Shown here: one piece after another, positions 1-64,000 of the stretch | How the letters are laid out: the number at the start of each line of letters is the position of its first letter | How positions within the stretch are numbered: the stretch's first letter is position 1 | Assembly: GCF_963921235.1 (NCBI RefSeq) | Contig: NC_086097.1 | Location: 72,542,001-72,606,000, forward strand | Length of the DNA stretch: 64,000 nucleotides | From: Mobula hypostoma | Lineage: Eukaryota | Reading direction: 5' to 3' | Position numbers and translations under genes: made by a program | Notes under the pieces: model-generated | What the model was told of the DNA's origin: nothing | Database searches by the model: none | Seen by the model: only the letters and a program-made list of their open reading frames with translations

Positions 1-680
1 CATAGCAACTAATATGTGCATAGTAAGCTTCTACTAGCAACAAAATAGCAATTTGTTTCAGTGGTGCTTGCTGAGTAATAATTATTATCTGGAGTTGTGG
101 AACTCCTGTGCTTCTTTGAAAATTAATATTTGATTCGTGAGAGCAAATGTCGCCACGGATTATAAAGGTTTTCCCAACCGCCAGCTGATACTTACTATCT
201 GCACAACTGCACCAGAATGTGGCCACGTGCTGGTGTGGTTGTGCCAGATAGTAAGTATAAGTTTACAATGTTGGATATGATCCCATTACCTCCTGACTCA
301 GTCATGAGTACGGCCTCATAATTGACACCTGGAGGTTCCATTCACCCTATCTGCTCATCCTCTCTGCCTTTCCTCTACCTGACTCCACTGCCTGGCAGTT
401 CAAGATTTCTTTTGCCTTTTTTTCCTGCAATATTAATACAGATAATACTTGGCAATGCATTGGGTAACTATCTGGTTTTCTTTAACTTGAACAGATGTGA
501 TTACCTTGCTCAATAAGATTGGCTGTGTGTTGTGGAACTGCTTGCAATTAATAGGTGTATTTTGTTTCTAAGTTATTATCATTATCAGTTTATAGGTTGA
601 TGATCTTTTTATTGATCCAACTGGTATTCAATTTGTAAATGCTGTTATTGTCTTGCAAAGTACATGATTCATTTATTCAC

Positions 681-893
681 CACCCAGCAACCCCCAATTT
701 AACCCTAGCCTAATAACGGGACAATTTACAATGACCAATTAACCTAACAACTGGTACATCTTTGGAGTGTAGGAAGAGACTGGAGTACCCCGAGGAAACC
801 CACTCGGTCACAGGGAGAACATACAAACTCCTACAGACAGCGTAGGGAATTTGAACCCAGGTCGCTGGCATTGTAAAGCGTTGTGCTAACCAC
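681..893 (-). mobile_element. tRNA-derived SINE (V-SINE/HE1-like)
   Basis: Reverse complement shows the GGTTAGCACAACGCTTTACA...GGGTTCAAATTCCC head, the central TCTCCCTGTGACC..GTGGGTTTCCTCGGGGTACTCCAG domain and the AGGTTAATTGGTCATTGTAAATTGTCC block shared with copies at 11161 and 32268. Confidence 0.8.
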
Positions 894-1953
894 CTTCTGT
901 TCATTCTCTTACTTTGCATTTTGTTTTATATACGTCTGCCTGACAAGAATAAACATGGATGTTGATAACAACAGACTTTATTAATAGCTTTCACATCTTG
1001 ACTGAATTTCAGATAGTTTATTACAGATTTCAGAGTAACGACAAGTGCACAATTTATAAATACGCATCTTATGGTTGATCATAATTCACGTTACAAGTGA
1101 GTTTTTGATAACCTTATGGAAAAACTGTCCTTGCATCCAAATATTTGTAAAAGTCTATTCAAAAGCTTTTAATACAAATTAATTAATTTAGGTTTAATTA
1201 TTATGCATTTATACATGCTATCAAAAACTCTTAGATTGAATGAGATGATCTCTTCCCTCTAGAGATATGAAAAATTCCCTGCTAGCTGGCAGAAATGCAC
1301 AAAGGAGTTTATATTTTCTTTGAATTTGAAGTACCATTGCATTGCCATTATCTTTCACTAATAAGTAATGAGCTTCACATCAGTGTCGGCTCTGTGACTT
1401 CATCCTGATAAATTTTCTTCTGGTTGATAAGGTATGTTCCCAGATATGATCCAAGAGCTTGATTGGATTTCTTGAGTGAATCGCTTATCTTTTCAATGTT
1501 AGATTTTTTTTAATGTTTAGTGTTCTTCTGTTTTTTTTCCTTTTGAATGTAATATTATGCACTGAAGACTTGTGGTATGAGCAATATAAACAAACTCCAG
1601 AACATTTCAAAGGTAATGTAAGTGAGTGTGATTTACAAGAGTAAGTAACCATTTCATGAGACTAGTAATCACAGGATAGATTTTAAACTAGCATTACTGC
1701 AAATTGGAAAATTGCATTTTTCCCCTTTGCACCAGAGACTTTGGCAGTCATGGCACTTGATAACGTACTGAGCAAAGTAAGGAAATTACTTCAGAGGCAA
1801 TTTCTCACAACTCTCCTGTAAGAGCTGTTCAAGGACAGCTAATATAAGATATTCCAAGCTTATTAAATGTAGCTTTGACTTGCTTGATAAAAGAAGAATG
1901 ATAAAATCGTATTTGCAATCAACCATATAACAATAATGTCTACTGACATAGCT

Positions 1954-2370
1954 TAGAAACATAGAACATAGAAAACCTACAGCACAATACAGGCTCTTTG
2001 GCCCACAAAGCTGTGCTGAACATGTTCTTACCTTAGAAATTACCTAGGGTTACCCATAGCCCTCTATTTTTCTAAGCTCCATGTAGGCATCAAGGAGTCT
2101 CTTAAATGACCCCATCGTATCTGCCTCCACCACTGCCACTGGCAGCCCATTCCACACACTCACCACTCTCTGTGTAAAAAATCTTACACCTGACATCTCC
2201 TCTGTACCTACTTCCAAGCACCTTAAATCTGTGCCCTCTCGTGGCAACCATTTCAGCCCTGGAAAAAAGCCTCTGACTATCCACACGATCAATGCCTCTC
2301 ATCATCTTGTACACCTCTATCAGGTCACCTGTCATCCTCCGTCGCTCCAAGGAGAAAAGGCTGAGCTTCT
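1954..2370 (-). mobile_element. CR1 LINE 3' fragment (RT C-terminus, 3' UTR, TTCTATG-type tail)
   Basis: Translates LSLFSLERRRMTGDLIEVYKMMRGIDRV / FFTQRVVSVWNGLP; tail gaaacatagaacatagaa at about 1955-1975; same subfamily as the 60970-64000 copy. Confidence 0.9.
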
Positions 2371-3658
2371 TGAACATCACAAAAGCAAACCAAGGTATTT
2401 CACAGAAGCACGATCAAACAAAATAATTTATATGGACCGACAATGGGAGACCGTTTGATAGATGACCAAAAGCATTGTCAAAGAAATACACACATTTTAA
2501 TAACTGTGTTAAAGGTGGAGACAATGCGTGGAGAACAAGGGATGCCAGATGGATTATATTAAAATGGTCTAAGTCTAGAAACATCAAAGACATGAATGTG
2601 AAATTTAGCAGCTGGTGAGCAAAAACGAACCAAGCGTCTGACAGCGTTAGGAATGTGAAATTTGGCAATCACTGAAAAGGTGTGGCTTTAGGTCTTGACC
2701 TTACATTAGACAAAAGTTGTGAACAAACTGATTCAGTTGATACTAAATCTATTAAAACAATCAATTTGTTTCAGCACACTGCTTACTGAAACGATAACTA
2801 TCACGATAAACAAGTTATGAACAATTGCACAACTTACCCTAAACATAAAGATAACACATGTCCATTGCTGTACAATAGTTCTCTTTACTGGTGCTCAGTT
2901 TGTTGGAGTATAGGATGGATGTTGTTTTAAAAAGTTATACTCCTGAGTATAAAATTGAATCAAGGCAATTAGGTTATGTGCATTGTGATAAAACAATATT
3001 AATAGAGCATTTGTAAATTGAACAGATCTGCATGAAGTTTTTTGCTTGACTGTCAGTACAATGCTAATAAGCTGCATAAATTATTTGCAAAATATTCCTT
3101 TTGCATAAAATTGTCATTTTGCAATGGAACTCTCCCTGTTTGTATCTTCAATTCTTGAAGGTAATTGTGAATATTCGGCAGGCTGGTTGCAGAAATTTAA
3201 GAAAAAGCACTGCATTAAATTTTTAAAGCTTCTGCTGATTGTGAAAAACTAGCACCAAAACAAGTCTATGATGCTAGGTGTTTTTTACCTTACATAACAG
3301 CATTAAATTTTTAAAGTGCCGCTGATGAAAATCGAACACACCAGAACAAGTCTGGGAATGTGGGTGGCAGAATAAGAATCAGATTTATTATCTTTGTCAA
3401 ATGACATGAAATTTGTTGTTTGCAGCAGCAGTGCAGTGCAAAGACATAAAACTATAAATTACAAGAATAAATAATAGAGAAGATGGTGCTGGTGAACCAC
3501 AGCGATGTATTACAGACAGCTTACAAAACTTCTAAATGTACTCTCACTGCAATCTGCAGCCTATAATTTCCTTTAAGTAACATACTTTTGAACTGTCTTA
3601 ACAAACTAGTGATTCAGCGGATTTGACTGTCAAGCATGCAGGAACAGCATCTCTAATC

Positions 3659-4311
3659 AGCGCGGCCACTCCGGTGAATGATATCTGTAATCTGTCAAGT
3701 AGGGGACCGTGCATAATCCTGATTTAATGGAGATAGACGTCAGAGTATGGAGGAACATCTGGAGAAACTTCTGAAATGCCCGCTTTGCTACCGCTGCTGC
3801 TGTGTGGTAACCAGAATCTATGGAGCAGAAGGCCCCGAAATTCTTAGCTTTGCTTGTTTCAGCGGCCGGGGCTAGGTCGAAGGTGCTCAGCAGAGGATGG
3901 CGCTCGGGAGGCTGTATCAGAGGGGCTGGTTGGGAGCTCCAAGTTTTCAGATGGATGGTCTCAGTGTCACCTGTTGTTGGGTGCTTCCAATGCATCGGCA
4001 GTTGTCGGTGCCTGGAGGTTTATAGCAGGGAGTTTCTCCCTTTTGCCGCCTGCTATCGGGGACTCGGGAGTTGATCGGGACTTTGAGACTTTTTTTTTTA
4101 CCGTGCCCATGGTCTGCTGTTCATTAAATTATGGTATTGCTTTGCACTGCTGTAACTATATGTTATAATTATGTAGTTCTGTCAGTGTTGGTCTTTGGTT
4201 TGTCCTGTTTTTCTGTGATATCACTCTGGAGGAACATTGTATCATTTCTTAATGCATGCATGCATTTCTAAATGACAATAAACGAGGACTGAGTGTTCTC
4301 ATAATTTAATC
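3659..4311 (+). mobile_element. GC-rich non-autonomous retroposon-like insert
   Basis: Abrupt CpG-rich block ending in AATAAACGAGGACTGAGTGTTCTCATAATTTAATC; TAATC at both junctions (3654-3658 and 4307-4311); no recognisable ORF. Confidence 0.5.
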
Positions 4312-5451
4312 GGACAAAGGTACATTGCCATGGCTGAAAGAGAGAGTGGAGGGGAGGACTCCAAGTCAGACAGGAACACAGAGGTATGAAACTTCCTCCA
4401 CCCAACATCTTGTTAGCAAACATACAGTAGCTGGAGAACAAGACTGAGAACCTCAGGGCAAGATTGCTGCATTGGACAGAAATGAGGAATTGCTGTGTTC
4501 TCTGTTTCACAAAGAAATCAATATATCACCTACAGTAGCAGGGGTCTCAACACACTTGCGCACCGCTATAGTGCCTACCATTCCATCCTGAGACTGCATT
4601 TTGTAAAATCTGATTACTTGACTGTCCTCCTTCTACCTGCTTACAGGCAGAGGCTAAAGAGAAAGCCTCAGAGATAAGGACAACAAAGAGATGGTCGCAG
4701 GAGGCAGAGGAGCGTCTATGGGATTGCTTCAAGTCAGTGGACTGGGCCATGTTGAAGTACTCATAAGAGGACCTGAACAAAGACACCAAGATGGTCACAG
4801 ACCTTATAAAAATAGTCGAAGGCGAATGTGTCCCACAAAATCATTCCGAGCCTTCCCCAACCAGAAGTCCTGGATGAACCATGAAATCTGCAATCTGCTG
4901 AGGGCCAGATCAGAGGCTTTCAGGTATGGCGACCAAACGAAATACAAGAGGTCCAAGTGCGATCTCTGAAAAGCTATCTCATGTGCCAAGTGGCAATTCT
5001 GCACCAAATTTAAATCACTGAAAGATGCTCGATAGCTGTAGCAGGGCTTGAATGCCTGTCACCTCTAGCAAAGTGAAGCCAAGTGACGTACATAGGTGAC
5101 AACAAGGCTTTGCTCCCAGATAAGCTCAACGTCTTTTATGCTCACGTTGACTGTCAAAGCATGGAGCTCTGATACGCTGTGGATTTCATTCTCTGATGCC
5201 AATGTGGACCCACAGAATAAATCTGACCTAGATCAGAGTACCAGGCCAAACACAAAATACCTGTGCTGATTAACTGCCTGGAGTGTTCTCTGATATCTTT
5301 AAGCTCTCACTTCAGCATTCTGAGCTACCCACCTGCTTTGATTATACCAGTGCCCGAGAAGAACGTGGTAACCTACCACAGTAACTACCATCAGCAACAC
5401 TTACATACATAGCAATGAAGTGTTTTGAGAGGTTGACGATGAAACGTATCA

Positions 5452-5757
5452 AAATCAGGTTTATCATCACTGGCATGTGACGTGAAATTTGTTAACTTAG
5501 CAGCAGCAGTTCAATGCATACATAATCTAGAAGAGAAAAAAATAATTAAATTAAATTAAAATAATAAATAAACAAGTAAATCGAATAAACAAGTAAACAA
5601 GTATGCGTATATTGAATAGATTTTTTTTTAAAGTGCGAAATCTGAAATAGTATATATTAAAAAGAAAGTGAGGTAGTGTCCAAGGGGTCAATGTCCATTT
5701 AGGAATCGGGTGGCAGAGGGGAAGAAGCTGTTTCTGAATCGCTGAGTGTGTGCCTTC
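5452..5757 (-). mobile_element. Rex1-like LINE 3' end nested in the + strand Rex1 copy
   Basis: Begins AATCAGGTTTATCATCACTGGCATG..GTGAAATTTGTT (same tail type as 3375-3470 and 60545-60615); the reverse strand encodes RFRNSFFPSATRFLN. Confidence 0.7.
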
Positions 5758-7129
5758 AACTCCTGCCTGAGAAGCAACTTGGATCTGCTCCAATTTGCCT
5801 ACCATCACAAAAAGGTCAACAGTAGATGCCATTTCATTGGCTCTTCACTCAACACTGGAACACCTGGACAGTAAAAATGCAGACATCAGGATGCTCTTCA
5901 TTGACTACAGCTCGACATTCTATACTATCATCCACTCAAAACTAATCAATAAACTCCAAGACATTGGCCTCAATATCTCCTTGTGCAATTTTCTCACTTG
6001 CAGACCATAGCCAGTTTGGATTCGCAACAACATCTCCATAGTCTCCATCAGCATAAGTGCACCCCAAGGATGTATGCTTAGCCCCTGCTCTACTTGCTTT
6101 ATACAGTACTTATGTCAGTGCGGCTGAACACAGTTCCAATGCCATATTTAAGTTTGCTGGTGACTCCACTGCCATTAGCCAAATCAAGTGTGGTGACAAC
6201 TCAGCATATAGGAGGGAGATTGAAAATATGGCTGAGTGGAGCCACAACAATAATAATACCAATGAGCTGAATATTGACATCAGGAAGAGGAAACTGGAGG
6301 TCCATGAGCCAGTCCTCATTAGGGAATCAGAGGTGGAGAAGGTCAGCAATTCTAAATTTCTCAGTGTCAACATTTCAGAGGATCTATCCTGGTCCCAGCA
6401 CGTAAGTGCCATTACAACGAAAGCACAGCAGTGCTGCTACTTAAGGTTTTGCAAAGATTCAGCATGTCATCTAAAACTTTGACAAACTTCTTTGGAGGTA
6501 TGGTGGAGAGTATATTGACTGGTTGCATCACGACTTGCCATGGAAAAACCAATGCCCTTGAATGGAAGAGCCGACAAACCTATTAGATATGATTGCCCAA
6601 TCCATCACAGGTAAAGCCCTCCCCACCGTTGAGCTCATCTACAAGGATCACTGTCACAGGAAAGCAGCATCCATCATCAAAAACCCCTCCCATCCAGGCC
6701 TTTCCTTCCTCTCACTGGTGCCATCAGGAAGGAGGTACAGGAACCCCGGGACTCACACCACCAGGTTCAGGAACAGTTATTATCCCTCAACCATCAGGCT
6801 CTTGAACCAGAGGGGATAACTTCACTCAACTTCACTTACCCCTTCACTGAACCGTTCTCACAACCTATGAACTCACTTTCAAGGACTCTTCATCTCATAT
6901 TCTCAAAATTTATTGCTTATTTATTTATTTATTTATTTGTTTGTTTGTTTGTTTGTTATTTTGTATTTTGCACATTGGTTGTTTGTCCTTTTGGGTGTGG
7001 TCTTTCAATGGTTCTATGTGTTTCATGGATTTACAATGAATGCCCACAACAAAATGAATCTCAGGTTTAAATAAGCTGACATACAATATATGTACCTTGA
7101 CAGGAAATTTGTTTTCAACTTTGAACTTA

Positions 7130-7880
7130 AATAAACATCCAAGAAAAAGAATAGCAATGTACTCTTCATGGACATTCAGACATCTAATGAATGGATGAAA
7201 AGAAGCTGTTCCTGAATTTTTTAGTATGGGTCTTCAAGCTCTTGTGCCTCCTCCCTTAAGGTAGTTATGACAAGAGGGCATGCCTCAGATAATGACAGTC
7301 CTTAATAAGAGATGCTGCATTCTTGAGGTACCAACTCTTGAAGTTGTCCTTGATACAGTGGATGGAGCTGACTATTGTGATCCCATGCAAAAGGGGCTAC
7401 ATACTAAGCTATGATGCAGCCAGTCAGAATGCTCTCCACTGTACATTTGTGGAAACCTGTAAGAGTCTTTGGTGATGTACTAAATCCAGCTGAGGTGCCA
7501 GCATGTCTGCTTCGTGATTGCATTGATGTCTTTAGCCCAGGATAGATCCTTCGAGGTAATAACATCCAGAACTTGAAGCAAGTTTGTTGTGACATCACTC
7601 AACCAGTTGCTTTATCTCGCTCCATTAAGCCCCCTTATCACCAAATGAGATTCTGCCAAAAACAGTGGTGCCATTGGTGTCTTTACAGATGGCATTTGAA
7701 CTGTGCTTAGCTACACTGGCGTGAGGGTAGCGAGAGTGGAGCAGTGGGCTAGGTACATATCCTTGTGGTGCCCTGTGTTGATAATCAATGAAGAGATGTT
7801 ATTTCCAGTTTGTACTGACTGTAATCTCTGGCAATGAAGTTGAGGATCCAAGTACAGAGGCCCAAGTTTTAAAATTTGGT
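7130..7880 (-). mobile_element. Rex1-like LINE fragment (RT C-terminus)
   Basis: Reverse strand gives SPKTLTGFHKCTVESILTGCIIA and further decayed RT motifs. Confidence 0.65.
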
Positions 7881-8179
7881 TGGTTTGAGCTGGAGCTCCA
7901 CAGCATCAAAGATGTTTGCTTTCTGATACAGTGATACCTAGTGGCAAAGATAATTTTTGATAAATATCAAAGCCAAGGAGTACCAATAAATAAAGGCACT
8001 CAAAACTAAAATGAAATTGAACTATAACTTCAAAGAGTGGTGAGATTATTAACCACATAACTATGAGTTATACTATTAACATTGCTGTCTATTCAGTGAT
8101 GCCTGGATTCAGTCCATTACTTAATGTGATTAGGTAAAATAGTGCCCAGGTAACACTATTTCAGAATATTCAAAAGAGA

Positions 8180-8894
8180 AAATGCAAAAAAAGAGGGGGA
8201 ATAACACAAATAAATAAATAGACGATAAATATCAAGGACATGAGATTGTAGAATCCTTCAAAGTGAGTCCATAGATTGTGGAATCAGTTCAGTGTTAGGG
8301 TGAGTGAAGTTATCCCCTCTGGTTCAAGAGTCTGTTTGTTGAGGGGTAATAACTGTTCCTGAACCTGCTGGTGTGGGACCTGAGGCCCATATACCAACTT
8401 CCTGATGGCACCAGTGAGAAGAATGCATGGCCTAGATGATGGGGCTCTTTGATCATAGATACAGCTTTCCTGCGACAGCACTCCTTGTAGATGTATTCAA
8501 TGGTGGGGAGGGCCTTACCCATGATGGACTTCTTGTAGACCTTTCCCTTCGAGGGCATTGGTGTTTCCATTCCAAGCCACGATGCAAAGAGTCAGTGTAC
8601 TCGCATCTATAGAAGTTTGTCAAGGCAAACCTCTAAGAATGTAGAGGTGCTGCGGTGTCTTCTTTGTAACTGCACTTGTGTACTGGACCCAGGACAGGTC
8701 CTCTGAAATGACAACACTGAAGAATTTGAAGTTGCTGACTCCCTCCACCTCTGATCCCCCAATGAAGACTAGCTCATGGACCTCTGGTTTCCTCCTCCAG
8801 CAGTCAATAATCAGCTCCCTGGTTTAGCTGAAACTGAGTGTGAGGTTGTTGTTGTGACACCACTCAGTCAGATTTTCAGTCTCCCTCCTACATG
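8180..8894 (-). mobile_element. Rex1-like LINE 3' fragment
   Basis: KALPTIEYIYKECCRRKAVSMIKEPHHLGHAFFSLVPSG..HTSRFRNSYYPSTNRLLNQRG; inverted homologue of about 6200-6900. Confidence 0.8.
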
Positions 8895-8908
8895 CTAATT
8901 CATCAACA

Positions 8909-9202
8909 TCAAACTTGCTGGTGAACGCAGCAGGCCAGGCAGCATCTCTAGGAAGAGGTACAGTTGACGTTTCAGGCGGAGACCCTTCGTCAGGACTAAC
9001 TGAAAGAAGAGCGAGTAAGAGATTTGAAAGTGGGAGGGGGAGGGGGAGATCCAAAATGATAGGAGAAGACAGGAGGGGAAGGGATGGAGCCAAGAGCTGG
9101 ACCTCTTCATAGAGATGCTGCCTGGCCTGCTGCGTTCACCAGCAACTGTTATGTGTGTTGCTTGAATTTCCAGCATCTGCAGATTTCCTCGTGTTTGCGT
9201 TT
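8909..9202. mobile_element. PLE 3'-end insertion with partial inversion and 14-bp TSD
   Basis: CTAATTCATCAACA at 8895-8908 and 9203-9216; 8909-9101 is antisense and 9102-9202 sense of the same terminal sequence as 10471-10870; hammerhead-like motif on the - strand at 8961-8998. Confidence 0.8.
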
Positions 9203-10160
9203 CTAATTCATCAACAGCTTCTTTTCTATGGTTAAGCTTACATATCTGACACATTTCTAGCACCAGACATGCATGAAATGTAATTATTACTCTTGTAAAT
9301 TTCCTTTTGGAGATGATATCAAGTTCACCCAGTAATGCTGGTTACTCAGGAACCTGGGACTTAAATTTTCAAGACTGACCAAATCTGCCTCAACGTAAGG
9401 GGAAGCCAGCCCTCTATTCATTTCAAACCCGCACTCGTGTAGCTGCTCTGTCCAAATCATTTGATCACACCCCAGGCCCCAAAGTCATTACCTGTATATT
9501 GGGTAACTGAAACTCTGATCTAAGCCACTCAGACTTGGTGTTGAATCAGAGACCACATTCATTTCATTAGATATTTTCAAACTGAAGACTGGAGAATGTA
9601 AGTGTTTTTTCAAAACTTGATTAACATCATATTTAATGGCTTTATTGATTATTATCAGATCTGATGTATTTTAAATCGCACATTATTTTTATTCAATAAT
9701 TTACAACTAATTAATTATTTTCAATTTCAAAAACTCATTCTTCTTGTTTTCTTCTGGAAGGGAATGGCACATAAGCATTGCTCCCTTCTGAAATCTGCAG
9801 CCTCTAGTCTTGACGTGATGCAGAGAGTGTAATCTGATCTTAAGTTTGTTTTCATGTGCAGTCTGGTGACCTTCTGAAAACTGCTTGTGTTAGTCATTGA
9901 TCAATCCATATCACTTCCCATCTGTCATTTAATGGAGAATTAATGTTTTCAATCTGAAGACTCCCCCGAGCCCCTTCCATAGCAGTAGTTCGGTGTCCTT
10001 GTTAAAGCAAGCCCCTAGAGAACAGTAACAGCAGAATAGGAAACAGTAAGATGTAAAATATGAACCAAACCATTGGTAAAAGACACTTTGGATATAAAGC
10101 AACATACATCAAAGTTGCTGGTGAACGCAGCAGGCCAGGCAGCATCTATAGGAAGAAGCG

Positions 10161-10198
10161 CAGTCGACGTTTCAGGCCGAGACCCTTCGTCAGGACTA
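10161..10198 (-). ncRNA. Minimal type-I hammerhead ribozyme motif (mirror copy)
   Basis: Reverse complement UAGUC-CUGACGA-AGGGUCUCGGCCU-GAAA-CGUC-GACUG, identical to the + strand copy at 10736. Confidence 0.75.
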
Positions 10199-10735
10199 AC
10201 TGAAGGAAGAGTGAGTAAGGGATTTGAAAGCTGGAGGGGGAGGGGGAGATGCAAAATGATAGGAGAAGACAGGAGGGGGAGGGATAGAGCCAAGAGCTGG
10301 ACAGGTGATAGGCAGAAGGGGGTACGAGAGGATCATGGGACAGGAGGTCCGGGAAGAAAGACGGGGGGGGGGTGACCCAGAGGATGGGCAAGAGGTATAT
10401 TCAGAGGGACAGAGGGAGAAAAAGGAGAGTGAGAGAAAGAATGTGTGCATTAAAAAGAGTAACAGATGGGGTTACTCTTTTTAATGCACACATTCTTTCT
10501 CTCACTCTCCTTTTTCTCCCTCTGTCCCTCTGAATATACCTCTTGCCCATCCTCTGGGTCACCCCCCCCCCGTCTTTCTTCCCGGACCTCCTGTCCCATG
10601 ATCCTCTCGTACCCCCTTCTGCCTATCACCTGTCCAGCTCTTGGCTCTATCCCTCCCCCTCCTGTCTTCTCCTATCATTTTGCATCTCCCCCTCCCCCTC
10701 CAGCTTTCAAATCCCTTACTCACTCTTCCTTCAGT

Positions 10736-10773
10736 TAGTCCTGACGAAGGGTCTCGGCCTGAAACGTCGACTG
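10736..10773 (+). ncRNA. Minimal type-I hammerhead ribozyme motif (PLE type)
   Basis: Stem I AGUC/GACU, core CUGACGA (10741-10747), short stem II, GAAA (10761-10764), palindromic ACGU mini stem III and GUC triplet; predicted cleavage after 10768. Confidence 0.8.
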
Positions 10774-11160
10774 CGCTTCTTCCTATAGATGCTGCCTGGC
10801 CTGCTGCGTTCACCAGCAACTTTGATGTATGTTGCTTGAATTTCCAGCATCTGCAGAATTCCTGTTGTTTGGATATAAAGCATGTACTTTTTTTTGGAAC
10901 AACAACATAGATTATTTTTCCAGTTAATCTGAATTTTCTAACTGTAATCAATGACCAATACTCAAGAAAAACTTCAAAACCATAAATAAGTAGATAATTT
11001 GAACAGAAATATTTCATATGGAGGCTGATGACAATAAATAATTATTTACCAGGAACAGATATTTAGTTGAAATTATTAAGAAATGTTGAGACTTATGATG
11101 TATGTTGGGTTAACATTAGTTAGAGATAAAAAGTTATTGCTAAAATTCTTATTTGGTTTA

Positions 11161-11420
11161 GGGGCAGTATGGTAGCATGATGGTTAGCACAATGCTTTAC
11201 AGAACCAGTGACCCAGGTTCAATTTCCACCACTGACTCATAAGCAGCTGGTACATTCTCCTTGTGACTGCATGGGATTCCTCCCATATTCTGAAGACATA
11301 CTGGTTAGTAGGTTAATTGGTCATTGTAAATTGTCCGATGATTAGGCCAGGGTTAAATCGTGGGTTGCTGGGCAGTGCTGCTCGAAGGGCCTATTCCTCA
11401 CTGTATTTCAATAAATAAAC
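11161..11420 (+). mobile_element. tRNA-derived SINE (V-SINE/HE1-like)
   Basis: A-box-like TAGCATGATGG, B-box-like GGTTCAATTTCC, shared central and 3' blocks, and an AATAAATAAA tail. Confidence 0.8.
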
Positions 11421-12237
11421 AGACAAGTAAATAAAAATCTTAACTGGAGAGTTTTAAAATGCAAGGCATTTCCAACATGCAGGTACTGAAAGTCAACTAG
11501 GGATCAGTTGTTTAAGTCATTCAGTGTCCTATTTTAAAATCACTATGATGTAAAATGAATTAGTCAGTATCTTGACTCTGGTGCATTATTAATTTATTTG
11601 AAGCTCCATTCTGACCTATCGTATGTCAAAATGACTGAAAACTTAAAATTTGCTCTCATGGTAATTCTGTTGAATTGCAGTGCCAACACTCATGGTAATT
11701 GTAGAAAATCAAAACCTGACTGTTACATGAAAATATTTATAGCACCCAGCCTGACTTTTTTTCAAGGCAAGTTGAAGCAAATTTGTGATTTGGTCATGCT
11801 GGTCAAGTCTGCTTTCATTTTAATGTAGTTACTATATGTGTAATGATTTTATGTTTTGGTGCAACTTTTCACTATTTTTGTGGCTCACAATGCCATGCTT
11901 TCTATTGAAATTTGGAATTGGTGGCACTTGAATGATTGATTGAATGAGTGATTGAATGCAATTGTCTCTTGTAAGTGAAAATTAGTGAGTCATCACAGCA
12001 TGGCACATTTTAATCATTTTGTAAGGTCTAAGGAGAACCTCAAATAACCAAAATCATCATCATCTACTCTATCTTACATATTATTGTCCACATTCTACAT
12101 GTTACTTTGCTATAACCTAAGAATCCTTGGAGGCATATATTGCATTACTTCAGGCAGTTCTGTTACATCCTCGTTGTCCGTATTATAAAGCCATTTGAGT
12201 GACCTTAAAGAGAAAACTTGAAGTTATTCTCAGTAAC

Positions 12238-12366
12238 ACAAGCACAGGAAAATCTGCAGATGCTGGACAGGTCCTGGTGAAAGGTCTCAGCCTGAAATGT
12301 CGACTGTTTATTTCTTTCCATAGATGCTGCCTGACCTGCTGAGTTCCTCCAGCATTTTCCATGTGC
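12238..12366. mobile_element. Short rearranged PLE terminal fragment with 13-bp TSD
   Basis: TATTCTCAGTAAC at 12225-12237 and 12367-12379; the inverted extreme terminus (GGAAAATCTGCAGATGCTGGA) is joined to a sense degenerate hammerhead (CTGGTGA..GAAATGTCGAC, 12271-12306). Confidence 0.75.
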
Positions 12367-13399
12367 TATTCTCAGTAACTACAGTTTGCAAACCTGAGGC
12401 TGCAAGTGTTAGTTTTAGACTCCAGCATAGAAGAACTGAGGGCAATATATGGAGATCTTTGAGTATAAGCCTTGAAACTATCAAGGGGAATTTTGCAAGA
12501 TGGCATTTCAAACACAATCTGGCTACGTGGCAATATTAGCATTTATGATAAAGCATTTGAGAATTTTAGTTTTTATGTAGAATGAAAGAGAATATTTTTT
12601 CATTCAAACAACTTTATTAAAATTAAAACAAGAACCAGATTTTGGCATCTAGAACAACCTTGGAGCAATGCACAAGACAAATGATATTCTATTCAGGAAG
12701 GTGATAGAGAGATTGCAGAATCACTTTAATCGAGCTTCCTCAGAGTTCATAGAGAGTACAAGTGTAAGCCAAAAGGCAACAAGCAGTCATTACATAGACT
12801 GAAGAATCTCTTTCAATGCTATAATTATGGTCTTTCCTGACTTGGGCAGTGCTGACATTTGTGACCAATTTTACAATAAAGGAAATAAAATTAAAAATGT
12901 TAAAGCAATGTCTAACTTTTGAGTGTGCATGTTAGATATACACATTGATGGATTTAGTGTCAAAAATGTGTAAGAAGTTTGGTTGATGTATAATATCAAT
13001 ATAAATGCTGTTTGAGACAAATACCAGTAGCAAAGGTGATAGCTACAATATTGTCATTGTCACAGGAGTGAAACTGGTGTGAAAGCAAAGACTGACACTG
13101 GAAGTTGCTATGGGTGTAGTGGTGATAACTTGTAATGAGTGTGGCAGTATAAGGCAATGTGAAGGTTCAGCTGTAAAAGCAAAGGACATAACCTGTGTGT
13201 AAGAGCTGAAATTCACAATAATATCAGCCAAGTAGGTGAAGGTAACACTAATAACAGAAAGCCTCATGGGAGCAGTTTGTACAGTACTGAAGGTGATGAG
13301 TGACGTGCGGAGCAAAGTCTAACCAGCATGTACCCAGCTAGCAGCAGCATTGGAATCTGCTGGAATTTTAAAATTAAAGTAAAAATTAATGATCTTTAG

Positions 13400-15480
13400 T
13401 ACTGTTTCTAACTTCTCATTCATAGGCAGAGGAGACAATGATGCATTCAGTAAAGACAGTTAACCAAAACACATGGTGAATCTGAAAATACTTTGTGGAA
13501 GGATACTGACTACTCTAATATATAGTTTTTCAAAATCATAAAAATGTGAAGCTACCAGTCGTGGCCACAGACCAGGCAAATAGATGATGGAAAGACAGAC
13601 TAAGAAACTTAAAGGGCATTTTAAGAATTAGCTTCTGGATCAGTACAGAAGCATTCTCTTGTATACCAGCATTGAGGGGCACAAAGCCCATATATACATT
13701 CACTGAAAGGCAAGTCAATTTACTGGGATCGGTATCATATGAAGAAGAGGCTCGTTAATTTGAAGATGATGCTTCTCTTTGGCATTTATGATCAAATGGT
13801 GGACAAGTTGAACAAATCTGATGGGTAGGCCACAGAGAACGCCCTCTGCATACAAAGTAGGAGTTGTACCCCTGTGTTCTTAACTAGCGGTGTCCATTGT
13901 CTTTGCCAAACTGTACCTGTCATCTGTTTGTACACAATTAAGCAACACCATCTGACAGCCCATGTTCATAGCAACCAGACTTCTCAAGCCACTGTGGACA
14001 AAATGTTAAAGGCAGCCCCACACACTCTATGCAGGCAAGATGTTAACAAAACCAGAACTAAGAATGTTCCTGAATTTTTATCTTTCCCTTGTTGTGGTTC
14101 AATGCCCTGCCAATTTTTGCCAGATGTCATAAAGCATCAATGGTTCAAGGAGAGTGAACTATTGGAAACAGCAACCACTGTAAGAAATGACTTGGTGTGT
14201 CTGTTCCCATAATAAAGTTTGCTTGAGATGCCTCCAGTTATGGAGGTGAGGTATGGATAAGCCATGTTACGTACTGTTGGATCCAGCAAGAAGAAACTAC
14301 GCTCAGAGAAGATATTGGAAACCATATTTAGAATCAAAGCGTTCCAGCAGATATTTTGAGACAAGCCATTCACTCAGGCCACCAACACCAAATACTTGGA
14401 TAGCTCCCACAATAGTATCCTCACAAATATGGCAGACAGCTATCCTTCTGCCCCCATATATTGAATGTCAGTTATACAGACAGAGTGCCATAGGAAGTGT
14501 GTTACCAAGACTGGCTTCCAAAGAAGGGCATATGAAACATAGAAACGTAGAAAATCTATAATGTATGACATGCTGTGTTTACCCAACAGGCTGGAGAAAG
14601 CGAGTTTCTTGTAGCAGTGTTGGAAATAGCAAGGTTGAAACAGTATTATTTAGTGTTAAAGCCAGTATATGAGTAGAATTTGAGTTGCAGAACTGATTCA
14701 ATAACAAGTTGGGATAAGAATATAAAACTGTCCAAAAATCAAGGCTGTATCAAATTATTATGCCCCAAAAAACTACCAAGTACAATAATGAAGGAACTTC
14801 ACTTGGCACATCTGGGCATAGTTAATATGAAAACATTAGCACATACTTTTGTTTATCGGGCCAGCATAGATAAGGATCTAAAGGAGTTAACCAGCAAGTG
14901 CAGAGTGTACCACCCAATGCTACAGGGAGCACTATTCCTAAAGTATCCACATAATTACTGGGAGAAAGATGTGAACTGCATTTTTGGATGGACTTTCATT
15001 CAAAGTGTAATGGATCATGCATCATCATGGAACACACTGCAGAAGAATTCGATCCATTTTTATGTCACATGAGTTTCCCTTAAAAAATGTTTTGGATAAT
15101 GGTCTGCACTTTCGAGTAATTTCATTTTGAACAGTTTGTGAAACAGAAGTGGAATATTAACAATGTTTCACATAGCCATATGAGGAAGCTGAGAGATCAG
15201 CAAACAAATGGGGAAAAATCAGAGAATTATGTTTATATTACTGTTCCAAGAATTACTTCAATAGAATGTGTGAGGATGTCAGAAACCTTTGCATTTGCCA
15301 ACTGATCTAGGTGCAAGAGGGAAGAATTGTGAGTGTGCACGTGCACCTGAAATGAGTCCTATAGCAGATGAAATATTGTTGATGTACAAGGTGACTGAAG
15401 AGAACTTGGCCGTTATACCTTAAGTGAATTCAAAGATGGGTACTGCACAATCAATATAGTTCACCTAAAAAGATCATAGA
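13400..15480 (+). mobile_element. Highly decayed Ty3/Gypsy LTR-retrotransposon pol remnant
   Basis: RNase H motifs DASSYG (about 14227) and PARRNYAQ; integrase zinc-binding region ELHLAHLGIVNMKTLAHTFVYRASIDKDLKELTSKC (14680-15072 ORF); DNG..F core at about 15095. No LTRs recognised and the boundaries are rough. Confidence 0.65.
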
Positions 15481-15834
15481 TAATTCAAAAACAATTATTG
15501 CTAGATTTGTAAATTTGTTAGTATTGTTGAACTTGTTTCACTCTTATTCTTCTTTCAAATGGGAAAATATCTGAGCATAACATCATTGCATGGCATGTTT
15601 GATCATTTTGCTTGTGCACAGTCTGAGAAGAACCTTAGATGAATCAGGCATACTTTCTGGAGCTCCTGAATATTATTCAGCAGCCTCTGCATGTTACTTC
15701 ACTGAAGAGAGAAACTCACGAGGTCATTGTCAGTACATGTATATAGTACGTATTGGTAAAAAAAAATGTTTATATTTAGCACTTTCAAAAGAGGCTACTT
15801 TTGCTGTTCAGTGTCTCTCCAGGTGGAAAACTGA

Positions 15835-15910
15835 ACTAAAAACAGAATGTGCTCAAATACTCAGCATGTCAGATAGATTCTGTGGGGAGACAGAGTTAAT
15901 ATTTAAGGTC
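15835..15910 (-). mobile_element. Old PLE-type terminal remnant
   Basis: AAAACAGAATGTGCTCAAATACTCAGCATGTCAG..TCTGTGG..ACAGAGTTAATATTTAAGGTC resembles the ends at 38598 and 39160. Confidence 0.4.
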
Positions 15911-16311
15911 ACTTACAGGATTAACCCATATTTATTTACTTTAATTTGCAGATTGTGTGTGCACCTGTTTTTAAGCCTTCTAATTGTGGATAGTCAAACT
16001 ATTTGAATGAAATGTTTATTTATTGTAAACAGCAAATTAAAATTTAGGTTTGACTATGACTGACTCTTTAAAAATTAAACTGATTATAGCTGTATCTTTC
16101 TCAACTCATTTTATATTTCAGTAGTTGAATTTTATTTTACATTATTAATTTTACAGTTCTCTTTTTGTCAAGTAACTACACATGCACTTCTGAGTAACAA
16201 CAAGCAACATATACATTTTTCAATCAGAAAGTCATTGTTTTTCCTGTATCATTTTGCTGTATGTTCTACAACCCTTTCCCTCTCCACGTGACCATATTTT
16301 ATATTAATTCC

Positions 16312-16692
16312 ATTTATACTTTATTGTCGCCAAACAATTGATACTAGAATGTACAATCATCATAGAGATATTTGATTCTGCGCTTCCTGCTCCCTGGATT
16401 ACAAATTGATAGTAAATATTAAAAATTTAAATTATAAATCATAAATAGAAAAATTAGAAAAATGGAAAGTAAGGTAGTACAAAAAAACTGAGATGCAGGT
16501 CCGGATATTTGGAGGGTATGGCCCAGATCCGGGTCAGGATCCGTTCAGCAGTCTTATCACAGTTGGAAAGAAGCTGTTCCCAAATCTGGCCGTACGAGTC
16601 TTCAAGCTCCTGAACCTTCTCCCGGAGGGAAGAGGGACGAAAAGTATGTTGGCTGGATGGGTCATGTCCTTGATTATCCTGGCAGCACTGCT
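16312..16692 (-). mobile_element. Rex1-like LINE 3' end
   Basis: Reverse strand encodes ARIIKDMTHPANILFVPLPSGRRFRSLKTRTARFGNSFFPTVIRLLN followed by an AT-rich 3' UTR. Confidence 0.75.
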
Positions 16693-16954
16693 CCATTTAT
16701 TAAACTTGCATAAAATTCTTAATTAATAGTTGGTACTATAAGCTTTTTGTAAATCTATATTAACCACCACCACTCCATTTTCTTTATCCATCCTCTTGTC
16801 TATTTCATAGAGATAGTCAATGATGTTCATGTAGGGAATGCCCTTAAGAGGGAAGAACTGAAGAGATTTTCTAAAGCAGACACATATTGCTTATTTGTCT
16901 TTGTTTTGTACCTTGGCATTTATTATGTTTTGCACTTTGACATTATCTCTGCAG

Positions 16955-17121
16955 GTACAACAGAGCGGGTATGTCTGATCCAGGGAACAGTGGAAGCTCT
17001 GAATGCAGTTCACAGCTTCATTGCAGAGAAAATCCGAGAAATGCCTCAGAATGTGGCAAAGACAGAACCAGTTAGTATTCTACAGCCTCAGACCACAGTA
17101 AATCCAGATCGCATCAAACAA
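16955..17121 (+). CDS. NOVA1: NOVA1 coding exon (167 nt; C-terminal part of KH1 plus linker; equivalent to mammalian exon 3)
   Basis: (G)[55 protein letters not shown] matches NOVA1 as recalled; acceptor tctctgcag at 16954 (phase 1) and donor CAA/gtaagt at 17122 (phase 0). Confidence 0.97.
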
Positions 17122-19265
17122 GTAAGTTACCAATAATGTTTATTATTAGAATATTGTTTGAATTTGTATTAGCATACACAGATAGTGGTGGAAGGAAGAG
17201 GATGCTGACAAATCTACTCCTTACATAGCGAGTAAAACAATGCTAACTTTAAATGCAAGTCTTTTCAATCAAAAAGCGACTAAATTGAGATTGAGGTTAT
17301 CAGAAATTTAACTTTAAACCTATTTGTCTACAACCTATTTTGATGAGGTGATCAATTAATCATTCACTCAGGTAGCCCCTTCCATCTTCCCAAGCCCATG
17401 TTCATTATTTATGCGTAACTATAATTAATTTAGTTCAAGAAATGGAAGAAAGTTAGATATTGCTACCTTGTGCACAATTCTCTTGCTGATTGTCCTCAAT
17501 TTAACCCTTGATCTCTACGAGTGCATAAATTTCCATAGGTTTATTAATTGTGTTGATGAAACATATTGTTAAAGGAAGACTGTCTGCAATGGTTTTGTGT
17601 AAATAAATAGCAAATGGAAACACTTTTGAGCTGAGAAAAAGAAATACATTCTGATAGTTTACACTTATCTACTTTTCTAGTCAGTGACAATTGTGCAAAA
17701 TTACTACCTTTTCATATAAATCGGTTGTGCACTTCTTAGCATCATATTAGAAGATGAGTTTATCATAATTTTCTTCCTGTCCCTGTGAATTGAACCAACT
17801 ATTTTTCCAATTATGTCATTGTTACTTAATACAGTACAGTTTCAGATGCAATCATTCCTTTTGAAAATGATTACTATCTGAAATATTTTGTTCTATGCTG
17901 CAGTATCATTCATTTATGGTCTAGAATGTGCTACCGTGAGAATTCCCTTTGCAGCCTTTGACATCACTCATTATTCTGTAAAAGCTCTGTGCAATGTTAA
18001 AAAAAAACTGGCATTTGTAACACGATTATTTAAAACAAAAACATGTCAAGCAGTGTGCATATACGAGGAAAATTAGCAAAAAGTATACATTTTTTCAGTC
18101 TTCCATAATATATTGCATATCAAAGGCAACATTTTTGGGATCATGCTATTATTTGTTTTAAATAGGTACAAAATCACTGATAATTCATTAATAATCTTGA
18201 TTCAATTACTCTTCCTGTTGACTATGAAAAATCAGTGTGAAATCTTAGGCGCAAATCTTGAATATTACCAATTTACTGTAATGTGATTTGCTCCCATTCA
18301 GCCTCCATGAGAGGCAATTGCAAGAATTTAAAATCAAAATAATGAAGATTGTTTTTGAGATGAAGGTATTCACATCTGAGTTTTTGTCATGTTCAGCCAT
18401 TTGACGGGAACAAGAGACAATCCAAGTAAAACATCATTTATGGTTTCACATACATTGAAAATATAGATGTTCTGGCCACAGCAACCCAACAGGCCCACAA
18501 TGCACATGAAAAAGAAACAAGATGATTTCCAGAGGGAGGAATTAAATAATTTGCTGTGAATACTTAAGAGAATACAGTTGCTTTTGTAATGTGCAGGGCC
18601 TCTTCTGATGTCTCATGACTTCCTTCCCAGAGAAAACTGGAGGAGCCATGTTAGGTTGTATCCATATTGATTACCAACGCTGCTGGGAAGTTTGATTACA
18701 AACATGTACCCACATGTTAGCTTTAATGTTTGGGATCCCTATAAGTGGCTTTATTGTAATCTTGATCTAACAGTGGTTTGTACAAAAACATTCATATACT
18801 GTGAAGCAACTCTACTTTTCTGCCAGTTTGCATTCTAACAGCAGTGCTGAAAGCTTCACCTTCAATTTCTAGAAACTGAGAATTCAATGCTAACACTAGA
18901 TCTTGCCAAAGAAGGGGGCGAAGAATTTGACTTAAGTCATGTGTATTGTTCGAACAATTAACTATACTTTCACTGCTCTTTCAAAGTTCAGATTCATTAA
19001 AATTAATGGATTGCAATTTATTAATTGGAGCTCAGTTGTATTTAGTACAAGGGACCAAAAGCAAATTTATCCCTCATAATTATTTGTAGAAAATGTGTAA
19101 TCATTCAACTACTATGTAACTACAACTCCCTAAGCATTAAGATCCCATCCATTAAACCTGCCATAAGAGGCAATTCCACACAGTAAATTACATTTCTATA
19201 GAATATTGAACATAGAATAGTACAGCACAGTACAGGTCCTTCGGCCCACAATGTTGTGCCGACCC

Positions 19266-22175
19266 TCAAACCCTGCCTCCCATATAAGCCCTCACCTTAA
19301 ATTCCTCCATATACCTGTCTAGTAGTCTCTTAAACTTCACTAGTGTATCTGCCTCCACCACTGACTCAGGCAGTGCATTCCACGCACCAACCACTCTCTG
19401 AGTGAAAGACCTTCCTCTAATATCCCCCTTGAACTTCCCACCCCTTACCTTAAAGCCATGTCCTCTTGTATTGAGCAGTGGTGCCCTGGGGAAGAGGCGC
19501 TTGCTATCCACTCTATCTATTCCTCTTATTATCTTGTACACCTCTATCATGTCTCCTCTCATCCTCCTTCTCTCCAAAGAGTAAAACCCTAGCTCCCTTA
19601 ATCTCTGATCATAATGCATACTTTCTAAACCAGGCAGCATCCTGGCAAATCTCCTCTGTACCCTTTCCAATGCTTCCACATCCTTTCTATAGTGAGGTGA
19701 CCAGAACTGGACACAGTACTCCAAGTGTGGCCTAACCAGAGTTTTATAGAGCTGCATCATTACATCGCAACTCTTAAACTCTATCCCTTGACTTATGAAA
19801 GCTAACACCCCATAAGCTTTCTTAACTACCCTATCCACCTGTGAGGAAACTTTCAGGGATCTGTAGACATGTACCCCGAGATCCCTCTGCTCCTCCACAC
19901 TACCAAGTATCCTGCCATTTGCTTTGTACTCTGCCTTGGAGTTTGTCTTTCCAAAGTGTACCACCTCACACTTCTCTGGGTTGAACTCCACCTGCCACTT
20001 CTCAGCCCACTTCTGCATCCTATCAATGTCTCTCTGCAATCTTTGACAATCCTCTACACTATCTACAACACCACCAACCTTTGTGTCATCTGCAAACTTG
20101 CCAACCCACCCTTCTACCCTCACATCCAGGTCATTGATAAAAGTCACGAAAAGTAGAGGTTCCAGAACAGATCCTTGTGGGACACCACTAGTCACAATCC
20201 TCCAATCTGAATGTACTCCCTCCACAACCACCCTCTGCCTTCTGCAGGCAAGCCAATTCTGAATCCACCTGGCCAAACTTCCCTGGATCCCATGCCTTCT
20301 AACTTTCTGAATAAGCCTACTGTGTGGAACCTTGTCAAATGCCTTAATAAAATCCATATAGATCACATCCACTGCACTACCCTCATCTATATGCCTGGTC
20401 ACCTCCTCAAAGACTGCCCTTCACAAAGCCATGCTGACTGTCCCTGATCAGACCATGATTGTCTAAATGCCTATAGATCCTATCTCTAAGAATCTTTTCC
20501 AACAGCTTTGCCACCACGGACGTAAGGCTCACTGGTCTATAATTACCCAGATTATCCCTACTACCTTTTTTGAACAAGGGGACAACATTCGCCTCCCTCC
20601 AAGCCTCCGGTACCATTCGCGTGGACAACGAGGACATAAAGATCTTAGCCAGAGGCTCAGCAATCTCTTCTCTCGCCTCGTGGAGCAGCCTGGGGAATAT
20701 CCTGTCAGGCCCCAGGGACTTATCTGTCCTAATGTATTTTAACAACTCCAACACCTCCTCTCCCTTAATATCAACATGCTCCAGAACATAACCTCACTCA
20801 TATTGTCCTCACCGTCATCAAGTTCCCTCTCATTGGTGAATGCCGAAGTGAAGTATTCATTGAGGACCTCGCTCACTTCCACAGCCTCCAGGCACATCTT
20901 CCCACCTTTATCTCTAATCGGTCCTACCTTCACTCCTGTCATCCTTTTTTTCTTCACATAATTGAAGAATGCTTTGGGGTTTTCCTTTACCCTACTCGAC
21001 AATGCCTTCTCATGCTCCCTTCTTGCTCTTCTCAGCCCCTTCTTAAGCTCCTTTCTTGCTTCCCTATATTCCTCAATAGACCCATCTGATCCTTGCTTCC
21101 TAAACCTCATGTATGCTGCCTTCTTCCACCTGACTAGATCTTCCACCTCACTTGTCACCCATGGTTCCTTCACCCGACCATTCTTTATCTTCCTCACCAG
21201 GACAAATTTATCCCTAACATCCCGCAAGAGATCTCTAAACATCGACCACATGTCCATAGTACATTTCCCTGCAAAAACATCATCCCAATTCACACCCGCA
21301 AGATCTAGCCTTATAGCCTCATAATTTGCCTTTCCCCAATTAAAAATTTTCCTGTCCTCTCTGATTCTATCCCTTTCCATGATAATGCTAAAGGCCAGGG
21401 AGCAGTGGTCACTGTCCCCCAGATGCTCACCCACTGAGAGATCTGTGACATGACCCGGTTCATTAGCTAGTAGTAGATCTAGTATGGCATTCCCCCTGGT
21501 CGGCCTGTCCACATACTGTGACAGGAATCCGTCCTGGACACACTTAACAAACTCTGCCCCATCTAAACCCTTGGAACTAATCAGGTGCAAATCAATATTA
21601 GGGAAGTTAAAGTCACCCATGATAACAACCCTGTTATTTTTGCACCTTTCCAAAATCTGCCTCCCAATCTGCTCCTCTGTATCTCTGCTGCTACCAGGGG
21701 ACCTATAGAATACCCCCAATAGAGTAACTGCTCCCTTCCTGTTCCTGACTTCCACCCATATTGACTCAAAAGAGGATCCTGCTACATTACCCACCCTTTC
21801 TGTAGCTGTAATAGTATCCCTAACCAGTAATACCACCCCTCCTCCCCTTTTTCCGCCCTCTGTATCCCTTTTAAAGCACTGAAATCCAGGAATATTGAGA
21901 ATCCATTCCTGCCCTGGTGCCAGCCAAGTCTCTGTAATGGCCTCCACATCATAATTCCATGTATGTATCCAAGCTCTCAGTTCATCACCTTTGTTCCTGA
22001 TGCTTCTTGCATTGAGGTACACACATTTCAGCCCTTCTACCTTACTGTCTTTACACCATTTATTCTGCTTCTCTTTCCTCAAAGCCTCTCTGTATGCTAT
22101 ATCTGGCTTTACTCCATGCACTTCTTTCACTGCTGTATCACTCTGGGTCCCATCCCCCTCGCAAATTAGTTTAAA
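19266..22175 (-). pseudogene. CR1 ORF2 broken by two frameshifts
   Basis: Compared with the intact copy at 52109-55054, a 1-bp deletion near 20790 and an approximately 26-bp deletion near 20413 split ORF2 into the 463, 115 and 378 aa ORFs. Confidence 0.9.
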
Positions 22176-23090
22176 CCCTCCCGAACCATGCTAGCAAACC
22201 TACCTGCAAGGGTATTGCTCCCCCTCGAGTTCAGGTGCAACCCATCCAATCTGTACAGGTCCCACCTTCCCCAGAAGAGATCCCAATGATCTAAAAATCT
22301 AAAACCCTGCTCCTTGCACCAACTCCTCAGCCACGCATTCAACTGCCATCTCCTCTAATTCTTACCATCCCTGTCACGTAGCACTGGCAGCAATCCTGAG
22401 AACACCACCCTTGAGGTCCTGTTCTTCAGCCTTCTGCCTAGTTCCCGAAACTCACAATTCAGGACCTCATCCCTCTTCCTGCCTATGTCATTGGTCCCAC
22501 GTATCACGACTTCTGGTTGCTTTCCCTCTCATACCAGGATGTCGTGCACCCGGACCCTGGCACCCAGGAGGCAACAAACCATGCGGGTGGCCTTCTCATG
22601 TCCACAAAATCTCCTGTCTGCTCTCCTGACTATAGAGTCTCCAATGACGACAGCTCTCCTCTTCTCCGTCCCACCCTTCCGCACCACAGGGTTAGACTCA
22701 GTGCTGGAGGCCCTGCCACTGTGGCTCACACCTGGTCGGTCGTCCTCGCCAACAATATCCAGGATGGTAAACTTATTATTCAGGGGAATGGCTACATGGG
22801 TGCTCTGTACTACCTGTCTGCTCACCTTCACTTCCCCCCTCTGACTGTCACCCAGCGACCTGCTTCCAACAGCTTAGGTGTGACTATCTCCCTGTGGCTC
22901 TCATCTATGACTGCCTCATTCTCCCTTATGAGTCAAAGGTCATCCAGCTGCTGCTCCAGATTCCTTACACGGTCTTCCCGATCGCCCAGCCGTATGCACT
23001 TCTGGCAGATGTGACTCTGCGGGAGAGGGAAGTTCCCCCAAGACTGCCACATCTCACATGAGAGGCACATCGCCATCTCAAGAGACATTG
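22166..23090 (-). pseudogene. CR1 ORF1 (zinc finger/coiled coil plus SGNH esterase), disrupted
   Basis: MSLEMAMCLSCEMW..HICQKC..LEQQLDDL then an in-frame stop; RRAVVIGDSIVRRADRRFCG; ends ..HWDLFWGRWDLYRLDGLHLN..GLN*. Confidence 0.8.
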
Positions 23091-25218
23091 TAAAAACTAA
23101 CTGCGAGCTGGCTTGTCCTCCGCCTCTTCTCATCGAAGCCTCTCAAGTCAAAGCCTCAAAGCTGCACTCCTTCACTAGCCACTTTCCACTTGCCGCTTCG
23201 CTTGAGCTATCCCTCTATTTATCTGTTTGAACTTTTCAAAATGTTTGGTCACCTGACCTCGACTGCCCAATCAGCTGCTTTCTGCTGAGTCTGAGCTATT
23301 CAAATCTTGATTGTCTATTCAACGGCTTTCTGCTGATCTATTCAAATCTTGATTGACTTGATTGCACAGACCAACTGCACAGACCTTTGTATGGAAAATC
23401 TCCCACATTTACGGTGGAGACACATATAGGAGACAATAGGAGACACATCCAATAAAAATCTAATACAGCGAAGTAATCCACAGAATAGTTGGAATCACCA
23501 ATATTAGTTTTTAAGGTCCTACAGAAAACTATCCAATCTTCAAAGCAGGAATGTCCATTTATCCATGACATATGAGGAAACAAATTTATATTTTGATTCC
23601 CTTAACAGTGCATGAACCTCATCATCATTTCTTTTTTGTGAAACCAGGAGCATGACGTCAGGGAAAATGTGTTTGTTTTTGTACACAACAATTCAGATGA
23701 AATATGTGACATTTTACCCACAAAATGGAAGACCAGATTTATCATTGTTTCCAATATAGTATCTTGCCATTTCTAGTACTGCCTTATGATATTTTTAAGG
23801 ACACAAGAAATACAAACTGGAGTAAGATCTTCAGTACCTGCTAGTCCTTGGTACAAAGGCCTTGTAGTTGAAAGGCTGTTGGAATGATGGGCAAAATAAA
23901 TGGGCAAAGCTATTCCTTCAAATTCTTAAAACTAATTCCCCAGAGATTCCATTTCTCTCTGAGAGCATCTCAAATAATTGTAAAAGGTTGAAAACCTATC
24001 TCAAAGCTGTGATGAAAGTAGGAACCCAAATTGACAATTACTGACTGCAATAGGAAAGAAACCTCTTAAAACAACCACTGCTAGAGGATAAAAGATGAAC
24101 AGGTATCCTGCAACCTAATCTGCTAACAGATACATGTAGCACTAGTATTACTCATCAACTTGACGTCCCAAAAGAGCTCTAGTGATTAGATCACTTTGGA
24201 GACATTTGGATTATAATTTTGTTATATTTATCTTTCTTACTCTCCCTTTTTGTGTGCATGATTTTCAGTAACCTGTTTCTGAACTCCTTAGTTACAACAA
24301 AAAATCTGAAAGATTTAACAGAGTATCTTTATGTCCCATTTGAAAGTAGCAAAATTTCATTGTGCATTTGCTATATGGCCACTCCTTGTAAGTTACAGCT
24401 GCCTGACTAATGAAGTATTTGCGTGCAAGTTTCCCACATTATTGACAGGTGACGTTTTAAAAAGGGTTTGGGGAAATGTATTTTGACAACTAAAGGGATT
24501 CTTTTACAGCAGACAGTCTTCCTTTAGGCCTTTGAATAACATTTCTGCAGCACAAGAAATGCTTTAAAAATACGGCAAACAACAATTATTTTCTTTGTTG
24601 ATTTCAGACAAAATCGAATTACACTGACAGTGATTTTTTTTCTAAACATAACTACTGTTTAATATTGATGTAATAATGATTATAAACTGTTTTGAGTTTT
24701 AATTCTCACAAAATATTTGGAAAAATGGGATACTGACAAATTATTTCCCAGCCTAGCAAATCTACATTTTCATTTGGCTTTAACAAACAGATTTACAGTA
24801 CAATCTGTATAAGTTTATATAACTTTATTGTCAATCATTCGATTGTGAAGCTGTACTTTAGCCAAAGATTGATATTCTATTCAATACCAAGGAATGCGCC
24901 ATCAGACCTGTTAAAATGCTATCCTACAACTCTTGGAATGGCATTTAACTGGCATTGAATTGATACAGCATGTTGCTCCAATGTGTTTCTGCCTCAAAAC
25001 AGTAGATTAAGGAAATGTACTGTATTTTTTAGAAATGTGTATGGAGAAATGTTGTTCAAGAATTTGCTCAGAATTATTCAAATTTGTGCTAAAAATACAG
25101 AGATGGCTGCATCCTTATTCAGGGTTGTAGCAGCTACAGTAGGTAGCAATTATTGAAAAATATTGAAAAGGCGTAATTTGTTTGATGCTAATGACTTAAT
25201 AATTTAAACACCAGCTCT

Positions 25219-25508
25219 TCATCGTAAATCTCATCCATCCTTCATTGGCATAGGCTGGTTGTGAATGAATAATTATGGAAAAATAACTAATTTATTAACC
25301 AAACTAAGCTACCATGGACTGTTTGCAATATTTTGCATTGGGATTGTTCAGTATAAGGCTTAAGGTTGGTGATTTCCTCCTGAATTGCTTTATTCCCAGA
25401 CATTGCCATCTTCCCCAACTACCACCAAGTCCTCTCCATCTGACCCCATGACCACCACCAGAGCCAATCAGGTACAGTATCATCTATCATCTACACCATA
25501 CTTTCACA
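25219..25508 (+). promoter_or_regulatory. YCAY clusters around and inside the NOVA1 alternative exon (candidate NOVA autoregulatory sites)
   Basis: Four YCAY at 25219-25245, six inside the 72-nt exon, and four within 40 nt after the donor (TCATCTATCATCTACACCATACTTTCAC). Confidence 0.7.
25400..25471 (+). CDS. NOVA1: NOVA1 72-nt cassette exon (Ser/Thr/Pro-rich linker; equivalent to mammalian exon 4)
   Basis: TLPSSPTTTKSSPSDPMTTTRANQ continues in frame from ..DRIKQ; acceptor tattcccag at 25399, weak donor CAG/gtacag at 25472; symmetric phase 0. Confidence 0.96.
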
Positions 25509-26005
25509 GGTATAGAGAACATTGTGCAGCCACGCTGGGAAGGAGGCCTTTCCTGGACTTGAATATTTTGTAACAGGTACATATGTTAATAACTAGCTTT
25601 AGATTAGACTGGAGTGCTAATTCCACAGCAAAAGTATGATGCTGCTTATTATAGAACTTCCTGTCTACAGTATTGTGGGCTTTTGCTTTAACTGATTGAC
25701 TGTCTCTGGTAAGAGCAGAAAATATATCCTTGTCTCTGTGCCTTTTTGTTTCCAGATTTCCCTTCACTAACCATTTTGCCTTTTTGTCAGAAATAACATA
25801 TCTGCTTTCTCAACTGAATGTAGCACAAAGGCAAAGGCTTTCTAAATTAGATTAATCATTCTTCCCGTTGTGCATCATGATTTAACGTGTTGTGTCCCTG
25901 CTGAGCATGTTCAAAAGCTCTAGTGTTAAAGATGACTTCATCAATATTTGGTCATGTTGTTTGAAAAAGAGGTAAGACCAATTATGTTTTGTTGATAGGA
26001 TATTT

Positions 26006-26030
26006 TGTGTGTGTGTGTGTGTGTGTGTGT
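26006..26030 (+). repeat. (TG)12 microsatellite
   Basis: Uninterrupted TG run. Confidence 0.95.
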
Positions 26031-26199
26031 TTCAAACATAAATGAGAGTCACTGCAATTTTGTAATTTATAGAGCTGTTATACTAGTAGAGTACAATGTT
26101 TAAGGTGCATTTTGTTGTTGGAACTGAACTAAAGACCAGAAAGGGTCTTCTCCCTCAGAACAATTAAGATTTTAAGGAGCTGAAAGTAAGAAGCAGTCA

Positions 26200-27250
26200 A
26201 TGGAACAGAGATACCTGAGATCCTTAAGAAGCAGGTTGTTGCTCAAGATTTTAATGTTCAAGACTTCGGCTTTGGAGTGTACACACTCCAACCAGAAAAC
26301 ATGATATAATACAGAAAATACCCAGATTCATTCTGTATTGCAGAGATATTTGGACATAAAAGATTGTTAAATGCATTCAAGAATTGTTTTGAGACAATAT
26401 AATCCGACCAAAGATGGGGTAGTGCTCAACCTTTTTCTTAGAAAATGAAACTAGGCAGTGCCAGTGGTGGAACCATTTGCAAACAGTGACAATAGTTCTG
26501 TAAGTTTCAAAGATACAGTTGGTCTTCACAATAAAGTCTTAAATTGGGGAAAGGCCATTTTCAATACTGCAAGAGAGGGTCAAGTAGATTTGGAGCAGGT
26601 AATTAAGAGTAAAATGGCTGAGATGAATAATCATTAATAAAGAGCTAGCAAGAGTTCAGAGTCAGCATGTTTTAGCAAAGGTTAGGAAGGTGATGTAAGT
26701 TAAGAAGTCTAATAGGGATAGGATATATTTAGTAACTGGTAGGACACTGAGAATGTTGATGAACAGAGAGACCTTGGAATCTAAGTCTTTATTTCCCTGA
26801 AACACATCCTAGTTTGGGGCATGGGATATAAAAATTGGGAGATTATGTTGCGGCTTAACAGAATTCTAGTTAGATTGCATTTTGTGAATCATGAACTATC
26901 CTGCTCAATGCATTCTAACAAGCATTTGGATATGCTGACGAAAATGCGGAGGAGTTTCATCAGACTGTTTCCTGGATTCGACGACCTGAGTTACAGAGAG
27001 AGATTGGATAAATTGGGCTTGTTTTCTCTGGAGCAAAGGAAGTTGAAGAATAACCTTGAAGAAGTATATGAAATTATGATAGGGTATAAAATCAGAATCT
27101 TTATTTCCCATGGTAGGGTTATCAAAAACAAGAGGGACTAGCTTTAAGATATGAGGAAAGTGTTCTGAAGAGGAATTAAGGGGTAAATTATATTGTGCAG
27201 CTAATGGTTGTTATCTACAACCTGCTGCTAGAGGAGGTAATGGAATTAGG
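26200..27250 (+). mobile_element. Old, internally deleted CR1 fragment
   Basis: LSYRERLDKLGLFSLEQRKLKNNLEEVYEIM RT C-terminus; endonuclease-like remnants upstream. Confidence 0.7.
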
Positions 27251-30200
27251 TGCAAAGTTGAAAGTAAATTTATTATCGAAGTATGTATGCCATATACAAC
27301 CTTGAGATACATCTCTTGCAGGCAGCCACAAAACAATGAATCACCATAGAATCCATGAGAAACCACACACAACAAAGGCTGACAAGCATGCAATGTGTAT
27401 GAACTACAAAATCCCCAAAATTGTCCACAACTGCAGAAGCAATCTCTACATTTAAGAGATTTTAAGAATAGGCATTTCATAGAAGAGTACAGACCTAAAT
27501 GTGGGCAAGTGGTATTAATATAGATGGACTAAAAGGCCAGCATGGATGTGGTGGGCCAAAAAGCCTATTTCTGTGATGTACAACTGATGACTGTAGAAAG
27601 TATAAGTTCCAGCTGTGCACTAGATAGGAATGAATTGCTGAAATAAAATATTTTAATGAAGTAGCGTAATGAAAGCCTTGCATTACATTGTCTCATTGCT
27701 GCAGAGTACATGAAGAAGTTTGAAATAAAATTGAAATTTCTTCCCTTCTTATCAGGTTTGGCTTATAAATTGATGACTGCAGTGACTCGTGCCTCTTCAC
27801 CATTTTTTTTTATCTTAGTCTAGTTCTACCTTCTTGTGCATTTGTGATTTTATTCATGCCCCCATTGACTGCTGCATCTTCAGCTACTTTAGCCCTAATA
27901 GCTAGATTTCTTTTATTAAATCTTTCGTGGTCTGTAGTTGCTCTTCTTTAAAAATGATCTTTGCCAATGAGTTTTTTGCCAACTCTCAAAAAAGAGCTTC
28001 TTTTGTGCCTAATTGAAGAATTTTCTGTAATAATGCTCCTGAAGAACATTACCTATTGACCTATTTTTTTTTAACCATAATAGTGCTTTGTATAAAAGGC
28101 CTCTTGCTCAAACTTACTTGTTACCTCCCACTCACAAACCAGCATTAAACTGAATATAGTACAGCCTTTTTACAGAAAATTGTTCATTCGGGTTTCTGTG
28201 CACCTTTCACAAAATGGTTTTGCTTTCTGAAGCACCTGTCCATGACCTAACTGACACATAACCTTGTTCTTGTTATCAAATTATGTAATTTCTGATTATC
28301 GTTACTTCAAACAATGTAGACTTAATCATGATGTTTAATCTTTACTCTATGGTTATGGATAATAACTACAGAATATTATTTCTATTTAGATTTGATGTGA
28401 ATTATTTTTAATTAATCAAGTGTGTAAACTGTATAAAACATTTTAGCGACTACTCACTGGCGTAACTGACCAAGTCTGTTTTTCTTATGCATTGCAATTT
28501 GTTTTCTTGATGTGAATATCATTAAGAACAAAGATTATACAATGTTATACAAAGTTATTCTTTCAGTTTATCACAGTGGAAAATACATTCTGTTTCTACA
28601 ACTGTATCATTATGCTACCTCTTTCTTCCTTGGTTTCAAATACTGTCAAGGTCAAGGATTAATTGTACATTGTTCTCTGAAGCAACACATGATGGAACAA
28701 TAGCTGGACTCCATTTGAAAAACTCAGTCCAAGTGAACTGATAACATTATTTATCATCACCTAATGCATACAAATAGGTCTAGATATATGAAAGTTTAAA
28801 CAACTAATGTGCAAAAAGCAGATTAACATATTGTGTGTAGAACCTCTGTTCCATGCATTTAATTTTGCACGAATTAAAACTAATTGCCAGTACTGAAGAA
28901 ATTGAATTTGTAGAAACGTTGAGGCCACTGGACGCCACAATGAAATCATTAGTGGAAAAGTAATAGATGCTCTGGTGTCTGTCACTCACCACATCCTGCA
29001 CTTAGAGCAGCTCTACTTACTTTCCTAGCAATGTCACTTGCAAAAACGTTGGCTGCTCATTTCAGTTTGTTGTTTTATGTGGAAGATTAATAAGTGACAT
29101 TAGCACACTTGTATTAATGAAAGTTTATTGCTTCACAATTTTATGATGAATTGGTATCAGACACAGGAGTCTTACTGTCATTTTCTTTGGAAATTCCAGT
29201 ACCTCTATTGCCCCTCCTCATTTTAAAACTGCCGTGTAGTTGCCATCATGATGTCGTGGTGGTTTGAAGAGACAGGGTCTGCTTTTAAGTTCATTATTCT
29301 GTGATAAATAACATGCCTGACATTTGTTTGTAAGAGGAACAGTGATTAACATTCACATCAGTGTGTTGATAATCCATTTGCAGCACAGCAGTAAATTGGA
29401 AAAGGTTGCAGAGAGGTAATCTCTGACCTGTCGACATACTTTATAGGTAAACAGCATAGTGAGATTAGCCGACATGAGCAATTTATCACTATTGTGTGTT
29501 GACCAAGATTAGGTTTATCTGGAGAAAAACTGAGACTGGAAGCATAATGTACGCAATCTTAGAGTTAATAAGATCCACAATAGGGTTGGCTTGCTGCCTT
29601 GGAAACAAATTGATTTTTGTTTTTTCCATTATCACTTTAAGGGCATTGCAGAGAGAAAACAATTTTTAGTCTTGAGTGTGGGGAAAAAATGGTTGACAAC
29701 ACACAAACCTAAATTATTGGACATTTATTACTAACAATGGCTTAGCCAAAAATAAAAAGCTGATCAGTTTTTGTTAGTTGGGTAAATCCAAACAGTTGCA
29801 TTCTTTGTTGCTTTCTTTCATTGACAGCAAAGTTATTAACTTCTAATTGAACTGATGTCAAAAGAAATCATCTTCAATTTAGCAAAGTTTTGGTCCGAGT
29901 TTATGTAAAAAGATTGAACTGCTTTGATCCTTTTTTAATTTGGATTCGTCTAACAAATGGCTCTGACATTCCAGGAGACCAGGATAATTTTAATAGCACA
30001 TCCATCTCATGGCAACCTTTGAATGGCACAAAATCTAAAGGGAATTATGGATTGACTTTTAAATTCCATTCTATATTTTCTTGGGAAATTTGCACAGTTG
30101 AACCTTTATATTTGCTTAAAAAAAGATGAGGAAAAAAATTACTGCAGCTTCCTCCTCTGTTGCGATCAATGATAATCTTTATTTTTTTGCATTTAACCAG

Positions 30201-32267
30201 GCTTCATTTCATTTATCCACTCGTACTGAAGGGTAATGGCTGAGTGCTTTGGCAGCAACATGATTTATTGCTCCAAGATTAGGTTTAAACTCCCACTTGT
30301 TAAAAATAAATTACAGTTGCAAAGATTAAACTACTGTGATCTTTGAATATCTACTTAATGCACCTGGGATCTTCAACTTCAGTGTTACTGCACCTTATGT
30401 GCAGAACCCAATCAATTTATGAAATCGCTTTGAGACAGTAATTGATTTTCCATAGTGCCTAACTTGACTAAGACCATGAACACATAAACATTCTGTTAAC
30501 TTTAATTTGCTTATTAATCCCTACTGTTTTAAAACATATTCTGCATCTGGACATGTTTGATTTTTGTGTCATCAGGTGACCATTTCTACATAAAATTTTC
30601 AGTATTGTTACTCTAAAATTATTTTTATTTGAGCTGCTGCCAAGCAACTTGTATTCACTGAATATTCAGCTATACTACTGAAGTGAACATTTTCACATCT
30701 TCCCTCAACACAATACCAGATTCACTTTACCTTGCATTCTAATGTTGGATATCTGCATGCTATTTATCTTGGTGGCATCTTAACTCTCAACCAGAGTTTG
30801 GGAATTAGAGCCCCAAACTTAATGAGCCTTCCCTGTAACAGAGCATCTCATATTTATATTTAGACTCCTGGTCATTCACATTCTCCACTCACTAGAGGGA
30901 AATATTGCTTTTCCCATTCTAATTGATGTATTTTCACAATGCTTCCACCCCAATACCCATCCCAACCCAAAACATTCCTGCATCCAACATCTGGGGATGC
31001 AGCTCGTGCTTACTTTTGTAGAGGTTCAATATGAGCAGACACTTTCTGAGCCTCCTGCTTCATAATGAAGGATAGGATCAGACAAGAAAAAATTCTACCA
31101 TTTTCAAACAGGACTATTAGGATAAGGTCAGATTCCTAGGGGTGGGCTGAGATTGTATTCATTTGAAGAAACTCGAAGTTAAGCTATTTGTGTCTGATTA
31201 TTAAAGAAGCTAGGTCTGGTTCTGTGCACTATTTTATACTAGTAATGCTCTTCTGAGAGCAAAGGGCTTTATTTTTCCTATGTGGGGCACAGAGGCCTCC
31301 CTCACCATTGTCACAAGGAAACAGAGGGGTTCTTAAAACCAGGAATGTAGACTTTCCAGTGAGGATAAATCATCAACTTCTATCCTAATGAAATTATATT
31401 TTAATCTCTTAACCTTCAGAGAAAGAAAGCCCTTCCTACTCTGTCTCCCTTCATAGAACGAAGTTCTCATTTAAAGGAAAAAGTCTGGTGAAACATATGA
31501 TCTTTCAGGGATGAATATTGTTGTTTTTGTAAGGAGATTTATACTCTATAATGTTCCCTGTGTGTGCTTTCACTAAACCCTAACTAAATTACCTGTGACA
31601 ACCCCACCCCCTACATAGCCCACATCCTACCCCTTTAGCATGCAGTCTTGCATATGGTTTAGGATCACAGTGGCCTTGTAAGCTTTCTTTGATTCATTTA
31701 TAAAGCTACGTAAATTACTCCACATGCCATCATTCATAAAGTCATACAGCAGAGAAATGAGCTGCTCAGCCCACCAAGTCTGCACAGACCATCAAACACC
31801 TATTTACATAAAGCTCATCTGTTTAAAATTCAATCCAATTTCCCATCAACTCCTCCCAGATTATACTTCTCACCCACACACTAGAAGCATTTTGTTTTAA
31901 ATGTGGCCAGTTAACCTATCACCCTGCAGATCTGTGGAGTGTGAGAGGAAATTGAAGTATCTGGAGAAGCATATGCTGTCATGCAACATGGAAACAGGCC
32001 TTCAGCTTGCTGAGTCAGCATCATCATCAGGGACCTATTGACACTAAATTTACTTATCGCCACATTCCCAGCAACTTGCCCAGGTGATGTTACTCATCTG
32101 CACACTAGGAGCAAATTATAGAAGTCAAGTAACCTGTCTGCCAGCATATCCTTGGGATATGAGAGGAAACCAGAGCACCTAGAGGAAACCTACACGATCA
32201 CAGGGAAAACATGAAAACTTCTGGGCCTAAAGTTCCAATATCTGTTGCTGTAAAAGAGCACTACAGA

Positions 32268-32550
32268 AGTGTAGTGGTTAGCATGGTGCTATTACAGCTG
32301 AGTGTCGGAGCTTCGGAGCTTAATTCCGGCAGTCTCTGCAGGGAGTTTGCATGTTCTCCCCATGATCACCTGGGTTTCCTCAAGCTGCTCCGGTTTCCTC
32401 CCACCGTCCAAAGGTGTACTGGTTAGTAGTTTAATTGGTCATTGTAAATTGTCCCGTAATTAGGCTAGGGTTAAATAGGTGAGTTGCTGGGTGGTGTGGC
32501 TCATTGGGCTGGAAAGGCCTGTTCTGTGTTGTATCTCTACATAAACATAA
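32268..32550 (+). mobile_element. tRNA-derived SINE (V-SINE/HE1-like); older antisense SINE-like remnants precede it at about 31740-32210
   Basis: GTAGTGGTTAGC head, GGGAGTTTGCATGTTCTCCCC..GGGTTTCCTC..CTCCGGTTTCCTCCCAC domain and the shared 3' block. Confidence 0.8.
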
Positions 32551-32834
32551 TTAATTAAAAATCTTGCTGTAGAAACATTTCCTTGATGCTTTGTGGAGAG
32601 CACACAACCTACTTGTACTTGTTTAGGTGATGAGAAATTTTCAGTCAATAGGTAGGAGAAAGCAGCCTAGATTAGGAATACATAGAGCAATATCATATTC
32701 TTGCCAAATCAGACTTCCCCAAACTGGTGCTCTTACCTTAGCACATCTCATTCACTGTATCACCCCTCATTCACTGTATCACCCCTAACGCCCTTTCCAA
32801 ATTCATGCTATCCATCAATCCATTGTAACATGGG

Positions 32835-34240
32835 GGCAGAATCAAAAATGGTGATGAATACAGAGCTGAAGTTGTTTGAATGCATGCAGTAGACAGAATA
32901 AGGTAGATAATCTTGTAACACAGTTAAAGATTGGCAGGTATGACATTGTGGGCATCACTGAGTCAGGACTGAAAGAAAATCATAAGTGGGAGCTTAACGT
33001 CAAAGAATATATATTGTGTAAAAAGCACAGGCAGGTCGGTGGGTGGGAGGGTGGCTCTGTTGGTAAAAGAAAAGAAATCAAATCCTTAGAAAGAGGTGAC
33101 ATAGAATCGGAAGATGTAGAATCCTTGTGGGTAGATTTATGAAACTACAAGGCTAAAAATACCCTTATGGGAGTTATGCAGGCCTCTGAACAGTAGCTGA
33201 AATGTAGGATACAAATTATAATGGGAGATAGAAAAGGCAAGTAAAAAGAGCAATGTTACATATGGTCTCGGGCAATTTCAATATGCAGGTAGATTGGGAA
33301 AATCTAGTTGGTGCTGGATCACAAGAAAAGGAATTTCTGGAATGCCTTCAAGATGCTTTTCAGAGCAGCTTGTGATTGGGTCCAGTAAGGGGATGGAAAT
33401 TCTGAATTGGGTGTTGTGTAATGAACCAGATGTAATTAGGGAGCTTAAGGTAAAGGAACCCTTTGGAGATGGTGATTTTGGACCACTTCTTTTCATGTTA
33501 TATTGCAACGAATTGGATAATGGAATTGATGGCTTTGTAGCCAAGTTTGTGGATGATATGAAAATAGGTGGAAGGGCACGTTGAGTCATTGGTGATCAAG
33601 GAAAATGCAATATTAGCATTTATTTGTAGAGGGATAGAATATAAGAGCAAGGATGTAATGCTAAGGCATTAATCAGACCCCACTTGGGAGTATTGTGAGC
33701 AGTTTTAGGCCCCTTATCTAAGAAGATATGTGCTGCCATTTGAGAGGGTACAGAGGAGGTTCATGACAATGATCCCAGGAATGAAAGGGTTAACATATGA
33801 GGAGCATTTGATGGCTTTACACCTGTACATGCTGGAGTTTAGAAGAATGGGTGGGGATCTCATTGAAACTTATCGAATATTGAAAGGCCTAGATAAATTG
33901 AATGTGTAGAAGACGTTTCTTGATAGTGGGTGAGTGTAGGGCCAGTGGGCTCAGCCTCAGAATAGAGGGACATCCATTAGAACAGAGATGAGGGGGAATG
34001 TCTTTAGCCAGAGGGTAGTGAATCTGTGGAATTCATTGCCATGGATGGCTGTGGAAGCCAAGTCACTGAGTATATTTAAAGCAGAAGTTGCTAGATTCTT
34101 GATTAGTCAGAGTGACAAAGGTTACGGAGAGAAGGTAGGAGAATGGGATTGAGGGAGATAATAAATCAGACATGATGGATTGGTGGAGGAGACTCAACGG
34201 GCCTAATAGTCCAATTCTTCTCCAAATTCTTCTGTTCTTT
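32835..34240 (+). mobile_element. Decayed CR1 with a large internal deletion joining endonuclease to RT
   Basis: YDIVGITESGL endonuclease motif; the 33294-33584 ORF fuses ..VKEPFGDGD to GPLLFMLY..VAKFVDDMKIGG; CR1 3' end follows. Confidence 0.8.
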
Positions 34241-35732
34241 GTCCAGCTCTCATTTTCTAGCCTGAATCTTCAGTTCAACCTCTTCTCCATTATCAAATCA
34301 TTTACTTCTATTTCCCGGCTCTTCTAATCTCTACATTTGCCACAGTTTATCTGCATCCACCCCCCTTAGGCATCGTTTCACCCTTTATGTTTGATTATTT
34401 CAATGCTTTCCTGTCCAAGATCTCATTCTGCATGGAGTTCAGATTATTCTGTCACCCATAATTTATCCCCCAGCAATGTATCACCCTCCGCTCCCATGCC
34501 AATCAACCTACACCTGCTCCTGCACAACCTACATTTCCATTTGAAAATTCTCTTCCTTTGTTCAAATCTACATGCCACCATTTCTTCCTGATTTTATTAC
34601 TTCCCTTTGTCAAAAAAGAAATTACAACTAAGTTTAGAATCTGCTCTGTAGAAAGAATTTGACCGGTTTCTTTATCATTATGTTACAATGAAATGTTGGA
34701 AAATGACCAGGTTTTGATAAAAAATTGATCATGAAAGAACCCTGCCTTTTAAATCTGTAGAGAATAAAGCTGTGTGGTTCTGCACATTTTACTTATACAT
34801 TAGATACTAAAGGGGCAAAATTGAATAAGGTGGTGCCAGTTTTTGGGAACTACATATATCATCTTTTGGAAAACAGAAGTGATATTCGGAGCCCGTGTGA
34901 ACATTGTCAGACAACTTGTGTTGGGCAGTGTGCAAGAGAGAATTGGCTTGGGTGCTGCGTGCCCATCAGATGTACAGTACAGTATACAACTATAGAAAGC
35001 CCATGATGTGCATCATTATGCAAACACAAACTAATTTGACAGTGCTCTGCAATTTGGGGCCAGAAAATTTCAGCAAGTGTACTGGCTTAAATACATGTGG
35101 GGGGAAAATTAGCGAGTACTAGAACAAACTTTCTACATCACCATACCTTCTGACCTCTCCATTATATCATTTAAATGAATCTTTAATTATTTACATGTTA
35201 ATTTCTTATGGTTTACTAGCTGCTGTAGTTCTACATTTGTTAATGCTTTCTAGGTTTGCTTCAAGTTCAGAGCTCAGCATGAAGTGGTCCACCTAGTATT
35301 GATTTACATTAATGTGCAGCGTTCTGCACAAACCAATTGTTCCCCGAGATTATTATATTCCCTTAAAATGAATGGAGTCATTGCAGTGTTGGACAAACAG
35401 GAAAGACTGAGAGTGAGGATGCACAGTAAATGTTTATATCCATCCAGATGCCAGTTCTTCCTGAATGTCAGCAAGGAGCACTGTGTGAGATGTCTACACT
35501 TTAAAAAAGATATCCATCTGTGAAATGTGCTGTCACTGTAGTTGCATCTACGGCCTTGGATCAGTGTCAGTGATTGGCTTTTTCTACATGTTTACAGCAG
35601 TTCAGGTTTATTATAAACACTTATATTCAAAAAGAGATGACCAGTTTTCCTTCTTTCTAACTGGGACTGCAGACATCCACTTCATATGAGGTCACATTAA
35701 ATTTATACATGCAATCTTGTGGGTGTGATGTT

Positions 35733-35942
35733 TCAACTCAATTCCTTTGGTGATCTTCTGGTGGTTGACCATAGTCAGTGACCATGGTAACCAATTCCAG
35801 CTCCCACACAGTTGTTAAATTATCTTTATTCTGAGTTTGACCCTCCTAGGGATAGCTACTGCAATATGAATAATATTTCTGATGGGTATTCCACACCAGT
35901 AGATCATGTGTACATATGCCAAAGTCCCACTGAATATTAATT
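35733..35942 (+). repeat. Copy 1 of a diverged direct repeat of about 210 bp
   Basis: Aligns by eye to 36811-37027 (GACCATAGTCA.TGACCATG, TTGACCCTCC.AGGGATAG, TGATGGG.ATTCCA.ACCAGTAGA.CATGTG, CCACTGAATATT). Confidence 0.85.
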
Positions 35943-36699
35943 TGGCAGACTGTTGGAATGCTGGGAGGGTGTATATGGTGCTTCATCTGCTCTGTAGGAG
36001 CTTTATTTGGTGTCAGTATTCATAGTAGTCTACTACATACATCAGAAGATTATAGCCAATACACCACCTCCCCGGTGTGCAGGTAGAAGGGAAAAGGAAA
36101 GGTAAAGCCAATTTAGATGGACACTGTCTGCCTGGGTTGTCCTTTAAGAATTCAATCTAAAGGCAATAAACTTAGCTTCAATTACTCATTGAATACCACC
36201 TATCTTTATACCCGCCTTATCTTTACTGTTCTGACCATTAGAGTGCATAAGTGCAAAAGCCACCACACAATAAACATCTCAAAACAAAATTGATAAATAA
36301 AGTCCTGCTATTTTCCATAGTAGCACATTTGTAGGTTCACTTCTTGCTCCCATTTTGCATGGCTTTGATGGCGCAGTCTGACCATGTTTGCAATGGAGGA
36401 GTGTGACTGGTGAAAAGCTGCTAACTTTCAGAGCAGAAGGAAATGAAGGATTACACACCAGCTCCAGGCCTTAGAGCCCTTGCTGCAAAATGGCTTGGGT
36501 GAAAACACTCATTGACATTTGGCTAACTGTCAACAGTTCTGGCAGGATGGCAAGATGAGTACCAAGAGTAGACTAGCTGTGTGCTCTGTGGAGACACCTA
36601 GTTAGATGACAGATTGCTGAACTGCACTGATATCTCACAAGTCTCCATGCACTCTGTAATCTATCGTAAGTATGGCAGCAATTTAACCTTCCATACCAA

Positions 36700-38062
36700 A
36701 ACCTGTGCATTGACTACAGTTCTGTCTTCAATACTATAATACCAAGCAAGCTCATCACCAAACTCTGAGAACTTCTTCTGTAACTAATAGAGTTCTGTAG
36801 ATAAGATATATCATCTCTATTCCTTGGTGGCCTTCTGGTAGGTGACCATAGTCAATGACCATGCCGACCAATGCTTGACTCCCTCACAGCTGTTAAAATT
36901 ATTTCCATTGTGAGCTTGACCCTCCAAGGGATAGTTATTGTGACATGGCTAATAATTTTGATGGGCATTCCATACCAGTAGACCATGTGCACACAGTAAC
37001 AGCCCAAGTACCACTGAATATTGATTCATCAACACCCTCCTCTGCAACAGGATCCTTGACTTCTTGACCTGCAAACCCCATTCAGTAAGGATGGGCACCA
37101 CAATTATTCCACACACTGGTGCTCCACAAGACTGTACCCTCAGCCCCCCACTGTACTCCCTGTACACTCATGACTGCATAGTCAGATTCTGCTCTAATTC
37201 CATCTACAAGTTTGCAGATGATACCACCATAGTGGGCTATTTCTCAAGTAATAATGAATTGGCAAACAGAAAGGAGATAGAGGGCTTAGTAACATGACAA
37301 CAGCATTTTGCTCAACACCAACAAAAGAAGAGAACTGATCATTGACTTCAGGAAAGGAGGCAGTCCATATGCTTCTATCTTCATCAATGCTGCTAAGCTT
37401 CCTAGGAGTGAACATAACCAATAGCCTCTCCTAGTCCAACCACGTTGATACTGTAGCCAAGAAAGCTCACCAACATCTCTAATTCCTAAGGCGTCTAAAG
37501 AGATTTGGTGTGTCCCAGTCGACCCTTAACAATTTTTATCAATGCACTATAGAAAGTATTCTATCTGAATGCATCACAACTTCGTACAGCAACTGTACCA
37601 TCCATGACTGCAAGAAACTAATGAATGTTGTGAACACAGTTCAGCACATCATACAAACTAGCTTTCCCCTCCATGGACACTGTCTAAACTTCTCTCTCCC
37701 TTAGTAAAATGGCCAGCATGACTAAGGAGTTATTCTCTTTTATCCCCTCCCATCAGACAAAAGAAACAAAAACCTGAAAGCACATACCACCAGACTCAAG
37801 GGCACCTTCTGCCATGCTGTTATGAGACTACTGAATAACTTTGTCATATGATAACAAGGATGATTGACCTCAAAGTGTACCTTGTTACGACATTGCACCT
37901 TCTTTATAGCTGTTGCATCTTATCCTGCATTATTGTTCTATCTCAGTGCACTGACACATTGATCTGGGTGAACAGTATACAAGGCAAACTTTTCATTGTA
38001 TCTCAGCATATTCCATAACATGCTGTACTTTGGCACATGTGACAATAATAAATTAATTCTGA
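36700..38062 (+). mobile_element. Rex1-like LINE RT and 3' fragment, interrupted at about 36775-37027
   Basis: IDYSSVFNTIIPSKLITKL, then TGAPQDCTLSPPLYSLYTHDC..IYKFADDTTIVG and FYQCTIESILSECIT; tail ATTCTGATTCCAGTTTCCAG. Confidence 0.85.
36811..37027 (+). repeat. Copy 2 of the 210-bp direct repeat, lying inside the Rex1 RT
   Basis: See 35733-35942. Confidence 0.85.
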
Positions 38063-38597
38063 TTCCAGTTTCCAGTTTTAGTGGAAGCTGTGACATCAGC
38101 CCTAAAATTGCAAAATCACGGTGGAATTTGTGTGTCTGAATGGAACTGACCACTATTTAACTACTGGGAACCCTATGCAACAAGTTGATGATAGATTCCT
38201 GTATGCTCTTTGATATTGGTCAACTTCCCAAAGCTCCACATACTTCTTATTGTTTTTCTTTTGGATGTGCCTTGCTACTTGATCAAACTTCCATATTATT
38301 TTTTTCTCTCCCTGCTTTAACCAAAAGCTACACATAGTCAGTCTCTCTCCAAAGTAAATCACATCTCTGTACTAATTCTGAGGAATTTCAGTACTAGAGC
38401 TGATGCTGGCTGCAAGAGTGAAATAAAGCTATTCCCTTACTTGTACAGCCTAACTAGGCTACATTCTTGGGTATTTGAAATGAAAGGGACACAGGGGTCT
38501 GCCTTGCCTCCTGATTACTAGCTGCTTTGCCTGGTTGTGCATCACTTTCTCCCACAGAAGGAAATGTTTTAGTGAGTATCAAGCATTGTGTTTGAGT

Positions 38598-38735
38598 AAC
38601 ACACGAAATGCTGGAGGAACTTAGCAGGTCAGGCAGCATCTCTGGAAATGGATAAACAGTTGATGTTTCGAGCCAAACCCCTTCATTAGGACTCACTGTA
38701 TCTGTGTGTTTTTCAGCATCTGCAGTTTTCAAAAC
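38598..38735 (-). mobile_element. PLE terminal fragment with degenerate hammerhead (38657-38693)
   Basis: Reverse complement AGTC-CTAATGA-AGGGGTTTGGCTC-GAAA-CATC-AACTG followed by the shared GATGCTGCCTGACCTGCT..TTCCTCCAGCA block; a short sense CAGCATCTGCAG terminus follows. Confidence 0.75.
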
Positions 38736-39154
38736 TCTGCAGGCTGTGATATCTGCATGTCAGGACAAACTTAAAGACACATTTGTGACCTTGACTATCC
38801 AAGCAAGGTCATTCAGTGTCTGCTGCCTTAATTCCATGTCATTAGGGAGCAGCCCCTAACATTTACCTACATGCCTATCTGCTGCGATTATCTTTTGAGC
38901 TTCAATATGGATGACCTCCTGAACACCTATGACTATTGGGAACCTGCTAGTTTCTGCTACTTGCACCAAGTACTGCAATGCAGCGTTGACAAATCACAGA
39001 ACCTACTCTTTCATATATTATAATATTTTTCACTATTTCTTGGAAGTTTTTAAAGAATTCTGAAACCAAACAGAGTCTGCTGATGCCTTAGTGCACCACC
39101 CCTTTAAGAGTTACAAGCAGGCCTTAACTACTGGTTATATCTCATAATATAACC

Positions 39155-39635
39155 AGGGGCAAAAGTCTGTAGATATTGAAAATCTGAACCAGAGACAGAA
39201 AATGTTAGAAGGGATCAAAGGTATTTGTGTGAGGGAAGAAGAGTCAATGTTTCAAATCAAAGATCCTGCATAGAAGTTGAAAAGTGGAAAAAAAACAAGT
39301 GGGGTGAAAGGAGAGGACAGGGGCAGTGTCTATGATGGGACGTTGACCAAGGTTTTCAGATTAAAAGTGATCTTGCAAACAGAGATGGAAGAAAAATGAA
39401 ACAAATTGTAACAGAAAGGTATAGCCACATCTGAGGACAGAGGTCGCGTGAAAAGGCACCCCCTCAATCTCACATTGGCCATTTCTAAAGAAATAAAGGA
39501 ATCTAACTACAGAGTCACTGCAATAGTCAGAGCAGGAGTGAAATGGCAAATTAATGTACCAGGTGATCGGAAGCTTCAGGTTACTCCGGCAGATAAAGCA
39601 GGTGTGTAATACAAAGGGATCACCCAATCTAAATT
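39155..39635 (-). mobile_element. Old PLE 3' part with GIY-YIG endonuclease C-terminal remnant
   Basis: RLGDPFVLHTCFICRSNLKLPITWYINLPFHSCSD resembles the PLE GIY-YIG C-terminal pattern R.EH.......PVA.HFN...HS; it is followed by a pyrimidine-rich UTR and a decayed terminal block. Confidence 0.55.
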
Positions 39636-39719
39636 AATTGGTGTATTATTATCACACGTACCAAGATGCAGTCCAGATCCAAATGTTCTAGAGATGAGTG
39701 TAGGACCATAGAGATGGTT

Positions 39720-39856
39720 TCCTCCAGTCCTGATGAAGGGTCTCGGCCCAAAATGTCGACCTACTCTTTTCCATAGATGCTGCCTGGCCTACTGAGTTCC
39801 TCCAGCATTTTGTTTGTGTTGCTTGGATTTCCAGTATCTGCAGATTTACTCTTGTT
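39720..39856 (+). mobile_element. PLE terminal fragment with near-intact hammerhead (39726-39760)
   Basis: AGTC-CTGATGA-A-GGGTCTCGGCCC-AAAA-TGTC-GAC (GAAA to AAAA and CG to TG, consistent with CpG decay) plus the shared 3' terminus. Confidence 0.8.
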
Positions 39857-40319
39857 AGGGAATAAGCGTTCATATGCTGATGAGATCTATGATCCCATTA
39901 ATTATAGTGGAAATTGCAGGTCCATGGAGAGAAAATTACAGTAAAATTAAGTTCCAATTTTAATTATTTATGATGGATATTTTTAATTTAAAAGTGTTTT
40001 TTGTCAACATTATCTCTTCTTTATTTAAATATATGTTTTTGAAATGCTGATCAGAAAGAGCTTTGTAAGCAGGCTTTGCCAACTCTCAGGAATTTTCAGT
40101 GGTTTCATGGCTGGGGCTTCTACTTCATTGCACCCTTTGAAGCTCTGTCCATCTAATGGTCCCACTACTCCAGTCATCTCGCTTGCATCAAGCACTGAGA
40201 ATAGTGAAAGGTCCGTGAAAATAAATCCAAGGCCTCTTCCACCAAGTAACTTTTTGCAAGCCACCAAAAGGTGCTGATTTATGTTATACAGATGAAAGCC
40301 AGCCACATACTTACAGTAC

Positions 40320-41400
40320 GAAGTATTTTAAATGGTTCGAGAATTGGTTAACCAATAGAAGGCAGAGAGTTGGTATAAATGGGTGTTTCTCTGGTTTGCA
40401 GTAAGTGCTGAGTGGAGTGCCACAGGGGTCAGTGCTGTTAATGATATACTGGACATTAATAATTTGGAAGAGAGGGCCAATTGTGACATATCTAAGTTTC
40501 CTAATGAGACTAAATTCAGTGGAAATACAAATTCTGCTGAAGATGCAGAGGGATATAGATAGGTTAGGTAAGTGGGAAAGATTCTGCCAGATGATGTACA
40601 ATATTGGTAAATGTAAGTTCGTCCACTTTGGAAGGAAAAATAGAAGATCAGATTATTATTAAAATTGTGAAAGATTGCAGCATGCTTTTGTGCAGAGAGA
40701 CTTGGGAGAGCTTGTGCATGAATTGCAAAAGGTTGGTTTGCGGGTGCAACTGGTTATCAAGAAGGCAAATGGACTCCATTGCTAGAGAAATTGAATTTAA
40801 GAACAGGGAGATTAAGCTGCAATTGTACAGGGTACTGATGAAGCCGCAGCTGGAGTACTGCATGCAGTCCTGGTCACCTTATCTGAGAAAAGATATATTG
40901 GTTTTGGAGGCAGTGGAAAGAAGATTCATCAGGTTGATTCTGGAGATGAGGGGTTAGCCTATGTGGAGAGATTGAGTCGCTTGGGACAGTACTTACTGAA
41001 AGTCAAAGTGAAAGGGGATCTCATAAAAACAAAAAAATTATGAAAGGGAAAATAAGATAGAGACAGAAAAATTATTTCCATGGTAAGTAAGACTAGAACT
41101 AGGAGGCATAGCCTCAAGATTCAAGGGAATAGAATTAGGACAGAGTTGAAAGGAAATTGTTTTCCCCAGAGAGGAATGAATTTGTTGAATTCTCTGTCTT
41201 GGGAAGCAGTAGAGGCCACCTCATTAAATATATTTAAGACAGTTAGATAAATTTTATGCTGAGCAGGGGAATTGAGGGTTATAGGGAAAAGGCAGGTATG
41301 TGGAGCTGATTCTGCGGCCAGATCAGCCATGATCTTGTTGAATGGCAAAGCAGGGTTCAATGGGCCACATAGCCTATTTTGTTCCTATTTCTTATATTTA
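40320..41400 (+). mobile_element. Decayed CR1 RT and 3' fragment
   Basis: [20 protein letters not shown] and LYRVLMKPQLEYCMQSWSPYLRKDI. Confidence 0.85.
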
Positions 41401-42599
41401 TATATTTAATCAATTTATTACTAATCTTATCAGCGTATAAATGAATTTGGCAGGTATAGATGTCCGAAGCACTCTCTCAGTTTGTTTCTGATTCAACATT
41501 CTTGTGCGTCAAAAACCAAGTCATAAAGACTCTTGTTCCTTTTCTCAGAACTGCTTCATCTATAATCTGAGGGTGTAACATCCTTCATTTGTCCTTTACT
41601 GCTGTCTAATTGGCATATCTGAAGATTCAGTTACGCTGATTGAAGCCATTGTCTGTTTGATTTTGATGGTTCCCTACAAATCATACCTCAGATAGTTTTA
41701 ATTAAAAAGTTGCATGCAAGCTGAAGCACTTCGGTCAATGCAATGAACCTAATGCAGTAAAATGTTGAGACACATTGCTCAGTGGACAGTGTTCTTCCAC
41801 ATTTCTCTTTAATGTATACAAAGCTTTGATCATATTCTGAATTTAAATTAACACTTCCTCGGTATAAATTGGTGTATTGAAGTGTTTCAAGGCTTCTCAA
41901 TGACTACAATGAACAAGATAAGTCTGAACATAGGTCACTAAGTATTTCAGAATGCTCCACTGGAAAAATAGATTTCTATCTTAACAGGAGCATGTCTCTG
42001 TTGAACAAGCATAAATCACAGCAGTCTATAGACATTTTAAGAGTAGTTCTGCATCCAGATTTAGCTGATGCCCACTGCAGACAGTCGTTCGCAGAATGAT
42101 AAGGAATAGGTAGGGGCAAAGTTGTCTGATTGAATTCCCAAATTTCAGATCTACTTGTCCAATTGAATTCCCAAGTTTCAAATCTGCTTGAAAGCGCAGC
42201 TCATTTGTAATTAGTTGGGATTGATCTGGGGAATTCTCAACCTGTAACAGACTGGGCTGTAACAATGCTTTGGTCATTGCTGTCTGCATTGATACTGCAG
42301 TGCTTCATTTCATTTATATTCGCACTGCATTCTGTTTCTTCTATGTTTTGTTCTGTGTTGCATTGTAGAATTGTCAATAAATAAATAATGGTATTGCTTC
42401 CAAATAGAAAACATATCTTCATTTATACATCGATTCAAAGAGCTATAGTAAATACATACATGTGCTGTACGTGCTGTGTTTTCTGCGTGACTGCAGTTTC
42501 TGTGTTTTGCACCTTGGCCCTGGAGGAACACTTTCATTTAGCTCTATTGAGGGCGTTCATGTATGACTGAATGATAATTAAACTTGAACTTGAATTTGA

Positions 42600-43670
42600 A
42601 CTATACGGGATGGGAAAAGGCACTTCAGCCTAACTCATCCATGCTGAACATCAAGCTAGTTACATTTGCTTGTGTTTGGTGGCCCTTTTCTCTCTAAACC
42701 CCTCCTGTCCCTGTATTTATCCAAATGTCTTTTGAATGCTACTACTGTACCTTCCTTAAGCATTTTCTCTGGCAGCTCATTCCTGATAATCATCACCCTC
42801 TGTATGAAGAAGCTGCCCTTCAAACCTCTCTTGCATTTTTCACCTGTCACCTTAAATCTATGCCTTATAGATTTTAGTTCCCCTTCCTTGGGAACTAGGG
42901 AAGGGGGTGTTGACATTGTATGTATACTTTATCCATGCCCCTCATGATTTTATACACCTCTCTAAGGCCACCCGTCAATCTCCTCTGCTTCAAGGAATAA
43001 AGTCCTAGCCTGTCTAACCACTCCATGTAACTTAAGCCCTCGAGTTCTGACAGCGTCCTCGCAAATCTTCTGTGCACTCCTTCTGGGTTAATGATGTCTT
43101 TCCTATGACAAAACAGCCAAAACTGGGCATAATCCTTCAAGTGTAGTCTTACCAATGCCTTGTACAGTAGCTAAACTCAACACACTGACTAACAAAGCCC
43201 AACCTGCCATACACCACCTTTGCCACCCTGACGAACAGTGACATTGCATTCAACAAACTATGTACTTGTGCTCCAAGATCTCTCCATTCCACAACACTCC
43301 CCAGGGCCTGAACATTAATTGTATAAATCCTACCCTGGTTCAACTTCCCAATATGTAACACTTTCCACTTAATCTGATTGACAGCCATTTATCAATCCTC
43401 AGCCCACTTACCCTGCTGATCAAGATCCCCTGGTATTTTTTTAAAATATTCACGCTGTACAACGTCATCTATCATGTGCAAACTTCCCATCATGTCTTGT
43501 ACATTCACATCCAAATTGCTTGTATAAGGGTCCCAGCATTGACTCCTGTGGCACACCACTAATCATAGACCTGCAATCTGAGAAACAAACTTAGACCCAT
43601 CACTATCTGCTTCCTACTAAATAATCTATTGCGAATCTAAGTAGCTATCTTCCCTGAATCCCATGTGATC
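42600..43670 (-). mobile_element. Decayed CR1 RT and 3' fragment
   Basis: LSYMEWLDRLGLYSLKQRRLTGGLREVYKIMRGMD and FFIQRVMIIRNELP. Confidence 0.85.
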
Positions 43671-44231
43671 CAAAACTGCCTCTTGAAAATTACTTTTTGA
43701 AAATTTAGGTTATTTAGAAATGTCAAAATCTGTTAATGGCGCAAGGAGTGCAAATGAATATTTGTATAAATACATCCATTGCTTCAGTCCAATTAAAGTC
43801 TTCACACCCTTATCAATGCTCTTGATATACTGTACTGTATTATTCTAATACAATTTGAGCTGCTTCCCACTTTCTGATCTCCATAAATTTTTGTTATTCA
43901 AGATGGTACTACTCATGCCCGAATTCACTAAACCCCATTCATCAATCCTTGTGGGGACTGACCTACACTGACTCCCATTTTTCAAATCCTTCCATGACCT
44001 TAACCTTTCCCATTTCATAAACTTCCCCCAGCAGTATAATCTTCCAACATCTCTGTTTTGCCCGGACTCTCACATCTTGTGCATCATTTAATCATTTCAT
44101 CATTAATGACTGTGTCTTCATCCGATAAGCACATAAACTGGAATTTTCTCCCAAAACACCTTGCCTGCCAACCTCTTTTTCATTCTGTAGGAGTACTTGA
44201 AATAAAACTCTTTCTCAAAGGCTATAGCTCT

Positions 44232-46985
44232 TAAGACCACAAGTCATTGGAACAGAATTAGTCCATTGAGTCCACTCCACTATTCCATCAAGGCTAATTT
44301 ATTTTCCCTCTCAAACCCATTCTCCTGCCCTCTCCCCATAACCTTTGATGCCCTGAATAATCAAGAACCTATCAACCTCTGTTTTAAATATATCCAATGG
44401 CTTTTCCTCCACAGCCTGAGACCATAAGACACAGGAGCAGAATTAGGCCATTCTGCCCATCGCCATTCCATCATGGCTGACCCTGGATCCCACTCAACCC
44501 CACACACCTGCCTTCTAGCCATACCGTTTGATGCCTGGACCAATCAGGAAATGATCAGCTCCCACCTTAAGTACTCCCATGGACTTGGTCTCTGCTGCAG
44601 TCTGTAGCAGAGCATTCCACTTCTGTGGCAATGATTTCCACAGGTTCACTATCAACTGGCTAAAGAAATTCTTCCTCATCTCTGATTTTAATGGATGTCC
44701 CTCTATTCTGAGGCTGTGCCCTCCGGTTCTAGACTCTCCCACTATAGGAAACATCCCCTCTTTCTAGGCTGTTCAAAATTTGATAGGTTGCAATGAGATC
44801 CCCACTCACTCTTCTAAACTCTAGTGAGTACAGGCCCAGAGCCATCAAAAGTTGATCGTATGTTAACCCTTTCCCAGAATCATTCTCATAAAGCTCCCCT
44901 GGATCGTCTCCAACGTCAGGACATCTTTTCTTATATAAGGGCCCAAATCTGCTGCCTTATAAAGCCTCAGCAATCTATCCTTGCTTTTATATTCTGATCC
45001 CTTCAAAATGAATACTAACATTGCATTGGCCATCCTTACTACTGATTCAACCTGCAAGTTAACATTTAGGGAATGCTACACAAGGACTCCCAGATTCCTT
45101 CACTCCTCTGAGTTTTGACTTTTTTCCCCATTTAGAATCTTTCAGAACCCTGGCGTGTAGTCCATGCCTTTATTCCTCCTAAGTAAATGAACAACCATAC
45201 ACTTCGCCACACTATTTTCCATCCGCCACTTCTTTGCCCATTTTCCCAATCTGTCTGAGTCCTTTGTCATACTCCCTGCTTCCTTAACAATACCTGACCC
45301 TCCACATACCTTTATATCACCCACCAGTTGGCCACAAAACCATCAATTCCATCATCCAGATCATTAACATACTGTAAAACGTGAAAAGAAGTGCTCCCAA
45401 CACCAACACCTGTGGAACACCACTAGTCATCATCAGCCAACCAGAATAAGCCCCATTTATTCCCACTCTTTGCCTCCTGCCACTGAGCGAATCTTCTATC
45501 CATGTGAGTACCTTCCCTGTAATACCATGGGTTCTTATCTTATTGAGCACTCTCACGTGTAACATCTTGTCAAAGACGTTTTGAAAATCCAAGTAAGCAA
45601 CATCCACTGACTCTCCTTTATCTTTCCTGCCTATTGTTTCCTCAAAGATTTCCAACAGATTTTACCGGCAAGATTTCCCCTTAAGGAAATCATGCTGACA
45701 TTGGCCTATTTTATTATGTGCCACCAAATACCCTGAAACCTCATCCTTTATAATGGACTTCAACATCTTCTTAACCACTGAAGTCAGGTTAAATGACCTA
45801 TAATTTTGTTTATTCTGCCTCCTTCCTTTCTAAAGAAGTGCAGTAACACTTGCAATTTTCTAGTCTTCTGAAACCTTACCAGAATCTAGTGCTTCCTGAA
45901 AGGTTATTACTAATGCCTCTACAGTCTCTTTAGATACATCTTTCAGAACCCTGGGAGTAGTCCATCTGGGTTAGGTGACCTATCTGCCTTCAAACCTTTC
46001 ATCTTCCCGAGCACCTTCAAGTTCAATTTCAGGTTCAAGTTTATTGTCAACCAAACAAAATAATGTTCCTCCAGACCATGTTTCACCCACACTATGTATG
46101 TCACCTTCTCCTTGTAATAGGATTAAGGTTAGATTCACTTATGACCCCTGACACTCTCAAATTTCTGGTATATTACTGGTGTCTTCCACAGTGAAGATGG
46201 ATGCAATGTACTTACTAAGTTCGTCCACCATTTCTTTGTCTCCCATTACTACCTCTCTAGCATCATGTTCCAGCGGTCCAATATCCACTCACAGCTCTCT
46301 TTTATTATTTATATATCTGGAAAAAACTTTTGGTATCCTCTTTTATGTTATTAGCTAGCATACTTTCATATTTCAGTTTTTCCTCTCCTTATTGCTTTTT
46401 AGTTGCCTTCTGTTGGTTTTTAAAAGCTTTCCAATCCTCTAACTTCCCACTAATTTGTCAAATATTATTTGCCTACACTTTTGCTTTTTTGCTGTCTTTG
46501 ACTTCCCTTGTCATCCTCTCTTTGCAATACTACTTCATCTTTGAGATGTATCTATCTTTTACTATTGTCCCCTTCCTGTCAACTTTGGCCAGCTCCTTTC
46601 TCGTGCCTCTGTAATTCCCTTTACTTCACTGTAACACAGATAATATCTGATTTTAGCTTCACTCTCTCAAACTGCAGGATGAATTCTATCATATAATGAT
46701 CATGGTCTCCTAGGGGTTCCTTTGCCTTAAGCTCCCTAATCAAATCCAAATAATTACACAACACCTAATCCAGAATTGCCTTTTCCCTAGTGGGCTCACC
46801 CACAGCCGCTCTAAAAAGCCATCTCATAGGCATTCTACAAACTCCCTCTCTTTGGATCCAGCACCAACCTGATTTTCCCGATCTACCTGCAAATTGAAAT
46901 CCCCATGATCATTGTAACATTTCCCTTTTCATGTGCCTTTTCCATCTGCCTTTGTAATTTGTATCCCTCATCCTGCTTACTGTCA
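44232..46985 (-). mobile_element. Decayed CR1 ORF2, with a nested second CR1 3' end at about 44420-44620
   Basis: VDVAYLDFQNVFDKMLH..SGVPQVLVLG RT motifs; endonuclease MGDFN remnant near 46900; two AGACCA.AAG.CA..GGA.CAGAATTAG tails (44233 and 44420). Confidence 0.85.
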
Positions 46986-47747
46986 TGTCCTAAGCACACT
47001 CCTTTCTTTAGTTCAGAATTGTTCTTGAGAAACAGTTTAACTAACAGCTGTTAATTTAAACGATACCTGATCACATCTGCATTTAAAGCATATTTTTCCC
47101 TGTTCTTCCCAATCTCAAAAACAATTGCATAGCAGAGGTAGTCACTAGCACTTCTTACCGTTTCATCAAGTCCACTGAATTGGCATTTGCATCATTCACT
47201 CACAAAGTGCATGTCATCCTGAAGTTATTTGTTTCTTGTTAACTGCTGAACCTCTATATTCCATGTTAATAGCACTGTGAAATTCTATCCAGTGCTTATG
47301 CTACTGTTTTAAAGTTTACATTGAATAATGCAGTATGATTAACATCAGAAATAGAGCTTTATATTCAAGATCCAAGTTCAATTGGAATAGCTTGTAACCT
47401 CTACTTTGCACTGAAAGAAATGGGCATTGTATTTGGTAGAAATTAGTGGCCAGACATGATGTGCCTACAATAAAATCAATAAAATAACAAATTTTGATAC
47501 CCAATTATGTTTTGAATAAATTTCAAATTTCAGATGTAAATCTACTGACCTCCACTTCCAACTACCCACCTGCCCTCCTACTATACAGGGTCCAGTGGCA
47601 CTACAGCAACTTCCTCTGTTGCAGTACCAGTCATTTATTTTGTGTTTGAATGACTATTTCATGTTAGTTATTACATTATGTCTTTAGTCGGTTTTAATTT
47701 TCACATTATTTAATTGTATTTTAACTCATTTTTAGTTTTGGAAAATA

Positions 47748-48170
47748 CACTCAGTGGCTATTTTATTAGGTACAATTGTTTAGCTGCTTGTTAAGGCAAA
47801 TATCTAATCAATTATGTGAGAGCAACTCAATGCATAAAAGCATGCAGACATGGTCACACACAGCAATCTCTAGAGTTTACAGAGAATGGTGCAAGAAACC
47901 AAAAACATCCAGTGAGCGGCAGTTCTGTGGACAAAAAGGCTTTGTTAATGAAAGAGGTCTAAGCAAAATGTTCAGACTGGTTCAAGCTAACAGGAAAGCA
48001 ATAGTTATTCCAATAACTATGCTTTTCAGCAGTGGTGTGCAGAAGATCATCTCTGAACACACAACACATCGAACCATTAAGTGGATGAGCTATTGCAGCA
48101 GACCATGAACATATACTCAGCAGGCACTTTATTAGCTACAGAAAGTACCTAATAAAGTGGACACCGAGTG
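47748..48170 (+). mobile_element. Tc1/mariner internally deleted DNA transposon
   Basis: TIRs CACTCAGTGGCTATTTTATTAGGTAC / GTACCTAATAAAGTGGACACCGAGTG flanked by TA; transposase HTH remnant HTAISRVYREWCKKPKTSSERQFCGQK. Confidence 0.85.
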
Positions 48171-48197
48171 TATGTACATACAGTTTCTTTGAAAAAC

Positions 48198-48745
48198 CCT
48201 ATACATCTGCAAGACGATGCTGAGGATGTTCTACGAGTCTGTGGTGGCCAGTGCGATCATGTTTGCTGTTGTGTGCTGGGGCAGCAGGCTGAGGGTACCA
48301 GACACCAACAGAATCAACAAACTCATTCGTAAGGCCAGTGATGTTGTGGGGTTGGAACTGGACTCTCTCACGGTGGTATCTGAAAAGAGGATGCTGTCTA
48401 AGTTGCATGCCATCTTGGACAATGTTTCCCATCCAGTACATAATGTACTGGGTGGGCACAGGAGTACATTCAGCCAGAGACTCATTCCACCAAGATGCAA
48501 CACAGAGCGTCATAGGAAGTCATTCCTGCCTTTGGCCATCAAACTTTACAACTCCTCCCTTGGAGGGTCAGACACCCTGAGCCAATAGGCTGGTCCTGGA
48601 CTTATTTCATAATTTACTGGCATAATTTACATATTACTATTTAACTATTTATGGTTCTATTCCTATTTATTATTTATGGTGCAACTGTAACGAAGACCAA
48701 TTTCCCCCGGGATGAATAAAGTATGACTATGACTATGACTATGAC
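48198..48745 (+). mobile_element. Young Rex1-like LINE 3' end with (ATGACT)n tail
   Basis: Open frame MLRMFYESVVASAIMFAVVCWG..TERHRKSFLPLAIKLYN; AATAAAGT then about four ATGACT units. Confidence 0.85.
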
Positions 48746-49364
48746 AAGTTTGACAGATAGCAACATTAGCAACACAGTTTAGTTGTCTTTTGAAGGTTGC
48801 CTGAGGAGTAACAATGTGGGGGCTTGATTCTAATTTGTCCATGTCACTCAGTTACTTTGGTTGAAATTATTTTGCTACTCAGGGCCTCAATGTGGGGTTT
48901 CAAGACAGTCTAGATCAGCAAGATTAGTCTTCCAGATTACCCTTCTTTAAATGGTACCATGGGATTTTTCATGTCCATATCTGACAGAGCCTGAGTTTAC
49001 CATCCCTTCCAAATGATAGCACCTCTAATGTAAAAACACATGCCATTTTTGTGCATGTTAGATTGTACTGATCATTACATCCTAGAGATATTGGGCTGAT
49101 GCATCCTTGTGGAGTTCACCTTAGTATGTCACACAATTTGTTCTCAGATTTTCAGAGAGAATAAAGGATCAAATGTCACAGCAGATCAAAAAAGGATCTA
49201 ATGGGTCCCTATTGTCCAATTGATAAACTGCTCTCTGCATCTGCCATTGTCACTATTTATTGTTCAGCATATTTCAATCAGCACGGTATTACTTCTTGCA
49301 TTCTTTTTGTATTTGGACTGCAGTTTTTCACACTACCCTGAATCCAAGGTTCATAATGATGTAG

Positions 49365-49781
49365 GGTCTAATCTTTATATATGATCACACCTGCGATCTA
49401 ATCTTTATATATGATCACACCTGCGATCTAATCTTTATATATGATCACACCTGAGATCTAATCTTTATATATGATCGCACCTGGAATCTAATCTTTATAT
49501 GTGATCGCACCTGGGATCTAATCTTTCTATGTGATCGCACCTGGGATCTAATCTTTATATGTGATCGCACCTGGGGTCTAATCTTTATATGTGATCGCAC
49601 CCGGGGTCTAATCTTTATATGTGACCGCACCTGGGATCTAATCTTTATACGTGATCACACCTGGGATCTAATCTTTATACGTGATCACACCTGGGATCTA
49701 ATCTTTATACGTGACCACACCTGGGATCTAATCTTTATACGTGATCACACCTGGGATCTAATCTTTATATGTGACAACACC
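49365..49781. repeat. 30-bp minisatellite, about 14 copies (GATCTAATCTTTATATGTGATCRCACCTGG)
   Basis: CTAATCTTT recurs every 30 bp from 49368 to 49758. Confidence 0.97.
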
Positions 49782-51190
49782 GAGAGATGCACAACCTGAC
49801 TCACTGCACATATGCACCCTCTCCCTTTGCCCACACAATCCCTCAGCACAGCAGTAGGTATTCTGCAGCTATTCTGTGGCTGCCATGGAGACGAGCTCTT
49901 TAAGCACCTGACTTGCCTCCATGCTTCATTGTGCAATGAAATGGCAGCTACAATCTCTAACAGCAGCTGCTGTTGGAAACCACACTGGTGTAGTTTTACC
50001 ATATGATTCAGTGAGTAAAACAGCCATGTGTTTATTTCTTTCTGTCTTTTTTTTCTTTCTTCCTTTCTTTTTGCAGCACAGTAATAAACCCTTCTGGCCT
50101 GATGAGCTCATGCCGCATTTTCATCTGGATTTTGTTTCCAATTATGCAAAGCTCTGCTTTGTGTACTGATAAAGGATGAACTCCAATTTCTGGGCCACTC
50201 TTCTTTATGCTATGCAATGAAGAACATACACAGTAAAAACTGTTTTTACTGCGGTTGTATTCTTATTGCTAAGTAATGCTTGCTGATGTGTGTTTCCTTT
50301 TTTGAAAGAAATGAACACTTTTTTAACTAGTCACCAAAAATTTCTATCTATCAACAACACAAATAAACTACTCCAGTCAGTGAAGTCACTATAAAGCAAA
50401 TAACTTACTGAATCTAATTTATTGTAATTCTGGACAATGTTAATGTTGTGCACAATGGCACAGACAGTATTGGTAGCAGAAATTCCTTTAACAGTAGATC
50501 ATTAACAATTTATATATATATATTTGAGTACTGGCATTATTTTCACAGGTTTATTCTAGCTTTATCAGCAGACTCTTATAGTAGCATTTAAGTTGCATTT
50601 TAAAATTAAATCCTAATTGTTGGAATAAGCAGCTGGATTAGGAATTTTGAGCAATCAGGCGATGAAACCCTCTTTTAAATGTAACAATCAGAAATTTAGT
50701 AATAATTTCAGTTTGGTTTGAAAGTACAACATTTGCCCAACAATGTTAATGTTACACAAGAGACTCTTCCTATCTTTTTTCGTCTCACCCTATCAATATC
50801 TTCCCCTGTTCATTATTCTCTCAGGTACTTCATGAGCTTCCCTTTTTAATTGCTTCTACACCATTTACCTCAAACCACATTGTGTGGTAGCAAGTATTCT
50901 TACGACTGTTAGACTCTTATCATTTTATAATGACAGTCAAGTAATTCCAGTTCCCTGTATATTCAATAAAAAATCTAAATCAGCTTACACGAAGCCGCAA
51001 ATATTTACACAATACGGGGTATAATTCTGTTACATTCCAGGAAGTTTTTAGTTTTTTGTGATAGTAGTCACCTTTGTGAATATAAACATACCTATTTTAT
51101 CATTGTTGAAAGGAAATCCACTGAGATTTTTGTTTCTATTTTTATTCCTTCAAGGGATGTGGATTTCTCAGGCTAAGCCAACATTTAATT

Positions 51191-51291
51191 CTTGAAGAAG
51201 GGTTTTGGCCTGAAATGTTGACTGTTTACTCTTTTCCATAGATGATACCTGGCCTGCTGAGTTCCTCCAGCATCTTATGTGTGTTGCTCAT
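51191..51291 (+). mobile_element. PLE terminal fragment with degenerate hammerhead and 9-bp TSD
   Basis: CATTTAATT at 51182-51190 and 51292-51300; TTGAAGA-A-GGGTTTTGGCCT-GAAA-TGTT-GACTG plus the shared terminus. Confidence 0.75.
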
Positions 51292-51992
51292 CATTTAATT
51301 GCCTGTCCCTAATTACTCTTGGGAAGGTAGTGACAAGCTACCTCATGAATAGCTGTAGTCCTTGAGGTGTTGGTGTACCCACCATGCTGTTAGGGAAGGA
51401 GGTCCAGGATTGCGACCCAATGATGGTGAAGGAACAATGATATAGTTCCAAAATTAGGATGGTGTTTGGTTTGGAGGGTGTCTTCCATAAGGTGGTATTT
51501 CCATGCCTTTGCTAACCTGTCCGTTTAGCTGGTGGAAGCTGTAGGTTTAGAAAGTGCTTTCCAATGAGTCTTGATGAATCGCTGTTTCTGTGTGTTGGTA
51601 GTGGAGTGACTGAAATGTTGTGCATGGGCTGTGTATCCAGTGGGTTCTGTGCCCTGTATGAGCTTCTTGAGTGTTGTTGAAGTGCCATTCATCCTGGCTA
51701 GTGGAGAGCATTGAGCCTTGTAAGATGGTGGACATACTTTGGGGAGTCAGGGAGTGAGATACCCACCACAGAATTTTTACCTTCTGTTCTGCTCTTGTTG
51801 ACACACTGCGGATATGAGTACTTCAATTCAGTTTCTGTCAAAGGTAATCACTAAGATATTGATAGTGGGGGATTCAGTGATGGTAGTGCTATTGATTGTC
51901 ATGGGGTGCTAGATAGATTTTCTGAATATCACCACCTGAGGAGTCATGAATGGTGTTGAACGTTGAGCAGTCATCAGTAAACATGCCTATTT

Positions 51993-54900
51993 TAGATTTT
52001 AGATCATTGGCATCTCTTCTGCGGAAGGTGGGACCTGTACAGATTGGATGGGTTGCACCTGAACTCGAGAGGGAGCAATATCCTTGCAGGTAGGTTTGCT
52101 AGCATGGTTTGGGAGGGTTTAAACTAATTTGCGAGAGGGATGGGACCCAGAGCGATAGAGCAGTGAAAGAAGTGCATGGAGTAAAGGCAGATCTAACATA
52201 CAGAGAGGCTTTGAGGAAAGAGAAGCAGAATAAATGGTGTAAAGACAGTAAGGCAGAAGGGCTGAAATGTGTGTACCTCAATGCAAGAAGCATCAGGAAC
52301 AAAGGTGATGAACTGAGAGCTTGGATACATACATGGAATTATGATGTGGAGGCCATTACAGAGACTTGGCTGGCACCAGGGCAGGAATGGATTCTCAATA
52401 TTCCTGGATTTCAGTGCTTTAAAAGGGATAGAGAGGGAGGAAAAAGGGGAGGAGGGGTGGCATTACTGGTCAGGGATACTATTACAGCTACAGAAAGGGT
52501 GGGTAATGTAGCAGGATCCTCTTTTGAGTCAATATGGGTGGAAGTCAGGAACTGGAAGGGAGCAGTTACTCCACTGGGGGTATTCTATAGGCCCCCTGGT
52601 AGCAGCAAAGATACAGAGGAGCAGATTGGGAGGCAGATTTTGGAAAGGTGCAAAAATAACAGGGTTGTTATCATGGGTGACTTTAACTTCCCTAATATTG
52701 ATTGGCACCTGATTAGTTCCAAGGGTTTAGATGGGGCAGAATTTGTTAAGTGTGTCCAGGATGGATTCCTGTCACAGTATGTGGACAGGCCGACCAGGGG
52801 GACTGCCATACTAGATCTAGTACTAGGTAATGAACTGGGTCAGGTCACAGATCTCTCAGTGGGTGAGCATCTGGGGGACAGTGATCACCGCTCCCTGGCC
52901 TTTATAATTATCTTGGAAAAGGATAGAATCAAAGAGGACAGGAAAATTTTTAATTGGGGAAAGGCAAATTATGAGGCTATAAGGCTAGAACTTGCGGGTG
53001 TGAATTGGGATGATGTTTTTGCAGGGAAATGTACTATGGACATGTGGTCGATGTTTAGAGATCTCTTGCGGGATGTAAGGGATAAATTTGTCCCGGTGAG
53101 GAAGATAAAGAATGGTAGGGTGAAGGAACCATGGGTGACAAGTGAGGTGGAAAATTTAGTCAGGAGGAAGAAGGCAGCATACATGTGGTTTAGGAAGCAA
53201 GGATCCGATGGGTCTACTGAGGAATATAGGGAAGCAAGAAAGGAGCTTAAGAAGGAGCTGAGAAGAGCAAGAAGGGGGCATGAGAAGGCCTTGGCGAGTA
53301 GGGTAAAGGAAAACCCCAAGGCATTCTTCAATTATGTGAAGAAAAAAAGGATGACAGGAGTGAAGGTAGGACCGATTAGAGATAAAGGTGGGAAGATGTG
53401 CCTGGAGGCTGTGGAAGTGAGCGAGGTCCTCAATGAATATTTCTCTTCGGTATTCATCAATGAGAGGGAACTTGATGATGGTGAGGACAATATGAGTGAG
53501 GTTGATGTTCTGGAGCATGTTGATATTAAGGGAGAGGAGGTGTTGAAGTTGTTAAAATACATTAGGACAGATAAGTCCCTGGGGCCTGACGGAATATTCC
53601 CCCGGCTGCTCCATGAGGCGAGAGAAGAGATTGCTGAGCCTCTGGCTAGGATCTTTATGTCCTCGTTGTCCACGGGAATGGTACCGGAGGATTGGAGGGA
53701 GGCGAATGTTGTTCCCTTGTTCAAAAAAGGTAGTAGGGATAGTCTGGGTAATTATAGACCAGTGAGCCTTACGTCTGTGGTGGCAAAGCTGTTGGAAAAG
53801 ATTCTTAGAGATAGGATCTATAGGCATTTGGAGAATCATGGTCTGATCAGGGACAGTCAGCATGGCTTTGTGAAGGGTAGATCGTGTCTAACAAGCCTGA
53901 TAGAGTTCTTTGAGGAGGTGACCAGGCATATAGATGAGGGTAGTGCAGTGGATGTGATCTATATGGATTTTAGTAAGGCATTTGACAAGGTTCCACACAG
54001 TAGGCTTATTCAGAAAGTTAGAAGGCACGGGATCCAGGGAAGTTTGGCCAGGTGGATTCAGAATTGGCTTGCCTGCAGAAGGCAGAGGGTGGTGGTGGAG
54101 GGAGTACATTTAGATTGGAGGATTGTGACTAGTGGTGTCCTACAAGGATCTGTTCTGGGACCTCGACTTTTCGTGATTTTTATTAACGACCTGGATGTTG
54201 GGGTAGAAGGGTGGGTTGGCAAGTTTGCAGATGACACAAAGGTTGGTGGTGTTGTAGATAGTGTAGAGGATTGTCAAAGATTGCAGAGAGACATTGATAG
54301 GATGCAGAAGTGGGCTGAGAAGTGGCAGATGGAGTTCAACCCGGAGAAGTGTGAGGTGGTACACTTTGGAAGGACAAACTCCAAGGCAGAGTACAAAGTA
54401 AATGGCAGGATACTTGGTAGTGTGGAGGAGCAGAGGGATCTCGGGGTACATGTCCACAGATCCCTAAAAGTTGCCTCACAGGTGGATAGGGTAGTTAAGA
54501 AAGCTTATGGGGTGTTAGCTTTCATAAGTCGAGGGATAGAGTTTAAGAGTCGCGATGTAATGATGCAGCTGTATAAAACTCTGGTAAGGCCACACTTGGA
54601 GTATTGTGTCCAGTTCTGGTCACCTCACTATAGGAAGGATGTGGAAGCATTGGAAAGGGTACAGAGGAGATTTGCCAGGATGCTGCCTGGTTTAGAAAGT
54701 ATGCATTATGATCAGAGATTAAGGGAGCTAGGGCTTTACTCTTTGGAGAGAAGGAGGATGAGAGGAGACATGATAGAGGTGTACAAAATAATAAGAGGAA
54801 TAGATAGAGTGGATAGCCAGCGCCTCTTCCCCAGGGCACCACTGCTCAATACAAGAGGACATGGCTTTAAGGTAAGGGGTGGGAAGTTCAAGGGGGATAT

Positions 54901-55128
54901 TAGAGGAAGGTTTTTTACTCAGAGAGTGGTTGGTGCGTGGAATGCACTGCCTGAGTCAGTGGTGGAGGCAGATACACTAGTGAAGTTTAAGAGACTACTA
55001 GACAGGTATATGGAGGAATCTAAGGTGGGGGCTTATATGGGAGGCAGGGTTTGAGGGTCGGCACAACATTGTGGGCCGAAGGGCCTGTACTGTGCTGTAC
55101 TATTCTATGTTCTATGTTCTATGTTCTA
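51993..55128 (+). mobile_element. 5'-truncated young CR1 LINE with uninterrupted ORF2
   Basis: Starts in the ORF1 C-terminus (HWHLFCGRWDLYRLDGLHLN..GLN*) and ends in (TTCTATG)n; CTATTT at both junctions (51987-51992 and 55126-55131). Confidence 0.97.
52109..55054 (+). CDS. CR1 ORF2: APE endonuclease plus reverse transcriptase (981-codon open frame; true start not AUG-defined)
   Basis: YLNARS, ITETW, MGDFN, LDL and SDH endonuclease motifs; YRPVSLTS, QHGF, YMDFSKAFD, QGSVLGP and FADD RT motifs; no stops. Confidence 0.92.
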   Translation: MGGFKLICERDGTQSDRAVKEVHGVKADLTYREALRKEKQNKWCKDSKAEGLKCVYLNARSIRNKGDELRAWIHTWNYDVEAITETWLAPGQEWILNIPGFQCFKRDREGGKRGGGVALLVRDTITATERVGNVAGSSFESIWVEVRNWKGAVTPLGVFYRPPGSSKDTEEQIGRQILERCKNNRVVIMGDFNFPNIDWHLISSKGLDGAEFVKCVQDGFLSQYVDRPTRGTAILDLVLGNELGQVTDLSVGEHLGDSDHRSLAFIIILEKDRIKEDRKIFNWGKANYEAIRLELAGVNWDDVFAGKCTMDMWSMFRDLLRDVRDKFVPVRKIKNGRVKEPWVTSEVENLVRRKKAAYMWFRKQGSDGSTEEYREARKELKKELRRARRGHEKALASRVKENPKAFFNYVKKKRMTGVKVGPIRDKGGKMCLEAVEVSEVLNEYFSSVFINERELDDGEDNMSEVDVLEHVDIKGEEVLKLLKYIRTDKSLGPDGIFPRLLHEAREEIAEPLARIFMSSLSTGMVPEDWREANVVPLFKKGSRDSLGNYRPVSLTSVVAKLLEKILRDRIYRHLENHGLIRDSQHGFVKGRSCLTSLIEFFEEVTRHIDEGSAVDVIYMDFSKAFDKVPHSRLIQKVRRHGIQGSLARWIQNWLACRRQRVVVEGVHLDWRIVTSGVLQGSVLGPRLFVIFINDLDVGVEGWVGKFADDTKVGGVVDSVEDCQRLQRDIDRMQKWAEKWQMEFNPEKCEVVHFGRTNSKAEYKVNGRILGSVEEQRDLGVHVHRSLKVASQVDRVVKKAYGVLAFISRGIEFKSRDVMMQLYKTLVRPHLEYCVQFWSPHYRKDVEALERVQRRFARMLPGLESMHYDQRLRELGLYSLERRRMRGDMIEVYKIIRGIDRVDSQRLFPRAPLLNTRGHGFKVRGGKFKGDIRGRFFTQRVVGAWNALPESVVEADTLVKFKRLLDRYMEESKVGAYMGGRV

Positions 55129-55699
55129 TTTCTGACCTTGCAGTTAAAGGACTGTGATTGATAAAACTTCTTAACATGGTTATCCTGGAGAACTCCAGCA
55201 GATATGCTGTGTGGCCCAGATGATTGCCTTTCAACCATCACAACCACATTTCCTTTCTGCAAAGTATGATTTCAATGAGTGGAGAGCATTTTGCCTGATT
55301 CCCATTGACTCCAGTTTAGCCAGGGACCCTTGACGTCTGACTCAGTCAAACGCCGCCTTGATGTCAGTGGCATTTCCTCTCATCCCACCTCTGGAGTTTG
55401 GCTCTTATATCCTATTACAACCATAACCCTTTATCCTTCAAAGTTCCCATGATTAAAATACTTAAGTTTCTTGCATTTGCTCTTTTCCTACTCCATTCTT
55501 GCACAGCTGTTATCTCCAGGCATCTCTTCATCCATTATCTCCTGACAAGGTATTGACATCGATTTACTTAATAGAAATAATGCCGAATGTCCTTCACTAC
55601 GCCATCAAAAGTGAGTTTTTCAGGAAAACCTCAGAGGAAAACTATTACAGAAATCCCAATGTTGCTGACTCCAACCTGGGGATAAAATATTTTAAATGT

Positions 55700-56895
55700 C
55701 CATAAGACCATTAGACATAGGAGCAGAATTAGGCCATTTGGTCCATTGGGTCTGCTCCTCCATTCCATCATGGTTGATTTATTATCCCTCTCAAACCCAT
55801 TCTCCTGCCTTCTCGCTGTAACCTTTGACCCCCCTCCTTTTACTAATGAAGAACCTATCAAGCTCAACTTTAAATATATTCAATAACTTGGCCGCCACAG
55901 ACATCTGTGGCAATGAATTCCACAGATTCACCACCCTCTGATTAAAGAAATTCCTCCTCATCTCTGTTCCAAGTGGACATCCCTCTATTCTGAGGCTGAG
56001 CCCTCTGGTCCTAGACTCCTCCACTATAGGAAACTTACTCTGCACATTCACTCTATCTAGGCCTTTCAATATTCAATAGTTTTCAGTGAGATTCCCCATT
56101 GTTCCAGCGAGTACTAGCCCAGAGCCACCATACACTCCTTATACATTAACCCTTTCATTCTCGAGATCATTCTCATGAACCTCCTCCAGACCTTTCCAAT
56201 GCCAGCACATAAGGTGCCCAAAACTGTTCACAATACTCCAAGTCCAGTGCCTTATAAGGCCTTAGCATTACATCCTTGCTTTTGCATTCTAGTCCTCTCA
56301 GAATGAATGCTAACATTGCATTTGCCTTCCTTACCACCGACTCAACCTGCATGAGGACTCCCAAGTCCCTTTACACCTCTGATTTTGAATTTTCTCCTGT
56401 TTCAGAAAATAGTTTACACCTTTATTCCTTCTACCAAAGTGCATAACCATACACTTCACTACATTATATTCCATCTGCCACTTCTTTGCCCATTCTCTCA
56501 ATCTGTCTTAGATTGTAAGAACTATGGCGGACTCCCTGCTTCCTCAATACTATCTGCCCTTCCACCTATCTTTGTATCATCCACAAACATGGCCACAAAC
56601 CATCCATTCCATCATCCAAATCACTGACGTGTATCGTGCGTAGAAGTGGTCCCAACGCAGATCCCTGTGGAACACTACTGGTCACCAGCAGACGATCAGA
56701 AAATCCTCCCGTTATTCCCACTCATTGTCCCCTGCAATCAGCTAATCTTCTATCCATGATAGTATCATTCCTGCATGGGCATTTATCTTGTTAAGCAAGC
56801 TCATGTGCGGCACCTTGCCAGAGACCTTCTGGAAATCTAAGTAAACAAAATCCACTGATTCTCCCTTGTCCATCCTGCCTGTTATTTCCTTTATT
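55700..56895 (-). mobile_element. Decayed CR1 RT and 3' fragment
   Basis: FVYLDFQKVSGKVPH and NFFNQRVVNLWNSLP; CATAAGACCATTAGACATAGG tail at 55701. Confidence 0.85.
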
Positions 56896-56909
56896 TCCAG
56901 TTGATGTGA

Positions 56910-57170
56910 CACTGTTGCAGCTTGGGGCATCTGGAGTTCAGAATTCAATTCCAGCGCTGTTCTCCAAGGAGCCTCTGTACGTCTTGCCTGTGGAATGTGT
57001 GGGTTTCCTCCAGGTCCTCTGGTTGCCCCCACCCCCAATAGTCCAAAGACATAGCAGACAGGTTCATGAGTCATTATAAGTTGTCCTGTGATGTTAGAGT
57101 TCATTGGGTTTGCCGGGGCAGCGTGGCTCACAGGTCCTGCTCTGTGCTGTATCACTAAATAAATAAATAA
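56910..57170 (+). mobile_element. V-SINE-like element
   Basis: GAGTTCAGAATTCAATTCC B-box-like motif, GTGGGTTTCCTCCAGGTCCTCTGGTT..GTCCAAAGAC domain and (TAAA)n tail. Confidence 0.7.
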
Positions 57171-60100
57171 TTGTTCCTAATTATTCTTCAAATCAGACAT
57201 TTTGCTGCATTTTCCTTCCTCCGTGTTCTTAACACTTCATCCACTTCCCACTCATTTCATTCCATCTTTAATACATCTTGACGTTTCAGAAAAGCACTCC
57301 ATTCATGAAACACCTACAGTGTTCTCCTTTTCATATTGAAACCAAACACCTCCCCAGTACTATCCCCAAAAGAATACCTTTGCAGTCTGAAAATTTCAAC
57401 ATCGACTTAACTCAATGCCCTCCAATCCTGCCAGTCAATATCTTTTTACACCAGTCGAATTCCAAACCATTTCCTATTATCCCACTTTTCCCTTTTTAAC
57501 ACCTACCTTTCCATTTTTATGTATCTCAAGCAAAGCTACAAATATTTCTTATGATATATCCATTCTCTGACATTACTTTTTCCAGTATGCTTGAATTCTA
57601 AAGCAATTTTTAAAATATAATTTTCCTGTATTTTTCAACTTTTGCAAATCAATGACCTCTCTAGCCCATCATGAATAATGGAAGATCTTATATATGCATA
57701 CACGTAGTTACTTAGGGCTTGGATTTTGCACTCAGTGGTGAACAAACGACACTTGCTGGTTATTTCAATTACAGCGACCCACAGATACTCCATATTCTTT
57801 AGTGTGGCACTTTACGGTCACTGAGTGTCCAAAGCAGTGTGGCGCCCTCTGCAGGGAATAAGGACCTGTATATGAAGTAGTAGGAAATAGCAGTTCCAGT
57901 CCGTTCAACCTTCCTGCTTGATGAATGCAATATGAATAAGTAATTATCACACATTTCAAATACAATTCAAAGTTTAAAACAATATACAGAAAACAAACAT
58001 ACATAAGGAAAAGAAATGTAGAATTAACAGAGAGATATATAAAAGAACAAGAAAAGTTTTAAAAATATTGATGGAATAAACAATAGAAAATTTGAATTAA
58101 ACCTGAAGTATTGAGACCATATATTTCCAAAAAGAATTTTATCAATACCAGGAAGGCAGTTTGGGAATAATTTTAATGTTATTAAAATAAAATTCCTTTA
58201 ATTTTAATGGACATGTTTAATGGCATGTTTACTGGACATGCATTGAGTAGGCAATTTATATCTAGTCTCTTCGCAATTTATGATACAGCAAACCTTATCG
58301 AGGAATAAGAAAATTTGGATAACTTCCTGCTTTCCAATGTCTTAGAGCCTTGGCAATATTGGAAGTTGCTTTTCAAGTTACTCGAATAACTAAAATGGTC
58401 ATAATTGATATTCCTATGCAAAATCCTATATTCCTATTTTATCAGCCTGAACTTGAATATTATCATTCCTAATATTCCATTGTCACAATATTTCCACTAA
58501 CAAGATTGTTTTCTGTTATGGTCCTTTAGGAGATACGCCTTTTGATATCTCATTTAAGTGGTCATTTTACTGTGTCAATGTTTACAGGTTGTTCACGTAC
58601 AGAAGTCAAGTGCTAAGTACAGCCCAAATCTTACCAGATATTCTTCTGCACTAAACATCACTGAACAGTCAAATGGAAATTCCTGTTGGTTCATCCTCAT
58701 CTTCAAACACCCCATTTCTGATTAGCAGCTTAGATCAATAGCAGGCCTGAATTGGTCTTTTTAGCCTTTCTAATTGATGATATCTTAGTGAGATCTCATA
58801 AACTAATCTTTCAATCCCTTTTTTAAACAATTAGTTATAAGAGTTATTGTAAACTTTGATAACTTTTAACTATCATAATGATTAATATTAAAACGGCTAT
58901 TCAGTCCTGACAGCAAGTATAATTTTTTATTTCCATATTACTGAACAGATTGCAGTAAATATCACCTCCAGTACAGATAAGGGCAAAGGAACACAAAATA
59001 AAATGTGTTCTGTGAGTCTCCTGCCACACCAATGTACTTTACATGATTAGAAATTGTTGTAATAATACTTTAAAATTCCCTTTTATTCACTGGTGTATAC
59101 ATGAGTATTTAATGTGATTAGGTGCTTCCATAATCCATTCCAATTATTGCAATTTTGATATATTATCAATTTTTATCACTATACAACGATGTACCACTAT
59201 ACCAGACCATCATTGCTTTTAGCTTTGTACATGAAATTAAAATCAGGAGCTCAAGATCTCCAAGGAGTAGGAGCTTCGGGTTTTTTATTTCCTGCATTAT
59301 TGCAGTATAGAAGTTTAATGAAGTGAACACGTGGATGGTGTTGGAAAGAGAGAGATTATGTTTCACTGGACATTGGGTCAGAAAGTAATTGCACCATTAA
59401 AATTGGCTTCACTTGTATTAGGGTCCCGAGAGGAGGGATAAAAAGATGGTTCAGAAGGGCTTTAAATCAGAAAATGTGAGGACTCAGTTGAAAAGCATGA
59501 TATTTATAAAAGCCCTAAATGAAATGAAAGGGAAAAAACTGTAACTGTCAGAATTGTCTTCAGCTGCTACAAATAAAACAAAGGCTTCACATATAAAAAG
59601 GAAGAGAAAAGTAAAACCATGTGAGTGAGTAAAACATTAGAACTGGTCAAGCCCATGGTCACATAATCATAGGGATGAAATAGGTGGATATAACTCCGGT
59701 GGCTGGCATTCTGACCATTACTGAGACGTGACTGCACTGACAACTGAAATGGAAATTAAATATGGCAAGTTTTAAGTCAAAGGAAATGGTGGAGAATTGA
59801 TGTAACCATAGAGATTCAGACTGATGGAAAATATAATGAAAGGTATGATAAGGTAAGATATTATCATCACTATCATCACTTAGATAATAGTGATGATAAT
59901 ATGTAGTACAGTGTGGTGTTTGAAAGGAAAAAACAAAAGCCAACTAGCTTTAAGTAAAACTGTTCTCATGCAATAAGCCTTGGTAAGCTGAACTTGTCTG
60001 TAAATTAGTAAAATGACAAAGATCAATCAGAGGTGTTAAAATGTAACCTAACTTTAAATTATTTGATATAGAATCAATTTATATTGAGAGCAGGGTCTCT

Positions 60101-60539
60101 ACCTGTCAAAAAGTAGCCAAGGAGATAAAATGATCACACACGAAACAGAAAGTAAATTTTAAAACATACAGAGTGTAACAACAAAAACTAACACAAAATT
60201 TGATACACAGAAGGGGTGGAAGAAAGAACAAAAATGGCAGAGATAAAAATGAATTCAAACAAGATTGAAAGAAATTTGCAAAGGATATCAGAATCCATAC
60301 AAAAGATGCTCACAAATATGCTATGTAAATGAATGGTCAGGGACCCTTGAAAATGGATAAATGCTGATATACTAATTCAAAAAAGGAAATAATGTGCGTG
60401 TTGAATTATTTACTGTGGTGGAGGATGGCAAGCCAAACTCTCCAAGGAAACTAATTCGATTAGATAAAATCTGTTTACGAAGTTAGAAAAGAATTACCAA
60501 AACTCTTGAAAATTTACAGCCAATGGGAGGGTCAAAATT

Positions 60540-60945
60540 GGAACCAGTATCAGGTTTATTATCACCAACATATGTTGTGAAATTTGCGGCTTTGCAGCAG
60601 AAGTACAGTGCAAAACACCTTCACGCTCCTTTACCTCCTTCCCGATGGTTGTAATGGTCAAGGGTTGTGAGGTGATGAAAATAGCTGTTTTCAACCCTCT
60701 TCAGCTTCTTCCAGTCGTGTGCACTGAATGGCTCCATGCAAGGCTATGATCCAAACAGCAATAATTAAAATCTGTAGAAATTTGCAAAACTCTTTGGTCA
60801 CATGCCAAATCTCCTTGATGACGTAGAGCTGCTGGCATACCTACTTCATGATTGTATCAATGTGTTGGGCCCAAGATAGAGATGTTTCTACCCAGAAACT
60901 TGAAGATGCTCATCCTTTCCACTGCTGACCCTCATTGACGACTAT
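60540..60945 (-). mobile_element. Rex1-like LINE remnants
   Basis: ATCAGGTTTATTATCACC..GTGAAATTTG tail plus decayed RT C-terminal sequence. Confidence 0.55.
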
Positions 60946-60969
60946 CGTGTGTTTTTCTTTCTTACTTAC

Positions 60970-63900
60970 TGTAGAAATTACCTAGGTTTACACATAGCCC
61001 TCTATTTTTCTAAGCTACATGTACCTATCCAAGAGTCTCCGAAAAGACCCTTTTGTGTTTGCCACCACCATCGCCGGCAGCCCATTCTGCACACTCACCA
61101 CTCTCTGTGTAAAAAACTTAACCCTGACATCTCCTCTGTACCTACTTCCAAGCACCTTAAAACTCTGCCCTGTCATGTAAGCCATTTCAGCCCTGGGAAA
61201 AAGCCTCTGACTATCCACACAATCAATGCCTCTCATCATCTTATACACCTCTATCAGGTCACCTCTCATCCTCCATCACTCCAAGGAGAAAAGACCAAGT
61301 TCACTCAACCTATTCTCATAAGGTATGCTCCCCAATCCAGGTAACATCCTTGTAAATCTCCTCTGCACCCTTTCTATAGTTTCCACATCCTTCCGATAGT
61401 GAAGTGACCAGAACTGAGCACAGTACTCCAAGTGGGGTCTGACCAGGGTCCTATATAGCTGTAACATTACCTCTCTGCTCTTGATCTCAATTCCACAGTT
61501 GATGAAGGCCAATACACCGTATGTCTTCTTAACCACAGAGTCAACATGCGCAGCAGCTTTGAATATCCTATGGACTCGGACACCAAGATCCCTCTGATCC
61601 TCCACACTGCCAAGAGTCTTACCATTAATACTATATTCTGCTATCATATTTGACCTACCAAAATGAAACACCTCACACTTAACTGGGTTGAACTCCATCT
61701 GCCACTTCTCAGCCCAGTTTTGCATCCTATCAATTTCCTGCTGTAACTTCTTGACAGCCCTCCACCCCCAACCTTTGTGTCATCGGCAAATTTACTAACC
61801 CATCCCTCCACTTCCTCATCTATGTCATTTATAAACATCACGAAGAGAAGGGGTCCCAGGACAGATCCCTGAGGCACACCACTGGTCACCGACCTCAATG
61901 CAGAAATATGACCCGTCTACAACCACTCTTTGCTTTCTGTGGGCAAGCCAATTCTGGATCCACAAAGCAAAGTCCCCTTGGATCCCATGCCTCCTTACTT
62001 TCTCAATAAGCCTTGCATGGGGTACCTTATCAAATGCCTTGCTGAAATCCATATACGCTACACCTACTGCGCTACGTTCATCAATGTGCTTAGTCACATC
62101 CTCAAAAAATTCAATCAGGCTCATAATGCACGACCTGCCTTTGGCAAAGCCATGCTGACTACTGTATTCCTAATCATATTATGTCTCTCCAAATGTTCAT
62201 AAAACCTGCCTCTCAGGATCTTCTCCATCAACTTACCAACCACTGAAGTAAGACTCACTGGTCTATAATTTCCTGGGCTATCTCTCCTCCCTTCTTGAAT
62301 AAGGGAACAACATCTGCAACCCTCCAATCCTCTGGAACTTCTCCCATCCCCATTGATGAGCAAAGATCATTGCCAGAGGCTCAGCGATCTCCTCCCTCAC
62401 CTCCCACATTAGCCTGGGGTATACCCCATCCGGTCCCAATGACTTAACCAACTTGATGCTTTCCAAAAGCTCCAGCACATCCTCTTTCTTAACATCTCTA
62501 TGCTCAAGCTTTTCAGTCCGCTGTAAGTCATCCCTACAATCGCCAAGGTCCTTTTCCAAAGGGAATACTGAAGCAAAGTATTAATTAAGTACCATTGCTA
62601 CCTCCTCCATTCCAAACACACTTTTCCACTGTCACACTTGATTGGTCCTATTCTCTCATGTCTTATGCTCTTGCTCTTCACATACTTGTAGAATGCCTTG
62701 GGGTTTTCCTTAATCCTGCTTGCCAAGGCCTTCTCATGGCCCCTTCTGGCTCTCCTAATTTCACTCTTCTTCCTGCTAGCCTTATAATTTTCTAAATCTC
62801 TATCATTGCCTAATTTTTTGAACCTTTCATAAGCTTCTTCTTGACTAGATTTTCAACAGCCTTTGAGCACCATGGTTCCTGTACCCTACCATCCTATGCA
62901 GAATGCCACACAAATATCCCTTGAACATTTGCCACATTTCTGCTATAAATTTCCCTGAGAACATCTGTTCCCAATTTATGCTTCCAAATTTCTGCCTGAT
63001 AGCATCGTATTTCCCCTTAGTCCAATAAAACGTTTTCCTGACTTGTCTGCTCCTGTCCTTCTCCAATGCTTTGGTAAAGGAGATAGAATTGTGATCACTA
63101 TCTTCAAAATGCTCTCTCAGTGAGAGACCTGACACCTGACCAGGTTCATTTCCCAATACCAGATCAAGTACAGCCTCTCCTCTTGTAGGCTTATCTACAT
63201 ATGGTATCAGTAAACCTTCCTGAACACACCTAACAAACTCCACCCCATCTAAGCACCTTGCTCTAGGGAGATGCCAATCAATACTGGGGAAATTAAAATC
63301 TCCCATCGCAACAACCCTGTTATTAGTGCACCATTTCAGAAACTGTCTCCCTATCTGCTCTTCGATGTCCCTGTTACTATTGGGTGGTCTATAAAAAAAC
63401 ACTCAGTAGAGTTATCTGACCCCTTCCTGTTTCAACCCACAGAGATTCAGTAGACAATCGCTCCTGACTTCCTCCTTTTCTGCAGCCGTGACACTATCTC
63501 TAATCAGCAGTGCCATGCCCCCACCTGTTTTGCCTCCCTTCCTGTCCTTTCTGAAACACCTAAAGCCTGGCACTCTAAGTAGTCATTCCTGCCCCCGAGC
63601 CATCCAAATCTCTGTATTAGCCACAGCATCATAGTTCCAAGTACTGATCCATGATCTGAGCTCATCCGCTTTATTCATGATACCCCTTGCATTAAAATAG
63701 ACACATCTCAAACCATCAGTCTGAGTACGTTCCTTCTCTATCACCTGCCTTTCCTCCATCTCTTCAGTTTGATTCCCATCCCCAGCAATTCTAGTTTAAA
63801 CTCTCCCCAATAGCCTTAGCAAACCTCCCTTTCAGGATATTGGTTCCCCTCAGATTCAAGTGCAACCTGTCCTTATTGTACAGCTCAGGCCTGCCCCAAA

Positions 63901-64000
63901 AAAGGTCCCAATGATCCAGAAATCTGAATCCCTGCTCCCTGCTCCAGTCCCACAGCCATGCCTTATCCTCCACCTCACTCTATTCCTATACTCACTGTCA
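60970..64000 (-). mobile_element. Decayed CR1 LINE (second subfamily): ORF1 C-terminus plus fragmented ORF2, running off the window
   Basis: [64 protein letters not shown]; several frameshifts. Confidence 0.93.

Follow-up and report, generated by a model that had tools for sequence, protein, structure and literature searches.

A perfect palindrome in a NOVA1 intron of Mobula hypostoma is probably a young Penelope-like element insertion primed at both target ends

The window analysed here is a stretch of 64,000 nucleotides of Mobula hypostoma DNA (contig NC_086097.1, positions 72,542,001 to 72,606,000, forward strand). At 10087–10882 it carries a locus, c1, that is probably a single young 5′-truncated insertion of a Penelope-like element (PLE), target primed at both ends and without selected function. 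The palindrome at this locus is an ordinary kind of PLE insertion and not a device that protects NOVA1.

The arms at 10097–10463 and 10471–10837 are exact reverse complements (367/367), a match whose chance origin is negligible (about 1e-214), and the 7-nt sequence between them, AGATGGG (10464–10470), forms the loop. Thus the perfect palindrome described in the sequence-only reading of this DNA, with 367-nt arms and a 7-nt loop, is borne out letter for letter. The 15-bp target-site duplication (TSD) proposed there is present as well, as a direct repeat that brackets c1 at 10087–10101 and 10868–10882. The left copy overlaps the left arm: its final 5 nt double as the opening 5 nt of that arm, so the inserted left arm measures 362 nt. 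Beyond the palindrome, the right arm alone carries a 30-nt element tail (10838–10867) that has no counterpart on the left, and the c1 insert is therefore 766 nt plus the duplication. The features of c1, in window coordinates, are as follows.

10087–10101, + strand: left target-site duplication of 15 nt, the final 5 of which are the start of the inverted arm (microhomology, tail-less start site); organism B contigs cease to fit at 10101
10097–10463, − strand: inverted tail-less arm, element antisense on the + strand
10166–10193, − strand: minimal hammerhead core, mirror copy, antisense to NOVA1
10464–10470, + strand: 7-nt loop, made up of element sequence in continuation of the tail-less arm; the fit of family contigs extends to 10472, and 10471–10472 are common to both arms
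10471–10837, + strand: sense arm, pyrimidine-rich 3′ part of the element (pLTR-like), with no useful open reading frame
10737–10772, + strand: minimal type-I hammerhead motif by our own descriptor, of a class described in part of PMC4209133
10838–10867, + strand: one-sided PLE "tail", 30 nt; family contigs show tail-like letters beyond 10097
10868–10882, + strand: right target-site duplication, 15 nt

By four of the five features considered, c1 qualifies as a PLE insertion whose terminal repeat is inverted; the fifth is a parent element that encodes a telomerase-like RT plus a GIY-YIG endonuclease. Passages of PMC8557442 and PMC3846280 name two features as typical of PLEs, a 5′-truncated copy placed in inverted orientation at the 5′ end and a tail of 30–40 nt on one side only, and hammerhead motifs of this minimal type are said in PMC4209133, in the part used here, to mark PLE terminal repeats. 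Four features of the EN+ type of PLE are found in c1: a head-to-head, inverted 5′-truncated copy; a 30-nt tail on one arm only, at the same offset as in the sibling copies c2, c3, c4 and c6; a 15-nt TSD together with an empty site, the latter deduced from organism B contigs; and a hammerhead motif (own descriptor) in the terminal repeat. No RT or GIY-YIG open reading frame is linked to c1, and the three frames of 10471–10867 show nothing recognisable. Therefore the assignment to PLEs rests on structure and on the hammerhead.

The likeness to published EN+ PLE insertions with an inverted pLTR (PMC3846280; PMC8557442, both as far as they are drawn on here) extends to the head-to-head arms, the TSD, one arm shorter by a 30–40-nt tail, heavy 5′ truncation and a palindrome at the inverted junction. 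However, c1 is without an open reading frame, and its arms are nearly co-extensive and still identical. The TSDs of 13–15 nt in c1, c2 and c3 are also longer than the 8–10 nt cited for rotifer PLEs in the same partial sources.

Other classes of element do not fit. A non-LTR retrozyme is rejected since the arms are inverted, not head-to-tail, and the repeats listed for the window include no tandem unit of the family; the portion of the retrozyme preprint 10.64898/2026.07.22.740005 used for comparison holds nothing on inverted copies. A MITE or DNA-transposon foldback is rejected because the 30-nt tail separates the right arm from the TSD and the copies are 5′-truncated to varied lengths. A miRNA precursor is improbable; the miRNA models matched in Rfam score a generic hairpin, and every match falls below its gathering threshold. 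A scan for a 22-nt family pattern gave no loci in viral contigs, none in metagenome contigs and one in prokaryote genomes. This single prokaryote match was dropped, as the bacterial contig matches by chance and over those 22 nt only.

Seven family loci are found in the window, of which four (c1–c4) have two arms, two (c5 and c6) have a single arm, and c7 is too decayed to class. The six loci other than c1 are listed below.

8895–9216 (c2): 14-nt TSD; 197-nt inverted tail-less arm (92% to c1), tail-bearing arm of ~100 nt, 2-nt junction overlap
12225–12379 (c3): 13-nt TSD; inverted tail-only arm at 12244–12267, sense tail-less arm at 12271–12364
38595–38730 (c4): inverted tail-less arm followed by a short sense tail; a TSD was searched for and none found
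39719–39854, + strand (c5): one tail-bearing arm; an inverted arm and a TSD were searched for and none found
51182–51300, + strand (c6): one tail-less arm; TSD of 9 nt exact, or 12 nt with one mismatch
39163–39254, − strand (c7): probable copy, very decayed, weak match

A TSD is present in four of the six family loci examined (c1–c6), the search in c4 and c5 having found none. The tail-less arms end about 30–39 nt from the distal end in five copies (c1, c2, c3, c4 and c6).

Four of the 24 sequencing runs listed were compared with the stretch around the palindrome: X3, which may be the source sample, X7 and X8, which are from one sample of organism B, and X9, from organism C. Six runs presumed to be RNA contain 0.04–0.11 of the sequence words and were left out of the comparison. 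In run X3, 77,712 contigs match the 1.27-kb stretch around the palindrome with nearly all of the depth on the arm, about 6 on the flank versus millions on the arm, a figure that is summed contig depth and not copy number. The PLE family of c1 is very abundant and high-copy. Opposite-strand joints inside the arm also occur in other copies of organisms A and B (2 of 15 among the rows listed). In run X9, 79 organism C contigs detach at 10197, just upstream of the hammerhead in the sense of the element, which suggests either that the hammerhead-to-tail module is all that subfamilies have in common or that many copies begin there. As a separate observation, c2, c1 and c3 are three hammerhead-element insertions of the same family within 3.5 kb (8895–12379), and the inverted arm of c2, at 92% identity, could pair with the sense arm of c1 in pre-mRNA.

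The sequence-only reading favoured a real, recent insertion over an assembly fold-back, and this view is upheld by the TSD, the one-sided tail, the siblings of the same layout and the apparent empty site in a relative. That the palindrome is an assembly or library fold-back artefact is very unlikely. The perfect identity of the arms would fit such an origin, as would the loop being uncrossed by any contig among those listed, with X3 perhaps being the source sample itself. However, a fold-back artefact would not produce a 15-nt TSD, a tail on one side and a return to unique flank, and older sibling copies share the layout of c1. In addition, one X3 contig spans 9230–10122 with 0 differences and so enters the inverted arm from the flank, running 21 nt beyond the TSD, where the bridging rule of the tool is 31 letters. 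Past the loop, at 10477–10500, the X3 depth is 91, and it is 0 in X7, X8 and X9. None of the 32 X3 pieces listed crosses the loop, and the sequencing support for the loop is thus indirect; the right junction lies outside the compared stretch. The depth of 91 is about 14 times the flank depth of 6.4 and may represent summed contigs or the same fold-back junction elsewhere. The unbroken passage of the 9230–10122 contig across the TSD into the element is also a weak hint that the insertion is homozygous in that individual.

A close relative, organism B, appears to have an empty site at the c1 locus. The organism B contig shows 17 differences in 872 nt of flank (~2% divergent), its fit ends exactly at 10101, and it continues for 319 unmatched letters, runs X7 and X8 being in agreement. 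If these 319 letters are the right flank they end near 11201, a short way into a dispersed repeat whose start lies at or before 11181, and contigs are expected to break at such a place. The organism C flank contig (X9) stops at 10100 and thus has no bearing on the presence of c1. The apparent empty site in a close relative indicates that the c1 insertion is young. The arms also bear on the age: an insertion at the A/B split would predict about 7 arm differences and 0 of 362 are seen (P 0.0009), which gives a 95% bound on the age of c1 of about 0.4 of the time since that split, unless gene conversion keeps the arms alike.

The turn of the palindrome carries information on how the insertion formed. 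On the + strand, 39 X3 family contigs fit through 10472, i.e. the loop plus 2 nt, and then diverge; the loop is therefore template sequence that continues the left, tail-less arm. The left arm ends in 2 nt that are complementary to 10471–10472, and this GT/AC pairing at the turn fits either a fold-back or an end-to-end join. The sequence-only reading preferred cDNA snap-back priming over twin priming, and did not identify the arrangement as the standard one of PLEs. Part of this stands, as the loop and the 2-nt pairing are compatible with a fold-back as well as a join, but the loop polarity is opposite to that of a snap-back by the tail-bearing cDNA. A simple snap-back of tail-bearing, target-primed first-strand cDNA, with no second priming, would account for arms that cover the same sequence and share letters rare in the family (e.g. 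G at 10322, where ~99% of the X3 depth is A). It would leave the loop CCCATCT on the + strand, however, and the AGATGGG observed is continuous with the tail-less arm. Since the loop continues that arm, the tail-bearing cDNA did not simply snap back, and unless the 39 contigs at 10472 give a false picture of the source element, this explanation can be given almost no weight at all.

A fold-back of the tail-less cDNA alone cannot supply the tail, hence a second priming at the other target end is most likely. The most likely account is that both target ends primed reverse transcription and that the products were joined over 2 nt. In this account the nuclease of the element would make a 15-nt staggered cut. 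One 3′ target end would prime reverse transcription at the distal start site to give the tail-bearing arm, and the other 3′ end, aided by the 5-nt microhomology, would prime at an internal start site 30 nt upstream to give the tail-less arm. The tail-less cDNA would run for ~370 nt and be closed through the 2-nt GT/AC pairing. For this it would either meet the terminus of the second cDNA, halted 7–9 nt short of it, or fold on itself and afterwards anneal to a shorter tail-bearing cDNA. Fill-in would then produce the palindrome. Both closures, end-to-end join and local fold-back, are compatible with the data. A further assumption, either coupled synthesis or a local fold-back, is required for the two cDNAs of c1 to end no more than 9 nt apart.

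Priming at both ends from two sites that delimit the tail matches the behaviour reported for the protein of a lizard PLE: it cleaves each strand of the target, extends both, and initiates at a pair of RNA sites that mark off the tail (PMC11167929, in the part drawn on here). This element, PAc, a Poseidon PLE of the green anole, shares with c1 a hammerhead followed by two RT start sites within ~100 nt that delimit the tail, as well as an AT-rich target and extension on both target strands, according to the same portion of PMC11167929. PAc differs in that the RNA sites from which it starts lack homology with the cleaved DNA, whereas the tail-less end of c1 overlaps the TSD by 5 nt, and the main text of PMC11167929, in those sections, presents no model of the inverted product.

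A self-priming route is unlikely. In it, the 3′ end of an antisense transcript or free antisense cDNA would turn back through a 2-bp pairing and be elongated to give a hairpin with the tail included, which would integrate with the tail of the antisense arm trimmed away. The route has been put forward for PLE head-to-head palindromes (PMC3846280, in part), and it predicts both the loop polarity that is observed and identical arms. But the PLE protein in vitro primes from target DNA on both strands (PMC11167929, in part), the clustering of tail-less ends at 30–39 nt from the distal end in five copies argues against it, and the near-zero arm overlap in c3 and c4 is poorly explained by a fold-back. 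In these two copies the second arm is little more than tail, a non-overlapping layout of the kind that twin priming predicts.

Twin priming is known from L1 elements, where it was reportedly described by Ostertag and Kazazian in 2001. As in c1, both target ends are said to prime, with a 5′ inversion, short microhomology at the internal junction and a TSD. However, L1 arms are said to cover adjacent, non-overlapping stretches of RNA, and the arms of c1 and c2 overlap. An L1-type twin-priming inversion is rejected for c1 on this ground, the overlap being 367 nt in c1 and ~54 nt in c2. The family of c1 differs from L1 further in that the second start site is fixed at ~30 nt from the end.

The two-armed copies show a common polarity. 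In all four the tail-less arm extends further up the template (one-sided sign test 1/16), with a lead of 7–9 nt in c1, ~140 nt in c2 and ~100 nt in c3 and c4. With n = 4 this pattern is a lead only. It may be that both ends prime the same RNA and the tail-less cDNA always leads, the tail-bearing cDNA either stopping at the internal primer (c3, c4) or chasing by strand displacement (c2, c1); as a rule this is tentative and rather doubtful. The single-armed c5, with a tail-bearing arm alone, does not agree with a strict rule that both ends are always used. If the rule is true, the perfect palindrome is the end-point of a series in which the trailing enzyme has caught up, and the spacer of a PLE palindrome should nearly always come from the tail-less arm. 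No such rule was found in the literature searched, although earlier work on PLEs may already contain it.

A strict minimal-hammerhead descriptor applied to both strands of the window gave two matches, at 10741–10768 (+) and at its mirror 10193–10166 (−), so that the earlier statement that the palindrome holds the only intact sense-strand hammerhead is correct within the window under this descriptor. The motif consists of stem I, a CUGACGA core, a 3-bp stem II, GAAA and a palindromic 2-bp stem III, with the predicted cut after 10768. In Rfam no family reaches the gathering score; the 32 weak matches in 8800–12500 are mostly miRNA models scoring the hairpin and none of the 32 is a hammerhead. 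The c1 motif shares the core boxes, a short stem I and a palindromic minimal stem III with the min-HHRs of metazoan PLE pLTRs in the account given by part of PMC4209133, which also mentions motif pairs 100–700 bp apart on opposite strands. In comparison with those min-HHRs, stem II in c1 has just 3 canonical bp.

The sequence-only reading further suggested that the hairpin sequesters the hammerhead and so may protect the NOVA1 transcript. This part of the reading is not supported. The hammerhead does not form in the predicted monomer fold (z −0.76). Single minimal PLE hammerheads show no cleavage as monomers in the part of PMC4209133 used here, the comparable lizard PLE hammerhead requires its protein (PMC11167929, same sections as above), and the locus is apparently absent in a close relative. 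With no monomer fold predicted, and with relatives that are inactive or protein-dependent, there would be little to protect NOVA1 from.

A selected regulatory hairpin, which would either keep a harmful ribozyme silent or supply ADAR/Dicer with substrate and so tune NOVA1, has very little probability. In the predicted transcript fold a full 367-bp stem forms (−829 kcal/mol) that buries the hammerhead, the antisense arm comes first in NOVA1-sense transcription, and the sole intact sense hammerhead motif of the window lies within it, all of which would favour such a role. But c1 is young and a close relative apparently lacks it, the hairpin is the usual insertion product of its family, single minimal hammerheads are reported not to cleave (PMC4209133, in part), the nearest exon found is 6.1 kb away, and a far longer inverted LINE pair, 96% identical, lies in the same gene region. 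Being a young insertion with the usual layout of its family, c1 gives no sign of selection. It is thus presumably without selected function, and any dsRNA or cruciform would be a by-product.

The locus itself is minor, one young repeat copy deep in an intron. However, the formation of tandem and inverted PLE structures is still described as undefined in the relevant part of PMC8557442, and c1 is a useful specimen in that the insertion is unmutated, an empty site is apparent in a relative and the junctions are preserved. One simple model is excluded by its loop polarity, which also points to a rule that can be tested across an abundant family. As a candidate, c1 could further serve as a presence/absence marker, and it offers a natural test of how long a perfect 367-bp palindrome persists in the germline of a vertebrate. 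In humans, inverted Alu pairs at close spacing are depleted (PMC3215922, in part), which makes a later loss of the palindrome plausible.

The exon nearest to the palindrome among those found is a NOVA1 coding exon at 16955–17121 (+), 6.1 kb downstream, which encodes the end of the first KH domain (E-value = 2e-30 to PDB 2ann_A) and whose splice sites are readable. No exon was found upstream of the palindrome in the window; of 13 NOVA peptide motifs sought, one was matched. The site is presumably in intron 2, as numbered by the human gene structure that we take as the reference.

Several other repeats are present in this region. Downstream of the NOVA1 exon there is an inverted pair of LINEs, which we take to be of the CR1 type, at 19198–22296 and 51997–55122; the two are 96–97% identical over ~3.1 kb, lie 30 kb apart and have the potential to form dsRNA much longer than that of the palindrome. 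The copy at 52103–55054 (+) displays an uninterrupted 983-aa endonuclease/RT-like frame. Older LINE-like fragments form another inverted pair at 6258–6835 and 8294–8823, 78–82% complementary and 1.5–2.2 kb apart. The dispersed repeat at 11181–11441, which resembles a tRNA-derived SINE, has relatives at 683–892 and 32392–32565 with 70–75% identity. A tandem array with a 30-nt unit (~17 units) is found at 49304–49841, and a lone related unit is situated at 30360–30395.

Follow-up and report, generated by a model that had tools for sequence, protein, structure and literature searches.

The window studied here, by which we mean the whole 64,000-nucleotide stretch of DNA that was analysed, carries several short inserts with hammerhead ribozyme (HHR) motifs inside the introns of a host gene. 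This raises the question of what such units are. One possibility is that they are the ends of an autonomous retrotransposon. Alternatively, as a first-pass annotation of this DNA proposed, they may form a family of their own, with sense copies that could cut the host transcript. We consider it very probable that the units are the 5'-truncated, often head-to-head ends of a young and abundant Penelope-like retrotransposon that carries a known minimal hammerhead ribozyme (min-HHR) in its pseudo-LTR (pLTR), and that lone intronic copies are likely inert. The hammerhead class is already known and the locus itself is ordinary; what the family offers is the statistical power of about 45,000 identical intact motifs for asking what hammerheads of Penelope-like elements (PLEs) do.

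Hammerhead motifs in the introns of NOVA1

The location inside NOVA1 introns, claimed in the annotation, is supported by exon matches on the + strand. A 58-aa exon peptide matched Nova-1 (PDB 2ANN, E=6e-31), exons 1-2 were placed upstream of the window at a distance of about 178-180 kb, and the final coding exon lies about 82.8 kb from the window start. The features that matter to the argument are listed below, with signed positions given relative to the predicted cut.

8906..9197, both strands: second head-to-head insertion, with a - arm at 8906-9102 and a + arm at 9104-9197
10087..10101 and 10868-10882, + strand: 15-nt direct repeat (target-site duplication, TSD), read from sequence, which overlaps the element ends by microhomology
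10097..10472, - strand: inverted 5'-truncated arm without tail, -307 to +69, head to head with the + arm
10162..10197, - strand: hammerhead identical to that at 10737..10772, by sequence comparison, carried on the inverted arm of that insertion
10471..10870, + strand: 5'-truncated 3' pLTR of a Penelope-like element with a tail of about 32 nt, -298 to +101
10737..10772, + strand: intact minimal type-I hammerhead motif, with the predicted cut between 10768 and 10769
12244..12365, + strand: older copy that starts at the motif at 12270 (core CUGGUGA, CG changed to TG), with an inverted tail fragment at 12244-12267
16954..17121, + strand: NOVA1 coding exon (GTTERV...DRIKQ), boundaries approximate, which fixes the host strand
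38598..38693, - strand: older antisense copy (core CUAAUGA, CG changed to CA, stem I pair broken)
39726..39865, + strand: older sense copy (G12 changed to A, giving AAAA; CG changed to TG)
51188..51288, + strand: older sense copy (C3 changed to U, giving UUGAAGA; CG changed to TG)

The motif at 10737-10772 (+) reads AGTC CTGACGA A GGGTCTCGGCCT GAAA CG TC^GACT, and 10162-10197 (-) is an identical copy of it, so that the intact motifs reported near 10736 (+) and 10161 (-) were both found. Its helices are stem I (AGUC/GACU) and stem II (GGGU/GCCU with a CUCG loop), set among the boxes CUGACGA, an extra A, GAAA and the palindromic ACGU. The motif thereby combines the features of a minimal type-I hammerhead, namely the CUGANGA and GAAA..UH boxes, helices I and II, an extra nucleotide after A9 and palindromic positions 15.2-16.2. 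Passages of Cervera and de la Pena (2014, PMC4209133) describe min-HHRs with the same palindromic ACGU and the same extra nucleotide after A9 in the pLTRs of metazoan Penelope-like elements. Together with the pLTR context established below, this match supports the proposal that the motif is a Penelope-type minimal hammerhead with a palindromic ACGU stem III.

The 3.48-Gb genome contains 45,139 exact matches to a 34-mer of the motif (22,524 + 22,615), with none in a reversed-pattern control, and a family-independent hammerhead descriptor gave no match on the reversed sequence of 1.63 Mb. Given that both reversed controls were empty against 45,139 real matches, the motif is not a product of chance. 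A search for stem covariation within the one dominant young family of this genome found single-sided variants only (G-C/G-U and U-G/U-A) and no compensatory double-sided changes, and hence it is the match to the published motif that carries the assignment of the hammerhead structure. An Rfam scan of the window returned no hammerhead match at E values up to 5; its miRNA-precursor matches at 10386-10548 are artefacts of a perfect inverted repeat.

Homologues were present at all five further sites named in the annotation. The decay ascribed to them was seen in the copies at 12270, 39726, 51188 and 38658 but not in the one at 8962 (-), which keeps 11 of 11 core positions and the CG palindrome, with two changes, one in stem II and one in stem I. 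Since the core of the antisense copy at 38658 is itself changed, decay is not limited to the sense strand. The mutated sense copies at 12270, 39726 and 51188 are older and diverged, with 79-82% identity to the young copy.

Both young insertions in the window (10097-10870 and 8906-9197) are bounded by TSDs. The first consists of two arms, 10097-10472 (-) and 10471-10870 (+), joined by a 367-nt perfect inverted repeat; an assembly artefact was ruled out as its source by the TSD, the unequal arm ends and the many analogues of this arrangement. In the second, the - arm holds the core-intact hammerhead at 8962-8997, the + arm begins 7 nt past the cut and bears a tail, and a 14-nt direct repeat lies around the whole (8895-8908 and 9203-9216).

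The window contains other repeats as well. Two LINE copies, which we take to be CR1-like, lie about 30 kb apart in opposite orientation (52103-55054 on the + strand and 19198-22296 on the - strand) and are 96-97% identical, and the former has an uninterrupted 983-codon endonuclease/RT frame. A 30-nt minisatellite of 13.8 copies (94% matches) occupies 49367-49781.

The source element and the 5' ends of its copies

In loci that match window positions 10471-10880, a reading frame lies upstream and terminates about 295 nt short of the motif, and a protein search found element frames of up to 1043-1054 codons. The full layout of pLTR(HHR), ORF and pLTR(HHR), with hammerheads about 3.5 kb apart, was present in 4 of the 11 long-frame loci examined (L053-L056), where direct pseudo-LTRs derived from a partial tandem flank the ORF. 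The + arm in the window (10471-10870) is about 98% (96-99%) identical to the pLTRs of these full-length copies. The 1043-codon ORF matched RVT_1 at residues 534-696 (E=3e-5) and, at its C terminus, GIY-YIG at 946-1020 (E=1e-3), both scores falling below the Pfam cut-offs; its first Atlas matches, at 0.97, were to RT/GIY-YIG clusters. Translations of L053 and L054 contain a CX4CX2C linker (CKRNKCYTC) between RT and EN, and the first consistent Met of the ORF lies about 138 nt past the cut. The exact k-mer counts obtained for the element, 10,739 upstream and 13,356 downstream, are subfamily-specific and therefore unusable as a coverage profile.

We characterized insertion structure in 73 young copies, defined by an identity of at least 88% and a match reaching +55, from 1.63 Mb of contiguous sequence. 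A back-to-back inverted partner accompanied 40 of the 73. Their 3' ends fell into two classes, one near +68 and the other near +101, some 32 nt apart, and their 5' ends were heterogeneous, ranging from -2,968 to +43. Inverted 5'-truncated copies and a tail are published hallmarks of PLE insertions, according to passages of PMC8557442, PMC3846280 and PMC11167929. NOVA1 itself holds a near full-length antisense copy of the element in intron 2, about 162-166 kb upstream of the window, whose 5' end is at -2,968; its head-to-head partner is a sense arm of 600 nt that carries an exact, intact hammerhead.

The annotation had also claimed that several inserts begin at or near the motif, an observation that holds in the window and generalizes to other samples. 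Of the 73 young copies, 30 have their start in the interval from -55 to -10 and one starts at the cut; the interval from -129 to -56 contains no start. In a second sample (n=30, picked by downstream pattern), 18 have their start in the interval from -72 to -8; neither the interval from -257 to -73 nor the cut itself has any. Pooling gave 181 distinct copies with 60 starts in -75..-8, as opposed to 3 in an upstream stretch of the same length and another 3 in -7..+3, a comparison made in a set that is not unbiased and with a start window set after looking. Within this pooled set, 22 of the 60 starts cluster in -37..-29; the most frequent position, with 7 starts, is -32, where helix I begins. Genome-wide, two arms meet head to head within 14 nt at the ribozyme edge at 1,242 sites, and 12 of the first 50 listed have one and the same junction.

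Two simple accounts of these ends can be set aside. Truncation determined by length is rejected, as 5' ends are independent of the 3' end: the median is -30 in tail-bearing copies (n=27) and -32 in tail-less ones (n=21; p=0.31), and a 32-nt shift is rejected at p=8e-7. Inserts defined by cleavage are rejected too, with only 1/73 and 0/30 starting at the cut. With 5' ends concentrated at the ribozyme edge and almost absent from the cut for either class of 3' end, the copies likely derive from uncut RNA, and we conclude that the inserts were likely not made from ribozyme-cut RNA.

What places the ends at the ribozyme edge can be read in more than one way. It is quite possible that the element's RNA begins there. 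It is also quite conceivable that reverse transcriptase stops and folds back at local hairpins; other causes appear rather unlikely. Positions -36 and -32 agree with initiator words, for which the consensus is YYANWYY. We put forward, as a more tentative elaboration, that the helix I strand could be a transcription start, that the short copies could be run-off cDNAs of capped, uncut 5' pLTR transcripts, and that the 1,242 junctions could be self-primed products. An internal promoter within the pLTR is described for D. virilis Penelope in passages of PMC2377424. In the portions of papers that it covered, a literature search turned up no description of a 5'-end pile-up at a PLE ribozyme edge.

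If the transcription-start reading is true, the pile-up would provide in-vivo evidence that the template of Penelope retrotransposition is not set by hammerhead cleavage, and the genome would be a fossil map of the element's RNA, with roughly half of the young copies ending at the 5' edge of the ribozyme. More generally, a pile-up of 5' ends that is absent at the cut lets the little-understood copying cycle of PLEs be read from genome sequence, and it agrees with the results of one in-vitro study.

Just upstream of helix I, positions 10712-10735 (+) hold a branch-point-like word, a pyrimidine tract and CAG, and some older copies have TACTAAC in the same place. These signals are reminiscent of D. 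virilis Penelope, where the end of an intron overlaps helix I, and sense copies could use them as a cryptic splice acceptor. A D. virilis-like intron ending at the ribozyme was rejected as the origin of the short copies, since solo short copies abut the TSD directly, with no shared upstream exon. Alignment of 4 of 22 RNA runs yielded neither start nor end sites, and joints that landed at the motif start were not accepted as splicing, the intervening sequence being undefined.

The abundance of short copies brings us to the proposal, made in the annotation, that these ORF-less units of 100-400 bp could be a SINE- or retrozyme-like family. Such a family would be non-autonomous, with its own transcription and amplification, and mobilized in trans by the Penelope protein. 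Short units that start near the ribozyme edge do make up about 40-60% of young copies (30/73, and 18/30 in the second sample), and pLTR-derived retrozymes exist in vertebrates, as reported in part of Li et al. (2026, bioRxiv 10.64898/2026.07.22.740005). One downstream haplotype was also commoner in short copies (10/41 versus 2/49, p=0.01, a post hoc choice), a hint that certain sources may yield short copies for the most part. However, the short copies have no fixed 5' end, their 60 starts being spread over 68 nt, and all common diagnostic positions are shared between short units and long copies, with no position significantly different between 41 short and 49 long ones. Nor did we find the tandem arrays of a retrozyme: the window has none bearing an HHR, same-strand neighbours within 1 kb numbered 3 among the 73 young copies, and 0 of 100 exact copies listed had a same-strand exact neighbour within 1 kb, as against 7 head-to-head pairs. 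The short copies also end at +68 or +101, before the ORF start, which the Anolis PLE needs in its template RNA according to passages of PMC11167929. Rfam gave no tRNA, 5S or 7SL match in the window. With about 98% identity to the 3' pLTR, varied 5' ends, shared diagnostics and no tandems among the copies sampled, the units do not bear out a separate family, an origin that we regard as very unlikely, and we continue to treat them as truncated ends of the PLE.

Strand and activity of intronic copies

The annotation suggested that sense copies in introns could cut host pre-mRNA unless a mutation or base pairing prevents it, and the idea tested here is that selection removes those that are neither mutated nor masked by an inverted partner. 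The window fits this idea at face value: core mutations in its unpaired sense copies, as claimed, are present in 3 of 3 lone sense copies, and the sole intact sense copy is fully paired in the 367-bp hairpin. However, the mutated sense copies are old, an old antisense copy is equally decayed, and an inverted partner is an ordinary insertion product of the family.

We therefore compared strands in 1.46 Mb of gene bodies, comprising 261 kb of NOVA1 introns and 400 kb from each of three large genes that were oriented solely by many same-strand CUB exon matches and are presumably CSMD genes. Descriptor-intact ribozymes numbered 20 sense and 16 antisense (p=0.62; sense share 95% CI 0.38-0.72). Exact copies numbered 15 sense and 13 antisense, a density of 19 per Mb versus 13 per Mb genome-wide. 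There were 388 profile matches in the sampled genes, of which 247 span the ribozyme (119 sense, 128 antisense); cores were intact in 36/119 sense and 36/128 antisense matches (p=0.78), and the numbers of core changes were equal (p=0.47). Equal decay on both strands had been set beforehand as the refuting test of selection, and decay came out equal across the four genes.

We also asked how many intact copies lack an inverted partner. With near-identical partners sought within 5 kb, the unpaired ones made up 11 of 20 on the sense strand versus 7 of 16 on the antisense strand. Across eight distance and mismatch settings for partners, none gave a significant difference, unpaired intact sense copies were common in all, and unpaired sense copies equalled or exceeded unpaired antisense ones in 7 of 8. 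One loose pairing rule did give 3/28 unpaired intact sense copies versus 7/24 antisense, the single outcome that points towards the selection idea, but at about one homologue per 4 kb this rule counts chance neighbours as partners.

In this sample of 36 intact copies from four genes, strong depletion of sense copies is excluded; a mild depletion may be compatible with it, and young copies might await purging. Purging of host-cutting sense copies thus seems to us barely credible, and the result of this first strand test is that introns tolerate hammerhead copies on both strands. As a separate observation, CUB-domain exons that are almost identical to one another lie densely arrayed on the - strand at G000:C64:52.71-52.97 Mb, which suggests a recent tandem domain expansion.

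Folding predictions bear on whether lone copies are active. In the motif, helix III would consist of one A-U pair around a loop of 2 nt. For helices I and II the predicted probability is at most 0.01 with natural flanks versus 0.65-0.95 for the bare 36-mer, in predictions that ignore co-transcriptional folding and proteins; the low value with flanks arises because hairpins at -47..-17 and -15..+1 compete. In passages of PMC4209133, min-HHRs showed no monomer cleavage and low dimer cleavage in vitro. These predictions are consistent with single intronic copies being likely inert, harmless passengers. At 10763-10770 a palindrome, GUCGAC, spans the cut site; its predicted intermolecular duplex (-10.3 kcal/mol, versus -3.1 kcal/mol for the ACGU helix III dimer) may compete with an active dimer.

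Taken together, these observations would fit the following course of events for the preferred PLE origin. The element's RT/GIY-YIG protein would nick the target, and cDNA would begin at one of two internal sites, leaving the tail. Synthesis would usually stop early, and a second, inverted arm would often be made by fold-back or template switch. The template would mostly be uncut RNA, with the ribozyme cutting only as a dimer or with element protein, inside the element's own RNA; a lone intronic copy would be predicted to misfold.

Comparison with known hammerheads, PLEs and retrozymes

The min-HHRs of PMC4209133 differ from ours in detail, with a helix II of 7-8 bp in the Schistosoma examples versus 4 bp here, and with C at position 11.1, which is often U (G-U) here. 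The same source gives about 4,000 motifs in coelacanth and about 9,000 in Xenopus, whereas here there is a homogeneous family with 45,139 exact copies.

Among EN+ PLEs, the Neptune/Nematis type, as described in passages of Craig et al. (2021, PMC8557442), likewise has a single ORF in which RT precedes a C-terminal GIY-YIG. It shares a Zn-finger linker (CX4CX2C here; CX2-5CxxC in Neptune, and present also in Nematis), as well as partial tandems, an inverted 5'-truncated copy, a 30-40 nt tail at one end and an HHR in the pLTR. The linker of our element is of the Neptune/Nematis type, and by this feature the element is a candidate member of that group. Those passages do not mention 5' ends concentrating at the edge of the ribozyme, as they do here.

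The Poseidon element of Anolis carolinensis (PAc), as covered in passages of Frangieh et al. (2024, PMC11167929), likewise has two RT start sites downstream of the HHR that give rise to a tail, a feature that in our case is read from genome sequence. The PAc ORF starts inside the HHR, unlike ours, with its first consistent Met well past the cut. For PAc, uncut RNA is the main substrate, HHR cleavage is dispensable for insertion, and the HHR cut only with the PLE protein. Finally, the non-LTR retrozymes of Li et al. (2026), to judge from the same part of that preprint, likewise have type I HHRs, derive from pLTRs and lack ORFs. They are defined by tandem arrays with an HHR per unit, whereas the units described here are solo or head-to-head, variable in length and continuous with ORF-bearing copies.

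Follow-up and report, generated by a model that had tools for sequence, protein, structure and literature searches.

A conserved slippery heptamer at the ORF1–ORF2 junction of esterase-type CR1 LINEs points to probable −1 frameshifting

The window analysed here is a stretch of 64,000 nucleotides of the Mobula hypostoma genome (RefSeq assembly GCF_963921235.1, contig NC_086097.1, positions 72,542,001 to 72,606,000, forward strand), and coordinates are counted from its first base. It holds three junctions between ORF1 and ORF2 of CR1 LINEs, two belonging to family A and one to family B (Table 1). The family-A copy on the forward strand was truncated at its 5' end at about 51990 and retains about 45 codons of ORF1, so it shows the layout of its parent and is itself unable to translate ORF1 from the start. 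It is 95.8% identical across 3,134 nt to the inverted copy (19198-22304). Its ORF2 measures 983 aa from stop to stop, or 978 aa counted from the heptamer described below, and its 3' UTR closes on a TTCTATG-type repeat (about 55102-55128) with no poly(A). A 3' end made of a short tandem repeat without poly(A), together with 5' truncation, is what we take to be defining for CR1. The longer inverted copy reaches the ORF1 start codon, and stops and frameshifts break both of its reading frames.

Table 1. Features of the CR1 copies and their ORF1–ORF2 junctions in the window
Feature	Position	Strand	Basis or details
5'-truncated CR1 LINE copy, young family A (about 45 last esterase ORF1 codons, junction, intact ORF2, short 3' UTR)	51990..55128	+	sequence; 95.8% identity to inverted copy
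ORF1 remnant, SGNH esterase C-terminus (DGLHLN ... G-L-N-stop)	51990..52127	+	translation
ORF2 (−1 frame), APE endonuclease and reverse transcriptase	52103..55054	+	
Slippery heptamer T_TTA_AAC, X_XXY_YYZ register	52118..52124	+	sequence, conservation
Variable linker, −1 frame open, without AUG	52118..52258	+	endonuclease start at 52259
TAA stop of ORF1 remnant	52125-52127	+	
Conserved five-G run position, GAGGG here; candidate 3' stimulator	52135..52139	+	
First in-frame ATG of ORF2, within endonuclease domain (MGDFN)	52673..52675	+	
Longer family-A copy, ORF1 start codon at 23088	19198..23088	−	sequence
Second family-A junction	22154..22175	−	heptamer 22169-22175, TAA 22166-22168, intact five-G run 22154-22158
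Family-B junction, decayed copy	63779..63800	−	heptamer 63794-63800 after AGT (Ser), TAG 63791-63793

The protein content was read from an intact member of family A (L014), whose ORF1 encodes 312 aa and contains a Lipase_GDSL_2 domain (Pfam PF13472, E=1.7e-12); the ORF1 profile matches PDB 4c1b (E=1.3e-41). The nearest named homologues of this ORF1 come from devil and manta rays, followed by other rays, sharks, Xenopus, turtles and lizards. ORF2 carries Exo_endo_phos (PF03372, E=1.8e-15; residues 54-257, numbered from the heptamer) and RVT_1 (PF00078, E=3.6e-33). The layout comprises an ORF1 having a zinc-finger/leucine-zipper-like N-terminus and an SGNH esterase, an APE-RT ORF2 and a 3' UTR ending in repeats. 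By this layout the element is an esterase-type CR1 LINE, ordinary and abundant, where CR1, like L2-like below, is a label given by domain layout and motifs, the only tree being one of ORF1 tails. It agrees with the canonical vertebrate CR1 with an esterase ORF1 as far as the available parts of the sources describe it (subgroup 7, ORF1 type IVB, PMC4120745; surveyed in PMC13343379).

A preliminary description of this DNA had pointed to the heptamer T_TTA_AAC followed directly by a stop as the end of ORF1, and this arrangement is present at all three CR1 junctions of the window. At 52118 the heptamer lies in the X_XXY_YYZ register of the ORF1 frame (...GGT TTA AAC TAA), as proposed, and at the inverted junction the −1 frame is indeed open, for 483 codons. 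The family-B copy keeps the heptamer and its TAG stop, but is out of register: the distance from heptamer to endonuclease start is 86 nt, against 141 nt in intact family-B members, whose open linker has the same length as that of family A. The first AUG of ORF2 does fall inside the endonuclease, at 52673; its codon number, previously given as 189, is 186 from the heptamer and 191 from the previous stop, the earlier figure reflecting a different counting origin. TTTAAACTAR occurs four times in the window against 0.60 expected, and at least four matches were obtained in 0 of 100 shuffles. The fourth match (1682) has neither an ORF1 nor an ORF2 frame around it and is no ORF junction.

Genome-wide, the exact heptamer followed by TRR was found in 13,286 of 14,348 ORF1 ends (92.6%), counted by anchoring upstream on the DGLHLN codons at fixed distance. 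The variant ends comprised 439 with a first base other than T, 265 with a Leu wobble base other than A and 358 with AAT; these classes overlap little, and T_CTA_AAY lies outside the total. Among the first 100 matches listed for each variant class, the variants are scattered over all families and do not make up a family, which is the pattern expected from decay after insertion. A non-slippery TTCAAAC subfamily, hinted at by two loci (L126 and L133), was rejected, its 118 copies genome-wide being sporadic over all families.

For comparison between families we used 22 lineages, comprising 14 of the 47 clusters from the Mobula hypostoma genome and 8 single copies on metagenome contigs, and covering CR1s of this genome, reptile-like CR1s and distant ones. 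The clusters left out were singletons or pairs, many of them decayed or chosen for a variant heptamer. The junction set was re-anchored on the heptamer, and 7 of 176 candidates without a stop region within two mismatches were dropped. Ten of the 22 lineages are known from one copy only and all share kinship, so that counts across them are not independent trials. Within this set, Leu is encoded by TTA in 22/22 and Asn by AAC in 21/22, while the preceding codon may be GGT, GCT, TGT, AGT, ACT, GAT, TCT, CAT, TAT or TCG. These specify nine amino acids, and the third base is nonetheless T in 21 of the 22; the sole exception yields G_TTA_AAC. Among the 18 lineages that are colinear, TTA encodes the final Leu (17/17) and AAC the final Asn (17/17), whereas synonymous variation occurs in nine of nine control columns whose residue is shared by 14 or more of the 18. 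Of the Leu codons at other positions, 7 of 68 are TTA, and of the Asn codons 14 of 34 are AAC. Two upstream columns of lower conservation likewise use a single codon wherever their residue is present (Phe TTT, 11/11; Ala GCT, 11/11). Among homologous ORF1 proteins with an intact tail, from sharks, rays, Xenopus, turtles and lizards, 54 of 56 end in x-L-N, and x allows a T-ending codon in 52 of the 54. The claim that the heptamer is kept beyond the need to encode Leu-Asn was thus upheld by genome counts, lineage codons, control columns and homologous protein tails, and the synonymous variation between families that would have spoken against it was not seen in the sequence comparison.

A double protein constraint, with L-N needed at the end of ORF1 and F-K-L at an upstream start of ORF2, or plain inheritance, might freeze the same bases with no recoding involved. 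ORF1 ends invariably in L-N, coding in two frames would fix bases, and the lineages do share ancestry. However, the −1 frame is closed one to five codons upstream of the heptamer in 16 of the 22 lineages, so ORF2 cannot start earlier there and hardly any room is left before F-K-L, and the esterase ORF1s of L2-like elements end without L-N. As for inheritance, the lineages share a median of 58% of their upstream nucleotides with one another, a level at which shared descent alone would not fix the heptamer sites. We regard this explanation as very improbable.

More distant relatives were sought at 42 loci on metagenome contigs, of which 19 end before the ORF1 stop, three are L2-like and 20 have a readable CR1 junction. 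The exact heptamer is present at 17 of these 20 junctions, G_TTA_AAC at one and single-base variants at two. Ten of the metagenome elements, compared with family A, share 31-38% ORF1 identity with it. In the tree of ORF1 tails, six metagenome elements cluster with the ORF1s of turtles and lizards (100/99), and another three make up a clade of their own (100/99); the placements of L171, whose row was out of frame, and of ownI and ownM, which sit on very long branches, were disregarded. L171 and L178, related esterase elements whose endonuclease start is L2-like, have neither L-N nor the heptamer at the end of ORF1, and there an AUG in the −1 frame overlaps the ORF1 end. They form a natural control, with a related ORF1 and a different coupling. 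The match to the solved ZfL2-1 esterase ends short of the L-N at the end of the ORF1 profile. A DGxHL[S/T] pattern, used to look for ORF1 families further afield, returned mostly unrelated matches (4 of 30 loci anchored), viral contigs held no relatives, and genome contigs yielded one related fragment of 506 nt in which the junction is not included. A natural in-frame ORF1–ORF2 fusion protein was also looked for and none was found, which is weak evidence. Three longer proteins containing ORF1 bear host-gene or extra-domain annotation and are apparently chimeric gene models.

The second sequence feature examined was the frame of ORF2, which had been proposed to be −1 throughout. It is −1 in every well-sampled family, and no variable offset between families was seen in the comparison. 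For the five families sampled best, the heptamer and the endonuclease seed lie a modal 150, 150, 246, 135 and 138 nt apart; each value is a multiple of three, and each linker is open. Across the 22 lineages, linkers range from 105 to 339 nt, again multiples of three, and are mostly less than 45% alike. They contain seven stops in 1,133 codons of the −1 frame, compared with 83 and 128 in 1,111 for the other frames; all seven fall in single-copy lineages, and the linker length was assumed for three lineages. The linkers diverge and the −1 frame nevertheless stays open: selection maintains the frame and not the sequence.

A further rival is that ORF2 is read from an RNA that is spliced, with its acceptor in the stop region, or started separately, or that the polymerase slips on the T/A runs. 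In lineages with a TAG stop, TTTAAACTAG ends in an acceptor-like YAG. The stop is TAA in 8 of the 22 lineages and TGA in one, so the AG of the putative acceptor is not conserved, and neither a GT..AG joint nor an indel at the site occurs among the matches listed, which come from contigs of four runs whose RNA status is a guess. Runs of three are, moreover, too short for polymerase slippage. Explanations of this kind seem to us the least probable of all.

Termination followed by reinitiation, in which ribosomes would begin again from an AUG or non-AUG linker codon in the −1 frame and make a separate ORF2 protein, deserves more weight. L1 reportedly makes its ORF2 product in this way. Reinitiation is the mechanism described for other LINEs in the available parts of PMC3708506 and PMC3894237 (UAAUG in SART1), and the related elements L171 and L178 have their overlapping AUG. 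An in-frame linker AUG exists in 10 of the 22 lineages, where reinitiation would be possible, although its positions are unshared; in one further lineage the AUG lies inside the first endonuclease motif. The linker of the forward-strand copy offers the near-cognate codons ATT (52127), GTG (52163) and CTG (52262). CUA overlapping the stop might serve as a start, with the G run described below helping to hold the 40S subunit, and the failure to find a structured stimulator would fit as well. Nevertheless, no conserved start codon that overlaps the ORF1 stop or lies near it was detected across the 22 lineages, and in 11 of them, the five best-sampled families among these, no AUG precedes the first endonuclease motif. 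A UGGGA motif 3' of the stop is absent from the reptile-like and distant lineages, which sets it apart from calicivirus-type reinitiation signals. Above all, reinitiation leaves unexplained why all seven heptamer bases, four of them synonymously free, are fixed while control codons vary. We consider reinitiation unlikely overall, and possible above all in the lineages with a linker AUG.

A bare heptamer usually shifts weakly, a point against the frameshift. The G-rich tract noted earlier downstream of the heptamer is conserved as a feature, but its conserved part is a run of five Gs and not GGGATGGGA. This run begins 11 nt after the last base of the heptamer (a spacer of 10 nt) in all 22 lineages, and its five positions are G in 22, 22, 21, 21 and 21 of them. 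The −1-frame residues flanking it vary (8 and 8 different codons), and its central Gly is encoded by GGG in 20 of 21 cases, compared with 30 of 86 elsewhere in the linkers. Genome-wide, the pattern heptamer-stop-N7-G5 has 22,790 matches, against 16 for the reversed control. The forward-strand copy has a single G>A change in the run, and G is the majority base at 52136 in contigs of four other runs.

The preliminary description had seen no clear pseudoknot, and in the 22 lineages indeed neither a shared fold nor a shared distant pairing partner was found. No conserved hairpin was found in the 70 nt after the stop, where folding z-scores range from -2.2 to +1.3 with tools that do not predict pseudoknots directly; only lineages J and L169 come near z=-2. 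A search for a long-range partner of the G run gave best duplexes at unrelated places and none in common, and several young families have no downstream C4 run in the DNA examined. A four-tract G-quadruplex was rejected, just one or two G runs being conserved. With no shared stem-loop 5-9 nt downstream, the junction is not classed as a canonical structure-stimulated cassette. We infer that the G run, apparently unstructured and 10 nt downstream, is the best candidate for a stimulator; it is the least certain part of the model.

Seen through both sequence tests that were run, heptamer conservation and constancy of the −1 frame, the junction is a real, deeply conserved recoding-type signal, and the frameshift interpretation first put forward for it is supported. 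A heptamer abutting a stop, with ORF2 one base back and often lacking a start codon, makes a −1 slip the likely route to the enzyme, and ORF2 is very probably produced by programmed −1 frameshifting as an esterase-endonuclease-RT fusion with ORF1. Most ribosomes would terminate at the ORF1 stop and release ORF1p of about 312 aa. In a minority, with tRNA-Leu at UUA and tRNA-Asn at AAC, a backward slip of one base would bypass the stop and let reading continue through linker, endonuclease and RT, giving a fusion of about 1,290 aa (312 + 976) in which G-L-N is followed by L-I-C. Such a slip would yield a low ratio of ORF2p to ORF1p and, in the manner of Gag-Pol, would link the enzyme to multimers of ORF1p, with the linker as a flexible tether. 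The G run may act as a site of protein binding or ribosome contact, possibly assisted by pausing at the adjacent stop.

A more far-reaching reading, which we put forward tentatively and hold to be somewhat less probable than its negation, is that the LINE family dominant in most vertebrates makes a Gag-Pol-like esterase-EN-RT fusion by a −1 shift that has been retained across cartilaginous fish, reptiles and still other hosts. In this reading no RNA fold drives the shift; a single-stranded five-G motif, lying exactly ten bases downstream, would do so by binding either the ribosome entry channel or a protein of the host or the element. On that same tentative footing, the motif would be a cellular, G-rich counterpart of protein-stimulated viral frameshifting.

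Several known systems invite comparison. U_UUA_AAC is among the heptamers most prone to shift on mammalian ribosomes, according to the available part of the Atkins review (PMC5009743). The heptamer (U_UUA_AAC in IBV), its register, the polymerase in the −1 frame and the short ORF overlap agree with nidovirus ORF1a/1b and retroviral gag-pol; however, CR1 is a non-LTR retrotransposon that has no 3' stem-loop or pseudoknot at 5-9 nt, and its stop abuts the heptamer. The same part of the review lists G_UU(A) as a known shift-site variant in equine arteritis virus, whose G_UUA_AAC type is the counterpart of the G_TTA_AAC exception among the 22 lineages. It gives the usual spacer between heptamer and stimulator as 5-9 nt, with 11-14 nt in the −2 shifts of arteriviruses and in cardiovirus shifts, and describes natural G-quadruplex frameshift stimulators as not known. 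Protein-stimulated shifts in arteriviruses (nsp1beta with PCBP) and cardioviruses resemble CR1 in having a 3' element at a fixed, longer spacer, but the element of CR1 is a G run, a putative stimulator for which no trans-acting factor has been identified.

Among LINEs, the experimentally studied L1 and SART1 do not use frameshifting, as far as the available parts of PMC3894237, PMC3708506 and PMC5009743 go. L1, SART1 and L2-type esterase elements are like CR1 in having a bicistronic RNA and a low output of ORF2p, but an AUG lies at their ORF1 stop or close to it, their ORF2p is separate and a slippery heptamer is absent (available part of PMC3708506; L171 and L178). A figure legend in PMC5911963, the relevant part of that source, states that ORF2 translation of Dictyostelium TRE5-A and TRE3-A requires a −1 frameshift, which provides a precedent for the idea among non-LTR elements, although these belong to a different lineage and have a different type of ORF1; the available part of PMC5006619 adds nothing further on a frameshift in TRE elements. 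We found no report of CR1 frameshifting in the literature searched; an earlier remark could stand in the chicken and turtle CR1 papers of 1997, in Kapitonov and Jurka 2003, in Repbase or in supplements. 'CR1' is absent from the Atkins review over its first 300,000 characters, 'frameshift' from the main texts of PMC13343379, PMC3905857, PMC4120745 and PMC3708506, and 'overlap' from those of PMC4120745 and PMC13343379. The available parts of the latter two do not address ORF2 translation for esterase CR1, and in that of PMC4255032 'frameshift' refers to decay. Frameshifting at this junction would be a known mechanism in a setting not reported in the literature searched, and its candidate stimulator is atypical.

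The way in which most LINE families translate ORF2 has been called 'an interesting and important question', with initiation treated as open in the available part of PMC3894237, and the CR1 group is described in that of PMC13343379 as the dominant retrotransposon in most vertebrate species. The cassette is shorter than 100 nt and so directly testable. If frameshifting does operate here, CR1 ORF2p would begin at the ORF1 AUG and ORF2 starts annotated at internal AUGs would be wrong, the CR1 enzyme would bear a membrane-binding esterase, and engineered CR1 assays would need the junction left intact. Cells would also be seen to use the heptamer of coronaviruses widely, and with a stimulator that is unusual in being unstructured.

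The linkers, that is, the stretches between the slippery heptamer T_TTA_AAC and the endonuclease start of ORF2, differ between CR1 families in length and in start codons. Open linkers are very long in families H (318 nt; L123 and L237) and F (246 nt; L128 and L129), where they are rich in Lys/Arg and unrelated to those of other families. Within the linker of the copy at 51990-55128, an ATG in GGGATGGGA opens a mini-ORF in the ORF1 frame, whose terminal TGA overlaps a GTG of the ORF2 frame. This ATG is not conserved, since family B lacks it. In some reptile/bird-like CR1s (loci L145, L147 and L152), codon 5 after the heptamer is an in-frame ATG, immediately upstream of the conserved run of five G's; in their sister copies, codon 5 differs. 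Such an ATG could explain the annotation of ORF2 as separately initiated. The L2-like esterase elements L171, L178 and L159 have no slippery site, and a -1-frame AUG overlaps the final ORF1 codons instead.

Features in the window and in related element loci
Feature	Position	Strand
-1-frame stop before heptamer	window 52104-52106 region; also family loci, e.g. L004, L014, L087	
Mini-ORF, 8 codons	window 52140-52166	+
Overlapping -1-frame AUG	L171:2184-2192; L178:738-746; L159 near 2420	
Decayed LINE fragments (partly CR1-like RT, otherwise RT-like)	window 61015-63710	-
Same	window 1958-2367	-
Same	window 33222-33584; 40595-40957; 56742-57176; 6057-7070; 48193-48588	
Presumed NOVA-type exon	window 16753-17136	+
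Presumed gypsy-type integrase fragment	window 14677-15072	+

Besides further decayed LINE fragments, the window contains an ORF stretch that resembles an exon from a KH-domain gene of the NOVA type, and therefore the window LINEs are probably located in introns of that gene. A decayed integrase-like fragment with an HxxH zinc-binding-like region is assigned, on the basis of this motif, to a gypsy-type element.

Two sequences of ORF1 type are recorded under bacteria: P0017, a CR1 ORF1 protein assigned to Pseudomonas aeruginosa, and L183, an ORF1-like fragment of 506 nt in a Providencia assembly. Each is apparently a vertebrate contaminant.

Upstream of the heptamer, a -1-frame stop lies at a distance of five codons in 11 of the 14 lineages of this genome and of two codons in two further lineages. 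This placement may reflect shared ancestry or protection from premature shifts.
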